A program made the position numbers and the translations under genes. The notes under the pieces are model-generated. The model was given only the letters and a program-made list of their open reading frames with translations. It made no database searches and had not been told where the DNA came from. This document shows, piece by piece, positions 1 to 46,701 of a DNA stretch of 46,701 bases. Numbering within the stretch: the first letter of the stretch is position 1; the number at the start of each line of letters is the position of its first letter. Source of the stretch: a virus (taxonomy: Duplodnaviria; Heunggongvirae; Uroviricota; Caudoviricetes); IMG/VR virus record IMGVR_UViG_3300045988_115807. One strand, written 5' to 3'.

Positions 1-206
1 GACGCGAAGAACAGGCGCGCGTTCTGGCAGAAACCCCCGGAATGACCGTGGAAACGGCCCGCCGCATTCTGGCCGCAGCACCACAGAGTGCACAGGCGCG
101 CAGTGACACTGCGCTGGATCGTCTGATGCAGGGTGCACCGGCACCACTGGCTGCAGGTAACCCGGCATCTGATGCCGTTAACGATTTGCTGAACACACCA
201 GTGTAA
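1..206 (+). CDS. C: C-terminal fragment of capsid assembly protease C / scaffold Nu3 (5' end lies at the window's far end)
   Basis: Frame 3 translates to ...ARRILAAAPQSAQARSDTALDRLMQGAPAPLAAGNPASDAVNDLLNTPV*, matching the lambda C/Nu3 C-terminus from memory; stop TAA at 204-206. Confidence 0.85.
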   Translation, partial: REEQARVLAETPGMTVETARRILAAAPQSAQARSDTALDRLMQGAPAPLAAGNPASDAVNDLLNTPV

Positions 207-215
207 GGGATGTTT

Positions 216-548
216 ATGACGAGCAAAGAAACCTTTACCCATTACCAGCCGCTGGGCAACAGTGACCCGGCTCATACCGCAACCGCGCCCGGTGGATTGA
301 GTGCGAAAGCGCCTGCAATGACCCCGCTGATGCTGGACACCGCCACCCGTAAGCTGGTTGCGTGGGATGGCACCACCGACGGTGCTGCTGTTGGCATTCT
401 GGCGGTTGCTGCTGACCAGACCAGCACCGCGCTGACGTTCTACAAGTCCGGCACGTTCCGTTATGAGGATGTGCTCTGGCCGGAGGCTGCCAGCGACGAG
501 ACGAAAAAACGGACCGCGTTTGCCGGAACGGCAATCAGCATCGTTTAA
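216..548 (+). CDS. D: head decoration protein D
   Basis: [27 protein letters not shown]... is near-identical to lambda gpD; the ORF track starts 2 codons upstream at 210. Confidence 0.95.
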
Positions 549-565
549 CCTTACCCTTCATCACT

Positions 566-590
566 AAAGGCCGCCTGTGCGGCTTTTTTT
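566..590 (+). terminator. hairpin plus T-run between D and E
   Basis: GGCCGCCTGTGCGGC stem-loop followed by TTTTTTT. Confidence 0.45.
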
Positions 591-603
591 ACGGGATTTT
601 TTT

Positions 604-1629
604 ATGTCGATGTACACAACCGCCCAGCTGCTGGCGGCAAATGAGCAGAAATTTAAGTTTGATCCGCTGTTTCTGCGTCTCTTTTTCCGTGAGAGCTATC
701 CCTTCACCACGGAGAAAGTCTATCTCTCACAAATTCCGGGACTGGTAAACATGGCGCTGTACGTTTCGCCGATTGTTTCCGGTGAGGTTATCCGCTCCCG
801 TGGCGGCTCCACCTCTGAATTTACGCCGGGATATGTCAAACCCAAGCATGAAGTGAATCCGCAGATGACCCTGCGTCGCCTGCCGGATGAAGATCCGCAG
901 AATCTGGCGGACCCGGCTTACCGTCGCCGTCGCATCATCATGCAGAACATGCGTGACGAAGAGCTGGCCATTGCCCAGGTGGAAGAGATGCAGGCAGTTT
1001 CTGCCGTGCTTAAGGGCAAATACACCATGACCGGTGAAGCCTTCGATCCGGTTGAGGTGGATATGGGCCGCAGTGCGGCCAACAACATCACGCAGTCCGG
1101 CGGCACGGAGTGGAGCAAGCGTGACAAGTCCACGTATGACCCGACCGACGATATCGAAGCCTACGCGCTGAACGCCAGCGGTGTGGTGAATATCATCGTG
1201 TTTGATCCGAAAGGCTGGGCGCTGTTCCGCTCCTTCAAGGCCGTCAAGGAGAAGCTGGATACCCGTCGCGGCTCTCATTCCGAGCTGGAGACAGCGGTAA
1301 AAGACCTGGGCAAAGCGGTGTCTTATAAGGGAATGTATGGCGATGTGGCCATCGTCGTGTATTCCGGACAGTACGTGGAAAACGGCGTCAAAAAGAACTT
1401 CCTGCCGGACAACACGATGGTGCTGGGGAACACTCAGGCACGCGGTCTGCGCACCTATGGCTGCATTCAGGATGCGGACGCACAGCGCGAAGGCATTAAC
1501 GCCTCTGCCCGTTACCCGAAAAACTGGGTGACCACCGGCGATCCGGCGCGTGAGTTCACCATGATTCAGTCAGCACCGCTGATGCTGCTGGCTGACCCTG
1601 ATGAATTCGTGTCTGTACAACTGGCGTAA
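604..1629 (+). CDS. E: major capsid protein E
   Basis: MSMYTTAQLLAANEQKFKFDPLFLRLFF... matches lambda gpE (341 aa); start chosen at the MSMY ATG rather than ORF-track 577. Confidence 0.95.
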   Translation: MSMYTTAQLLAANEQKFKFDPLFLRLFFRESYPFTTEKVYLSQIPGLVNMALYVSPIVSGEVIRSRGGSTSEFTPGYVKPKHEVNPQMTLRRLPDEDPQNLADPAYRRRRIIMQNMRDEELAIAQVEEMQAVSAVLKGKYTMTGEAFDPVEVDMGRSAANNITQSGGTEWSKRDKSTYDPTDDIEAYALNASGVVNIIVFDPKGWALFRSFKAVKEKLDTRRGSHSELETAVKDLGKAVSYKGMYGDVAIVVYSGQYVENGVKKNFLPDNTMVLGNTQARGLRTYGCIQDADAQREGINASARYPKNWVTTGDPAREFTMIQSAPLMLLADPDEFVSVQLA

Positions 1630-1669
1630 TCGTGGCCCTTCGGGGCCATTTCTCTCTGTGGAGGAGTCC

Positions 1670-2068
1670 ATGACGAAAGATGAACTGATTGCCCGTCTCC
1701 GGTCGTTGGGTGAGCAACTGAACCGTGATGTCAGCCTGACGGGGACGAAAGAAGAACTGGCGCTTCGTGTGGCAGAGCTGGAAGAGGAGCTTGATGACAC
1801 GGATGAAACTGCCGGTCAGGACACCCCTCTCAGCCCGGAAAATGTGCTGACCGGGCATGAAAATGAGGTGGTATCAGCGCAGCCGGATACCGTGATTCAG
1901 GATGCGTCTGATCTGGTCACGGTCGTGGCACTGGTGACGCTGCACACCGATGCACTTCACGCCATCCGGGATGAACCTGTGGCATTTGTGCTGCCGGGAA
2001 CGGCGTTTCGTGTCTCTGCCGGTGTGGCAGCCGAAATGACAGCGCGTAGCCTGGCCAGAATGCAATAA
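1670..2068 (+). CDS. FI: DNA packaging protein FI
   Basis: MTKDELIARLRSLGEQLNRDVSLTGTKEELALRVAELEEELDD... matches lambda FI; internal ATG of ORF 1601-2068. Confidence 0.9.
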   Translation: MTKDELIARLRSLGEQLNRDVSLTGTKEELALRVAELEEELDDTDETAGQDTPLSPENVLTGHENEVVSAQPDTVIQDASDLVTVVALVTLHTDALHAIRDEPVAFVLPGTAFRVSAGVAAEMTARSLARMQ

Positions 2069-2079
2069 CGGGAGGCGCT

Positions 2080-2433
2080 GTGGCTGATTTCGATAACCTG
2101 TTCGATGCTGCCATTGCCCGCGCCGATGAAACGATACGCGGGTACATGGGAACGTCAGCCACCATTACATCCGGTGAGCAGTCCGGTGCTGTGATACGTG
2201 GTGTTTTTGATGACCCTGAAAATATCAGCTATGCCGGACAGGGCGTGCGCGTTGAAGGCTCCAGCCCGTCCCTGTTTGTCCGGACTGATGATGTGCGGCA
2301 GCTGCGGCGTGGAGACACGCTGACCATCGGTGAGGAAAATTTCTGGGTAGACCGGGTTTCGCCGGATGATGGCGGAAGCTGTCATCTCTGGCTTGGACGG
2401 GGCGTACCGCCTGCCGTTAACCGTCGCCGCTGA
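2080..2433 (+). CDS. FII: head-tail joining protein FII
   Basis: MADFDNLFDAAIARADETIRGYMGTSATITSGEQSG... matches lambda FII (117 aa). Confidence 0.9.
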   Translation: MADFDNLFDAAIARADETIRGYMGTSATITSGEQSGAVIRGVFDDPENISYAGQGVRVEGSSPSLFVRTDDVRQLRRGDTLTIGEENFWVDRVSPDDGGSCHLWLGRGVPPAVNRRR

Positions 2434-2444
2434 AAGGGGGATGT

Positions 2445-3023
2445 ATGGCCATAAAAGGTCTTGAGCAGGCCGTTGAAAACCTCAGCCGTATCAGCAAAAC
2501 GGCGGTGCCTGGTGCCGCCGCAATGGCCATTAACCGCGTTGCTTCATCCGCGATATCGCAGTCTGCGTCACAGGTTGCCCGTGAGACAAAGGTACGCCGG
2601 AAACTGGTAAAGGAAAGGGCCAGGCTGAAAAGGGCCACGGTTAAAAATCCGCAGGCCAGAATCAAGGTTAACCGGGGGGATTTGCCCGTAATAAAGCTGG
2701 GTAACGCGCGGGTTGTCCTGTCCCGCCGCAGGCGTCGTAAAAAGGGGCAGCGTTCATCCCTGAAAGGTGGCGGCAGCGTGCTTGTGGTGGGAAACCGTCG
2801 TATTCCCGGCGCGTTTATTCAGCAACTGAAAAATGGCCGGTGGCATGTCATGCAGCGTGTGGCCGGGAAAAACCGTTACCCCATTGATGTGGTGAAAATC
2901 CCGATGGCGGTGCCGCTGACCACGGCGTTTAAACAGAATATTGAGCGGATACGGCGTGAGCGTCTTCCGAAAGAGCTGGGCTATGCGCTGCAGCATCAAC
3001 TGAGAATGGTAATAAAGCGATGA
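2445..3023 (+). CDS. Z: tail completion protein Z
   Basis: MAIKGLEQAVENLSRISKTAVPGAAAMAINRVASS... matches lambda Z (192 aa). Confidence 0.9.
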   Translation: MAIKGLEQAVENLSRISKTAVPGAAAMAINRVASSAISQSASQVARETKVRRKLVKERARLKRATVKNPQARIKVNRGDLPVIKLGNARVVLSRRRRRKKGQRSSLKGGGSVLVVGNRRIPGAFIQQLKNGRWHVMQRVAGKNRYPIDVVKIPMAVPLTTAFKQNIERIRRERLPKELGYALQHQLRMVIKR

Positions 3024-3415
3024 AACATACTGAACTCCGTGCAGCCGTACTGGATGCACTGGAGAAGCATGACACCGGGGCGACGCTTTTTGATGGTCGC
3101 CCCGCTGTTTTTGATGAGGAAGATTTTCCGGCAATTGCCGTTTATCTCACCGGCGCTGAATACACGGGCGAAGAGCTGGACAGCGATACCTGGCAGGCGG
3201 AGCTGCATATTGAAGTTTTCCTGCCTGCTCAGGTGCCGGATTCAGAGCTGGATGCGTGGATGGAGTCCCGGATTTATCCGGTGATGAGCGATATCCCGGC
3301 ACTGTCAGATTTGATCACCAGTATGGTGGCCAGTGGCTATGACTACCGGCGCGACGATGATGCGGGCCTGTGGAGTTCAGCCGATCTGACGTATGTCATT
3401 ACCTATGAAATGTGA
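3020..3415 (+). CDS. U: tail terminator protein U
   Basis: [33 protein letters not shown]... matches lambda U (131 aa); ATGA overlap with Z. Confidence 0.9.
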
Positions 3416-3422
3416 GGACGAT

Positions 3423-4163
3423 ATGCCTGTACCAAATCCTACAATGCCGGTGAAAGGTGCCGGGACCACACTGTGGGTTTATAAGGGGAACGGTGACCCT
3501 TATGCGAACCCGCTTTCAGACGTTGACTGGTCGCGTCTGGCAAAAGTTAAAGACCTGACGCCCGGCGAACTGACCGCTGAGTCCTATGACGACAGCTATC
3601 TCGATGATGAAGATGCGGACTGGACTGCGACCGGGCAGGGGCAGAAATCAGCCGGAGATACCAGCTTCACGCTGGCGTGGATGCCCGGAGAGCAGGGGCA
3701 GCAGGCGCTGCTGGCGTGGTTTAATGAAGGTGATACCCGTGCCTATAAAATCCGCTTCCCGAACGGCACGGTCGATGTGTTCCGTGGCTGGGTCAGCAGT
3801 ATCGGTAAAGCGGTGACGGCGAAGGAAGTGATCACCCGCACGGTGAAGGTCACCAATGTGGGACGCCCGTCGATGGCTGAAGATCGCAGTACGGTGACGG
3901 CAGCAACCGGCATGACGGTAACGCCAGCCAGTGCTTCCGTAGTGAAAGGGCAGAGCACCACGCTGACCGTGGCATTCCAGCCGGAAGGTGTAACCGACAA
4001 GAGCTTCCGTGCGGTGTCTGCGGATAAAACAAAAGCCACCGTGTCGGTCAGTGGTATGACCATCACCGTGAACGGCGTTGCTGCAGGCAAGGTCAACATT
4101 CCGGTTGTATCCGGTAATGGTGAGTTTGCTGCGGTTGCAGAAATTACCGTCACCGCCAGTTAA
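3423..4163 (+). CDS. V: major tail tube protein V
   Basis: [22 protein letters not shown]... matches lambda V (246 aa); internal start of ORF 3393-4163. Confidence 0.95.
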
Positions 4164-4178
4164 TCCGGAGAGTCAGCG

Positions 4179-4601
4179 ATGTTCCTGAAAACAGAATCAT
4201 TTGAACATAACGGCGTGACCGTCACGCTTTCTGAACTGTCAGCCCTGCAGCGTATTGAGCATCTTGCCTGGTTGAAAGAGCAGGAAAAAAAGGCTGAATC
4301 CAGTGGCAACCTGCAGGTGTCTGTAGAGGATCTTATCAGAAGCGGGGCGTTTCTGGTGGCGATGTCTCTGTGGCATAACCATCCGCAGAAGACAAAGCTG
4401 CCGTCCATGAATGAAGCCATTACGCAGATTGAGCAGGAAGTGCTTACCACCTGGCCCACGGAGGCAATTGCTCAGGCTGAAAACGTGGTGTTACGTCTGT
4501 CCGGAATGTCTGAGTTTGTGGTGAATAATGCCCCTGAACAGGCAGATGACGCCGGGCCTGCAGAGCCTGTTTCTGCGGGAAAGTGTTCGACGGTGAGCTG
4601 A
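4179..4601 (+). CDS. G: tail assembly chaperone G
   Basis: MFLKTESFEHNGVTVTLSELSALQRIEHLA... matches lambda G (140 aa). Confidence 0.9.
   Translation: MFLKTESFEHNGVTVTLSELSALQRIEHLAWLKEQEKKAESSGNLQVSVEDLIRSGAFLVAMSLWHNHPQKTKLPSMNEAITQIEQEVLTTWPTEAIAQAENVVLRLSGMSEFVVNNAPEQADDAGPAEPVSAGKCSTVS
4577..4583 (+). other. -1 programmed ribosomal frameshift slippery heptamer G GGA AAG (G to G-T fusion)
   Basis: GGGAAAG sits in the zero frame of G at codons Gly-Lys, exactly where the T frame (ORF 4583-5017) opens; same arrangement as lambda G/GT. Confidence 0.8.
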
Positions 4602-5017
4602 GTTTTGCCCTGAAACTGGCGCGTGAGATGGGGCGACCCGACTGGCGCGCCATGCTTGCCGGGATGTCATCCACGGAGTATGCCGACTGGCACCGTTTTT
4701 ACAGTACCCATTATTTTCATGATGTTCTGCTGGATATGCACTTTTCCGGGCTGACGTACACCGTGCTCAGCCTGTTTTTCAGCGATCCGGATATGCATCC
4801 GCTGGATTTCAGTCTGCTTAACCGGCGCGAGGCTGACGAAGAGCCTGAAGATGATGTGCTGATACAGAAAGCGGCAGGGCTTGCCGGAGGCGTCCGCTTT
4901 GGCCCGGACGGGAATGAAGTTATCCCCGTTTCCCCGGATGTGGCGGACATGACGGAGGATGACGTAATGCTGATGACAGTATCAGAAGGGATCGCAGGAG
5001 GAGTCCGGTATGGCTGA
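4583..5017 (+). CDS. T: tail assembly protein T portion (expressed as G-T fusion by -1 frameshift)
   Basis: ORF in the -1 frame overlapping the 3' end of G; 144 aa as in lambda T. Confidence 0.85.
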   Translation: MFDGELSFALKLAREMGRPDWRAMLAGMSSTEYADWHRFYSTHYFHDVLLDMHFSGLTYTVLSLFFSDPDMHPLDFSLLNRREADEEPEDDVLIQKAAGLAGGVRFGPDGNEVIPVSPDVADMTEDDVMLMTVSEGIAGGVRYG

Positions 5018-7589
5018 ACCGGTAGGCGATCTGGTCGTTGATTTAAGTCTGGATGCGGCCAGATTTGACGAGCAGATGGCCAGAGTCAGGCGTCATTTTT
5101 CCGGTACGGAAAGTGATGCGAAAAAAACAGCGGCAGTCGTTGAACAGTCGCTGAGCCGACAGGCGCTGGCTGCACAGAAAGCGGGGATTTCCGTCGGGCA
5201 GTATAAAGCCGCCATGCGTATGCTGCCTGCGCAGTTCACCGACGTGGCCACACAGCTTGCAGGGGGGCAGAATCCGTGGCTGATCCTGCTGCAACAGGGT
5301 GGTCAGGTGAAGGACTCCTTCGGCGGGATGATCCCCATGTTCAGGGGGCTTGCCGGTGCGATCACCCTGCCGATGGTGGGTATCACTTCGCTGGCGGTGG
5401 CGACCGGTGCGCTGGCGTATGCCTGGTATCAGGGTGACTCAACCCTGTCTAATTTCAACAAAACGCTGGTCCTTTCCGGTAATCAGGCGGGACTGACGGC
5501 AGATCGTATGCTGGTCCTGTCCAGAGCAGGGCAGGCGGCAGGGCTGACGTTTAACCAGACCAGCGAGTCACTGACGGCGCTGGTGAATGCCGGTGTGCGT
5601 GGTGGTGAGCAGTTTGAGGCAATCAGCCAGAGTGTGGCGCGTTTCTCCTCTGCATCCGGCGTGGAGGTGGACAAGGTCGCTGAAGCCTTCGGGAAGCTGA
5701 CCACTGACCCGACGTCGGGGTTGACGGCGATGGCGCGCCAGTTCCATAACGTGACGGCGGAACAGATTGCGTATGTTGCTCAGTTGCAGCGTTCCGGCGA
5801 TGGGGCCGGGGCATTGCAGGCGGCGAACGAGGCCGCAACGAAAGGGTTTGATGACCAGACCCGTAAACTGAAAGATAACATGGGTACGCTGGAGACCTGG
5901 GCAGACAAGACTGCACAGGCATTCAAATCCATGTGGGATGCGGTGCTGGATATTGGCCGCCCGGACTCCTCTGCAGATATGCTCGCCAAAGCTGAAAAGG
6001 CTTTTGATGAAGCGGATAAAAAATGGCAGTGGTATCAGAGCCGAAGCCACCGGCGCGGTAAAACTTCAGCATTTCTTGCCAATCTCCGGGGGGCATGGGA
6101 GAAGAGAGAGAATGCGCGACTTGGGCTTTCAGCCGCCACGTTGCAGGCAGATCTTGAAAAGGCCAGTGAGATGGCAGCAAAAGATCGGGCCGAGTCTGAG
6201 GCATCACGGCTGAAATATACCGAAGAGGCGCAGAAGGCTTACGAACGGCTGCAGACGCCGCTGGAGAAATATACCGCCCGTCAGGAAGAACTGAACAAGG
6301 CACTGAAAGACGGGAAAATCCTGCAGGCGGATTACAACACGCTGATGGCGGCGGCGAAAAAGGATTATGAAGCGACGCTGAAAAAGCCGAAACAGTCCGG
6401 CGTGAAGGTGTCTGCGGGCGATCGTCAGGAAGACAGTGCTCATGCTGCCCTGCTGACGCTTCAGGCAGAACTCCGGACGCTGGAGAAGCATGCCGGAGCG
6501 AATGAGAAAATCAGCCAGCAGCGCCGGGATTTGTGGAAGGCGGAGAGTCAGTTCGCGGTACTGGAGGAGGCGGCGCAACGTCGCCAGCTGTCTGCACAGG
6601 AGAAATCCCTGCTGGCGCATAAAGATGAGACGCTGGAGTACAAACGCCAGCTGGCTGCACTTGGCGACAAGGTTACGTATCAGGAGCGCCTGAACGCGCT
6701 GGCGCAGCAGGCGGATAAATTCGCACAGCAGCAACGGGCAAAACGGGCCGCCATTGATGCGAAAAGCCGGGGGCTGACTGACCGGCAGGCAGAACGGGAA
6801 GCCACGGAACAGCGCCTGAAGGAACAGTATGGCGATAATCCGCTGGCGCTGAATAACGTCATGTCAGAGCAGAAAAAGACCTGGGCGGCTGAAGACCAGC
6901 TTCGCGGGAGCTGGATGGCAGGCCTGAAATCCGGCTGGAGTGAGTGGAAAGAGAGCGCCACGGACAGCATGTCGCAGGTAAAAAGTGCAGCCACGCAGAC
7001 CTTTGATGGTATTGCACAGAATATGGCGGCGATGCTGACCGGCAGTGAGCAGAACTGGCGCAGCTTCACCCGCTCCGTGCTGTCCATGATGACAGAAATT
7101 CTGCTTAAGCAGGCAATGGTGGGGATTGTCGGGAGTATCGGCAGCGCCATTGGCGGGGCTGTTGGTGGCGGCGCATCCGCGTCAGGCGGTACAGCCATTC
7201 AGGCCGCTGCGGCGAAATTCCATTTTGCAACCGGAGGATTTACGGGAACCGGCGGCAAATATGAGCCAGCGGGGATTGTTCACCGTGGTGAATTTGTCTT
7301 CACGAAGGAGGCAACCAGCCGGATTGGCGTGGGAAATCTCTACCGGCTGATGCGCGGCTATGCGGAAGGTGGTTATGTGGGCGGTGCCGGAAGTCCGGCG
7401 CAGATGCGGCGGGCGGAAGGCATTAATTTTAATCAGAACAATCACGTGGTGATTCAGAACGACGGTACGAACGGGCAGATAGGTCCGGCTGCTCTGAAGG
7501 CGGTGTATGACATGGCCCGCAAGGGTGCCCGTGATGAAATTCAGACACAGATGCGTGATGGTGGCCTGTTCTCCGGAGGTGGACGATGA
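5010..7589 (+). CDS. H: tail tape measure protein H
   Basis: 859-aa ORF; N-terminus MAEPVGDLVVDLSLDAARFDEQMARVRRHF matches lambda gpH; position between T and M. Confidence 0.95.
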   Translation: MAEPVGDLVVDLSLDAARFDEQMARVRRHFSGTESDAKKTAAVVEQSLSRQALAAQKAGISVGQYKAAMRMLPAQFTDVATQLAGGQNPWLILLQQGGQVKDSFGGMIPMFRGLAGAITLPMVGITSLAVATGALAYAWYQGDSTLSNFNKTLVLSGNQAGLTADRMLVLSRAGQAAGLTFNQTSESLTALVNAGVRGGEQFEAISQSVARFSSASGVEVDKVAEAFGKLTTDPTSGLTAMARQFHNVTAEQIAYVAQLQRSGDGAGALQAANEAATKGFDDQTRKLKDNMGTLETWADKTAQAFKSMWDAVLDIGRPDSSADMLAKAEKAFDEADKKWQWYQSRSHRRGKTSAFLANLRGAWEKRENARLGLSAATLQADLEKASEMAAKDRAESEASRLKYTEEAQKAYERLQTPLEKYTARQEELNKALKDGKILQADYNTLMAAAKKDYEATLKKPKQSGVKVSAGDRQEDSAHAALLTLQAELRTLEKHAGANEKISQQRRDLWKAESQFAVLEEAAQRRQLSAQEKSLLAHKDETLEYKRQLAALGDKVTYQERLNALAQQADKFAQQQRAKRAAIDAKSRGLTDRQAEREATEQRLKEQYGDNPLALNNVMSEQKKTWAAEDQLRGSWMAGLKSGWSEWKESATDSMSQVKSAATQTFDGIAQNMAAMLTGSEQNWRSFTRSVLSMMTEILLKQAMVGIVGSIGSAIGGAVGGGASASGGTAIQAAAAKFHFATGGFTGTGGKYEPAGIVHRGEFVFTKEATSRIGVGNLYRLMRGYAEGGYVGGAGSPAQMRRAEGINFNQNNHVVIQNDGTNGQIGPAALKAVYDMARKGARDEIQTQMRDGGLFSGGGR

Positions 7590-7915
7590 AAACCTTCCGC
7601 TGGAAAGTGAAACCCGGTATGGATGTGGCTTCGGCCCCTTCTGTAAGAAAGGTGCGCTTTGGTGATGGCTATTCCCAGCGAGCGCCTGCCGGGCTGAATG
7701 CCAACCTGAAAACGTACAGCGTGACGCTTTCTGTCCCCCGTTGGGAGGCCACGGTACTGGAGTCGTTTCTGGAAGAGCACGGGGGCTGGAAAGCCTTTCT
7801 GTGGACGCCGCCTTATGAGTGGCGGCAGATAAAGGTGACCTGCGCAAAATGGTCGTCGCGGGTCAGTATGCTGCGTGTTGAGTTCAGCGCAGAGTTTGAA
7901 CAGGTGGTGAACTGA
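7586..7915 (+). CDS. M: tail tip protein M
   Basis: MKTFRWKVKPGMDVASAPSVRKVRFGDGYSQRAPAGLNANLKTYSVTLSVP... matches lambda M (109 aa). Confidence 0.9.
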   Translation: MKTFRWKVKPGMDVASAPSVRKVRFGDGYSQRAPAGLNANLKTYSVTLSVPRWEATVLESFLEEHGGWKAFLWTPPYEWRQIKVTCAKWSSRVSMLRVEFSAEFEQVVN

Positions 7916-8613
7916 TGCAGGATATCCGGCAGGAAACACTGAATGAATGCACCCGCGCGGAGCAGTCGGCCAGCGTGGTGCTCTGGGAAATCGACCTGAC
8001 AGAGGTCGGTGGAGAACGTTATTTTTTCTGTAATGAGCAGAACGAAAAAGGTGAGCCGGTCACCTGGCAGGGGCGACAGTATCAGCCGTATCCCATTCAG
8101 GGGAGTGGTTTTGAACTGAATGGCAAAGGCACCAGTACGCGCCCCACGCTGACGGTTTCTAACCTGTACGGTGTGGTCACCGGGATGGCGGAAGATCTGC
8201 AGAGTCTGGTCGGCGGAACGGTGGTCCGGCGTAAGGTTTACGCCCGTTTTCTGGATGCGGTGAACTTCGTCAACGGAAACAGCGAAGCCGATCCGGAGCA
8301 GGAGGTGATCAGCCGCTGGCGCATCGAGCAGTGCAGCGAACTGAACGCGGTTAGCGCGGCCTTTGTGCTGTCTACTCCGACGGAAACGGATGGTGCTGTT
8401 TTTCCGGGACGTATCATGCTGGCCAACACCTGCACCTGGACCTATCGCGGTGATGAGTGCGGTTATCACGGTCCGGCGGTCGCGGATGAATATGACCAGC
8501 CGACGTCCGATATCACGAAGGATAAATGCAGCAAATGTCTGAGCGGCTGTAAGTTCCGCAATAACGTCGGCAACTTTGGCGGTTTCCTTTCCATTAACAA
8601 ACTTTCGCAGTAA
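7915..8613 (+). CDS. L: tail tip protein L
   Basis: 232 aa as lambda L; MQDIRQETLNECTRAEQSASVVLWEIDLTEVGGERYFFCNE... Confidence 0.9.
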   Translation: MQDIRQETLNECTRAEQSASVVLWEIDLTEVGGERYFFCNEQNEKGEPVTWQGRQYQPYPIQGSGFELNGKGTSTRPTLTVSNLYGVVTGMAEDLQSLVGGTVVRRKVYARFLDAVNFVNGNSEADPEQEVISRWRIEQCSELNAVSAAFVLSTPTETDGAVFPGRIMLANTCTWTYRGDECGYHGPAVADEYDQPTSDITKDKCSKCLSGCKFRNNVGNFGGFLSINKLSQ

Positions 8614-8618
8614 ATCCC

Positions 8619-9362
8619 ATGACAGAGACAGAATCAGCGATTCTGGCGCACGCCCGGCGATGTGCGCCAGCGGAGTCGTGCGGCTTCGTGGTGAGAACGC
8701 CGGAGGGGGAAAGATATTTTCCCTGCGTGAATATTTCCGGTGAGCCGGAGGATTATTTCCGGATGGCTCCGGAGGACTGGCTGCAGGCAGAAATGCAGGG
8801 TGAGATTGTGGCGCTGGTCCACAGTCATCCCGGTGGTCTGCCCTGGCTGAGTGAGGCTGACCGGCGGCTGCAGGTGCAGAGTGATTTGCCGTGGTGGCTG
8901 GTCTGCCGGGGGGCGATTCACAAGTTCCGCTGTGTGCCGCATCTTACCGGGCGGCGCTTTGAGCACGGGGTGACGGACTGTTACACGCTGTTCCGGGATG
9001 CTTACCATCTGGCGGGGATTGAGATGCCGGATTTTCATCGCGGGGATGACTGGTGGCGTCACGGTCAGAATCTCTATCTTGACAATATGGAGGCGACTGG
9101 TTTTTACCGTGTCGCACTGACAGAGGCGCAGCCTGGCGACGTGCTGCTGTGCTGCTTTGGTTCATCGGTGCCGAATCATGCCGCCATTTACTGTGGTGAC
9201 GGCGAGCTGCTGCACCATATTCCTGAACAACTGAGCAAACGAGAGAGGTATACCGACAAATGGCAGCGACGCACACACTCCCTCTGGCGTCACCGGGCAT
9301 GGCACGCATCTGCCTTTACGGGGATTTGCAACGATTTGGCCGCCGCATCGATCTTCGTGTGA
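8619..9362 (+). CDS. K: tail tip assembly protein K (JAB/MPN plus NlpC/P60-like)
   Basis: MTETESAILAHARRCAPAESCGFVV...HSHPGG... lambda K-like; full ORF taken (an internal start near 8763 is possible); 3' end overlaps I by 103 nt. Confidence 0.85.
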   Translation: MTETESAILAHARRCAPAESCGFVVRTPEGERYFPCVNISGEPEDYFRMAPEDWLQAEMQGEIVALVHSHPGGLPWLSEADRRLQVQSDLPWWLVCRGAIHKFRCVPHLTGRRFEHGVTDCYTLFRDAYHLAGIEMPDFHRGDDWWRHGQNLYLDNMEATGFYRVALTEAQPGDVLLCCFGSSVPNHAAIYCGDGELLHHIPEQLSKRERYTDKWQRRTHSLWRHRAWHASAFTGICNDLAAASIFV

Positions 9363-9931
9363 AAACGGGGGCTGAAGCTATCCGGGCGCTGGCCACACAG
9401 CTCCCGGCGTTTCGTCAGAAACTGAGCGACGGCTGGTATCAGGTACGGATTGCCGGGCGGGATGTCAGCACGTCCGGATTAACGGCGCAGTTACATGAGA
9501 CTCTGCCTGATGGCGCTGTGATTCATATTGTTCCCAGAGTCGCCGGGGCCAAGTCAGGTGGTGTATTCCAGATTGTCCTGGGAGCTGCCGCCATTGCCGG
9601 ATCATTCTTTACTGCCGGAGCCACCCTTGCAGCATGGGGGGCAGCCATTGGGGCCGGTGGTATGACCGGCATCCTGTTTTCTCTCGGTGCCAGTATGGTG
9701 CTCGGTGGTGTGGCGCAGATGCTGGCACCGAAAGCCAGAACTCCCCGTACACAGACAACGGATAACGGCAAACAGAACACCTATTTTTCCTCACTGGATA
9801 ACATGGTTGCTCAGGGCAATGTTCTGCCTGTTCTGTACGGTGAAATGCGTGTGGGGTCGCGGGTGGTTTCTCAGGAGATCAGCACGGCAGACGAAGGGGA
9901 CGGTGGTCAGGTTGTGGTGATTGGTCGCTGA
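9260..9931 (+). CDS. I: tail tip assembly protein I
   Basis: 223 aa; MAATHTLPLASPGMARICLYGDLQRFGRRIDLRVKTGAEAIRALATQLPAFRQ... lambda I-like. Confidence 0.9.
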   Translation: MAATHTLPLASPGMARICLYGDLQRFGRRIDLRVKTGAEAIRALATQLPAFRQKLSDGWYQVRIAGRDVSTSGLTAQLHETLPDGAVIHIVPRVAGAKSGGVFQIVLGAAAIAGSFFTAGATLAAWGAAIGAGGMTGILFSLGASMVLGGVAQMLAPKARTPRTQTTDNGKQNTYFSSLDNMVAQGNVLPVLYGEMRVGSRVVSQEISTADEGDGGQVVVIGR

Positions 9932-9991
9932 TGCAAAATGTTTTATGTGAAACCGCCTCCGGGCGGTTTTGTCGTTTATGGAGCATGACGA

Positions 9992-12900
9992 ATGGGTAAA
10001 GGCAGCAGTAAGGGGCATACCCCGCGCGAAGCGAAGGATAACCTGAAATCCACGCAGTTACTGAGCGTGATTGATGCGATCAGTGAAGGGCCGATTGAAG
10101 GTCCGGTGGATGGATTAAAAAGCGTGCTGCTGAACAGTACGCCGGTGCTGGACAGTGAGGGGAATACCAATATATCCGGCGTCACGGTGGTGTTCCGGGC
10201 AGGTGAGCAGGAGCAGACACCGCCGGAGGGATTTGAATCCTCCGGCTCCGAGACGGTGCTGGGTACGGAAGTGAAGTACGACACGCCGATTACCCGGACC
10301 ATCACGTCTGCAAACATCGACCGTCTGCGCTTTACCTTCGGTGTGCAGGCACTGGTGGAAACCACCTCAAAGGGTGACAGGAATCCGTCGGAAGTCCGTC
10401 TGCTGGTTCAGATACAGCGTAATGGTGGCTGGGTGACGGAAAAAGACATCACCATTAAGGGCAAAACCACCTCGCAGTATCTGGCCTCGGTGGTGGTGGG
10501 TAACCTGCCGCCGCGCCCGTTTAATATCCGGATGCGCAGAATGACGCCGGACAGCACCACAGACCAGCTGCAGAACAAAACGCTCTGGTCGTCATACACC
10601 GAAATCATCGATGTGAAACAGTGCTACCCGAACACGGCACTGGTCGGCGTGCAGGTGGATTCGGAGCAGTTCGGCAGCCAGCAGGTGAGCCGTAATTATC
10701 ATCTTCGCGGGCGCATTCTGCAGGTGCCGTCGAACTATAATCCGCAGACGCGGCAATACAGCGGTATCTGGGACGGGACGTTTAAACCGGCATACAGCAA
10801 CAACATGGCCTGGTGTCTGTGGGATATGCTGACCCATCCGCGCTACGGCATGGGGAAGCGTCTCGGTGCGGCGGATGTGGACAAATGGGCGCTGTATGTC
10901 ATCGGCCAGAATTGCGACCAGTCGGTGCCGGACGGTTTTGGCGGCACGGAGCCGCGCATCACCTGTAACGCTTACCTGACCACACAGCGCAAGGCGTGGG
11001 ATGTGCTCAGTGATTTCTGCTCGGCGATGCGCTGTATGCCGGTATGGAACGGGCAGACGCTGACGTTCGTGCAGGACCGACCGTCGGATAAGGTGTGGAC
11101 CTATAACCGCAGTAATGTGGTGATGCCGGATGATGGCGCGCCGTTCCGCTACAGCTTCAGCGCCCTGAAGGACCGCCATAATGCCGTTGAGGTGAACTGG
11201 ATTGACCCGGATAACGGCTGGGAAACGGCAACAGAGCTTGTGGAGGACACGCAGGCCATTGCCCGTTACGGTCGTAACGTCACGAAGATGGATGCCTTTG
11301 GCTGTACCAGCCGGGGGCAGGCACACCGCGCCGGGCTGTGGCTGATTAAAACGGAACTGCTGGAAACGCAGACCGTGGATTTCAGCGTCGGCGCAGAAGG
11401 GCTTCGCCATGTACCGGGCGATGTTATTGAAATCTGTGATGATGACTATGCCGGTATCAGCACCGGTGGTCGTGTGCTGGCGGTGAACAGCCAGACCCGG
11501 ACGCTGACGCTCGACCGTGAAATCACGCTGCCATCCTCCGGTACCACGCTGATAAGCCTGGTTGACGGAAGTGGCAATCCGGTCAGCGTGGAGGTTCAGT
11601 CCGTCACCGATGGCGTGAAGGTAAAAGTGAGCCGTGTTCCTGATGGCGTTGCCGGATACAGCGTGTGGGGTCTGAAGCTGCCGACGCTGCGCCAGCGACT
11701 GTTCCGCTGCGTGAGTATCCGTGAGAACGACGACGGCACGTATGCCATCACTGCCGTGCAGCATGTACCGGAGAAAGAAGCCATCGTGGATAACGGGGCG
11801 CACTTTGACGGTGACCAGAGCGGCACGGTGAATGGTGTCACGCCGCCAGCAGTGCAGCACCTGACTGCCGAAGTCACCGCAGACAGCGGGGAATATCAGG
11901 TACTGGCGCGATGGGACACGCCGAAGGTGGTGAAGGGGGTGAGCTTTATGCTTCGCCTGACCGTGGCAGCGGATGACGGCAGTGAGCGGCTTGTCAGCAC
12001 AGCCCGGACGACGGAAACCACATACCGCTTCAGGCAACTGGCGCTGGGGCGTTACACGCTGACAGTCCGGGCAGTAAATGCGTGGGGGCAGCAGGGCGAT
12101 CCGGCGTCGGTATCGTTCCGGATTGCCGCACCGTCAGCGCCGTCGCGGATTGAGCTGACTCCGGGCTATTTTCAGATCACCGCCACGCCGCATCTTGCCG
12201 TTTATGACCCGACGGTACAGTTTGAGTTCTGGTTCTCGGAAAAGCGGATTGCGGATATCAGGCAGGTTGAAACCACAGCCCGCTATCTTGGCACGGCGCT
12301 GTACTGGATAGCTGCCAGTATCAATATCAGGCCGGGCCATGATTATTATTTTTACATCCGCAGTGTGAACACCGTTGGCAAATCGGCATTCGTGGAGGCT
12401 GTTGGCCAGCCGAGTGATGATGCATCCGGCTATCTGGATTTTTTCAAAGGAGAGATAGGGAAAACCCATCTGGCTCAGGAGTTGTGGACGCAGATTGATA
12501 ACGGTCAGCTTGCGCCTGACCTGGCGGAAATCAGAACGTCCATCACGGATGTCAGTAATGAAATCACGCAGACCGTCAATAAGAAACTGGAAGACCAGAG
12601 TGCAGCGATCCAGCAGATACAGAAGGTTCAGGTTGATACAAATAATAACCTGAACAGCATGTGGGCTGTGAAGCTGCAGCAGATGCAGGACGGACGCCTT
12701 TATATCGCGGGTATTGGTGCCGGTATTGAAAACACCCCTGACGGCATGCAGAGTCAGGTGCTGCTGGCGGCAGACAGGATTGCGATGATTAATCCTGCGA
12801 ATGGCAACACAAAGCCGATGTTTGTTGGGCAGGGCGATCAGATATACATGAATGAAGTGTTCCTGAAATATCTGACGGCTCCCACCATTACCAGCGGCGG

Positions 12901-13471
12901 TAATCCTCCGGCATTTTCCCTGACACCGGACGGGCGGCTGACGGCGAAAAATGCCGATATCAGCGGTAACGTGAATGCGAACTCCGGGACGCTCAACAAC
13001 GTCACGATTAACGAGAACTGTCGGGTTCTGGGAAAACTGTCCGCCAACCAGATTGAAGGTGATCTCGTTAAAACAGTGGGCAAAGCTTTCCCCCGTGACT
13101 CCCGTGCACCGGAACGGTGGCCATCAGGGACCATTACCGTCAGGGTTTATGACGATCAGCCGTTTGACCGGCAAATTGTTATTCCAGCGGTGGCTTTCAG
13201 CGGTGCCAGACATGAACGGGAGAATAGCGATACTTATTCGTCATGCCGCCTGATAGTGAAGAAAAACGGGGCTGAAATTTATAACCGAACGGCTCTGGAT
13301 AATACTCTGATTTACACGGGTGTTATTGATATGCCTGCAGGCAGTGGCGTAATGACACTGGAGTTTTCGGTATCAGCATGGTGGGTAAATGGCTGGTATC
13401 CCACAGCAAGTATCAGCGATTTGCTGGTTGTGGTGATGAAGAAAGCCACCGCAGGCATCAGTATCAGCTGA
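9992..13471 (+). CDS. J: central tail fibre / host specificity protein J
   Basis: 1159 aa; first ~1000 aa near-identical to lambda J from memory; the C-terminal ~150 aa diverge from the lambda LamB-binding domain. Confidence 0.95.
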
Positions 13472-13490
13472 ATTTTATAACCCCAATACG

Positions 13491-13516
13491 GGCGTCAGAA
13501 ATGACGCCTTTTTTAT
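13491..13516 (+). terminator. rho-independent terminator after J
   Basis: GGCGTCAGAAATGACGCC hairpin followed by TTTTTTAT. Confidence 0.6.
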
Positions 13517-13538
13517 TGCAGAAAAGCGAGAGGTAATT

Positions 13539-14138
13539 ATGCGTAAATTATGTGCTGTTATTCTGTCCGCAGTAGTCTGGCTGGTTGCCGCTGGTACGCC
13601 AGCGAGCGCAGCAGAGCATCAGTCCACACTAAGCGCCGGGTATCTTCAGGCCCATACTGATATGCCAGGCAGTGATGACCTGAAGGGCATTAACGTGAAA
13701 TACCGTTATGAATTTACGGACACGCTGGGGCTGGTGACGTCATTCAGTTATGCCAATGCCAAAGATGAGCAAAAAACGCATTACAGCGATACCCGCTGGC
13801 ATGAAGATTCAGTGCGTAACCGCTGGTTCAGCATGATGGCGGGGCCATCTGTACGCGTGAATGAATGGTTCAGTGCTTATGCGATGGCAGGTGTGGCTTA
13901 CAGCCGTGTTTCGACGTTCTCCGGGGATTATCTCCGCGTAACTGACAACAAGGGGAAAACGCACGATGTGCTGACCGGAAGTGATGACGATCGCCACAGC
14001 AACACGTCTCTGGCGTGGGGAGCTGGCGTGCAGTTTAACCCGACCGAATCCGTGGCCATTGATATTGCTTATGAAGGCTCCGGCAGTGGCGACTGGCGCA
14101 CTGACGGTTTCATCGTGGGTGTCGGTTATAAGTTCTGA
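13539..14138 (+). CDS. lom: Lom outer-membrane protein (Ail/OmpX family moron)
   Basis: MRKLCAVILSAVVWLVAAGTPASAAEHQSTLSAGYLQ...FIVGVGYKF matches lambda Lom; signal peptide present. Confidence 0.9.
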   Translation: MRKLCAVILSAVVWLVAAGTPASAAEHQSTLSAGYLQAHTDMPGSDDLKGINVKYRYEFTDTLGLVTSFSYANAKDEQKTHYSDTRWHEDSVRNRWFSMMAGPSVRVNEWFSAYAMAGVAYSRVSTFSGDYLRVTDNKGKTHDVLTGSDDDRHSNTSLAWGAGVQFNPTESVAIDIAYEGSGSGDWRTDGFIVGVGYKF

Positions 14139-14164
14139 TTAGCCAGGTAACACAGTGTTATGAC

Positions 14165-14191
14165 AGCCCGCCGGTTCAGGCGGGCTTTTTT
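14165..14191 (+). terminator. rho-independent terminator after lom
   Basis: AGCCCGCCGGTTCAGGCGGGCT hairpin followed by TTTTTT. Confidence 0.65.
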
Positions 14192-14202
14192 GTGGAGTGG
14201 AT

Positions 14203-16581
14203 ATGGCAGCAGTAAAAATCTCAGGTGTGCTGAAAGATGGTGCGGGAAAACCAATACAGAACTGCACTATTCAACTGAAGGCAAAGCGTAACAGCACCAC
14301 GGTACTGGTGAACACGGTGGCCTCTGAAAATCCGGATGAAGCCGGGCGTTACAGCATGGATGTTGAGTATGGTCAGTACAGCGTCACCCTGCTGGTTGAA
14401 GGTTTTCCGCCTTCACATGCCGGGACCATTACCGTCTATGAAGGTTCCAGACCAGGTACGCTGAATGATTTTCTCGGTGCCATGACGGAAGATGATGTCA
14501 TGCCGGAGGCATTGCGTCGTTTTGAGGCAATGGTGGAAGAAGCGGCACGCAACGCCGAAGCCGCCTCTCAGAGCGCAGCGGCGGCAAAGAAATCCGAAAC
14601 TGCAGCGGCTTCATCGAAGAACGCGGCGAAAACCTCAGAAACGAATGCAGCTAACAGCGCACAGGCGGCAGCGTCCTCGCAGACTGCATCGGCAAACTCC
14701 GCGACAGCAGCCAAAAAATCAGAAACCAACGCGAAAAACAGCGAGACAGCCGCAAAGACGAGCGAAACCAACGCGAAGTCCAGCCAGACGGCAGCGAAAA
14801 CCAGCGAAACGAATGCCAAAGCCAGTGAAACTGCCGCGAAAAATAGCCAGAATGCAGCAGCCGAAAGCGAGAGCGCGGCAGCCGGTTCTGCGACTTCAGC
14901 AGCTGGATCAGCAACTGCTGCGGCTAACAGCCAGAAAGCTGCGAAGACGAGTGAAACTAACTCAAAGTCCAGCCAGACGGCAGCGAAGACCAGCGAAACG
15001 AATGCCAAAGCCAGCGAAACTGCGGCGAAAAACAGTCAGGATGCAGCAGCCGAAAGCGAGAGTGCTGCAGCTGGCTCTGCAAGCGCGGCGGCTGCTTCTG
15101 CCACTGCATCAGCCAACAGTCAAAAAGCTGCAAAAACCAGTGAAACCAACGCAAAGGCGAGCGAGACTGCGGCGGCTAACTCGGCGAAAGCATCCGCAGC
15201 AAGCCAGACGGCTGCAAAAGCAAGTGAAGACGCAGCCAGAGAGTATGCAAGCCAGGCTGCGGAGCCGTATAAACAAGTTTTGCAGCCGCTTCCCGATGTG
15301 TGGATACCGTTTAACGATTCACTGGATATGATTACGGGCTTTTCGCCGTCATATAAAAAGATTGTTATTGGTGATGATGAAATAACGATGCCTGGCGATA
15401 AGGTTGTAAAGTTTAAACGCGCATCGAAAGCAACCTATATTAATAAATCTGGTGTGCTGACAGAGGCTGCCATTGACGAGCCACGATTTGAACGTGATGG
15501 CCTGCTTATTGAGGGGCAAAGAACAAACTACATGCTCAATTCGGAAAACCCTGCCAGTTGGGGGCGATCGTCAAATATGGATGTTCCCGAAACCGGGAAG
15601 GATAGTTTTGGTTTTACCTATGGAAAGTTCGTCTGTAACGATTCTCTGATTGGGCAAACCTCAGCCATTAATATGGCATCAATTGCTGCAACAAAGTCAG
15701 TTGATGTCTCAGGCGATAATAAATACGTGACAACCTCATGTCGTTTTAAAACAGAACTGCAGGTAAGGTTGCGTATCCGGTTTGATAAATATGACGGTAG
15801 CGCAACAACTTTTCTTGGTGATGCGTATATTGATACACAAACGCTTGAAATTAATATGACAGGCGGTGCTGCCTCAAGGATTACAGCGAGAGTCAGAAAG
15901 GACGAAGCTACCGGATGGATTTTTGCAGAGGCAACAATTCAGGCAATTGATGGGGAGTTAAAAATAGGTTCTCAGATACAGTATTCTCCTAAGCAGGGCG
16001 GGGCAACCGTATCTGGTGACTATATTTATCTGGCCACCCCACAAGTAGAAAATGGGCCTTGTGTATCATCTTTTATTATATCAGGAACGACGGCGGCGAC
16101 CCGCGCAAGCGATATAGTTACAGTTCCCATTAAGAATAATCTTTATAATCTTCCTTTTACGGTTCTTTGTGAGGTACATAAGAACTGGTATAAAACGCCA
16201 AATGCAGCGCCGCGTGTTTTTGATACCGGCGGTCATCAAACCGGAGCGGCTATTATTCTTGGGTTCGGATCTTCGGCAGATGGGCCAGACGGATTTCCTT
16301 ATTGCGATATTGGAGGAGCTAACAGACGGGTAAACGAAAACGCATCGCTTGAAAAAATGGTTATGGGGATGCGTGTAAAATCAGATCAGTCTACGTGCTC
16401 AGTAAGTAACGGGCGCATATCCAGCGAAAAAAAGACTACGTGGTCCTATATTCAGAACTCTGCAACCATCCGTATTGGAGGCCAGACTACAGCAGGGTTA
16501 CGTCATTTATTTGGTCATATCAGGAATTTCAGAATATGGCACAAGGCATTGACTGATGCTCAGGTGGGGGAGTCAATCTAA
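14203..16581 (+). CDS. stf: side tail fibre protein (lambda Stf-like N-terminus, Ala/Ser/Thr-rich repeat shaft, divergent C-terminal domain)
   Basis: MAAVKISGVLKDGAGKPIQNCTIQLKAKRNSTTVLVNTVASENPDEAGRYSMDVEYGQYSVTLLVEGFPPSHAGTITVYEG... matches the lambda Stf N-terminus; ATG at 14203 preferred over the GTG at 14197 used by the ORF track. Confidence 0.85.
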   Translation: MAAVKISGVLKDGAGKPIQNCTIQLKAKRNSTTVLVNTVASENPDEAGRYSMDVEYGQYSVTLLVEGFPPSHAGTITVYEGSRPGTLNDFLGAMTEDDVMPEALRRFEAMVEEAARNAEAASQSAAAAKKSETAAASSKNAAKTSETNAANSAQAAASSQTASANSATAAKKSETNAKNSETAAKTSETNAKSSQTAAKTSETNAKASETAAKNSQNAAAESESAAAGSATSAAGSATAAANSQKAAKTSETNSKSSQTAAKTSETNAKASETAAKNSQDAAAESESAAAGSASAAAASATASANSQKAAKTSETNAKASETAAANSAKASAASQTAAKASEDAAREYASQAAEPYKQVLQPLPDVWIPFNDSLDMITGFSPSYKKIVIGDDEITMPGDKVVKFKRASKATYINKSGVLTEAAIDEPRFERDGLLIEGQRTNYMLNSENPASWGRSSNMDVPETGKDSFGFTYGKFVCNDSLIGQTSAINMASIAATKSVDVSGDNKYVTTSCRFKTELQVRLRIRFDKYDGSATTFLGDAYIDTQTLEINMTGGAASRITARVRKDEATGWIFAEATIQAIDGELKIGSQIQYSPKQGGATVSGDYIYLATPQVENGPCVSSFIISGTTAATRASDIVTVPIKNNLYNLPFTVLCEVHKNWYKTPNAAPRVFDTGGHQTGAAIILGFGSSADGPDGFPYCDIGGANRRVNENASLEKMVMGMRVKSDQSTCSVSNGRISSEKKTTWSYIQNSATIRIGGQTTAGLRHLFGHIRNFRIWHKALTDAQVGESI
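14755..15132. repeat. 189-bp (63-codon) tandem duplication inside stf, built from 21-bp heptad-like subrepeats
   Basis: Protein segment KTSETNAKSSQTAAKTSETNAKASETAAKNSQNAAAESESAAAGSA... recurs 63 aa later; DNA copies begin at 14755 and 14944. Low-complexity shadow ORFs on both strands confirm the periodicity. Confidence 0.8.
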
Positions 16582-16862
16582 TGAAAGATTTAACACTCAA
16601 ATTTGCCGACAGGGCCGACTTTTCGGCCTTTATGGAGAGTGCTGGCTATTATGATGACGAGTCGATGCAGGATGATATTCTTATTGACGTGATAGGTAAC
16701 GTGTACAAAGAAACCGGAGAACTTACTGAAGATGGCGAGCCGGTATGTGTTAAGGAAGACGGATATTTTGTAAACGTGCGCATCATTAATGATGTGAAAA
16801 CACCGTCAATATTCGATGAATACGTGGTTGCTGTTGAGCATCAACTTCGTGGCTGGATGTGA
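16581..16862 (+). CDS. hypothetical protein (93 aa) downstream of stf
   Basis: ORF with start overlapping the stf stop (TAATG); acidic; no recognisable motif. Confidence 0.5.
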   Translation: MKDLTLKFADRADFSAFMESAGYYDDESMQDDILIDVIGNVYKETGELTEDGEPVCVKEDGYFVNVRIINDVKTPSIFDEYVVAVEHQLRGWM

Positions 16863-16871
16863 GGAAGAATA

Positions 16872-17912
16872 ATGGCTACATCGACAGTAATTCCTGATGA
16901 CATCAAAACGCTAAAATCCGATGTTAGCAAATTAAAAAACGATCAAGGAAGCTACGTAACAAAATCATATGTAGACAGCAAAAATGAAACCGTTGGTGAC
17001 TGGTCTGCTTCATGGTATCAGCAGGTATTGCCAACTAGCGGAGCTATATTTGGGAGAAAACTCCGCTCAACTCACAGGACGGCAGGTGTTGAGGATGCAT
17101 ATTGCGAACTATACCTCAAAAAATGGATAGACAGTCCAGGTAACGCAATGGCGCGCCTTAACCTGAACGATAACGGGACAAACATTTGCTGGGACTTTAC
17201 CAACCTTTATGGCGGTACGATGATTTTTCCCGGTGACAGCGGATACCTCAAAATGGGTAACTGCCTTATGTCATACAGCAAGCGTGGAAGTAACGCGCTT
17301 ATTAAATTTGATTACACCGACACATTACAGATCAAATATGCCAATCATGGGTCAACCATGACATTAAACACACAGGGAACCGCTTATGCTGGTGTTACTG
17401 CTCAATTGTGGGGCAACTCCAGCCGTCCTGTTGTTTATGAAGTCGGTGTTGATGGTGGCGCTTATATGTTCTATGCGCAGAAAACTACCAGCAATACCTA
17501 CGAATTAACGGTTAACGGCGCGTGCAATGCAAGTGCATTTAATCAAGGCTCTGACCGGGATCTGAAAGACAATATTCAGGTGATCGATAATGCAACCGAC
17601 CGCATCCGTAAAATGAACGGCTATACATACACGCTTAAAGAAAACGGTATGCCCTATGCTGGTGTCATTGCACAGGAAGCTCTGGAAGCAATCCCAGAAG
17701 TTGTAGGTTCCGCAATGAAATATCAGGACGGTGCAAGCGGATCGGAAGGTGAAGAAGGTGAACGTTATTACACAGTAGATTATTCTGGTGTTACTGGCTT
17801 GCTTGTTCAGGTAGCCAGAGAGTCAGACGACAGAATAACAGCACTGGAAGAAGAAAACGCAGAATTAAGACAAAGATTATCTGCAATTGAGGCGGCGCTT
17901 GCGTCTAAATAA
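16872..17912 (+). CDS. tail fibre protein with C-terminal intramolecular chaperone (peptidase S74-like) domain
   Basis: GAGGAAG RBS; C-terminal region ...NQGSDRDLKDNIQVIDNATDRIRKMNGYTYTLKENG...YAGVIAQEALEAIPEVV...YYTVDYSGVTGLL...ITALEEENAELRQRL resembles the self-cleaving chaperone domain of endosialidase/T5-type fibres. Confidence 0.7.
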   Translation: MATSTVIPDDIKTLKSDVSKLKNDQGSYVTKSYVDSKNETVGDWSASWYQQVLPTSGAIFGRKLRSTHRTAGVEDAYCELYLKKWIDSPGNAMARLNLNDNGTNICWDFTNLYGGTMIFPGDSGYLKMGNCLMSYSKRGSNALIKFDYTDTLQIKYANHGSTMTLNTQGTAYAGVTAQLWGNSSRPVVYEVGVDGGAYMFYAQKTTSNTYELTVNGACNASAFNQGSDRDLKDNIQVIDNATDRIRKMNGYTYTLKENGMPYAGVIAQEALEAIPEVVGSAMKYQDGASGSEGEEGERYYTVDYSGVTGLLVQVARESDDRITALEEENAELRQRLSAIEAALASK

Positions 17913-17917
17913 TATCA

Positions 17918-17940
17918 AGGGGCCGAGCGCCCCGTTTTAT
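17918..17940 (+). terminator. terminator after tail fibre gene
   Basis: GGGGCCGAGCGCCCC hairpin followed by GTTTTATT. Confidence 0.55.
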
Positions 17941-17954
17941 TGGGTAGGATGAAA

Positions 17955-18248
17955 ATGGATATAACACCTTTCCTTCATGCACTTTGTGCTGTGGCTGCGC
18001 AGGTACTGATTGGCCTTTTTACCGGAAACTGGGTTTACGGTGCGATAGCTGGTTGTACGTTCTTCATTGCGCGGGAACACACCCAGGCAGAATATCGCTG
18101 GATTGAAATGTTCGGGCATGGCAAGCGAATGAATATGCCGTGGTGGGGCGGTTTTGATCCGCGCGCGTGGGATGTGGCAAGCCTTATGGATTTTGCTGTA
18201 CCGATGGTGGCGTGTCTGCTGGTCTGGCTGTTGGTTTATCGTGGGTGA
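17955..18248 (+). CDS. hypothetical membrane protein
   Basis: ORF 17940-18248; ATG at 17955 with AGGA upstream; two hydrophobic segments (AVAAQVLIGLFTG, AVPMVACLLVWLLV). Confidence 0.45.
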   Translation: MDITPFLHALCAVAAQVLIGLFTGNWVYGAIAGCTFFIAREHTQAEYRWIEMFGHGKRMNMPWWGGFDPRAWDVASLMDFAVPMVACLLVWLLVYRG

Positions 18249-18382
18249 AAAAAGGTGAGCTGTATATGCAACGGAGGAAGAAACCCCGTTGCTGGAAGCC
18301 TGGAAAAAGTATCGGGTGTTGTTGAATCGTGTTGATACATCACTATCTCCAGATATCGAGTGGCCAAGTCAACCATAAATCA

Positions 18383-18407
18383 ATATCCCCTGCGATGCAG
18401 GGGATAT
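18383..18407. terminator. bidirectional hairpin between the tail-fibre region and the sopB 3' end
   Basis: ATATCCCCTGCGATGCAGGGGATAT perfect stem-loop followed by TTCTT. Confidence 0.5.
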
Positions 18408-18410
18408 TTC

Positions 18411-19376
18411 TTAATTATCAGTAGATTGTTCCTCTAGTAACAACTCAATTCTGCTTAGTATTTCTTTAGATATTTTTCGGCTATCAATTTTTATAGTTAC
18501 AAAATTACCTTTATATCTAGCCGTGATCCCTTCCCCATATTTTTTCTCGTCTTTTGTTTTTTCCTCGTCGCCAACCAGAACAGAGTCAGATAATATTTGT
18601 ATAATCCGTGAAGCTTCTAAATCCTCGCCGTTTTTTTTAATTGCCAGAAGATGATGAGCAGCATTGCTCATGGCAGCCATGTTTTTTTTGTAGACCTTAA
18701 ACAAAGAATCTCCAGCACGAGCTGACAGTTCTCCTGGATGATTGAAGATAGCTAATATATCTTTTGGTAGACCAGCTGTATTAATACAGCGAGTGATAAT
18801 ATTTCTGTCTATATTTTCAGCCTCGGCTAATGCTTTAACGTTACCATCAAAGTCATTTAGCTTGCGTAAGTATCTCTTTCCTCTTTCGTATGCACTAATA
18901 GGCCTATAATCGTTACCAATTTGGGATAACCAATGCATCTGTTCATCGTCGAGATCACCTATTAAGACGCGATAGTCACATCCTGTTAATATCGCTGCTT
19001 TTCTTCTACGTGAGCCGTCAGCGACTTCAACGACTCCAGACACTTTTCTGGCGAAAGCTGGATTTTGTTGTCCAGACGTTAGAAAAGATGGGATTAAATC
19101 GGCTAGAGAGGATTCATTTAATAAATCTTGATCGCGTTCATTACCTAGCCATACCATTGTTGCCATTTCAACTTTATCTGCGGGAATTGTCTCTAACTTA
19201 AAGTTAACATTACGTCCGCATACTGGCAAAGTTATGCTGTTACCGGTTAATGAACTCAGTTGACGTTTTAAATCACCAACCATAGGTGATACGGGCTGAT
19301 GTTCAGGGGCATGATGATTATTACTCATAATGCGATTAATATCTGGAGCATTTTTTAGAAGAGAGCGCTGTTTCAT
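18411..19376 (-). CDS. sopB: partition protein SopB (ParB-like centromere-binding protein)
   Basis: ...ITLPVCGRNVNFKLE...WLGNERDQDLLNE...LIPSFLTSGQQNPAFARKVSGVVEVADGSRRRKAA...GNDYRPISAYERGKRY... closely parallels F-plasmid SopB from memory. Confidence 0.9.
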   Translation of the reverse strand: MKQRSLLKNAPDINRIMSNNHHAPEHQPVSPMVGDLKRQLSSLTGNSITLPVCGRNVNFKLETIPADKVEMATMVWLGNERDQDLLNESSLADLIPSFLTSGQQNPAFARKVSGVVEVADGSRRRKAAILTGCDYRVLIGDLDDEQMHWLSQIGNDYRPISAYERGKRYLRKLNDFDGNVKALAEAENIDRNIITRCINTAGLPKDILAIFNHPGELSARAGDSLFKVYKKNMAAMSNAAHHLLAIKKNGEDLEASRIIQILSDSVLVGDEEKTKDEKKYGEGITARYKGNFVTIKIDSRKISKEILSRIELLLEEQSTDN

Positions 19377-20542
19377 TATTCGTTCTCCCAGCGAGGTTTT
19401 ATTAGATCATCAAAAATTTCTCGGCAAACAGGGTCCCATATAGAAACAGCATTTCTCCATGCATTCAATGTTGAACGTTGGTTTGCTGCTTGTTCAAATA
19501 CTGTTCTCATTTTTATCTGGCCTTTACCTACTTCATCGGTAACGCGTACAACCTGACGTAATACCATTGATCCCCATGTATTTCTTATTTGTTCTTCCAT
19601 CCATCGTGATTGATTCCCTGTAGTGAGACTATATTTAGTCAGAAGTAAGCGAACGGTTGGCTCAAATCCACCTAGGTCAACGCTTTCCAATAGATCGAGA
19701 AGCATTGTGAAAAACTGTAGAACAGAAGCGTAATCAAATAATTCTGCAGGTGTAGCAACAACAATAACGTCAGCGGCACAAACAACGTTAATGGTTCCTG
19801 TACCGAGGTTCGGAGCACTATCTATAACGATAACATCGTAGTTATCCCAAACTGATTCAATAGCTGCGCGCAGCATAAGGTGTGGAGGATGAGGCAATTT
19901 ACCCTGAGCATGATATTGCATGAGATCTGTTTCTATACGATGTAAAGCTAGGCAGCTAGGGATAATGTCTAGCCCAGGCCAACATGTTGGCTTTATAGCA
20001 TATTCAGCGTTATCGCGTTCTCCTAAGTAAAATGGCAGTAAAGTATCCTCGGCATGGATATGTAAATCAGGAACATAACCGTGATACATAGAGGCCGTGC
20101 CTTGAGGATCGTTACCTTCAACCAAAAGAACACGATGACCTTGTAATGCTAACCATTGAGCTTGATGTACCGCAGACGATGTTTTATAAACGCCGCCTTT
20201 GTGTGACATAACGGCAAGCACAACAGGGTTTTTATCTTGTGGTCGTTGGTTTGGGTTGCCAAAAACTGCTCGCATACTGTTGATTTGATCTATGGTATAA
20301 CCAGCACGACGTTCAATTCTTCCTCTCATTTCAAAGTCAGGTGCAGGTAAACGCCCGCTCTTCTCAGCATCTCTAATTGCTTGAGGAGTTACACCAATTA
20401 AATCTGCTACTTCAGTTATACCCCATCGGCGGGTGATACGCCGAGCTTCAGGACTATCATCACCGAATTGAGCGATAGCAATTGCTTGGGTCATTTCTTG
20501 ACCTCTCGTAACACAATCTTGCAATAACTTTTTCAAAGACAT
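19376..20542 (-). CDS. sopA: partition ATPase SopA (ParA, Walker-type)
   Basis: ...AIAIAQFGDDSPEARRITRRW...HKGGVYKTS...LLVEGNDPQGTASMYHGYVPDLHIHAEDTLLPFYLGE...IDSAPNLG... near-colinear with F SopA from memory. Confidence 0.95.
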   Translation of the reverse strand: MSLKKLLQDCVTRGQEMTQAIAIAQFGDDSPEARRITRRWGITEVADLIGVTPQAIRDAEKSGRLPAPDFEMRGRIERRAGYTIDQINSMRAVFGNPNQRPQDKNPVVLAVMSHKGGVYKTSSAVHQAQWLALQGHRVLLVEGNDPQGTASMYHGYVPDLHIHAEDTLLPFYLGERDNAEYAIKPTCWPGLDIIPSCLALHRIETDLMQYHAQGKLPHPPHLMLRAAIESVWDNYDVIVIDSAPNLGTGTINVVCAADVIVVATPAELFDYASVLQFFTMLLDLLESVDLGGFEPTVRLLLTKYSLTTGNQSRWMEEQIRNTWGSMVLRQVVRVTDEVGKGQIKMRTVFEQAANQRSTLNAWRNAVSIWDPVCREIFDDLIKPRWENE

Positions 20543-20650
20543 ACTGTCATCTCCAGCTTGTAACTTTGCTTAATAATTAAATCTTTGCTTATTTCTAGCA
20601 AATTTGCATGAAAAAGGCAAAGCAAAACGAAAAACGCAAAGTGGAATATT
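20543..20650 (-). promoter_or_regulatory. sopAB promoter/operator region with CTTTGC / GCAAAG repeats
   Basis: Sense strand upstream of sopA contains ACTTTGCG, TTTTGCTTTGCC and inverted GCAAAG copies, resembling the SopA-binding CTTTGC repeats of the F sopAB promoter. Confidence 0.45.
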
Positions 20651-20825
20651 TGAGCTAAATCATCTTTTGTTCCCCTCCCGAAATGCATAAAACGAACAAC
20701 GATATAATCATAACTAATTGATATTTATTATCTTTTTTTAAAGAAAGGAAATCATGTAAAACTAGGGAAACATGATAAGAATCATCAATGAGATACGTTT
20801 TCTCTATTAGTTCTCCCAATCTTAC

Positions 20826-21160
20826 CAATACAAGAACATAAACAGAGAACATAAAAATAAAGTAATGACACAAACACAATAAAGAACATAAATAAAGAAT
20901 TAGAACCAATGCTAAATAAAGCAGTACACAAAATGAGAACATTACACCAAATGAGAACATTAATCAAGAACATAACGAAACATAATTCCCCATTATACGC
21001 GCGTATAATGGGGAATTATGTGCTGATTTTCAGAACAAAGTCAAGGAACAAATTTTAACGTTCCGATATTGTGTTTTTATTTATTATCCGTTATTGTGTT
21101 CTGTTAGTTTGTGGCTAAGTTAACGCGTTATTAGTTATCTTATTCTCAAATTGTGTTACG
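20826..21160. repeat. AT-rich tos-like region: AGAACA(T) direct repeats left of, and inverted TGTTCT/TTGTGTT repeats right of, the telomere palindrome
   Basis: CAAGAACATA, GAGAACATA, AAGAACATAAAT, GAGAACATTA (x2), CAAGAACATAACG on the left; CAGAACAAAG, TATTGTGTT (x2), TGTGTTCTG on the right. Confidence 0.6.
20980..21021. other. telRL-like telomere resolution site (42-bp perfect palindrome, telO core)
   Basis: ACATAATTCCCCATTATACGCGCGTATAATGGGGAATTATGT is perfectly self-complementary; centre between 21000 and 21001; central CCATTATACGCGCGTATAATGG matches my recollection of the N15 telO core; 171 bp upstream of telN. Confidence 0.85.
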
Positions 21161-21191
21161 ATAATCCGAGCGGATAATCAGGAGAGGAAAG

Positions 21192-23093
21192 ATGAGCAAA
21201 GTAAAAATCGGTGAATTAATAAACTCACTTGTTAGCGATGTTGAGTCAATAGATAACTCTGACCGTCCTCAAGGGGAGAAAACAAAAAAAATAAAGGCTG
21301 TTGCATTAAAATTTAAAAATGCATTATTTAATGACAAGCGAAAGTTTAGGGGGAAAGGATTAGAAAAAAGAATTACAGCCAACACATTCAATGCCTATAT
21401 GAGCAGGGCCAGAAAACGGTTTGATGATAAACTTCATCATAGCTTTGAAAAAAATATACATCGCCTATCTGAAAAGTATCCTTTATATAATGAGGAGCTA
21501 TTGTCATGGCTTTCTCTACCTGCTGCCGATATTCGCCAGAGAATGTCAGCTTTACAGGCAAAATTAAAATTAATTCTCCCTCTATCAGAAGATTTATCTA
21601 ATATCAGAATTGGCGATAACAAAAGTCATAATAAGTTATTGAAATTATCAAATAAATATAAAGAGTGGCAATTCGCCATTTCTGATTTAACTAGCGATAA
21701 CTGGAAAGATAAGCGCGATTATTTATATAAATTACTACAGCAAGGATCTGCCTTACTTGAGGAGTTGAATCAGCTAAAAGTTAACCATGAGATTCTCTAT
21801 CATCTTCAACTAAGCCCTGCCGAACGTGCATCTATCCAGCAACGATGGGCGGACGTTCTGCACAATAAGAAACGTAACGTGGTGGTCATTGATTACCCTA
21901 AATATATGCAAGCTATTTACGATATTATAAATAGCCCTGCTACATTAAATAATCTAAACACTCGTTCAGGTATGGCTCCTTTGGCATTTGCACTTGCTGC
22001 ATTGTCAGGAAGACGAATGATTGAGATTATGTATCAAGGTACATTTACTGTTTCTGGTAAGTATACCGTTGATTTTTTAGGCCAAGCTAAAAAAAGAACT
22101 TCTGATAATATAACCAGAAAAATATATACATTATGCGAAGCAAAAACATTTGTTTATTTAATAAATGTACTTCGCTCATGCCCAGCAGCATCTGATTTTG
22201 ATGATGTCGTTAAAGGTTATGGAGATAACGACACACGCTCTGAAAACGGACGTATTAATGCCATATTAGCAAAGGCTTTTAACCCGTGGGTTAAATCATT
22301 TTTTAAAGATGACCGCCGTGTTTATAAAGATAGTCGTGCTATTTATGCCCGTATTGCGTATGAAATGTTTTTCCGCGTAGATCCTCGTTGGAAAAACGTA
22401 GATGAAGATGTTTTCTTTATGGAAATTTTAGGCCATGACGATGAAAACACTCAATTACACTATAAGCAATTCAAGCTGGCCAACTTCTCAAAGACATGGA
22501 GGCCAAATACTGGAAACGAAAATACCAGGCTGGAAGCATTGCAGCAGCTTGATGACGAAATGCCTGGATTCGCCAGAGGAGATGCCGGGGTTCGTCTGCA
22601 TAACACAGTTAAGCAGCTGGTAGAGCAGGACCCCTCTATAAAAATCACGAACAGCACTCTAAGAGCGTTCAAATTTAGCCCAACAATGATTAGTCGATAC
22701 CTGGAATTTGCTGCTGATGCTCTGGGGCAATTTGTTGGCGAAAACGGACAATGGCAACTGAAAATAGATACTCCAGAAATCGTTATGCCTGACGAAGAAG
22801 AACTGGAAGCAATACCTGAACTGGCGGATGAATTATCAGAGGATGACGATCTGGATGACGACGAAATTGAGATAGAGGAAGAGGAAGAGGAAGAGGAAGA
22901 TAGCGTAGAAGAACAGCAACCGCCTGCACCTTCTTCGCCTGTATCTAAGCCGGTATTTAAGCCGGTGAGAAATATTGGTGATGGCTCATACGTTGTTGAG
23001 TTTCATTATAATGGCCAGAATTATGCGTGGTCCGGCAGTGCAAACAGCCCCATGTCAGCAATGCAGTTAGCATGGCTGACATATTTCGGTTAA
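21192..23093 (+). CDS. telN: protelomerase TelN (telomere resolvase)
   Basis: 633 aa; MSKVKIGELINSLVSDVESIDNSDRPQGEKTKKIKA...RSGMAPLAFALAALSGRRMIEIM...HDDENTQLHYKQFKLANF... matches N15 TelN from memory; acidic Glu/Asp-rich C-terminal stretch. Confidence 0.95.
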   Translation: MSKVKIGELINSLVSDVESIDNSDRPQGEKTKKIKAVALKFKNALFNDKRKFRGKGLEKRITANTFNAYMSRARKRFDDKLHHSFEKNIHRLSEKYPLYNEELLSWLSLPAADIRQRMSALQAKLKLILPLSEDLSNIRIGDNKSHNKLLKLSNKYKEWQFAISDLTSDNWKDKRDYLYKLLQQGSALLEELNQLKVNHEILYHLQLSPAERASIQQRWADVLHNKKRNVVVIDYPKYMQAIYDIINSPATLNNLNTRSGMAPLAFALAALSGRRMIEIMYQGTFTVSGKYTVDFLGQAKKRTSDNITRKIYTLCEAKTFVYLINVLRSCPAASDFDDVVKGYGDNDTRSENGRINAILAKAFNPWVKSFFKDDRRVYKDSRAIYARIAYEMFFRVDPRWKNVDEDVFFMEILGHDDENTQLHYKQFKLANFSKTWRPNTGNENTRLEALQQLDDEMPGFARGDAGVRLHNTVKQLVEQDPSIKITNSTLRAFKFSPTMISRYLEFAADALGQFVGENGQWQLKIDTPEIVMPDEEELEAIPELADELSEDDDLDDDEIEIEEEEEEEEDSVEEQQPPAPSSPVSKPVFKPVRNIGDGSYVVEFHYNGQNYAWSGSANSPMSAMQLAWLTYFG

Positions 23094-23104
23094 AGCATAC
23101 AGTA

Positions 23105-23135
23105 AAGGCACCGAATTAACGGTGCCTTGTTGTGT
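23105..23135 (+). terminator. putative terminator after telN
   Basis: AAGGCACCGAATTAACGGTGCCTT hairpin followed by GTTGTGTG (weak U-tract). Confidence 0.4.
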
Positions 23136-23264
23136 GACCTACCTCGCCTGCCCCCTGCAAAGGGCAGAAGTAACGGAGGAAACGCGGCTGCAACCACAGA
23201 CATCACCGCCCCGACTGCGAGGCTTCCCTTCTCTAAGAAGGGCATAAATTCGGGCTGGTCAACC

Positions 23265-24047
23265 CTATTTATTGGTGATTTCTGCTGGCTTTAGCTGCGC
23301 GGATAACTGCTCAAGTTTTTGAACTGCCAGTTCAAAATGCGCGGGTAACGCCTTTTCCAGATCAGAGTTAATATCGGTGATGGGTAAATCACCACACGAC
23401 ATACTCCGCCTACCCCCACGAACAACATCACGCAACAACTCTCGTTCATACGTGCGCATGTTCCCCAATGCCGACTCAGCAGCCGTCAAAATCCGGCGCA
23501 GTTCTGCCGTAATTGCTGGCAAATCATCAACCGTTATGGGGTTCGGGGATGGATTACGACACGCCCGACGCAAAGCTAACCATACACCGCTAATCCAGGC
23601 ATTTCGGTACTGAAAACTTTGTGCTATATCGTTAATCAGCCCTCGCAGATACTCTTTCTGCCTCCAGTTCAACGGCTCCGCTGCTCGCATTGGCTCAGGC
23701 TCGATGTAAACGTACTCTCCATTTTTGCGAATAGAGGGCAAGACTTCGTTCGTTACCCATTTGCGAAACCGCCAAGCTGTTGTGCCTTGCTTCACCGCGT
23801 CACGGCAGCGGAGGATCAGGGTGTATAGACCTGACTCTGAAATAATATTTAGCTTTTGCTCTCCGCCAGGGGTGTAACTTAAAGTTACACCCTTTTCATC
23901 CTCATCCAGAGACATTAGCGCCTTCCGGGAATTAACGAGTCTTAAAGCATCACATACATCCTTAGCCACAAACCACGGCTCACCGTTAATCATCACTACA
24001 CGAACCTGATGCTCTTCCTGAAAGGAAAAGACTGCTAACGCGCTCAT
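23265..24047 (-). CDS. Bro-N domain antirepressor-like protein
   Basis: N-terminal ...VRVVMINGEPWFVAKDVCDALRLVNSRKALMSLDEDEKG... is typical of Bro-N/AntA phage antirepressor domains. Confidence 0.8.
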   Translation of the reverse strand: MSALAVFSFQEEHQVRVVMINGEPWFVAKDVCDALRLVNSRKALMSLDEDEKGVTLSYTPGGEQKLNIISESGLYTLILRCRDAVKQGTTAWRFRKWVTNEVLPSIRKNGEYVYIEPEPMRAAEPLNWRQKEYLRGLINDIAQSFQYRNAWISGVWLALRRACRNPSPNPITVDDLPAITAELRRILTAAESALGNMRTYERELLRDVVRGGRRSMSCGDLPITDINSDLEKALPAHFELAVQKLEQLSAQLKPAEITNK

Positions 24048-24277
24048 TCAGCCTCCTTATCGCGCAGCAAGTGCGACGAGAGAGACGCAGAATATCCCTG
24101 TGCTTCATGCGTTAACTCACACGCAATCTGCAGAAGTTTTCCAGCCTCTGAGAGGTAAATCGACGCCTCACAACTGGAGACTGTCCGATGGGCTGATGAT
24201 ACGAGCGCATAGACCTGAGCCAGACGTTCATCCAACGATTCCAGCAGGCCAACAGTGTTCATTTTTACCTGATTCAT
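24044..24277 (-). CDS. hypothetical protein (77 aa), second gene of the antirepressor operon
   Basis: ATGA overlap with the downstream antirepressor and with the upstream small ORF, indicating translational coupling. Confidence 0.6.
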   Translation of the reverse strand: MNQVKMNTVGLLESLDERLAQVYALVSSAHRTVSSCEASIYLSEAGKLLQIACELTHEAQGYSASLSSHLLRDKEAE

Positions 24278-24438
24278 GCAGCCACCTCGCGCACCGGAAT
24301 ACGGGCAGACAATACCAGGACAAACCGGCTGGCGAACTGGCGACGAGCTTCCCGTTCAGATGACGCGATAGTGGAAAGATGATGAATGTGGGACTTTTTG
24401 TCTGTGCGAACGACTGCCGCAAATTTGAATTTGAACAT
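24274..24438 (-). CDS. small ORF (54 aa), first gene of the antirepressor operon, icd-like position
   Basis: Hand-translated: MFKFKFAAVVRTDKKSHIHHLSTIASSEREARRQFASRFVLVLSARIPVREVAA*; GGAG about 12 nt upstream; stop overlaps the next start. Below the ORF-track size cutoff. Confidence 0.45.
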   Translation of the reverse strand: MFKFKFAAVVRTDKKSHIHHLSTIASSEREARRQFASRFVLVLSARIPVREVAA

Positions 24439-24700
24439 GGTATGCACTCCGTTTTATTGGTCGTGCTACCACCAGAGTTGCGAATCTCTTTATTGGTGGT
24501 AGCCCAGGCGGGGTTCGCAATACCGGTAAACGAAGAAACCGGCCCGACCGAAGTCAGCCCCACCTGAGCCACCATAATTCGGATATGCGCAGGTCTATAC
24601 ACACAAAAAAACACGCTGGCGCGTGTTGTGCGCTTCGTTTTGCCAGGATTGCGAAGTCCCGACTGCGGGATTTACCGCAGCGAGGTGACTTTACCTCCAA
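24439..24700 (-). ncRNA. structured leader of the antirepressor operon; candidate C4/CA-type processed regulatory RNA
   Basis: Minus strand has TTGACG-18nt-TAAAGT promoter-like hexamers near 24700-24670, a hairpin plus U7 (ACACGCGCCAGCGTGTTTTTTT) near 24630-24606, and a 10-bp stem GCTACCACCA / TGGTGGTAGC just upstream of the small ORF's RBS. Confidence 0.3.
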
Positions 24701-24737
24701 AACGACGCACACGTCAATAATTTGCAAAGACATTTTA

Positions 24738-24769
24738 CCCCGTGACCAGTCACGGGGACAGGTGTTTTT
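24738..24769. terminator. hairpin between the antirepressor leader and the lipoprotein gene
   Basis: CCCCGTGACCAGTCACGGGG perfect 20-bp palindrome, followed on the plus strand by ACAGGTGTTTTTA. Confidence 0.35.
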
Positions 24770-24818
24770 ATAGTTTGCTTGAACAAACGATCAGAACATG
24801 AACAATGTTATTGTTCCG

Positions 24819-25631
24819 TTATAAGAAAGCCTCACGCGAACGGAACACCCACTCTAGCTGTACTGGATAAATTTCTCCCGTTTTAATATTTATTAGGCGC
24901 GCGGCTAATAACTCACCCATAAAAACCTGAGTTTTATGGCTCATATCTGACGGGTTAAAAATAGTAGGTGATGTTATATCAATATGATTACTGCTTAACC
25001 CATTTATCTTTGCTAAATATTCAATTCTAAGGTCTTTTACATTAACATCTTTTGGTATTTGTCCTTTTATATCAATATCTGCCCATATTGTTTCAGGGTT
25101 CCCTTCATTTATTTGTGTACTACCAAAGATAATTTCGGCACCTAAAGTATTTAACACTTCTACATCAGCAGATATTCCAAAAGCATTAGCACCAACATAG
25201 CTTCCATGCTTTGTTATTTCAGAGGAATCGACATGAAAACCATACCATCCAGACATATCTCGAGATGTTATCACGCTATCACTACCGCTATTCTCAACAA
25301 AATCACGGTTAAGATATGTTCCTGAGTATGTGATACTTCTAGGGATAGACAAACCTTGAGATGTTAAAACGTTGTTGTATGGCGCGTATGTTAATGAGTG
25401 AACGACATATCCACGCCATGAACCATCATCTATCTTTGATGCAATAATTCTATTAAATTCCTTACCTGTGAGTATTTTGCTGCTAAAATCACCAACAGAG
25501 TTGATAGGTACTCTTTTTTCTTTTTCGAATTTATACTCAACGTCCGTTGATGCCTTATTATCATATTGATAAGTGCATCCAGATAATAACAAGATAGAGA
25601 GTAATAAAGCTGTTGTTTTTTTGTTACGCAT
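24819..25631 (-). CDS. hypothetical lipoprotein (270 aa), AT-rich moron
   Basis: MRNKKTTALLLSILLLSGCTYQ... has a signal peptide with lipobox LSGC; the gene is visibly more AT-rich than its flanks, with an AT-rich upstream region and a hairpin downstream. Confidence 0.8.
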   Translation of the reverse strand: MRNKKTTALLLSILLLSGCTYQYDNKASTDVEYKFEKEKRVPINSVGDFSSKILTGKEFNRIIASKIDDGSWRGYVVHSLTYAPYNNVLTSQGLSIPRSITYSGTYLNRDFVENSGSDSVITSRDMSGWYGFHVDSSEITKHGSYVGANAFGISADVEVLNTLGAEIIFGSTQINEGNPETIWADIDIKGQIPKDVNVKDLRIEYLAKINGLSSNHIDITSPTIFNPSDMSHKTQVFMGELLAARLINIKTGEIYPVQLEWVFRSREAFL

Positions 25632-25720
25632 AATATTAACTTAACCTATTTGATTAATAATATGTTATTCCATTAAATAAAATATGCCGAGAACGGTTTA
25701 ACTTGAACAGTCATCACTAT

Positions 25721-26116
25721 TCAATCAACTTTTTTAGCATCAGCCATACGCTTCAACCAGTAATCAACAATCGGCTGCTCATCCACAGAATGTTTACCTG
25801 GTATAACTCGCCAGCTATCTTGCGAAAATCTGCCGTACTTACGCGGGAATAGGCCTTTCTTTATCTCCCGCCATGTACTAGGAAAACCATCCACAAAAGT
25901 ACCAATTAACAGGAGAGGGACAAAAATCAGAGCTACAAACCATCGTGCAAGAAAGTGTTCAACAACAACATTTTCACCGTTGTAGTAATACGCATACGCA
26001 TCCAATATGCGAATTTTCCTTACCTTAAAAATAGCCTTATGCTGAGAACGACTTAACTTGATACGAATGTATCCCTTATCCAAAGGGGATTCGTATTTGT
26101 ATGATTGAACAGCCAT
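25721..26116 (-). CDS. hypothetical membrane protein (132 aa)
   Basis: ORF with one hydrophobic segment (WFVALIFVPLLLIGTFV); start chosen at MAVQSYKY, 2 nt after the upstream stop. Confidence 0.55.
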   Translation of the reverse strand: MAVQSYKYESPLDKGYIRIKLSRSQHKAIFKVRKIRILDAYAYYYNGENVVVEHFLARWFVALIFVPLLLIGTFVDGFPSTWREIKKGLFPRKYGRFSQDSWRVIPGKHSVDEQPIVDYWLKRMADAKKVD

Positions 26117-26118
26117 TT

Positions 26119-26445
26119 TTAACCCCACTCACCATCAGCAAACAAAGCGTTATACTCTGACAATGGTAGACGGTTGCCCTCGATGTAGAGATTCAGTTCA
26201 TACTTCGTCTCCGGGTTTTCCTTGTCGGCTCGTTCCCAACGCTCAGCAGCCTTACGCGCCAATAATTCCACTGCTTTCAGATAATCCTCCGTACGGAACC
26301 AGCCAAAGATAAGGCCACGATCTGTTACAGCCCAGGCGACCTTTTTTTCTTCCTCCTGGATAGCCCTAATGCGTCGTTCGCATTCATCCCGGCAGAACTG
26401 CAGCTGACGGTAATCAAGTTTGTCCAAAAATGCAGTAGTAGACAT
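26119..26445 (-). CDS. hypothetical protein (108 aa)
   Basis: ORF tightly packed between the repA-distal small ORF and the membrane protein gene. Confidence 0.55.
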   Translation of the reverse strand: MSTTAFLDKLDYRQLQFCRDECERRIRAIQEEEKKVAWAVTDRGLIFGWFRTEDYLKAVELLARKAAERWERADKENPETKYELNLYIEGNRLPLSEYNALFADGEWG

Positions 26446-26449
26446 ATTT

Positions 26450-26641
26450 TTACTCCCCGTTCACCGAAAATTCACGATAGAAACGTTTCCACATACGATA
26501 AGTCTGCGCAAATTGTTCACCACGAAACATCGCCTTCCTGGCCTTCATGTTTTCCTTGTGAGACTTTCGGTCTATGAACCAAAACCATTGATGGAACACA
26601 CAAAGCAAGAGACACAAAGATAATATCCAATCATTACCCAT
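26450..26641 (-). CDS. small hydrophobic protein (63 aa) overlapping the repA stop
   Basis: Internal ATG of ORF 26450-26758 (MGNDWILSLCLLLCVFHQWFWF...), overlapping the repA 3' end by 8 nt. Confidence 0.35.
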   Translation of the reverse strand: MGNDWILSLCLLLCVFHQWFWFIDRKSHKENMKARKAMFRGEQFAQTYRMWKRFYREFSVNGE

Positions 26642-29600
26642 AGAAAGCGCCCTGCTCTTCGTAGCTGCATGAGCTATTCCCCGTAATGTATTCACGTAAC
26701 CGCCGCAGCTCATTGCTGGAAAGGTGATCCATGAACTCTGTGAGGTACAGGGATGCAAACGTCATAGCTATGCTGGCTGATGACCATGATGACATAGTGG
26801 CCAACTCCTCACTGGAAAGCGCACTCATCGCCCAGGACTCAGGTACAGCCACTGGCAACACGGCCAAAGCCTCAGAAATTACTGAATGAGGGGCGTTTTG
26901 AACCTGCTCGTTTGTGGATCGCGTTTTATCATCCATATATATATTGAGATCCAAATCGCGATCCATTTCGATGGCTGTCTTCTCGGCTTTACGCGTTTTT
27001 AGGGTTAGGCCATCTTTCTGACGCTGAACAAGAATATCCAGCATAAATGCCGCTGATTCAGGCTCAACAAAACGCAAGGTTGGACGCTTATCGCCGTCTC
27101 TGCCGCGACGTTTACCTGTTTTAAGGCCAAGAGAGTCGCAAATGTTTTTAAACAACGCTTCCGGCACTTTAGGCTTCCCTTTTGGCGTCATAAAACCACC
27201 AATGTGCAGAACGTTATTCAACAGGTCACGGCGTTCGGCTGTCATGAGGTTATCTCGAGCGAATTTGAGACGCTCCTGAGTCGCCTCGCCGGTCATAGTC
27301 TCAGGGTTGATACCGCAGTCGATAAAGTACTGCCGGAGAGTTGCTGATTTAAGCGCATAGAAACCGCGCGCCCCGACTTCAACAGTAGGAGTAGCTTTTA
27401 CCTTGTGATCGATTATTCCAGGGAATTTAGTTTTAAAGACATCATCAGCCTGCTCGCGAGTCATCGCGGTCACTACAAAATATTGCCACTGTCCCGCCTG
27501 ACGGTATGTGTAGGTAAAATTGATGGCTGCTTCTTCCCGGTCGTAACGACGAGCTGTTACCTCATCTAAAAGCATTGTTTCATAGCGGCGAACTTTGTCT
27601 CGAGCACCATCGAAATAGAATTTCAGCGTGCCTTCTTCAACCGGTAGTTTCAGTTCGTTTTCAATATCCCAGCGGACAAGTTTTGCCTGTTCTTCAAGCG
27701 TCAGCGCGCGTTTTTTTAGCAGTTCTTCACGCTCTGATTCTTGTGGTGTTTCTGTATTGAGGTGCAGATCCAGTGTCTGTTCCCACACAATATCCCGCGC
27801 TTCTTTACGCAGATCTTTACCGATATCATTCGCAGCATAATCGGTGGCCAGCGGTGATACCTTATAACCGTCGCTGTGCATGATGCAGATCATGTTGCTG
27901 GCGTAGTCGTTACGCGCAGTCGCTTCAATTGCGGCTGCTTTAATTTTCATCCTGGTAAAGTCGGTATTGGCCACCCCCATTGATATACGGTCGCCATCGA
28001 AAACGACATCCGTAAGTTCACCGTTCATACCTGCGGTAGCAAGCAATGCCTGGGCGAATGCTCGTTCTATTTTTTGCGGGTCAGTTTCACGTTTTGCACG
28101 AGCTTTATCAAAGCCGATAATAAATTCTTTTGCTGTACGGTCGCGGCGTAGCATTTGCACTGCATCACTGGGTACAACTTCACCACAGAACATGCCGAAA
28201 TGACGGTCAAAATGTTTTTGCTCAATCGACACGCCGGATGAAATAGACGGGCTATAAATCAGGCCGTCGTATTTTTTGACCATCTTTTTCGGTTGATTGG
28301 TAAATGCTTCAACTTCTGGCTCTGGTTTGTTTTTCTGGTTTACACACAGAAATTTCTTACCAGGAAAATGCATTCTCAGGGTGGCTGTCACATCTTCTGC
28401 AAAGGTGGAGCTGTCGGTGGCCAACATGATTTTTTCGCCATCCGATACAGCTTTCACCACCTCGGTCATGATGCGATCTTTTTCTGTATAAAAAACCCGG
28501 ATTGGCTCACCTGTTTCGCGGTTGCGAACATCAACAGGTAATTCAATTACGTGGATCTGCAGCCATGCCGGTAAACCTAGTTCTTCACGGCGTTTCATAG
28601 CCAGTTCAGCCAGGTCAACCAGCAGATCGTTCGCATCAGCATCCACCATGATTGGGTGTTGTTCCGTTCTGGCCAGCGCGTCAATTAGCGTATTGAATAC
28701 AGCCACCGGGTTTTCCATAGCCCGACCGGAAAGAACGGCACGTAGCCCTTGTGTGGCCTCGTCAAAGCCAAAATAGTCGTGCTGGCGCATCAACGGTTGC
28801 CAGCAGTTTTTAACAATCGAGTTTATGCAGATGGTCAGTTTACTGGCGTATGGAGCCATTTCCTGATAGCCAGGGTCCTGATAGTGCAGGATATCGGTTT
28901 TTACACCTTTTCCTTCTGTCATCATTTCCCACAGGCCACCAATAAGGGAAACACGGTGAGCAACAGAGATACCACGTTCTGAGCTATGCATTAAAGGTCG
29001 TAACAATCCAGTAGATTTGCCGGAACCCATACCAGCACGAACGATGACTATCCCCTGTAGTGATTGCACATACTTCAGGACGTCATCGGTCATTACCGAA
29101 GTTTCAAAACGCTTATAGGTGATATGTTGAGGACGTTTATTGGGATCAGTTATGCGTTCGCTGAATGAGCGCGGAGCCTGGGCAATACGGCACTTTTTAT
29201 TCAGGCGACGGGCAATGTGGTCTTTTACCGTAGCGCGATAGATATTTTCCAGCCCCATTTCACGCAGAACGATGCAGAACATGTTAAATAAGTCTGACGG
29301 ACTGTTAGGAACCGGACAGGTTAGCATGCCAATATCCACCGCTCTCAGCAGCTCTTTGGCAAAAGTACGACGGTTATCCCGCTTAATTGTCTTCAGGCGG
29401 TTGAGCGTCAGAGATAGCAAATCAGTGCCGGTTTTCAGGCGGTTTGCAGTTGCAAACAGTTGACGTGCTGTTTCACGAAGTCCACGCAGTTTGTGCAGGT
29501 CGTTGAAGTCACTGCACTCCATTTGCGGATCGTCTTCAAAAGTTGGATAGACGCAGCGGACATCGTTGAATTTCGATAAGATTTCATAGCCAGTCCGCAG

Positions 29601-30629
29601 GCCGGTATTCCCTTTTCCTTCTGTGGCTGATTTCCGGTCATTATCCAGTGCGCAGGTGATTTTTGCCGCCGGGTACATGTTTACCAGTTGTTCCACAACA
29701 TGAACCATGTTATTAGCGGATACAGCGACAACCACAGCGTCAAAGCGTTTATCTTTTTTCGTGGCAAGCCAGATGGATGCACCAGTAGCAAAACCTTCTG
29801 TAACAGCGATGTTTTGCGCCCCTTTTAGCTCACCGATAACAAAGCAGGCACCGACGAAATCGCCGCTGGTTACGGCGCTGGTCTGGTATTTTCCACCTTG
29901 TTTGTCGATTCGCTGCCAACCCACAATACGACCATCGTAACGACCGTCCAGGTGAGCCAGAGGGATAGCCATATACGTGGTTGGCCCCCTGCTCCATTTT
30001 GCGCTGTCGTGACTGGTCACGCGACGCACATCACACGAATTAAAAACGTCACGAATACCTTTTTTAATCGCATATGGCCATGAGCCGTCTTCTGCAGGAG
30101 CATGTTCCCACGCGCTGTGGAATGCCAGCCATCCCAGCAAACGTTCATGGTCCATTTGGTTGTTTTTCAGGTCATTAATTCGTTTTTGTTCTTCACGGCG
30201 ACGACGTGCTTCGGCCTGACGTTCTATTCTTGCCCGTTCTTCTTCCGGTTGTGCGACCACGGTCGCATTATTCCGTTGTTGCTCACGGCGATATTCAGAA
30301 AACAGGAAGGAGAAACCGCTCCATGAGCCAGCATCGCTGCCTTTATGGACGAAGTTAATGAACGGGTAATCAATCCCTTTGCTGTGTTCCAGCCGGGAGT
30401 AAATTTCTACGCGTCCTTTGAGGCTCTTTTCGAGAGCTTCTGGAGATGTTTTATTGTATGAAGAGTAACGCTCAACACCCCCGCGAGGGTTGAGTTGGAT
30501 GTTGTCGGAACAGGCAGACCAGTTGATACCAGCCATCTGTGCCAGCTCGGTTAGTTCATCCCGTGCTGCTTCAATTAGCGAGAACGGATCGCTGCCAAAG
30601 CGATCCGCATAGAAATCGTTTAATGTCAT
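26634..30629 (-). CDS. repA: replication protein RepA (primase-helicase, N15 RepA-like)
   Basis: 1331-aa ORF; contains Walker-A-like GMGSGKST; size and position next to cB match N15 repA, whose 3' part is reported to contain the replication origin. Confidence 0.9.
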   Translation of the reverse strand: MTLNDFYADRFGSDPFSLIEAARDELTELAQMAGINWSACSDNIQLNPRGGVERYSSYNKTSPEALEKSLKGRVEIYSRLEHSKGIDYPFINFVHKGSDAGSWSGFSFLFSEYRREQQRNNATVVAQPEEERARIERQAEARRRREEQKRINDLKNNQMDHERLLGWLAFHSAWEHAPAEDGSWPYAIKKGIRDVFNSCDVRRVTSHDSAKWSRGPTTYMAIPLAHLDGRYDGRIVGWQRIDKQGGKYQTSAVTSGDFVGACFVIGELKGAQNIAVTEGFATGASIWLATKKDKRFDAVVVAVSANNMVHVVEQLVNMYPAAKITCALDNDRKSATEGKGNTGLRTGYEILSKFNDVRCVYPTFEDDPQMECSDFNDLHKLRGLRETARQLFATANRLKTGTDLLSLTLNRLKTIKRDNRRTFAKELLRAVDIGMLTCPVPNSPSDLFNMFCIVLREMGLENIYRATVKDHIARRLNKKCRIAQAPRSFSERITDPNKRPQHITYKRFETSVMTDDVLKYVQSLQGIVIVRAGMGSGKSTGLLRPLMHSSERGISVAHRVSLIGGLWEMMTEGKGVKTDILHYQDPGYQEMAPYASKLTICINSIVKNCWQPLMRQHDYFGFDEATQGLRAVLSGRAMENPVAVFNTLIDALARTEQHPIMVDADANDLLVDLAELAMKRREELGLPAWLQIHVIELPVDVRNRETGEPIRVFYTEKDRIMTEVVKAVSDGEKIMLATDSSTFAEDVTATLRMHFPGKKFLCVNQKNKPEPEVEAFTNQPKKMVKKYDGLIYSPSISSGVSIEQKHFDRHFGMFCGEVVPSDAVQMLRRDRTAKEFIIGFDKARAKRETDPQKIERAFAQALLATAGMNGELTDVVFDGDRISMGVANTDFTRMKIKAAAIEATARNDYASNMICIMHSDGYKVSPLATDYAANDIGKDLRKEARDIVWEQTLDLHLNTETPQESEREELLKKRALTLEEQAKLVRWDIENELKLPVEEGTLKFYFDGARDKVRRYETMLLDEVTARRYDREEAAINFTYTYRQAGQWQYFVVTAMTREQADDVFKTKFPGIIDHKVKATPTVEVGARGFYALKSATLRQYFIDCGINPETMTGEATQERLKFARDNLMTAERRDLLNNVLHIGGFMTPKGKPKVPEALFKNICDSLGLKTGKRRGRDGDKRPTLRFVEPESAAFMLDILVQRQKDGLTLKTRKAEKTAIEMDRDLDLNIYMDDKTRSTNEQVQNAPHSVISEALAVLPVAVPESWAMSALSSEELATMSSWSSASIAMTFASLYLTEFMDHLSSNELRRLREYITGNSSCSYEEQGAFYG
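30250..30266. repeat. sopC-like centromere palindrome (copy within the repA 5' region, 17/18 match)
   Basis: GTGCGACCACGGTCGCA(T); same dyad as the other four copies. Confidence 0.55.
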
Positions 30630-30682
30630 TTTTTAGCCATTCCATGCGAATTATGTTTTTTCGGGTTGAAAAAATCCGCAGG

Positions 30683-30739
30683 AGCAGCCACAATAAACGC
30701 ATCTTGAATTGACGGAATCCGTCGCGTTACTGTGGCTGC
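30683..30739. promoter_or_regulatory. 13-bp inverted repeat pair in the repA promoter region
   Basis: GCAGCCACAATAA ...30 bp... TTACTGTGGCTGC (one mismatch), enclosing TTGAATTGACGG. Confidence 0.35.
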
Positions 30740-30752
30740 TTCCTGAAAAGGA

Positions 30753-30780
30753 CCCGAGTTTGCCGACTCGGGTTTTTTTT
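30753..30780 (+). terminator. strong hairpin plus T8 between repA and cB
   Basis: CCCGAGTTTGCCGACTCGGG followed by TTTTTTTT on the plus strand; on the minus strand the same hairpin is followed by only TTTT. Confidence 0.55.
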
Positions 30781-30874
30781 CGTCTTTTTTCTGCTGCTGT
30801 AACCTGAGTCAACCCACAGAACATATGCTCTGCATTAAACCAGATTTACAGCAAACAATAAACCCCGTATTAAG

Positions 30875-31471
30875 TCATCTACCCTCAACCATGAATGATT
30901 TGATCGTTCCGACTATTTGGTGAACAAATTCAAGATCGCTTTTCCTGAAGATGGCGCGTTGTGAATTTGTTCCGTCCAGATAGTAATTTTCATCATCAAA
31001 ACGGGCCAGGCGCTGGATGGTGATATTTCCTGCAGTATCACGAACCAGAACATCCTCGCCGGGAACCAGTTCCAGCGCAGAATCGACCAGGAGAAAATCG
31101 CCTGGCTGATAGTTTCCCTGCGCCAGATTGCTGATAGTTAACGCATAAACAGTATTGCGCTGGCTGATGAATGGCAGGAATCGCTCAGTATTTGGAACCT
31201 GTCCTGGCTTCCACTCTTCATCAGGTCCACTTTCAGTTGTGCCAATAACAGGAATGCGATCAGGGTCATATTCTGTCCCATACAGCACCCAATGCACTGG
31301 CTTGCGTAAGCACTTAGCCAGGGCAATACCTATCTCCAGTGACGGCATTACGTCGCCACGTTCTAAGTTTTGGACGCCTGCAATAGAGATATCGACAGCC
31401 TCAGCAACTTCTCGCAACGTCAGCTTCATCTCTAAACGGCGTGCTTTCAGTCGTTCGCCTCGTGTTTTCAT
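30875..31471 (-). CDS. cB: prophage repressor CB (HTH N-terminus, CI/LexA-like C-terminal domain)
   Basis: MKTRGERLKARRLEMKLTLREVAEAVDISIAGVQNLERGDVMPS... HTH_XRE-type N-terminus; divergent from cro; position as N15 cB. Confidence 0.85.
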   Translation of the reverse strand: MKTRGERLKARRLEMKLTLREVAEAVDISIAGVQNLERGDVMPSLEIGIALAKCLRKPVHWVLYGTEYDPDRIPVIGTTESGPDEEWKPGQVPNTERFLPFISQRNTVYALTISNLAQGNYQPGDFLLVDSALELVPGEDVLVRDTAGNITIQRLARFDDENYYLDGTNSQRAIFRKSDLEFVHQIVGTIKSFMVEGR

Positions 31472-31493
31472 AGCTTAATCATAAATGATCTTC

Positions 31494-31535
31494 TTATAGC
31501 TGGCTATAAAATTTATTTATTATAGCTGGCTTTAA
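31494..31535. promoter_or_regulatory. candidate CB operators in the cB-cro divergent promoter region
   Basis: TTATAGCTGGCTATAA (31494-31509) and TTATAGCTGGCTTTAA (31520-31535), 26 bp apart; a TATAAT at 31551-31556 lies 6 nt before the second cro ATG. Confidence 0.5.
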
Positions 31536-31784
31536 ATGAGATTTATTGCTTATAATAACCGCATGAAACCAGAAGAACTTATTCGCCACTTTGGCAGTGT
31601 AGAAAAAGCAGCGGCTGGGGTAGGTGTAACACCCGGTGCTGTTTACCAATGGTTAACCGCTGGAGAGATTCCTTCATTGCGGCAAAGTGATATTGAAGTT
31701 CGTACTGCTTACAAGCTGAAGAGTGACTTTACAACTCGGCGGGTAAAGCAGTCGATTAAGGAGAGCCGTAAGCGTGGAGCTTGA
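31536..31784 (+). CDS. cro: Cro-like HTH regulator
   Basis: Small HTH protein (…GSVEKAAAGVGVTPGAVYQWL…) divergent from cB; true start may be the ATG at 31563 (MKPEEL). Confidence 0.7.
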   Translation: MRFIAYNNRMKPEELIRHFGSVEKAAAGVGVTPGAVYQWLTAGEIPSLRQSDIEVRTAYKLKSDFTTRRVKQSIKESRKRGA

Positions 31785-32484
31785 GTATATACGCAGCTGC
31801 GTATCCACGGCATTGGCTGATATTCATTATCGCCAGCGTGGCATCCTAGAGGTCCAGCTTGAGCAGATGCGTCTAGGCAGATCAGGACGCTTTAACAATA
31901 AACCAGTCCGGTCAATCAGTGTAGGTGATGATAACTCATACGAAGTGTCCGTTCCTGCTGAGCCGGTTAGATTCCACCAGGGGAAAACATTTAAACAATC
32001 ATCAATGTTGCTCACTGATATTGATTTTCAGAGCGCCAGCTGGCGCAGGGCTATTGGTCAGTTGAATAACGAGGAATCAGCCTGGCTTTATTATTGCTAC
32101 GGATGCAAGCCTGATTACAACAATGATGTGATTGTTTGTCAGTGGTTATGGCTTGATTTTCTGGTTGCTCATTCGGGGGGCGGCTTTAAAAAAATGAAGG
32201 CCTCCACGAAAAAAGCCATGCGGAAATTGATTTATTACGCGGCACAGCAGGTTAAATCAGAACTTACGTGTGCTGAGGCAGTTGATGAGAGAGAACAGGA
32301 CAGGCATCTGAGTTTTCTACTGAATATATCTATTGATAGCTGGAGACAAGATTATAAAGAACGCTGGCTTTTAATTAAGTCGCGATGTCTGAGCTTAAAT
32401 CGAACTGCATTATTAAATGCGGCGGAGAAGCGCAGTGAAATCATCAAACGCCATCGGGCAGGAAGTGCCATTCTGCCTTTGTAA
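31774..32484 (+). CDS. putative late-gene antiterminator (Q-like)
   Basis: 236-aa ORF immediately after cro, as in N15 (cB-cro-Q); Cys-containing YYCYGCKPD segment; assignment is by position, not strong sequence recall. Confidence 0.4.
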   Translation: MELEYIRSCVSTALADIHYRQRGILEVQLEQMRLGRSGRFNNKPVRSISVGDDNSYEVSVPAEPVRFHQGKTFKQSSMLLTDIDFQSASWRRAIGQLNNEESAWLYYCYGCKPDYNNDVIVCQWLWLDFLVAHSGGGFKKMKASTKKAMRKLIYYAAQQVKSELTCAEAVDEREQDRHLSFLLNISIDSWRQDYKERWLLIKSRCLSLNRTALLNAAEKRSEIIKRHRAGSAILPL

Positions 32485-32494
32485 ACAAGTTATG

Positions 32495-32737
32495 TTCAGG
32501 AAACCGTCGAAGCCAGAATTAAGGTATTCGGGGGTAAGAAATGAATATGTTATCTGGTGTCCAACTTGTGGTTACAGGACACGACCAGATAGTAATAAGC
32601 AGTCTGTAATTGCCGATTGGTATTTATCAAATCAGCCAGGTAATAAGCATATAGAAAATCTTTGGATTAAGCGTTACTTGGAAATCAGAGAGGGTGCGAC
32701 CGTGGTCGCACAAGAAAATGAAAATAACGCCATTTAA
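32495..32737 (+). CDS. small hypothetical protein with zinc-ribbon-like motif
   Basis: MFRKPSKPELRYSGVRNEYVIWCPTCGYRTRPDS...; internal start of ORF 32417-32737; no clear RBS. Confidence 0.3.
   Translation, partial: FRKPSKPELRYSGVRNEYVIWCPTCGYRTRPDSNKQSVIADWYLSNQPGNKHIENLWIKRYLEIREGATVVAQENENNAI
32694..32711. repeat. sopC-like centromere palindrome
   Basis: GTGCGACCGTGGTCGCAC: 8-bp inverted arms with a 2-bp spacer. Confidence 0.65.
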
Positions 32738-32921
32738 GCAGGGGCCGATGACGCATGATGAAGCAGAGCGTCTTTCAGATACTTATCGGCGGCGTGGTAA
32801 GAAAGTTCTGGTTGTTCGTTCTGATTTTTTAGGTGATGGATATTGCGTTTATGTTCATTTACCTGAATCAGAAAGAACGCCAAAACCATCCAGAACATAT
32901 CAACAGAAAATTTGGGTATAG
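32718..32921 (+). CDS. small hypothetical protein (68 aa)
   Basis: MKITPFKQGPMTHDEAERLSDTYRRRGKKVLVVRSDFLGDGYCVYVHLPE...; weak translation signals. Confidence 0.3.
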   Translation: MKITPFKQGPMTHDEAERLSDTYRRRGKKVLVVRSDFLGDGYCVYVHLPESERTPKPSRTYQQKIWV

Positions 32922-32944
32922 ATAAACGTTGAGGAGAATTATTC

Positions 32945-33544
32945 GTGACTAATCAGATTATTTACGACAGGAAACGGTCTGATGTAATGATTGACCTTGA
33001 AACAATGGGTACTAACACATGTGCTCCAATTGTTTCTATCGGGGCAGTGTTTTTTTCTCCAGAAAGTGAGGAATTAGGTCCTACTTTTTATGTACCAGTG
33101 AATCTCAGAAGCTCGATGTTGAATGGTGGTGTCGCCGATGGTGATACCATTTTATGGTGGTTGAAACAGAGCAAGGAAGCCAGAGCCGCAATTTGTACTA
33201 ATGATGCCCTTGATATTAAGGATGCACTTTTTGAATTATCACACTTTATTACTTGCCATGCATGTAATTTAAAAAAATTGAAAGTATGGGGAAATGGAGC
33301 AACGTTCGATAATGTAATTTTACGCGGTGCTTATGAGCGCGTTGGCTTAGCCTGTCCGTGGGAATATTTTAATGATCAGGATGTTCGAACAATCGTTAAC
33401 CTTGGTCAGTTTATTGGTTTTAATCCTAAAAAAGATATGCCATTTGATGGCGAACGACACAATGCCCTGGCTGATGCTATTCATCAGGCTAAATATGTAT
33501 CAGCAATTTTCTCCCGTCTTGTAAAAGGGCAAGGAGAATCGTAA
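32945..33544 (+). CDS. 3'-5' exonuclease, DEDDh (DnaQ/RNase T-like) family
   Basis: GTG start with GAGGAG RBS; motifs MIDLETMG (Exo I), WGNGATFD (Exo II), HNALADA (Exo III). Confidence 0.8.
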   Translation: MTNQIIYDRKRSDVMIDLETMGTNTCAPIVSIGAVFFSPESEELGPTFYVPVNLRSSMLNGGVADGDTILWWLKQSKEARAAICTNDALDIKDALFELSHFITCHACNLKKLKVWGNGATFDNVILRGAYERVGLACPWEYFNDQDVRTIVNLGQFIGFNPKKDMPFDGERHNALADAIHQAKYVSAIFSRLVKGQGES

Positions 33545-33963
33545 TGGCAAAGGCTTTTACACCAGAACAGAGGGAAGAACTGAATAAACAAATTGTGGAA
33601 CTCGTGCGCCTGAATGGACGAGGAACGGTTAGGCAACTTGCGGATGAAACTGGTATTAGCCGGTGTGCTGTTAGTCGTTTATCAAGAGAGCTTGCTGCCA
33701 GTGGTGATTTGTATATCTCTGGCTCCGGGATATTTCTGTCTGCACAAGCACGCAAGGACTGGCAAAACGCCCGTAAAAAACTATCAAGAGTAAAGCCGAA
33801 GACATCGGTAGTGGTTGATCCAGACCTTATCTGGTCATTACCTGACGGAGAAATACGTCGTTACGACAGGCGCTTGAACATGATTTGTCACGATTGCCGG
33901 AAAAGTGAAGTTATGCAGCGTGTGCTGGCTTTTTATCAGGGAAATTTTCAGGAGGTGGCGTAG
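33544..33963 (+). CDS. hypothetical DNA-binding protein (winged-helix-like)
   Basis: ATG overlaps the upstream stop; ...RGTVRQLADETGISRCAVSRLSRELAASGDLY... HTH-like segment. Confidence 0.55.
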   Translation: MAKAFTPEQREELNKQIVELVRLNGRGTVRQLADETGISRCAVSRLSRELAASGDLYISGSGIFLSAQARKDWQNARKKLSRVKPKTSVVVDPDLIWSLPDGEIRRYDRRLNMICHDCRKSEVMQRVLAFYQGNFQEVA

Positions 33964-34253
33964 TGAATATCGACACCACGATAACGATCGATACGGCCAT
34001 AAATATCGGTCTGGCACTTCTCGGTTGGTTTTACATCATGTTCAGTGCGGGGAAGTGGGCGGCCTCTGTTTTTCTAAAGCAGTGGGGAAAGCACCGCAAA
34101 CAGGAAAGACGCCAGAAAGTGTTAGAGGCGTTCTATGACGCATTTGAACTTAGCCGCATTGAGCCAGGCACAACAGCCAAGATAGCGACAAAAGGCGACC
34201 TGATGATAGTGATGTTCCGACAGGAGAGAGCAGAGAAAGGGGAATCAGCATGA
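33963..34253 (+). CDS. small membrane protein
   Basis: GTG start; hydrophobic N-terminus INIGLALLGWFYIMF. Confidence 0.45.
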   Translation: MNIDTTITIDTAINIGLALLGWFYIMFSAGKWAASVFLKQWGKHRKQERRQKVLEAFYDAFELSRIEPGTTAKIATKGDLMIVMFRQERAEKGESA

Positions 34254-34828
34254 AATTTTCCAAATTTTCTGAGTTGGTGAATCGTATTTTGTCCAACAAC
34301 CACAGCCATCGTCGCGATATGGATGTAACAATCGTTATTCATTCGCCTGGCAGCATTGGTTCAACACCTTCAGTTGAGGTTCAGTCAATTCACGCTGGTT
34401 TTGATTGGGATTCCGGGAAAGTGCTTATTTTCCCATCACAGCCACTGACCACGCTAACACCAGAACAGATTACTGATATCACTGATAGTGTGCGCAAAGG
34501 TCAGTCCTGGCACGCATATCAGGAATACAAAAAGCATAAAGAGCAGTTGGAAAAATTGTCTATTGAGCTGGAAGCTGCAAGAAAGCGAATTTCAGAACAG
34601 GGAAATAAAGTAATACCAGTGTCAGCTGAATTGCCACCTGCAAATGAAAGTGTTCTGTTATTTGATGCTAACGGAGAAGGCTGGCTGATTGGCTGGCGTT
34701 CTCTCTGGTACACCTGGGGACAAAAGGAAACCGGAGAATGGCAGTGGACATTTCAGGTCGGGGATCTTGAAAACGTCAATATCACTCATTGGGCAGTAAT
34801 GCCGAAAGCACCGGAGGCTGGAGCATAA
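34250..34828 (+). CDS. hypothetical protein with DUF551-like Trp-rich C-terminus
   Basis: C-terminal ...GEGWLIGWRSLWYTWGQKETGEWQWTFQVGDLENVNITHWAVMPKAPE resembles the DUF551 hallmark ending. Confidence 0.6.
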   Translation: MKFSKFSELVNRILSNNHSHRRDMDVTIVIHSPGSIGSTPSVEVQSIHAGFDWDSGKVLIFPSQPLTTLTPEQITDITDSVRKGQSWHAYQEYKKHKEQLEKLSIELEAARKRISEQGNKVIPVSAELPPANESVLLFDANGEGWLIGWRSLWYTWGQKETGEWQWTFQVGDLENVNITHWAVMPKAPEAGA

Positions 34829-35385
34829 TGATCACGTTTACCGACAAAGAACTGATTAAAGAAATCAAAGAGCGAATCGGTAGCCTGGACGTTCGAGACA
34901 ATATTGAGCGCCGTGCTTATGAAATTGCACTGGCATCGCTGGAAGCAGATCCAGTTGCTTATATTTTCAAACATCCGGCTGGAAAATTATTCTGGGCTTT
35001 AACGGATGAAAGCAATAAAGAGCAATCGGACGTTATTCCTGTTTATGCCGCCCCTCCAGTGCCAGTAGTACCTGAAGAAAAACCAATGCCTAACCCTCTT
35101 AAAATGTACGCGGTTGATGCTGTTGCCGCTATTGCAGAGGTGAGAGGCTGGAACGCCTGTCGTGCCGCTATGCTTCAGAGTCAAGGTAATTGCATTAAGG
35201 ATGGTTGGATAAGCTGTAGTGAGCAAATGCCAGATGATGGTCGTATTCAGTTTTCTGTTTCACTTCCAGCAGCATGTGGTGGAGATAAATATTTTATTGA
35301 TGGTGTATTTCAACCTTTGAGATATGAGCGTGACTGTGAAAAAGCGGTTGTGGCCGCTGGCGGTGTAGTTAATTGGGTTAAGTAA
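34828..35385 (+). CDS. hypothetical protein (185 aa)
   Basis: ATG overlapping the previous stop (TAATG); start of ORF 34789-35385 moved to the first ATG. Confidence 0.55.
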   Translation: MITFTDKELIKEIKERIGSLDVRDNIERRAYEIALASLEADPVAYIFKHPAGKLFWALTDESNKEQSDVIPVYAAPPVPVVPEEKPMPNPLKMYAVDAVAAIAEVRGWNACRAAMLQSQGNCIKDGWISCSEQMPDDGRIQFSVSLPAACGGDKYFIDGVFQPLRYERDCEKAVVAAGGVVNWVK

Positions 35386-35400
35386 TTTTTAGGAGGATTT

Positions 35401-35727
35401 ATGGCGCTGACACCGGCAGAACGGCAAAGAAGACGCAGGGAACGGTTGAAGAAGGAAGGAACATCAAGACGTGACTGGATTCTGGAACCTGACGAGTTAC
35501 GTATGTTGGGGGAAATTTGTGTATTGCGTAGACCAGGGCGAGTTCCATATTCAGAGAACGAAGTCATCGGACTGCTGATCAGGAAAAACTATAAGGAGTT
35601 GCAGAAACAGCTATCTACTACTTGTCCGCGATGTGGTCAAAAAATGCCTGTTTCAGAATGCATTTTTGATGGTGAAGGCTCATGCCACCTTACAACCACG
35701 AGGCTGAAACTTGCGCTCAAAGTGTGA
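35401..35727 (+). CDS. hypothetical protein with basic N-terminus and CxxC motif
   Basis: GGAGGA RBS; MALTPAERQRRRRERLKKEG...CPRCGQ... Confidence 0.55.
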   Translation: MALTPAERQRRRRERLKKEGTSRRDWILEPDELRMLGEICVLRRPGRVPYSENEVIGLLIRKNYKELQKQLSTTCPRCGQKMPVSECIFDGEGSCHLTTTRLKLALKV

Positions 35728-35745
35728 CTGGTCACGGAGGGATAA

Positions 35746-35901
35746 ATGGACAAAAAGGCATTGCTTTTTGAAATGATACGAAAACGGAGCGAAAAGAGCT
35801 TTTCTGATGGTGGTGATGGGCTTTTGAAAGTGGTTGGGCGAGGCGTAGGAAGGGAACATAAGTATCAGACTACAAAGATATTTAACCAGTTAATCCATTG
35901 A
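35746..35901 (+). CDS. small ORF (51 aa)
   Basis: GGAGGG RBS 6 nt upstream; MDKKALLFEMIRKRSEKSFSDGGDG...; below ORF-track cutoff. Confidence 0.3.
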   Translation: MDKKALLFEMIRKRSEKSFSDGGDGLLKVVGRGVGREHKYQTTKIFNQLIH

Positions 35902-35927
35902 AAGTTGGCTATAAAATTTGAGTTTTA

Positions 35928-35947
35928 CCCTGTAATTTTATACAGTA
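35928..35947. promoter_or_regulatory. LexA (SOS) box
   Basis: CCCTGTAATTTTATACAGTA fits the CTGT-N8-ACAG consensus (taCTGTatatatatACAGta), with an AT-rich spacer and flanking TA. Confidence 0.65.
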
Positions 35948-35969
35948 TCAAATAACCTTTTTTAATTAA

Positions 35970-36188
35970 ATGGTATTAGATTCAATGACTGAAGCACCTG
36001 TATCAACTCTTGAAGAACTCGGATCAAACCTAAAAGACATCGACGCCGTTTTGGATCTGGTTAGCGTTGCTCTGGCTTCTCCAGAAGCCAGCTTGCATCT
36101 TGGCGAGATTTCACGACTTGTTAGTATGTCGCGGGAGATTGCTCAGAATTGCCAACAAGTTATTGCTGTTGAGTGTTTGCATCATTGA
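35970..36188 (+). CDS. small protein downstream of the LexA box; candidate SOS-inducible antirepressor (AntC-like by position)
   Basis: 72-aa acidic ORF; the promoter region upstream carries the LexA box and a TTGGCTATAAAATTT half-site also present in the cB-cro operator. Confidence 0.45.
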   Translation: MVLDSMTEAPVSTLEELGSNLKDIDAVLDLVSVALASPEASLHLGEISRLVSMSREIAQNCQQVIAVECLHH

Positions 36189-36231
36189 TACACACCCCGC
36201 CCTTCTGGACGGGGTAGCGAAAAGGGTCTAA

Positions 36232-36519
36232 TCAATAGACGGCATTAATATTAATCGTTGCACCGCATGCTTGGGCATATTTTGATAAAGTTTTCATGCT
36301 TGCCCCTAAAGGATTGCTTTCCAGGCGGCTGATAGCTGACGGGCGCAATCCCATTCGTTCAGCCAGAGCTGACTTCGTTAAACCTGCTCTTTCCCTCATT
36401 TCGTATAACATTTCGACCATCTCCAGCTCTTTATCGGCCTCTTCATATCCTTTGATGGCTTCTGGAGTGTTGAGAAGTTTTTCTTTTACTTCGTTAAACG
36501 GGATGCCTTTCGCTTTCAT
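36232..36519 (-). CDS. HTH (XRE-family) antitoxin, HigA-like
   Basis: ...RERAGLTKSALAERMGLRPSAISRLESN... HTH; start overlaps the toxin stop by 1 nt (TGATG). Confidence 0.7.
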   Translation of the reverse strand: MKAKGIPFNEVKEKLLNTPEAIKGYEEADKELEMVEMLYEMRERAGLTKSALAERMGLRPSAISRLESNPLGASMKTLSKYAQACGATININAVY

Positions 36520-36830
36520 CAGTTCATCTCCTTCAGGCGAGTTCTGGCGATTTCGATAGCCTTCACCGGTGTTTTCTGTGTCTTTTTTACAAATGCATGC
36601 AATAGATAAATTTCGTTACCAGTCGCGTAGGCGTACAGCGTTCTTGCGATGTTTTTATCCCCTACTCGTAGTTCAAAAAGCCCTCCACCTATTACACGGC
36701 TATGGGGCATCTTCAGTTTGTTGCCTTCCTTCTCCAGTCGCTCAATTAATCTGGTCATGCGACCTCGCAAATCATCTGGTAGTTCAAGCAGTTCATCCAG
36801 TGCTGCAGGGTGGGTTATCACGTTAAACAT
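36519..36830 (-). CDS. RelE/ParE-superfamily toxin, HigB/Gp49-like
   Basis: 103 aa; toxin-first operon order with a downstream HTH antitoxin, typical of HigBA / Gp49-like modules. Confidence 0.7.
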   Translation of the reverse strand: MFNVITHPAALDELLELPDDLRGRMTRLIERLEKEGNKLKMPHSRVIGGGLFELRVGDKNIARTLYAYATGNEIYLLHAFVKKTQKTPVKAIEIARTRLKEMN

Positions 36831-36888
36831 ATTATAGCCTCCATAGCCATAAAATACACCAAAACAAGAAAAAAGCGCAAATTAAAAA

Positions 36889-36906
36889 TTTCACTAAAAA
36901 GTGAAA
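36889..36906. promoter_or_regulatory. inverted repeat in the toxin-antitoxin promoter region (candidate operator)
   Basis: TTTCAC-TAAAAA-GTGAAA, about 60 bp upstream of the toxin start. Confidence 0.35.
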
Positions 36907-36995
36907 AATAACACTGGATGTGTTCGTTTGGCAGAGTTACAGTTCGTGTCATTGAGGGGCAATAACCCACTAACTATATGAATTTGGAGGATATT

Positions 36996-37217
36996 ATGAA
37001 TTATCAAGGTAACGAAAAAATGCGCGACGACGTTGCGGAGATAGCTAACGAACTGTATGAGTTGTGGCAGAAGGTTGAACGTTTCGAAAAGGAATATGGT
37101 TTCAACAGTACCAACCTGGCAGACCGACTGGCTGGTCGCTTAGTTGGGACTATGGGGCCAAAACTGGCTGAGTTGAACCGCTTTATGGCTGATGTTGATT
37201 TCCAGTTTCAAGATTGA
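36996..37217 (+). CDS. hypothetical protein (73 aa)
   Basis: GGAGGA RBS; MNYQGNEKMRDDVAEIANELYELWQKVERFEKEYG... Confidence 0.5.
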   Translation: MNYQGNEKMRDDVAEIANELYELWQKVERFEKEYGFNSTNLADRLAGRLVGTMGPKLAELNRFMADVDFQFQD

Positions 37218-37230
37218 TTAGAGAGGCGTT

Positions 37231-37458
37231 ATGAATATTAATGAAATTCGTGGAAATATGACTGAAGCGGCCCTGAGTGTGGAATGTGTTATGCGTGGAT
37301 ACCCACGCATTTCCCTGAAAGAGTTAAGCGAAGCCTGTTTTTTGAGTCAAGCTGCCGTTGAATTTATCATCGAACAGATGATCTGTTTTGGGGTTGCAAA
37401 GCGTAGCGGGTCTGGTCGATATTCTTTGACCGATGAATATAAGCAGGCAACTTTCTAA
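37231..37458 (+). CDS. hypothetical protein (75 aa)
   Basis: GAGAGG RBS; ORF followed by a centromere palindrome and a terminator. Confidence 0.5.
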   Translation: MNINEIRGNMTEAALSVECVMRGYPRISLKELSEACFLSQAAVEFIIEQMICFGVAKRSGSGRYSLTDEYKQATF

Positions 37459-37463
37459 AAACT

Positions 37464-37481
37464 GTGCGACCACGGTCGCAC
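37464..37481. repeat. sopC-like centromere palindrome
   Basis: GTGCGACCACGGTCGCAC (extends to CTGTGCGACCACGGTCGCACAG). Confidence 0.65.
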
Positions 37482-37566
37482 AGCACAAAAACGAAAAAGC
37501 TTGGCAAAATTACGGTTTTTAGTTATTGTTTTGTTAAGTTGGGTTTTTTGTACCCAACAGCCAACA

Positions 37567-37592
37567 AGCCGCCTTTATGGCGGTTTTTTTGT
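37567..37592 (+). terminator. rho-independent terminator
   Basis: AGCCGCCTTTATGGCGGTT followed by TTTTTTG. Confidence 0.6.
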
Positions 37593-37725
37593 GCCTGAAA
37601 AGTGGGCGCAGGACAAGTTGCAGCTTGTCCTGCGGTCAACCCATGCCAGAGCTATAGGCTGAACCTAAAGCCCACCCGCGATGCGCATCGCCGGGTTAGC
37701 TTACCCAGGCAAAAAAATAATAGCT

Positions 37726-38802
37726 ATGTTCAAAACCACTAATATTCATGGCGCGCAACTCGTTTGCGCAGATTCTCTGCAATTTATCAAAACCATCCCT
37801 GATAACTCGGTCAATTTGATTGCAACAGACCCACCATACTTCGGCGTAAAGGCTAACGCATGGGATAACCAGTGGGATAGCGATGCTGACTTTTTGGGGT
37901 GGATTGATGAATTTTTGGCAGAATTTTGGCGGATATTGGCCCCTAATGGCAGCCTGTATATGTTTACCGGCTCTCGCCTTGCGTCAAAAATTGAATTATT
38001 AACTCGCGACCGTTTCAATGTTCTGAACCATATCATTTGGGCTAAACCCAGTGGTATGTGGCGCGGTTGTCATAAAGAAAGTTTAAGGGCTTATTTTCCT
38101 GCCACTGAAAGAATATTATTTGCAGAGCATTACGGCGCGTCAGGTTATGCTAAAGGTCAGTCAGGTTATGCTTCAAAATGTGCAGATTTAAGAAAAAATA
38201 TTTTTTCTCCACTAATTGATGCTTTTTCGCTGGCTCGCCGTCAGTTAGATATATCAGCCGCAGACATTAATTCAGCAACAGGAAAGCAGATGTGTTCGCA
38301 CTGGTTTTCTTATTCGCAGTGGCGGCTTCCATCATTAAGTGATTTTAATAAACTATGCGAATTATTTCGCAGGAAGGCAGATTCACTCGGTGTCCCGTGT
38401 CCATATCCTTTTAATGTTGATTATTCAGAACATGAAAAGCGTTATAGCGATCTGAAATTGCGTTATGAGGAAGTAAAGAAGCAGTATGATGATTTGAAGG
38501 CTCAGTATGAAAATTTGCGCCGCCCATTTCATGTTACTGCTGATGTACCTTATACCGATGTATGGGAGTTTCCTCCTGTGCAATATTATCCTGGCAAGCA
38601 CCCATGTGAAAAACCTGCAGCGATGATGGAACATATTATAAAAAGTAGTTCCCGCCCCGGAGATATCGTTGCCGATTTCTTTATGGGATCAGGCTCTACT
38701 ATTAAAGCCGCGCTGAAGTTAGGTCGTCAGGCAATCGGTATTGAGATTGAGGGTGAACGTTATCTTCAGACAGTTGATGAAGTGAAAAAGTTATTTGAGT
38801 AA
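37726..38802 (+). CDS. DNA methyltransferase (DPPY motif; N6-adenine or N4-cytosine, beta-class)
   Basis: LIATDPPYF (motif IV) near the N-terminus and FFMGSGST (motif I) near the C-terminus; start could instead be 37681. Confidence 0.8.
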   Translation: MFKTTNIHGAQLVCADSLQFIKTIPDNSVNLIATDPPYFGVKANAWDNQWDSDADFLGWIDEFLAEFWRILAPNGSLYMFTGSRLASKIELLTRDRFNVLNHIIWAKPSGMWRGCHKESLRAYFPATERILFAEHYGASGYAKGQSGYASKCADLRKNIFSPLIDAFSLARRQLDISAADINSATGKQMCSHWFSYSQWRLPSLSDFNKLCELFRRKADSLGVPCPYPFNVDYSEHEKRYSDLKLRYEEVKKQYDDLKAQYENLRRPFHVTADVPYTDVWEFPPVQYYPGKHPCEKPAAMMEHIIKSSSRPGDIVADFFMGSGSTIKAALKLGRQAIGIEIEGERYLQTVDEVKKLFE

Positions 38803-38897
38803 CTGAAGAATATATTCCCCTGCCGTTTTTGATGGGGTTATTTCTCGCCGTATAGTTTCCAAGCCGAAACCTCAGCAACTATTGCGAGGTAAGAGAT

Positions 38898-39170
38898 ATG
38901 AAGATGGATGAACGATACAGCAGCGCATCTTATGGTAGTGCTGGTCTTACTGCGTTCTTTGCCAGCCTGTCATTGCAGGATTGGGGCTTCATTATCGGTG
39001 TCGCGTTCAGCATTATCCTCGGTGTACTTACATACCGGCTCAATAAACGCGAGCAGATGAAGCGCACGAAGATATTGCAGGACATATTGGATAAAACTGA
39101 TGCCAATAATATTTCCGCCACGGCGATGGTTATTGGTGAATTGGGAAAGAGAGCACCGAAGGAAATATGA
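38898..39170 (+). CDS. holin (dual-start MKM motif)
   Basis: MKMDERY... dual-start holin/antiholin pattern; hydrophobic segments; immediately upstream of the endolysin. Confidence 0.7.
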
Positions 39171-39667
39171 TGCAGTCATCATTACGCAAAGCTGTCGCAA
39201 CTGCTATTGGTGGCGGGGCTATTGCCATAGCATCTGTGCTCATCTCTGGTCCGAGCGGCAACGATGGTCTGGAAGGTGTGAGACATAACCCCTACAAAGA
39301 CATCGTTGGTGTATGGACTGTATGTTACGGGCATACAGGAAAAGACATTATGCTCGGTAAAACGTATACCGAAGCAGAATGCAAAGCTCTCCTGAATAAA
39401 GACCTTGCTACTGTCGCCAGACAAATTAACCCGTACATCAAAGTCGATATACCGGAAACAACGCGTGGTGCTCTTTACTCGTTCGTTTACAACGTGGGTG
39501 CAGGCAATTTCAGAACATCGACACTTCTTCGCAAAATCAACCAGGGCGATATCAAAGGTGCATGTGATCAACTACGTCGCTGGACATATGCTGGCGGCAA
39601 GCAATGGAAAGGGCTGATGACTCGCCGTGAGATTGAGCGTGAAGTCTGTTTGTGGGGGCAGCAATGA
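39167..39667 (+). CDS. SAR endolysin (T4-type lysozyme, GH24)
   Basis: N-terminal signal-anchor-release-like segment [20 protein letters not shown] followed by lysozyme-like domain (…VCYGHTG…); start overlaps the holin stop. Confidence 0.85.
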
Positions 39668-40131
39668 GCAGAGTAACCGCAATTATTTCCGCACTGGTTA
39701 TCTGCATCATCGTCTGCCTGTCGTGGGCTGTTAATCATTACCGTGATAACGCCATCGCCTACAAAGAACAGCGTGATAAAAAAGTCAGTGAGCTGAAGCA
39801 GGCGACCGCCACCATCGCTGACATGCAGCAGCGTCAGCGTGATGTTGCTGCGCTCGATGCAAAATACACGAAGGAGTTGGCTGATGCGAAAGCTGAAAAT
39901 GATGCTCTTCGGCGCAAGCTTGATAATGGTGGTCGGGTGCTCGTCAAAGGAAAATGCTCTGTGCCATCCTCAGCCGAAACCTCCAGCGCCTCCGGCATGG
40001 GCAATGATGCCACCGTCGAACTCTCTCCAGTTGCTGGACGAAACGTTCTCGGTATCCGGGACGGAATCATCAGAGACCAGACAGCACTGAGAACGCTTCA
40101 GGAATACATCAAGACGCAATGCCCGAATTAA
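39664..40131 (+). CDS. i-spanin Rz
   Basis: [24 protein letters not shown]... N-terminal TM anchor followed by coiled-coil; position after endolysin. Confidence 0.8.
39884..40090 (+). CDS. o-spanin Rz1 (lipoprotein embedded in the +1 frame of Rz)
   Basis: [22 protein letters not shown]... lipobox VVGC followed by Pro-rich [16 protein letters not shown], like lambda Rz1. Confidence 0.7.
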
Positions 40132-40172
40132 TCCCTCTGTATCAAAAACGAACTCAATTTGTTGGATAGTGA

Positions 40173-40484
40173 ATGAAAATTTATATTGCCGGGCCAATGA
40201 CTGGATATGAGAACTTTAATCGTGACGCCTTTAATAAAGAGGCAGATCGTTTGTCACGACATGGTCACTCTGTCTTGAATCCAGCCACTTTGCCTAATGG
40301 TCTGACACAACGTGAATACATGGATATTTGCTTTGCAATGCTTCGTTGTGCTGATGCTATTTTGATGCTTCCTGGCTGGAAAGCGTCTGCTGGAGCAACT
40401 GCTGAGTATCATTACGCATACAAGATGGAGATGCCGGTATTCACTACGCTGAATTACCCGCCAGCTTGTTCCTCTGTAGCATAA
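40173..40484 (+). CDS. DUF4406 / nucleoside 2-deoxyribosyltransferase-like protein
   Basis: MKIYIAGPMTGYENFNRDAFNKEADRLSRHGHSVLNPA... N-terminal IYIAGPMTG motif is characteristic of this Rossmann-like family. Confidence 0.65.
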   Translation: MKIYIAGPMTGYENFNRDAFNKEADRLSRHGHSVLNPATLPNGLTQREYMDICFAMLRCADAILMLPGWKASAGATAEYHYAYKMEMPVFTTLNYPPACSSVA

Positions 40485-40503
40485 AAATCTCTTTGTTTCT
40501 CGT

Positions 40504-40521
40504 GTGCGACCGTGGTCGCAC
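40504..40521. repeat. sopC-like centromere palindrome
   Basis: GTGCGACCGTGGTCGCAC. Confidence 0.65.
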
Positions 40522-40722
40522 ATTAAATACCGCGCTGCATCGTCGCCGTATTTCCGCATTAACCATGACCGTAGCCCGACGGGGAACTCCTCTGCGCGAG
40601 TGTGCGGAAATAATCAAAAACGATGCACACCGGGTTTTTACCGCGCTAATGATTCGCGGGTTTGTCCCTCATGCTCGCCAGTCCTGTGCGAGGGTGGAAG
40701 AAACAGGGCATGTATTCAGGAG

Positions 40723-40740
40723 CGTGCGACCGTGGTCGCA
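40723..40740. repeat. sopC-like centromere palindrome
   Basis: GTGCGACCGTGGTCGCAC. Confidence 0.65.
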
Positions 40741-40764
40741 CGGTATCTTTGTCAGGAGGTTTTG

Positions 40765-41079
40765 ATGAAAGAGTTGCAAAAAATTAATTCAATAATGGAA
40801 AGGTTAAGTGCTCTTGAGCGTAAGCTGGACGATTGTGGAAAGCTGTGTGTTGAAAAGCAAAATGAGCTTTACCGGGAATTTTTTACAATCGTAAGTGAGC
40901 TGATGCCAATTGTTAATAACTGCCTGATGACATCCAGATTTTTTAATGTCGATGCTACTACATCCAGAAAATTTTCTGTGAAAATTCAAGAAAGGGTTTC
41001 TGGTAGTGTGACAAGAGAGATGGCTGAACAGTTGGTGGCAATGAGCAATAAAACAAAAAGAAAAAAGCATTGCTTGTAA
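40765..41079 (+). CDS. hypothetical protein (104 aa)
   Basis: AGGAGGT RBS 5 nt upstream; MKELQKINSIMERLSALERKLDDCGKL...; the upstream part of ORF 40504-41079 is judged non-coding. Confidence 0.5.
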   Translation: MKELQKINSIMERLSALERKLDDCGKLCVEKQNELYREFFTIVSELMPIVNNCLMTSRFFNVDATTSRKFSVKIQERVSGSVTREMAEQLVAMSNKTKRKKHCL

Positions 41080-41129
41080 CAGCAAATCAGCTTTCAGGGC
41101 GCGTTGACTTTCAGGTGTTGCGGCATGCA

Positions 41130-41369
41130 GATGATAATTATTATCATTGCGGGTCCTTTCCAGTGATCCGACAGGTTACGGGGCGGAAGGCGCGCGGGTT
41201 TTCGCTATTTATGAAAATTTTCCGGTTTAAGGCGTTTCCGTTCTTCTTCTCCGTAACTTAATGTTTTTATTTAAAACACCCCCTGAAAAGAAAGGAAACG
41301 ACAGGTGCTGAAAACAGGCCTTTTGGCCTCTGTCGTTTCCTTTCTCTGTTTTTGTCCGTGGAATGAACA
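41130..41369 (+). other. cos region (cosQ-cosN-cosB); predicted 12-nt cohesive end GGGCGGAAGGCG at 41181-41192
   Basis: Sequence aligns base-for-base with my recollection of the lambda cos junction (…GATCCGACAGGTTACG | GGGCGG… CGCGGGTTTTCGCTATTTATGAAAATTTTCCGG…, R3/R2/R1-like GTTTCC repeats) except within the cohesive-end dodecamer and a few cosB positions. Confidence 0.8.
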
Positions 41370-41889
41370 ATGGAAGTCAACAAAAAGCAGCTGGCTGAAA
41401 TTTTCGGTGCGAGTATCCGTACCATTCAGAACTGGCAGGAGCAGGGAATGCCCGTTCTGCGAGGCGGTGGAAAGGGTAATGAGGTGCTTTATGACTCTGC
41501 CGCCGTCATAAAATGGTATGCCGAAAGGGATGCTGAAATTGAGAACGAAAAGCTGCGCCGGGAGGTTGAAGAATTACGGCTGGCCAGCGAGGCAGATCTT
41601 CACCCCGGAACACTTGAATTTGAGCGCCATCGCCTGACTCGTGCTCAGGCGACGGCGCAGGAACTGAAAAATGCCAAAGAATCGGCTGAAGTGGTGGAAA
41701 CCGCATTCTGTACTTTCGTGCTGTCGCGTATAGCAAGGGAAATATCCAGTATTCTCGACGGTATTCCTCTGTCGGTGCAGCGACGTTTTCCTGAGCTGGA
41801 TAACCGGCATATTGATTTCCTGAAACGGGATATCATCAAAGCCATGAACAAAGCAGCCGCGCTGGATGAACTGATACCGGGGTTGCTGA

Positions 41890-41915
<26 letters not shown>
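41370..41915 (+). CDS. nu1: terminase small subunit Nu1
   Basis: MEVNKKQLAEIFGASIRTIQNWQEQGMPVLRGGGKGNEVLYDSAAVIKWY... near-identical to lambda Nu1 (181 aa). Confidence 0.95.
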
Positions 41916-45596
<3,681 letters not shown>

Positions 45597-45616
<20 letters not shown>

Positions 45617-46701
45617 TCTCCCGCATATTGCCAGCATGGCCTTTAATGAGCCGCTGATGCTTGAACCCGCCTATGCGCGGGTTTTCTTTTGTGCGCTTGC
45701 AGGCCAGCTTGGGATCAGCCGCCTGACGGATGCGGTGTCCGGTGACAGCCTGACTGCCGGAGAGGCACCCGCGACGCTGGCGTTATCCGTTGATGATGAC
45801 GGACCACGACAGGCCCGCAGTTATCAGGTCATGAACGGCATCGCCGTGCTGCCGGTGTCCGGCACGCTGGTCAGCCGGACGCGGGCGCTGCAGCCGTATT
45901 CGGGGATGACCGGTTACAACGGCATTATCGCCCGTCTGCAACAGGCTGCCAGCGATCCGATGGTGGACGGCATTCTGCTTGATATGGACACGCCCGGCGG
46001 GATGGTGGCGGGGGCATTTGACTGCGCTGACATCATCGCCCGTGTGCGTGACATAAAACCTGTGTGGGCGCTGGCCAACGACATGAACTGCAGTGCAGGT
46101 CAGCTGCTTGCCAGTGCCGCCTCCCGGCGTCTGGTCACGCAGACCGCCCGGACAGGCTCCATCGGCGTCATGATGGCTCACAGTAATTACGGTGCTGCGC
46201 TGGAGAAACAGGGTGTGGAAATCACGCTGATTTACAGCGGCAGCCATAAGGTGGATGGCAACCCCTACAGCCATCTTCCGGATGACGTCCGGGAGACACT
46301 GCAGTCCCGGATGGATGCAACCCGCCGGATGTTTGCGCAGAAGGTGTCGGCATATACCGGCCTGTCTGTGCAGGCTGTGCTGGATACAGAGGCTGCAGTG
46401 TACAGCGGTCAGGAGGCCATTGATGCCGGACTGGCTGATGAACTTGTCAACAGCACCGATGCGATCACCGTTATGCGTGATGCACTGGATGCACGTAAAT
46501 CCCGTCTCTCAGGAGGGCGAATGACCAAAGAGACTCAATCAACAACTGTTTCAGCCACCGCTTCGCAGGCTGACGTTACTGACGTGGTGCCAGCGACGGA
46601 GGGCGAAAACGCCAGCGCGGCGCAGCCGGACGTGAACGCGCAGATCACCGCAGCGGTTGCGGCAGAAAACAGCCGCATTATGGGGATCCTCAACTGTGAG
46701 G
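45597..46701 (+). CDS. C: capsid assembly protease C with nested scaffold Nu3 (3' end runs off the window and resumes at position 1)
   Basis: GTG start; MTAELRNLPHIASMAFNEPLMLEPAYARVFFCALAGQLGIS... matches lambda gpC; the last codons ...GILNCE join the window start in frame, apart from roughly 9 nt not present in the window. Confidence 0.9.

Follow-up and report, generated by a model that had tools for sequence, protein, structure and literature searches.

The window, i.e., the entire stretch of 46,701 nucleotides analysed here, is an N15-like telomere phage of the genus Ravinvirus, in which a small gene of the DUF4406 family is located between the lysis genes and cos. Over most of the DUF4406 region the window is approximately 98-99.9% identical to the Escherichia phages YDC107_1 and PhiR46_1. 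The telR and telL sequences of PhiR46_1 abut at approximately 20990-21011 (near 21.0 kb) in the window, which therefore carries an uncut telRL site and, compared with the linear plasmid-prophage map, is circularly permuted; cos is also internal in the window. The region contains the following features:

38898-39170: holin gene, upstream of the DUF4406 gene
39167-39667: lysozyme gene, upstream of the DUF4406 gene
39652-40131: Rz-like gene, upstream of the DUF4406 gene and 41 bp apart from it
40173-40484, + strand: DUF4406 gene, an ATG...TAA open reading frame of 103 amino acids, ortholog of N15 gene 57
40504-40521: predicted N15-type centromere palindrome GTGCGACCGTGGTCGCAC, outside the gene, 20 bp past its stop codon
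40724-40741: second copy of GTGCGACCGTGGTCGCAC, 202 bp after the first (220 bp from start to start)
40765-41079, + strand: open reading frame of 104 amino acids with a good Shine-Dalgarno sequence (caggagg)
41170-41345 (approximate): presumed lambda-like cosN/cosB stretch
41370-41915: Nu1, downstream of the DUF4406 gene
41890-43815: large terminase gene, downstream of the DUF4406 gene

The stretch at approximately 41170-41345 is what we take, from the lambda cos sequence, to be cosN/cosB, and the inverted repeat I1 supports this identification. With lysis genes upstream and cos and Nu1 downstream, the gene lies where an earlier note, made from the letters of this DNA, had placed it, between the lysis cassette and cos.

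The open reading frame at 40173-40484 is a real, conserved gene. In comparison with its orthologs in N15, Enterobacter and Klebsiella phage Kpn74, approximately 80% of the synonymous sites differ, which amounts to saturation, whereas only approximately 9-10% of the non-synonymous sites do. This combination indicates strong purifying selection, and the reading frame did not arise by chance. The closest known counterpart is in N15, where gene 57 (NP_046953.1, RefSeq 'DUF4406 domain-containing protein') encodes a protein with 83% amino acid identity over 98 residues. N15 gene 57 occupies the same slot, past the lysis genes and ahead of cos, with a centromere palindrome following the gene block, and the Enterobacter N15-like elements likewise have a DUF4406 gene at this place after the lysis cassette. 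The arrangements differ in detail: in N15 the small gene 56 precedes gene 57, and a C5-cytosine methyltransferase gene, gene 58, overlaps it on the downstream side. Neither of these two genes is present in the window, and in the window, unlike in N15, two centromere sites follow directly after the DUF4406 gene.

Centromere palindromes and the Rz-cos slot

The 18-bp palindrome GTGCGACCnnGGTCGCAC occurs five times in the window, where approximately 0.04 copies are expected by chance. Besides the two copies downstream of the DUF4406 gene, copies are found at the following positions:

30251-30268: palindrome copy with one mismatch
32694-32711: palindrome copy
37464-37481: palindrome copy

The SopB-binding centromere sites IR1 and IR4 of N15 are listed in Table 4 of PMC7205306, and the palindrome at 40504 and 40724 is identical to them (PMC7205306). 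Judged by this identity, the palindromes are putative dispersed centromere (SopB-binding) sites of the N15 type, and the description of the gene as being followed by centromere palindromes was correct. The window has five palindromes of this type, versus four described for N15 (IR1-IR4). An equivalent palindrome follows the DUF4406 gene in the Enterobacter N15-like elements and follows gene 58 in N15. Folding of the intergenic sequence gave a z-score of -2.7, mainly through pairing of the two palindromes with each other.

The segment of approximately 170 bp between the two palindromes (40532-40702) recurs further downstream in YDC107_1 and PhiR46_1 with 92-93% identity. This second copy (L001 4883-5054; L002 5716-5887) has no flanking palindromes, and together with its surroundings (approximately 550 bp in YDC107_1 and 1.4 kb in PhiR46_1) it is missing from the window at 41117-41124. 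The segment had no match in Rfam. The downstream open reading frame at 40765-41079 encodes 104 amino acids in the window, versus 198 in YDC107_1 and 286 in PhiR46_1; it is shortened because of a 1-nt length difference in the aligned stretch, followed by the deletion. No Pfam or PADLOC match was found for its product, Pfam scans of the flanking small open reading frames in the window, PhiR46_1 and N15 gave nothing useful, and Rfam gave no match in the Rz-cos interval. Elsewhere in the window, Rfam detected a C4 antisense RNA (82 bits; 24492-24579, - strand) adjoining an isrK element (53 bits; 24606-24681, - strand). RNAs of these types belong to P1/P7-type immunity and antirepressor control.

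The GC content of the DUF4406 gene is 43-44%, compared with 50-55% in its flanks. Moreover, E. coli JEB8 contains an integrated lambda-like prophage with a cassette of 99.7% nucleotide identity, flanked there by the Rz-like gene and nohD/Nu1, and in related phages the Rz-cos slot is occupied by bor. The low GC content, the copy in a lambda-like prophage and the presence of bor in the slot together show that the gene behaves as an exchangeable accessory cassette. It was found in 38 of the 5,426 complete E. coli genomes, on chromosomes as well as on plasmids. A consensus scan, which weak signals may escape, detected no promoter within the 41-bp gap that separates Rz from the DUF4406 gene and no terminator before the centromere sites, the nearby terminator-like matches being confined to the second palindrome. 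Since the scan assigned the gene neither a promoter nor a terminator of its own, it reads as part of the late transcript, within which it is probably transcribed. The 'moron position' proposed in the earlier note was thus upheld with respect to the accessory slot, the shared cassette and the deviant GC content, and the consensus scan provided no support for autonomous transcription signals.

The location of the gene also bears on the possibility that it encodes a prophage toxin or an exclusion factor by which the lysogen would be depleted of NAD+ or nucleotides upon infection by another phage. NDT-like effectors of some retrons deplete NAD+ or nucleotides upon phage infection, and the Rz-cos slot is one in which lambda-type phages carry lysogenic-conversion genes such as bor. 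On the other hand, neither a sensor or regulator partner nor a PADLOC match was found, and the consensus scan detected no promoter for the gene itself. The distribution of the family, considered below, is also relevant to this explanation.

Family, fold and predicted active site

A Pfam scan of the 103-residue product identified it as a member of PF14359 (DUF4406), with an E-value of 3.7e-34 and a score of 117.4 bits, the cut-off being 22; the alignment covers residues 1-90 and positions 1-90 of the 91 positions of the model. Two other Pfam families remained below their cut-offs, namely PF05014 (Nuc_deoxyrib_tr; 20.7 versus 28.8 bits) and PF09152 (DUF1937; 21.8, just under 23). The latter includes a hypothetical protein of P. 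aeruginosa (PDB 1t1j); DUF1937 is itself uncharacterised and therefore provides no functional information for DUF4406. The protein matched phrog_355 ('nucleoside 2-deoxyribosyltransferase') at 3e-45, and no NCBIfam model matched it. A sequence search of the PDB with the single protein as query gave no match, and with the family profile the best matches were trypanosomatid nucleoside 2'-deoxyribosyltransferases (NDTs) at E-values of only 0.3-0.5. In the profile alignment, the N-terminal KIYIAGP is matched by the same heptapeptide in the Trypanosoma brucei enzyme (2a0k).

The AlphaFold model, based on a 43-sequence alignment, had a pLDDT of 94.2 and a pTM of 0.87. It consists of strand, helix, strand, helix, strand, helix and strand, and ends after strand 4, at approximately residue 91. 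This is a flavodoxin-like alpha/beta fold with a parallel sheet, as the NDT superfamily requires. Foldseek matched the model best to trypanosomatid and bacterial NDTs, and furthermore to the CMP N-glycosidase MilB and to DNPH1. On the basis of this model the protein is predicted to adopt a shortened NDT-superfamily fold. The N-terminal motif, the DUF4406 family and the NDT-like fold had all been recognised in the earlier note, and profile searches and structure prediction placed the protein in the DUF4406/NDT superfamily and in no unrelated family.

Candidate active-site residues were assigned from a MAFFT alignment of 14 sequences (A3), comprising DNPH1, the L. leichmannii NDT, Ghobes DmtZ and eleven DUF4406 proteins; the DNPH1 and L. 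leichmannii NDT sequences used agree with those in the PDB. Alignment with hhalign of the family profile to the single DNPH1 and DmtZ sequences was not significant, so that the residue correspondences rest on A3 and on motif spacing, and the active-site geometry discussed here is deduced from alignments only. Conservation figures refer to 147 cluster representatives of DUF4406. The corresponding positions in the gene are:

40182-40184, + strand: codon of Tyr4, aligned in A3 with DNPH1 Y24, L. leichmannii NDT Y7 and DmtZ Y6
40329-40331, + strand: codon of Cys53, aligned in A3 with DNPH1 D80, NDT D72 and DmtZ N77
40386-40406, + strand: motif S72-A-G74-A-T-A-E78, with E78 as the predicted nucleophile

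Y4, G74 and E78 are invariant across all 14 sequences. E78 corresponds to DNPH1 E104, NDT E98 and DmtZ E103, and is located at the start of the helix after strand 3 in a G-x-x-x-E motif, as in the NDT superfamily; Tyr4 likewise takes the place of the triad tyrosine at the end of strand 1. S72 precedes E78 by six residues, the same spacing as for DNPH1 S98, and further corresponds to MilB Ser97, NDT D92 and DmtZ T97. Among the 147 representatives, G7, F20, S72 and G74 are conserved in 100% and E78 and Y49 in 99%, while at position 4 Y (86%) predominates over F (13%). In the helix that precedes strand 3, the protein has Cys53 in place of the canonical triad Asp (or Asn), and an aspartate, Asp51, two residues earlier. 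At position 53, 63% of the representatives have C and 15% have D. Only 48% possess Asp51, which occurs together with Cys53 in just 51 of 92 cases. Moreover, A3 and the model agree that the C-terminal third of the characterised enzymes, approximately 40-60 residues, is absent. As judged from the alignment, the DUF4406 protein keeps the putative nucleophile, the tyrosine and the phosphate-type serine, and has neither the canonical acid nor the trans-acting segment.

Comparison with the characterised enzymes of the superfamily helps to weigh what these residues may do. In DNPH1, Y24, D80 and E104 form the catalytic triad, S98 co-ordinates the 5'-phosphate, and the C-terminal region donates S128' to the neighbouring active site (PMC10603095). 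DNPH1/Rcl, the 2'-deoxynucleoside 5'-phosphate N-hydrolase that sanitises 5-hydroxymethyl-dUMP, has the same fold as the DUF4406 protein, and its Tyr, Glu and phosphate-binding Ser align with those described above. However, sequence similarity is not significant, the position of D80 is taken by Cys53, the C-terminal third is missing together with its helical extension that carries S128', and the E55/H56 element of DNPH1 has no evident counterpart. MilB, BcmB and BlsM are N-glycosidases of CMP or hydroxymethyl-CMP. MilB, which is approximately 50 residues longer than the DUF4406 protein, keeps the serine equivalent (Ser97) and has a phenylalanine at the position of Tyr4, a difference related to preference for ribo- versus deoxyribonucleotides; the MilB substitution F17Y shifts preference towards deoxyribose (PMC10603095).

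The NDTs of L. leichmannii (1f8x) and T. brucei (2a0k), the best Foldseek matches, share KIYIAGP and the G-x-x-x-E motif with the DUF4406 protein. The C-terminal end of NDTs acts in the active site of the neighbouring subunit. A true nucleoside 2'-deoxyribosyltransferase, which swaps bases between deoxynucleosides for salvage, is what the names of phrog_355 and of many phage records imply, and it would agree with the structural matches and with the conserved Tyr and Glu. We nevertheless consider this function improbable: Asp92, which binds the 5'-OH in NDTs, is replaced by an invariant Ser, as in the phosphate binders DNPH1 and MilB; Asp72 is replaced by Cys; the C-terminal segment including the C-terminal residues is missing; the PF05014 score is below threshold; and the partner genes found elsewhere in the family make dNMPs rather than nucleosides.

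The third comparison concerns DmtZ of the Z-genome phages Ghobes and Wayne, a dAMP N-hydrolase and deoxyribose-5-phosphate transferase in which Tyr and Glu are essential (PMC12884076). In Wayne it is fused to a Dut-like pyrophosphatase, and it converts dAMP to adenine or can transfer the deoxyribose 5-phosphate to another base (PMC12884076). DUF5664 (= PF18909) converts dATP, dGTP and dUTP to dNMPs, and the DmtZ-DutZ/DUF5664 route accordingly leads from dATP via dAMP to adenine (PMC12884076). The pairing of DmtZ with a dNTP pyrophosphatase, as a fusion or as neighbouring genes, recurs for DUF4406 in actinophages. With 161 residues, DmtZ is not a DUF4406 protein according to Pfam, and its hhalign comparison with the DUF4406 profile reached an E-value of only 0.044; the pairing with pyrophosphatases is therefore a parallel and not a sign of shared ancestry at the level of the family. 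DmtZ differs, too, in its third triad residue, which is Asn77 and not a cysteine as in the DUF4406 protein (Cys53), and in its C-terminus, which is full-length and not shortened. No PurZ or other Z-genome genes are annotated in PhiR46_1, which is near-identical to the window phage. In GenBank KX557278, Ghobes gene 53, which encodes DmtZ (AOE44404.1; L004 14693-15178), is still named 'deoxyuridine triphosphatase'.

Distribution and partner genes across the family

The DUF4406 profile matches 19,745 clusters at 50% identity (E <= 0.001), and the family is present in 633 of 50,697 phage records, mostly of phages of actinobacteria, Vibrio and Pseudomonas. Outside the late regions of N15-like and lambda-like phages, its members are encountered in early, replication, recombination and nucleotide-metabolism modules. 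For example, in Salmonella lambdoid prophages the gene lies just past the replication genes in the order DUF977, DUF4406, DUF4752, and in actinophages its neighbours include genes for DnaQ, the sliding clamp, helicases, Cas4/RecB nucleases, RusA and ThyX. In some viral contigs, for which calling of open reading frames was noisy, DUF4406 directly follows a reading frame with a DnaB-type helicase-like N-terminus. The neighbourhoods are given as examples rather than as systematic statistics, since viral-contig scans with single divergent queries gave only close relatives; automated neighbour calling on 80 loci was noisy and served as a source of leads only.

Several actinophage members are physically linked to dNTP pyrophosphatases. 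In gp164 of mycobacteriophage Minerva, DUF4406 is fused to a MazG-like (PRA-PH) pyrophosphohydrolase domain, and PF18909 dATP/dGTP diphosphohydrolase genes follow directly downstream, with overlapping stop and start codons, of the DUF4406 genes of BaboJay (gp112 being the downstream gene) and DismalFunk (gp56). MaryV gp90, two genes downstream of DUF4406, is also a PF18909 protein, and in Shelley a MazG-like gene lies two genes from DUF4406. Moreover, the fold matches in BFVD include proteins named 'dATP/dGTP diphosphohydrolase N-terminal domain-containing'. A Pfam scan of 48 longer family members for fusion partners yielded almost nothing besides DUF4406 itself. All sampled members that have such a partner, which are from actinophages, carry the canonical Asp at position 53, whereas the clade of the window (N15, Salmonella and Vibrio phages) has Cys53 and lacks a partner gene; the annotation of the PhiR46_1 genome, which is near-identical, contains no pyrophosphatase either. 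Transfer of the partner evidence to the Cys53 clade is therefore uncertain.

This distribution also bears on two explanations in which the protein would not serve the phage as a metabolic enzyme. One is the depletion toxin or exclusion factor introduced above; the presence of the family in the replication modules of many other phages fits a phage-serving function. The other is a non-catalytic nucleotide-binding protein, acting as a sponge or regulator, that retains the fold. Its very small size, the missing C-terminal third and the loss of the canonical Asp are what such a protein might display, but across thousands of clusters the catalytic motif retains its Glu, Ser and Gly at 99-100%, which is typical of an active enzyme. 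Given the family distribution and the invariant catalytic motif, both explanations are very unlikely.

DNA methyltransferase genes were observed directly 3' of DUF4406 genes in three unrelated lineages, and they belong to three different families:

N15 gene 58: C5-cytosine methylase (PF00145) overlapping the gene 57 frame (L017 3234-4542, genes 57-58)
Gordonia phage WheatThin gp65: PF01555 methyltransferase overlapping the gp64 frame (L018 2992-4085)
Viral contig L067: gene for a small DPPH-motif protein whose match to a methyltransferase domain is only weak

The window does not have this arrangement. It hints at a possible role in the handling of modified nucleotides, but the examples are too sparse to rank it above coincidence.

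Product names within the family are not consistent. Three standalone DUF4406 proteins are annotated as 'deoxycytidylate deaminase', namely Shambre1 gp62 (L014 3992-4321), BaboJay gp111 (L019 2992-3324) and Percival gp30 (L168 2432-2851). For Shambre1 gp62 and Percival gp30 the only matches were to DUF4406 and, below threshold, to NDT models, and alignment of BaboJay gp111 to the DUF4406 profile shows the same catalytic residues; the deaminase names thus look wrong on these standalone proteins. A literature search, judged by titles and abstracts, returned no paper on the function or an assay of DUF4406, and a paper on telomere phages makes no mention of nucleoside, deoxyribosyl or methyltransferase.

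Proposed role in nucleotide metabolism

The DUF4406 protein is probably an active NDT-superfamily enzyme that acts on a nucleoside or nucleotide. More specifically, a DNPH1/DmtZ-like N-glycosidase that acts on a 2'-deoxynucleoside 5'-monophosphate, and thereby on nucleotide pools, is the function that we favour, tentatively and at a little under an even chance. Such a role draws support from the fusions and translational coupling with dNTP pyrophosphatases, from the replication modules in which the family resides, and from the DNPH1-like Tyr, Ser and Glu. The placement in a late operon is, however, unusual for an enzyme of the nucleotide pool, and Cys53, the missing C-terminal extension and the lack of an annotated pyrophosphatase in PhiR46_1 argue against it as well. 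The nucleotide-pool role that the earlier note had considered conceivable is thus strengthened by the pyrophosphatase pairing, the replication modules and the motif, and weakened by the membership of the gene in a Cys53 clade without canonical Asp or partner.

We infer the substrate, the chemistry and the benefit to the phage as follows. The enzyme would cleave or exchange the base of a 2'-deoxynucleoside 5'-monophosphate, as DNPH1/Rcl and DmtZ do. Glu78 would attack C1' to form a covalent intermediate of deoxyribose-5-phosphate and enzyme; Tyr4 would position Glu78 and disfavour ribo substrates; and Ser72 would hold the 5'-phosphate, probably together with Thr10 and Arg17 of the first loop and helix. 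Water or another base would then resolve the covalent intermediate. Encoded by an exchangeable accessory cassette in the Rz-cos slot, probably read within the late transcript, the enzyme would most likely benefit the phage by adjusting or cleaning the deoxynucleotide pool during replication and packaging.

For the Cys53 clade, which occurs in gamma-proteobacterial phages (N15, lambda-like and Vibrio phages), a minor possibility is that it forms a catalytic variant of its own, whose substrate would not be an ordinary dNMP. Such substrates could be modified deoxynucleotides released from methylated DNA, which would make the protein an 'epigenetic nucleotide sanitiser', or a nucleotide whose leaving group can depart without acid catalysis; NAD-derived molecules, immune signals among them, would be examples. 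The sanitiser option would fit the methyltransferase genes directly downstream in three unrelated lineages. Another suggestion is that the protein counters defence by cleaving the N-glycosidic bond in an immune signal, whether derived from NAD or from another nucleotide, or in NAD+ or NMN themselves. Since such leaving groups need little or no acid catalysis, the missing acid is compatible with this activity, as is the TIR-like fold. It is nonetheless unlikely. The resemblance to TIR is generic to the NDT fold; Tyr4 is the residue that is tied to deoxyribose preference in the NDT superfamily; the family resides mostly in replication modules and is paired with dNTP pyrophosphatases; and PADLOC has no model matching the protein and the gene has no defence-related neighbours. 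Hydrolysis of nucleotide-derived defence signals, which the earlier note had raised as conceivable, found no positive evidence.

The gene at 40173-40484 is a further member of a catalogued, experimentally uncharacterised family and not a new kind of system, and for the window the outcome is the modest one of a correct annotation and of its identification as the counterpart of N15 gene 57. For the family, the implications would reach further, as DUF4406 is a very large phage-associated family of approximately 19,700 clusters at 50% identity. If it indeed acts on dNMPs, many temperate as well as lytic phages would carry an enzyme of approximately 100 residues that destroys or remodels deoxynucleotides. 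This would correct the inconsistent names 'deoxycytidylate deaminase', 'MazG-like pyrophosphatase', 'hydrolase' and 'nucleoside deoxyribosyltransferase', and it would extend the logic of DmtZ beyond the Z-genome phages.

Follow-up and report, generated by a model that had tools for sequence, protein, structure and literature searches.

The gap between positions 40485 and 40764 of the window, by which we mean the whole 46,701-nucleotide stretch of DNA analysed here, is a mosaic joint within the Q-dependent late operon, a patchwork of three independent parts: an 18-bp palindrome on either side and, between them, a non-coding module of roughly 180 bases, common to phages lambda, 434 and 21, DLP12 and the Stx phages and present in most E. 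coli phages of the lambda kind. The explanation that we favour, and consider likely, is that the joint combines two SopB sites with a lambdoid module and that the pair of sites is a product of recombination. The sequence identities, the distribution of the parts and the independent linkage of each palindrome are established; SopB binding at both gap palindromes is predicted from their identity with the N15 sites, and for the module we infer a role at the RNA level, as we do the history of recombination.

The phage-plasmid and the genes around the gap

The window (46.7 kb) is a linear phage-plasmid of the N15-like kind (Ravinvirus), with a nucleotide identity to N15 of about 73-77% across most of its length. 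A profile search (Pfam) of the window proteins identified a protelomerase (21192-23093), SopB (18411-19376, minus strand; SoPB_HTH, E = 7e-25) and SopA (19376-20542, minus strand; ParA-type ATPase domains). The SopB of the window is 73% identical to that of N15, and the two differ at four positions within the specificity segment, which corresponds to N15 residues 179-200 (PMC2910045). We predict that SopA and SopB of the window are the partition proteins that act on the palindromes described below. The nearest phage records are YDC107_1 and PhiR46_1, the latter annotated with telL/telR and ParA/ParB. YDC107_1 (L001, GenBank CP025712.1) is 46,701 bp long, equal in length to the window, and is 93-99% identical to it in the aligning segments (mostly 95-98%), in a different arrangement: it contains an inverted duplication of the protelomerase-repA region and is without the tail-fibre/sop region, which looks like assembly read-through of a hairpin telomere.

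The gap lies between the stop codon (40484) of a DUF4406 gene and the ATG at 40765. The DUF4406 gene (40173-40484, plus strand; PF14359, E = 3.7e-34) is the homologue of N15 gene 57, with 77% nucleotide identity to N15 44229-44498. The ORF that follows the island (40765-41079, plus strand, 104 aa) is what is left of a 286-aa phrog_2571 protein after a frameshift and a 3' deletion. The full-length phrog_2571 gene is found in an E. coli MS1657 prophage (L006 20593-21453) and in PhiR46_1, and in both of these the island is followed by this gene and a phrog_3054 gene. Relative to them, one G is missing from the window at about 41066, so that the ORF ends at 41079; divergence sets in after 41116, and everything from 41117 to cos is deleted, including the remainder of the phrog_2571 gene, the phrog_3054 gene and a second copy of the module.

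The first-pass annotation had found no convincing coding frame in the gap and had judged the downstream ORF plausible from its internal ATG, and we come to the same view on both points. A frame of 191 aa is open from GTG 40504 to 41079, and one could suppose that translation of 40504-40764 extends the product of the downstream ORF at its N terminus. The upstream part of the gap-crossing ORFs (40504-41079 and 40466-40765), however, has no Pfam match, and homologues of the interior differ from one another by indels of 1 nt and about 8-9 nt, so that the reading frame is not conserved. Locus L009 carries an identical downstream ORF behind a frame-shifting 1-nt indel, while L010 carries another ORF after the second palindrome. 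ATG 40765 is preceded by a strong Shine-Dalgarno sequence (AGGAGG, 40754-40759, plus strand), and in the RefSeq annotation the gene begins at the equivalent ATG. We reject the coding extension because of the indels, both among the interior homologues and in L009, and give it next to no credence.

Two SopB-type palindromes and the origin of the pair

That the gap is bracketed by two palindromes of the centromere type was also part of the earlier description, and the present analysis agrees with it. The 18-mer GTGCGACCGTGGTCGCAC, a palindrome of the form GTGCGACC-GT-GGTCGCAC, occurs exactly at 40504-40521 (IR-a) and again at 40724-40741 (IR-b), with the two centres 220 bp apart; IR-a starts 19 nt past the DUF4406 stop codon and IR-b ends 23 nt ahead of ATG 40765. 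Its arms are those of N15 IR1-IR4, whose sequences are given as used for an artificial N15 centromere (PMC7205306), and both gap palindromes fit the inverted repeat GTGCGACC-NN-GGTCGCAC of that class exactly. As in N15, the sites share their replicon with the genes for the cognate SopA and SopB. N15 SopB forms foci on the IR sites, which F SopB does not use (PMC7205306), and a single nucleotide in each half-site distinguishes the sites of N15 from those of F (PMC2910045).

Three more copies of the 18-mer, with no more than 1-2 changes, start at 30251, 32694 and 37464, and a search with the 18-mer returned 10 strand-matches against 0.04 expected from shuffles. The sites are dispersed at conserved positions (in repA, after Q, before the late promoter and near cos): in N15 the four copies are at 33479 (in repA), 35930 (after Q), 41124 (just before the late promoter) and 45561, and in the window they are at 30251, 32694, 37464, 40504 and 40724. 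The putative SopB site at 30251-30268, within repA and with one mismatch at an outer position, would be the equivalent of IR1, that at 32694-32711, downstream of the Q-like gene, the equivalent of IR2, and that at 37464-37481, upstream of the late promoter, the equivalent of IR3. This last site is followed after about 20 bp by a late-promoter-like sequence and then by a strong hairpin with a T-run (37464-37600 region), a layout that mirrors that of IR3 and the late promoter in N15. IR4 lies in N15 between gene 58 (dcm methylase) and gene 59. Because IR4 is downstream of the DUF4406 gene 57 in N15 and directly after the DUF4406 gene in the N15-like contig L136, we identify the island, by its gene neighbourhood, as the putative IR4 locus with the site present twice, and the gap palindromes as predicted SopB centromere sites of the N15 type.

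On this identification, a SopB dimer bound at each palindrome would nucleate a complex of SopB, which SopA would use to partition the prophage. The five sites would belong to a dispersed centromere in which each is one seed of the partition complex, and the pair would form a locally doubled loading point, spanning 220 bp (about 21 helical turns), inside the late operon. On the same reading, the DNA between the palindromes does not belong to the centromere, and the module was not acquired for partition. Ravin, Rech and Lane reportedly described, in 2008, an effect of Sop on late expression.

Two further resemblances to the palindrome were seen. The IMG/VR contig L134 contains, at 7220-7400, an intact SopB-type palindrome followed by about five tandem 27-nt repeats, each with a half-site-like GTCGCA(C/T)GG. 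In the window, a segment inside the module (TCCTGTGCGAGGGTGG, 40682-40697, on the 5' side of the helix P5 described below) resembles the left half-palindrome and its flank at 13 of 16 nt; this likeness is possibly due to chance or to a microhomology that helped to place a palindrome beside the module.

Each of the two palindromes is linked to the module independently of the other. IR-a accompanies the 3' flank of the DUF4406 gene, and in L007 (a plasmid) and L008 (a chromosome) the order DUF4406 gene, IR-a and module is followed directly by cos, without IR-b. The module with IR-b and without IR-a is found in L009, L111, L027, L028, L130, L032, L096 and L064, and the sequence after IR-b varies among them. 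IR-b belongs with the downstream gene and the right side of the island, and it travels with a 15-nt linker, CATGTATTCAGGAGC (40709-40723), in the subfamily that combines the core module with IR-b; the linker is conserved beside IR-b in L009, L010, L111, L027, L028, L130 and L096, whose right flanks are all different. In contigs of the L152 type, half a module adjoins a palindrome that has cos about 65 bp away. Because either palindrome occurs alone with the module, we regard the pair as the product of recombination and not as a unit. The double-site layout does not look purpose-built: its history, as we reconstruct it, would be that an arrangement "DUF4406 - site - module" was joined to an arrangement "module - site - downstream gene" by homologous recombination through the module that they shared. 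We also considered an insertion with target-site duplication, such as a MITE, and rejected it since each palindrome is found beside the module where the other is missing; on reading the alignment, no terminal inverted repeats were seen at the ends of the module.

The island had been suggested as the principal centromere, which our results do not support, since nothing singles out the pair as such. A reading of all 280 bp of the island as a dedicated principal centromere, outweighing the other three sites, has in its favour that this is the sole place in the window with two clustered sites, that 220 bp corresponds to about 21 helical turns and would, by arithmetic alone, put both sites on one face of the helix, and that most plasmids of the clade have both sites (80% or more of the island query is covered in 23 plasmid records, compared with 25 records that contain the window sopB). 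We nevertheless hold it to be quite unlikely. The interior is a module found across lambdoid phages in thousands of genomes, almost all of them without sopB, and it is absent from N15, which manages with a single IR4. Either site is found alone with the module, and L007, a plasmid record with the shared late region, has IR-a only. IR-a carries 1-2 changes in the N15-like relatives L117, L192, L195 and L197 and is therefore dispensable in some N15-like relatives. Moreover, an island identical in layout and nearly so in sequence is present in integrated lambda-like prophages.

The best example of the latter is the E. coli MS1657 prophage (L006 20332-20569), in which the island is 99.8% identical to that of the window and both palindromes are intact. 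The prophage is integrated and lambda-like, with int, N, cI, cII and Q, and no sop genes were found in the 41 kb of it that were examined. The full island is present in 25 genomes, 11 of the occurrences being chromosomal among the matches listed, while the window sopB was found at just two chromosomal places in the whole collection. Since intact palindromes adjoin cos in ordinary lambdoid prophages (L006 and L009), the presence of a palindrome alone is no proof of selection for partition. Other copies are altered: in L366 (chromosomal, 1532-1770) IR-a has two arm mutations, and in L027, a NinB-YbcO-RusA-Q lambdoid prophage by its Pfam matches, IR-b has one. In effect, SopB sites also end up in integrated prophages to which they are of no use. 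That such sites next to cos act there as orphan centromeres, titrating SopB and destabilising incoming N15-like plasmids, we consider the less likely reading.

Could the palindromes instead be mainly RNA hairpins or terminators at the boundaries of gene cassettes (morons), with their match to SopB sites incidental? The N15 annotation lists IR4 as a putative rho-independent terminator, and IR-b was called in a loose terminator scan; furthermore, the palindromes lie exactly at mosaic junctions, also in lambdoid prophages without sop. Set against this, all 16 of the 16 arm positions are those of experimentally used SopB sites, and the sequence recurs in 4-5 unrelated contexts per N15-like genome, more than a generic terminator calls for. 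The T-tracts, too, are weak, and IR-a was not called by the same scan. The state of IR-b bears on the question as well. In a sample of IMG/VR loci drawn by a 14-mer of the module and unselected for palindrome integrity, IR-b is intact in all of the 3-4 loci that carry, or possibly carry, late-region sequence of the window, but mutated in 6 of the 8 without it, these lineages being few and non-independent and L027 being the one locus of the 8 confirmed by gene content as an ordinary lambdoid prophage; nucleotide homology sorted the palindrome-bearing IMG/VR loci into N15-like and lambda-like only partly. This pattern suggests that the sites may be kept where SopB is present and drift elsewhere, and we think it unlikely that the palindromes are mainly terminators.

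If the palindromes are SopB sites that came together by recombination, as we favour, the dispersed centromere of N15-like elements is not fixed, and its sites are gained, duplicated and lost through the mosaic recombination of lambdoid late regions. Loci with one site, two sites or decayed sites would then form a natural series for asking how many sites a linear plasmid needs, and where.

A lambdoid module at the lysis-packaging junction

The core of the module is 177 bp long (40532-40708, plus strand), beginning with GCGCTG and ending with GGAAGAAACAGGG. Homologues are found in 424 phage records, including the lambda-type phages HK629 and HK630, 434, 21 and a large number of Stx phages. The module is also present in 3182 of 5426 complete E. 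coli genomes (about 59%). The window sopB occurs in 15 of these same complete genomes, so that nearly all carriers of the module are without sopB; the N15 genome has no copy of the module. In the lambda-type phages the module is found on the upstream side of bor, a leftward gene, in the K-12 prophage DLP12 between borD and ybcV, and in 434 and 21 between bor and small cassettes that precede cos; in L007 and L008 it abuts cos. For lambda we estimate its place, from the coordinates of HK629, at about 46.87-47.04 kb. In the Stx phage Min27 (L367 1801-1990), which is short-tailed and 933W-like, it lies between bor and the small terminase gene. Because the packaging system of Min27 is a different one, we conclude that the module tracks the junction between the lysis (or bor) genes and the packaging genes, independently of the type of packaging and of the lambda cos.

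An alignment of 60 distinct copies defines the module sharply. Its left end is always GCGCTG (window 40532) and its right end is GGAAGAAAC(C/A)GG(A/G) (window about 40708), and these ends are constant in at least six unrelated left contexts and at least seven unrelated right contexts. Within the module a 22-nt stretch, AATAAT(C/T)AAAAACGATGCACAC, is essentially invariant, while the loops and the middle third are variable. By its boundaries we judge the module to be a discrete, self-contained unit. At the lysis-packaging junction, lambda and its relatives have in common a non-coding module with sharp boundaries, unannotated in the curated records examined.

Over its first 107 nt the module has a homologue, with 82-83% identity, in the region upstream of bor in lambda, HK629 and DLP12 (borD-ybcV), where the conserved 3' hairpin, GGAAGAAACCGG, is also present. 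That region differs in that the module there stands beside the leftward bor gene and that a leftward promoter is predicted within it in the annotation of lambda and of HK629, near-consensus according to the annotators of the latter. This promoter points to uses at the level of DNA in some members of the module family. It was rejected as an explanation of the whole module, given that it depends on bases specific to lambda and that its hexamers are not conserved in the window, where the corresponding bases are CGGTCA...TACGGC (minus strand) and not promoter-like; a promoter scan of the island called none.

Other candidates were considered for the identity of the module. The Pas sRNAs of EPEC prophages were rejected, as they adjoin holin/lysozyme genes or the Q gene and so belong to another locus. 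A literature search for an sRNA of the bor region, or a transcript feature of lambda there, found nothing. Scanning the genome collection with the 14-mer AAAACGATGCACAC gave, among the matches listed, chance-looking matches in unrelated taxa.

Some genomes have two copies of the module, 91-94% alike, that bracket the phrog_2571/phrog_3054 gene pair: L006 (20360-20540 and 22144-22325), L001 and L018. In all three the second copy precedes cos, and these genomes look like the outcome of cassette insertion or exchange by recombination between module copies.

The gap had been thought to be possibly a structured RNA, a suggestion that may hold for the interior alone. RNAalifold folds the module into the helices P1 (7 bp, 40537-43 with 40620-26), P2 (11 bp, 40549-59 with 40602-12), P3 (5 bp, 40570-75 with 40594-98) and P5 (5 bp, 40683-87 with 40703-07), and in the variable middle the helices P4a (40632-34 with 40666-68) and P4b (40641-45 with 40655-59) are predicted. 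P4b, in which CCGCG pairs with CGCGG, is the GC-rich dyad noted earlier, which is thus real. Standard pairs make up 98.4% of the cells, a share that falls to 30-61% if the 3' partners are shifted by 1-3 columns. Cells changed on both sides of a pair number 33 against 14.5 in shuffles (0 of 500 shuffles reach 33), counts that may reflect few haplotypes and their recombinants, the aligned sequences being 80-95% alike and mosaic. Double changes occur in four helix pairs, with a covariation score of 0.127 compared with 0.093 in shuffles, among closely related and recombining sequences, in which covariation comes out too high: one pair in P5 is GC in 26 sequences and UA in 24, and two pairs in P2 show CG/UA and CG/GC swaps. 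The P4b hairpin is enclosed by a short GGG/CCC helix in most variants, and it is formed by at least five different stem sequences; the terminator scan did not call it. G-U pairs account for about 279 of 1846 cells (about 15%); because these would be C-A mismatches on the opposite strand, the strand of the late transcript (plus) fits better, and the alifold energies give it a modest advantage (-88.6 for the plus strand and -79.0 for the minus strand). Against the suggestion stand the folding energy of the single sequence, which is ordinary (z = -1.1 on the plus strand and -0.4 on the minus strand), and the covariance-model scan that had been proposed as a check: run with Rfam 15 over 39500-42000 at E <= 10, it gave no match inside 40485-40764.

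The counterpart of an RNA reading is that the interior is functionless, an ancestral spacer or linker that has been kept alike by frequent homologous recombination among lambdoid phages and whose helices arose by chance. The module is indeed the shared stretch through which different flanks are joined, and in L006, L001 and L018 its two copies bracket a two-gene cassette; the ordinary folding energy and the highly variable middle part also speak for this reading. On the other hand, its ends are constant to the nucleotide in all of the left and right contexts counted above, and this constancy suggests that internal insertions are not tolerated. The 22-nt stretch is invariant amid variable loops, P2 and P5 show compensatory changes, the P4b hairpin is kept with different sequences, and the module is kept at the lysis-packaging junction even where the terminases are unrelated. 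We regard a functionless linker as a possibility of some weight, though not a likely one.

It is plausible from the folding models that the module is a structured RNA element of the late transcript. It would be transcribed as part of the late message and would probably fold, in three helix domains; as a guess, it might serve in processing or stabilisation at the boundary between the lysis and packaging messages. We tentatively propose, as a possibility in its own right, that the interior of the island is an unrecognised, conserved, structured and cis-acting RNA module of the lambdoid late operon that marks the lysis-packaging junction in lambda, DLP12, the Stx phages and more than half of the complete E. 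coli genomes, and that neither Rfam nor the curated phage annotations examined contain; the orphan SopB centromeres near cos mentioned above are the less likely alternative to it. Should the module prove to function as an RNA, a phage operon that is among the most thoroughly studied would gain a new element.

Comparison with N15 IR4, F sopC and moron boundaries

The closest known counterpart of the gap palindromes is N15 IR4. The 8-bp arms and the central dinucleotide are identical in the window sites, the place in the genome is the same, downstream of the DUF4406 gene and upstream of cos, and in both cases the cognate SopA and SopB belong to the same replicon. Unlike N15, the window has two copies, 220 bp apart and separated by a lambdoid module that N15 does not have, whereas the dcm methylase gene 58 and the gene 59 of N15 are missing from the window. 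The orientation of IR-b, judged by its centre and flanks, is also opposite to that of IR4: together with 2 nt on either side, IR-b is the reverse complement of IR4 and its flanks at 22 of 22 nt.

The sopC centromere of the F plasmid is built from the same class of binding palindrome for a ParB-type protein (SopB). In contrast to the window, with its two sites 220 bp apart out of five dispersed ones, sopC is a tight tandem array of 10 copies (PMC7205306), and an artificial N15 array was built at 43-bp spacing for comparability with sopC (PMC7205306). We rejected a clustered centromere of the sopC type for the island, which has just two sites, at a distance of 220 bp and enclosing unrelated DNA.

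Finally, the gap may be compared with the boundaries of morons, a concept due to Juhala and Hendrix in which lambdoid gene cassettes are bounded by their own signals. The likeness is that cassettes (bor, DUF4406, phrog_2571, DUF3950, ybcV and others) are inserted exactly at the edges of the module or beside the palindromes. The difference is that the module is not the cassette signal of any single gene, but persists whatever its neighbours are.

Follow-up and report, generated by a model that had tools for sequence, protein, structure and literature searches.

A recurrent natural allele of the lambda-type cos site, with five substitutions in the predicted cohesive end, in an N15-like phage genome

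The DNA analysed here (the window, a whole stretch of 46,701 bp) is a complete, circularly permuted N15-like genome of the Ravinvirus type; an open reading frame (ORF) that runs across the end of the window into its start indicates that the genome is closed and permuted. The features by which Ravinvirus and N15-like genomes are recognized are all present, namely a protelomerase with TelK domains according to Pfam (21192-23093), a perfect, unresolved 42-bp tel-like palindrome (20980-21021) and a 1331-aa RepA-type replicase-like ORF (26634-30629) that aligns to the replication gene of the Ravinvirus YDC107_1. The nearest INPHARED record is also YDC107_1, at 94-98% identity, and it has the same length as the window (46,701 bp). 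Within the YDC107_1 record (L122, CP025712.1) a long inverted duplication, with the protelomerase/tel region at its centre, extends over positions ~32276-41206, and it looks like an assembly read-through of the hairpin telomere of a linear-plasmid prophage. In the window, the interval between the lysis genes and cos contains an ORF resembling DUF4406 and nucleoside 2-deoxyribosyltransferases (40173-40484), and a neighbouring 191-aa ORF (40504-41079) for which no Pfam match was found.

The cos site has the cosQ-cosN-cosB arrangement of lambda. The packaging-termination element cosQ is the heptamer GGGTCCT on the top strand at 41151-41157 (lambda -30 to -24), with the same sequence and spacing as lambda 48473-48479, and its function in the window is assigned from lambda (PMC4669245). 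The 16-bp cosN (41179-41194) is composed of a 12-bp cohesive-end sequence with CG at each nick (CG/GGGCGGAAGGCG/CG, slashes marking the nicks), in keeping with the lambda-like pattern CG/GGGCGG....../CG, and within 41140-41260 its context reads ...GCGGGTCCTTTCCAGTGATCCGACAGGTTACG/GGGCGGAAGGCG/CGCGGGTTTTCGCTATTTATGAAAATTTTCCGG... The predicted 12-nt 5′ cohesive end occupies 41181-41192 on the top strand, and aligns with GGGCGGCGACCT of lambda and GGGCGGCGTCCG of N15. A second near-match to it, with one mismatch, is located inside the tape-measure gene (7411-7422) and is at chance level. The top-strand spacer that separates cosN from cosB (41193-41229; 37 bp, lambda bp 13-49) is the same as in lambda. 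It is followed by R3 (41230-41245, top strand), the binding site of the terminase small subunit (TerS, Nu1) that positions the large subunit (TerL) on cosN, which is the same as lambda bp 50-65 and lies at an equal distance from bp 1 (R3 coordinates from PMC9026076). The interval between R3 and R2 (41246-41288, top strand), which in lambda holds the IHF site I1, has a few substitutions relative to lambda. R2 (41289-41304, bottom strand; AGAAAGGAAACGACAG on the top strand) is inverted with respect to R3 and R1 and is the same as lambda bp 109-124, and R1 (CTGTCGTTTCCTTTCT; 41330-41345, top strand) is the same as lambda bp 151-166, displaced by 1 bp through a deletion upstream of it.

A TerS gene of the Nu1 type and a TerL gene of the gpA type lie directly downstream of cos, as in lambda-like phages. 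Nu1 (41370-41915, top strand; 181 aa) matches the Pfam family PF07471 (Phage_Nu1) at E=1.7e-95, and its amino acid sequence is 92.8% identical to lambda Nu1 and 54.1% identical to N15 gp1. Gene A (41890-43815, top strand; 641 aa, GTG start) encodes the endonuclease that nicks cosN, with the Pfam domains GpA_ATPase and GpA_nuclease (PF05876, PF20454). The window gpA is the same as lambda gpA at 639/641 positions (99.7%) and differs by N9D and S21A alone; both substitutions are at the extreme N-terminus, and the Pfam nuclease domain spans residues 322-600, so that the nuclease domain is identical to that of lambda. The window genome is a mosaic in this respect, being N15-like but with a packaging module of the lambda type and not of the N15 type.

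The lambda record NC_001416 starts with GGGCGGCGACCTCGCGGGTTTTCGCTATTTATG, of which the first 12 nt are GGGCGGCGACCT, and ends with ...GATCCGACAGGTTACG. When the lambda cos junction is reconstituted and globally aligned to the window, the two sequences are colinear over a stretch that reaches from ~60 bp left of cosN through the whole of Nu1, with cosQ, bp 1-6, the CG at both nick positions, the spacer, R3/R2/R1 and the start of Nu1 (41370) all in register. The two dodecamers are the same at 7/12 positions and differ at bp 7, 8, 9, 10 and 12 (C>A, G>A, A>G, C>G and T>G); C11 is retained, and the hexamer at bp 7-12 reads AAGGCG in the window versus CGACCT in lambda. Between -35 and +120 there are 13 mismatches to lambda in 155 aligned bp, five of which fall inside this one hexamer (P ~1e-5 for a fixed hexamer; ~1.6e-3 when corrected over all hexamer positions), values that argue against chance scatter through random divergence. 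An earlier note on this DNA had described a lambda-type cos junction with conserved flanks and terminase in which only the dodecamer was changed; the ends of the lambda record agree exactly with the lambda sequence given in that note, and the alignment and the identities of gpA and Nu1 bear out the rest.

Lambda-like phages commonly differ at bp 7-12, with conservation of cosQ, of the left half of cosN and of the CG at each nick (Feiss et al. 2015, PMC4669245). The conservation of the left half and of the CG flanking the nicks is described in PMC9303873 as well, where the cosN survey of Vahanian et al. (2017) is also cited for conserved first four bases and two flanking base pairs. In the account given in PMC4669245, right-half mutations have a minimal cleavage phenotype and symmetric left-half changes a severe one (Xu and Feiss 1991), an asymmetry that depends on the anchoring of TerL by cosB (Hang et al. 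2001). With lambda-type terminase the yields on cosN-lambda and cosN-N15 are equal, and no cosN specificity is reported for right-half changes (PMC4669245). The published tolerance data concern the 2-bp N15 allele and sites altered at one or a few positions, whereas the variant is a 5-of-6 replacement with lower symmetry, the twofold symmetry of cosN being 8/16 positions in the window versus 10/16 in lambda; the literature suggests that this loss of symmetry matters little on the cosB-proximal side.

With lambda as the guide, Nu1 would bind R3, R2 and R1 and position gpA, which would nick the strands 12 bp apart at the conserved CG/G and G/CG steps and leave 5′ overhangs of sequence GGGCGGAAGGCG. 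Since R3 lies at the exact spacing of lambda and the CG steps at the nicks are intact, TerL should nick the top strand at 41180/41181 and the bottom strand at 41192/41193. The bottom-strand nick would be made by a cosB-anchored TerL for which the sequence of bp 7-12 hardly matters, and a lambda-type terminase would thus cut the variant without any change of its own. We consider it very probable that the window contains a working cos site of the lambda type, with cosQ-cosN-cosB ahead of Nu1 and A, and that the phage is temperate and N15-like.

The consequence of the substitutions lies in the sticky ends, which no longer match those of lambda, and not in an altered packaging specificity. The lambda cohesive-end type, in which ends are interchangeable among lambda, 434, 21 and phi80, has the overhang GGGCGGCGACCT, and the overhang predicted for the window is a different one. 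Each of the two overhangs has 10/12 G+C, and the predicted self-annealing energies are -18.6 kcal/mol for the variant and -19.0 kcal/mol for lambda. The ends of a chromosome would be derived from identical cos copies in a concatemer, would be perfectly complementary and would cyclise as well as those of lambda; given the matched G+C content and duplex stability, cyclisation of the phage’s own DNA should be normal. Between variant and lambda ends only six contiguous base pairs are predicted (-9.5 kcal/mol, about half the energy of matched ends; the lambda/N15 mismatch gives ~-15.2 kcal/mol), and annealing of variant ends with lambda DNA should therefore be badly impaired.

N15 offers the experimental precedent. 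Its genome type is common to the window (protelomerase, linear-plasmid prophage), and in N15, as in phiD326, the changes relative to lambda are likewise confined to bp 7-12 and include T12G, but they involve two positions (9 and 12; PMC4669245), compared with five in the window. The N15 record NC_001901 starts with GGGCGGCGTCCG, the simple cosB of N15 contains only one R3, and the spacer is CGCAGATTCTCGC..., whereas the window has a right flank and R sites of the lambda type; the N15 set of a single R3, the N15 spacer, GGGCGGCGTCCG and an N15-type TerS was not found in the window. In the experiments with N15, TerL of lambda cuts the right-half variant normally, and chromosomes whose ends are mismatched at 2 bp cyclise; their yield of viable phage is lower by a factor of about four, and both alleles can segregate from them (PMC4669245). 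Gifsy-1, which differs from lambda at 8, 9 and 11 (PMC4669245), and mEp213/LLS (GGGCGGCGCGCT, an allele credited to Vahanian et al. 2017 in PMC12315714) are also presented, in the passages of these two papers that treat them, with a 12-nt 5′ end that is conserved in its left half and variable in its right half, and their hexamers differ from AAGGCG. AAGGCG equals none of the natural cosN hexamers described in the literature examined. Likewise GGGCGGAAGGCG occurs in no phage paper of the literature searched, where it was encountered only in irrelevant plant and Streptomyces papers. Relative to lambda itself, the window shares cosQ, bp 1-6 and C11, the CG at both nicks, the 37-bp spacer and R3/R2/R1, and is unlike it in five cohesive-end bases and in that the site resides in an N15-like genome instead of a Lambdavirus genome.

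The distribution of the allele was assessed in several collections. A first scan of IMG/VR was anchored on the right flank alone and was unbiased as to the 12-mer; among the matches listed it yielded 121 sites, comprising 111 of the lambda type, eight with GGGCGGAAGGCG and two singleton alleles. Collapsed to unique 182-nt haplotypes, the matches listed amounted to 78, with 72 of the lambda type and four of the variant, and the variant share is thus ~5-7% of lambda-type cos sites among the matches listed. In this unbiased sample, again among the matches listed, bp 7-10 and 12 vary in complete linkage, and the right-half hexamer (41187-41192, top strand) can be regarded, from the alignment and the IMG/VR linkage, as five substitutions inherited as one linked block. 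Across the 78 unique haplotypes among the matches listed, cosQ is nearly invariant and cosN positions -3 to +5, 11 and 13 are invariant. At bp +14, the second base past the bottom-strand nick, T is found in place of G in 4/78 of the haplotypes listed, at sites with the lambda allele (...CGACCT CT...), which contrasts with the literature, where the CG flanking the nick is called highly conserved.

A second IMG/VR scan, for any allele in which bp 7 is not C, recovered exact GGGCGGAAGGCG in 79 contigs, along with the rare hexamers GAGCGT, TGACCT, AAGCGT and AAGGCT. Rare alleles noted on lambda-type flanks are GGGCGGGAGCGT, GGGCGGAAGCGT, GGGCGGAAGGCT, GGGCGGTGACCT and GGGCGGCGACCG (contigs L162, L202, L195, L201, L164, L179 and L064), and a change in the left half was encountered in a single case, GGGCGACGACCT (L102). 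The cultured phage PhiR70_1 (L224, PV340577.1) carries a one-step allele, GGGCGGAGACCT, on lambda-type flanks. Combinations of the variant with a phi80- or N15-type spacer were not found in the IMG/VR scan, whose two hits were a chance match and a lambda-type site altered at a few spacer positions; the variant therefore appears confined to the lambda-type spacer family.

Among ~70 INPHARED phages with the lambda-type spacer two carry GGGCGGAAGGCG: YDC107_1 (CP025712.1) and PhiR46_1 (PV340565.1), the latter a cultured, propagated phage whose record names ECOR13 as the propagation host. In PLSDB the 12-mer is present in 23 plasmids, mostly of 42-50 kb, from E. coli, E. fergusonii, E. albertii and Shigella sonnei. 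Roughly 100-180 of the 4189 matching complete E. coli records may carry the variant, a rough inference from identity bands that mix partial and full alignments. Among GTDB representatives (17 hits in the scan) it was found in one genome, Escherichia sp. E1V33, and every lambda-type right flank outside Escherichia/Shigella was a lambda control-DNA contaminant, a pattern which indicates that the lambda-type cos family is restricted to Escherichia and Shigella. The contamination, with canonical cos, accounts for 10/17 of the GTDB hits (L208, L212-L217, L219-L221) in assemblies of unrelated taxa, including a Chromatiales MAG, Oceanobacillus, Leeuwenhoekiella, Shewanella, Raphidiopsis, Archangium and an Alicyclobacillus ‘plasmid’; the contaminant contigs often have a coverage of ~1x, and some begin exactly at cohesive-end bp 1 or past an adaptor-like GTCAGT.

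All records with GGGCGGAAGGCG place cos internally, and in the records of YDC107_1, PhiR46_1 and the E. fergusonii plasmid NZ_CP055603.1 the cos site and the ends are unannotated. The dodecamer and right flank of these three are identical to those of the window. NZ_CP055603.1 is the nearest plasmid, with 99.7% identity over 1.3 kb around cos, including the left flank of the window. YDC107_1 and PhiR46_1 differ from the window in their cosQ-cosN spacer, GGCAGGCTACG, and in a segment of ~547 bp immediately upstream of cosQ (L001 3169-3715 in YDC107_1; L204 in PhiR46_1), in place of which the window has 8 bp (41117-41124); some of this ~547-bp insert copies window 40532-40702 at 93% identity, and the insert marks a mosaic boundary adjoining cos.

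The variant was found together with at least three cosB/TerS types, the TerS being 35-100% identical to that of the window, and with TerL that are 65-100% identical to lambda gpA. Contig L163 combines the variant cosN with a TerL that is identical to lambda gpA at 641/641 positions and with a Nu1 that is 99.4% identical, the co-occurrence of the variant with a lambda-identical TerL being seen in prophage and metagenome contigs. To judge from these sequences, the terminase does not co-vary with the allele. The occurrence of the variant with the lambda-identical TerL of L163, along with the published right-half tolerance, indicates that cleavage by lambda terminase is probably unaffected. In four IMG/VR contigs (L127, L132, L178 and L187) the cosB next to the variant cosN is of a third kind (GAGCATTTTAAGGGGACTGGTGG...), and the TerS-like ORF beyond it is only ~35% identical to Nu1. 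No lambda-like TerL was found within 3 kb; these contigs may be satellite-like or rearranged elements. The cos-adjacent TerS-like ORF of L127 had no PDB match. A phage-inducible chromosomal island (PICI) packaged by lambda was considered as a carrier of the variant and rejected, as cos1 and cos2 of EcCICFT073 have canonical cosN (PMC6739421, supplement Fig. S1A).

The expectation in the earlier note that the changed overhang would affect compatibility with lambda packaging systems can be retained for end annealing and hybrid chromosomes (-9.5 versus ~-19 kcal/mol), but not for recognition and cleavage by terminase, given L163 and the published genetics. Its description of the change as unusual does not hold, as differences at bp 7-12 are common (PMC4669245) and the exact 12-mer recurs widely in public data. 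Because it is recurrent and natural, and falls within the half of the site that lambda terminase tolerates, the variant is an ordinary recurrent natural allele of lambda-type cos.

The two alleles share left flanks, and they share right flanks as well. Two contigs of one metagenome, L006 with the lambda allele and L191 with the variant, have 21 differing positions in 7 kb, and from -183 to +734 (~900 bp) their sole differences are bp 7, 8, 9, 10 and 12. This pair indicates that the allele acts as a cassette confined to the cohesive end. A likely route of transfer would be the packaging of a chromosome between two unlike cos alleles, generating a mismatched overhang duplex; the heteroduplex would then be resolved by replication or by Pol I nick translation, with allele and flanks recombined exactly at the nicks. 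Such a route has been shown for lambda/N15 ends (Feiss et al. 2015, PMC4669245), and for the variant it would require that ends with only six contiguous base pairs cyclise at least occasionally. Short-patch conversion would be an alternative route.

A further step would be to suppose that selection keeps the two main alleles apart as non-annealing ‘cohesive-end compatibility groups’, and that such groups would restrict hybrid chromosomes or exploitation by lambda-like elements resident in the same cell. The distribution in IMG/VR is strongly bimodal among the matches listed, with the five sites fully linked and few intermediates; G+C content and annealing energy are matched between the alleles, the predicted cross-annealing energy is halved, and yields drop about fourfold with as little as a 2-bp mismatch of the ends (PMC4669245). 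Yet the cos copies of a rolling-circle concatemer are all identical, leaving a lone phage with nothing to gain, and one-step alleles do exist (AGACCT in PhiR70_1, TGACCT, CGACCG and AAGGCT). The variant is the minority allele (~5-7% among the matches listed), and an impression of discreteness can arise from clonally redundant E. coli prophages in the databases. Selection for separate groups is in our estimation an unlikely explanation. The same doubt attaches to the fuller proposal that lambda-type cos in Escherichia is dimorphic (CGACCT/AAGGCG), with two energy-matched, non-annealing alleles that are served by one terminase, exchanged as a nick-bounded cassette via heteroduplex overhangs and maintained as compatibility groups.

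It is less likely still that the altered cosN has co-evolved with a matching change in TerL and confers a packaging specificity distinct from that of lambda. The change of 5/6 right-half bases, the reduction of cosN symmetry from 10 to 8/16 and the presence of N9D and S21A in the window gpA could be read in this way, but the two substitutions are outside the nuclease domain (322-600), right-half changes are without reported cosN specificity (PMC4669245), near-isogenic contigs carry one allele or the other, and the variant is found on at least three types of cosB, with TerL of 65-100% identity to lambda, and in L163 with the 641/641 lambda TerL and 99.4% identical Nu1. There is a similarly slight chance that the variant is nicked elsewhere and that the real overhang is not the 12 bases that align with lambda. 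The position of the overhang in the window is assigned by homology, and nicking in lambda becomes inaccurate when cosB anchoring is disturbed (PMC4669245); however, the literature holds that the nick position is set by the cosN-to-R3 spacing, and in the window R3 is at exactly the lambda distance from bp 1, the spacer is the same, and neither the CG at the two nick sites nor the left half-site has changed. The possibility that the dodecamer reflects faulty sequencing or assembly where genome ends were joined, or the mutated cos of a dead prophage, can be practically dismissed: assemblers do join linear virion DNA ends at cos and many lambda-like prophages of E. coli are defective, but the same 12-mer is present in >100 independent records (79 IMG/VR contigs, 23 plasmids, two GenBank phages and one GTDB genome), PhiR46_1 is propagated, the window genome is complete and circularly closed with intact Nu1, A, portal, telN and tel palindrome, and the five changes are always linked, with no partial decay, in the IMG/VR haplotypes among the matches listed.

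The reading of the site as a working lambda-type cos with an ordinary natural allele overturns nothing in current understanding, and its practical value is small but real. Genome-end prediction or annotation that uses the exact 12-mer of lambda misses ~5-7% of lambda-type cos sites (the share among the matches listed). DNA of a phage with the variant will not co-anneal with lambda arms or markers, and use of the variant cos in cosmids or for in vitro packaging should still work. The replacement of 5 of 6 bases alongside a lambda-identical TerL provides natural-history support for the model of a sequence-tolerant, cosB-anchored nick, and the L006/L191 pair is a clean natural example of the transfer of a cohesive-end allele. 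If lambda-type cos were indeed dimorphic in the sense set out above, the resulting compatibility groups would limit the viable hybrid chromosomes that can arise among co-resident lambda-like prophages and satellites.
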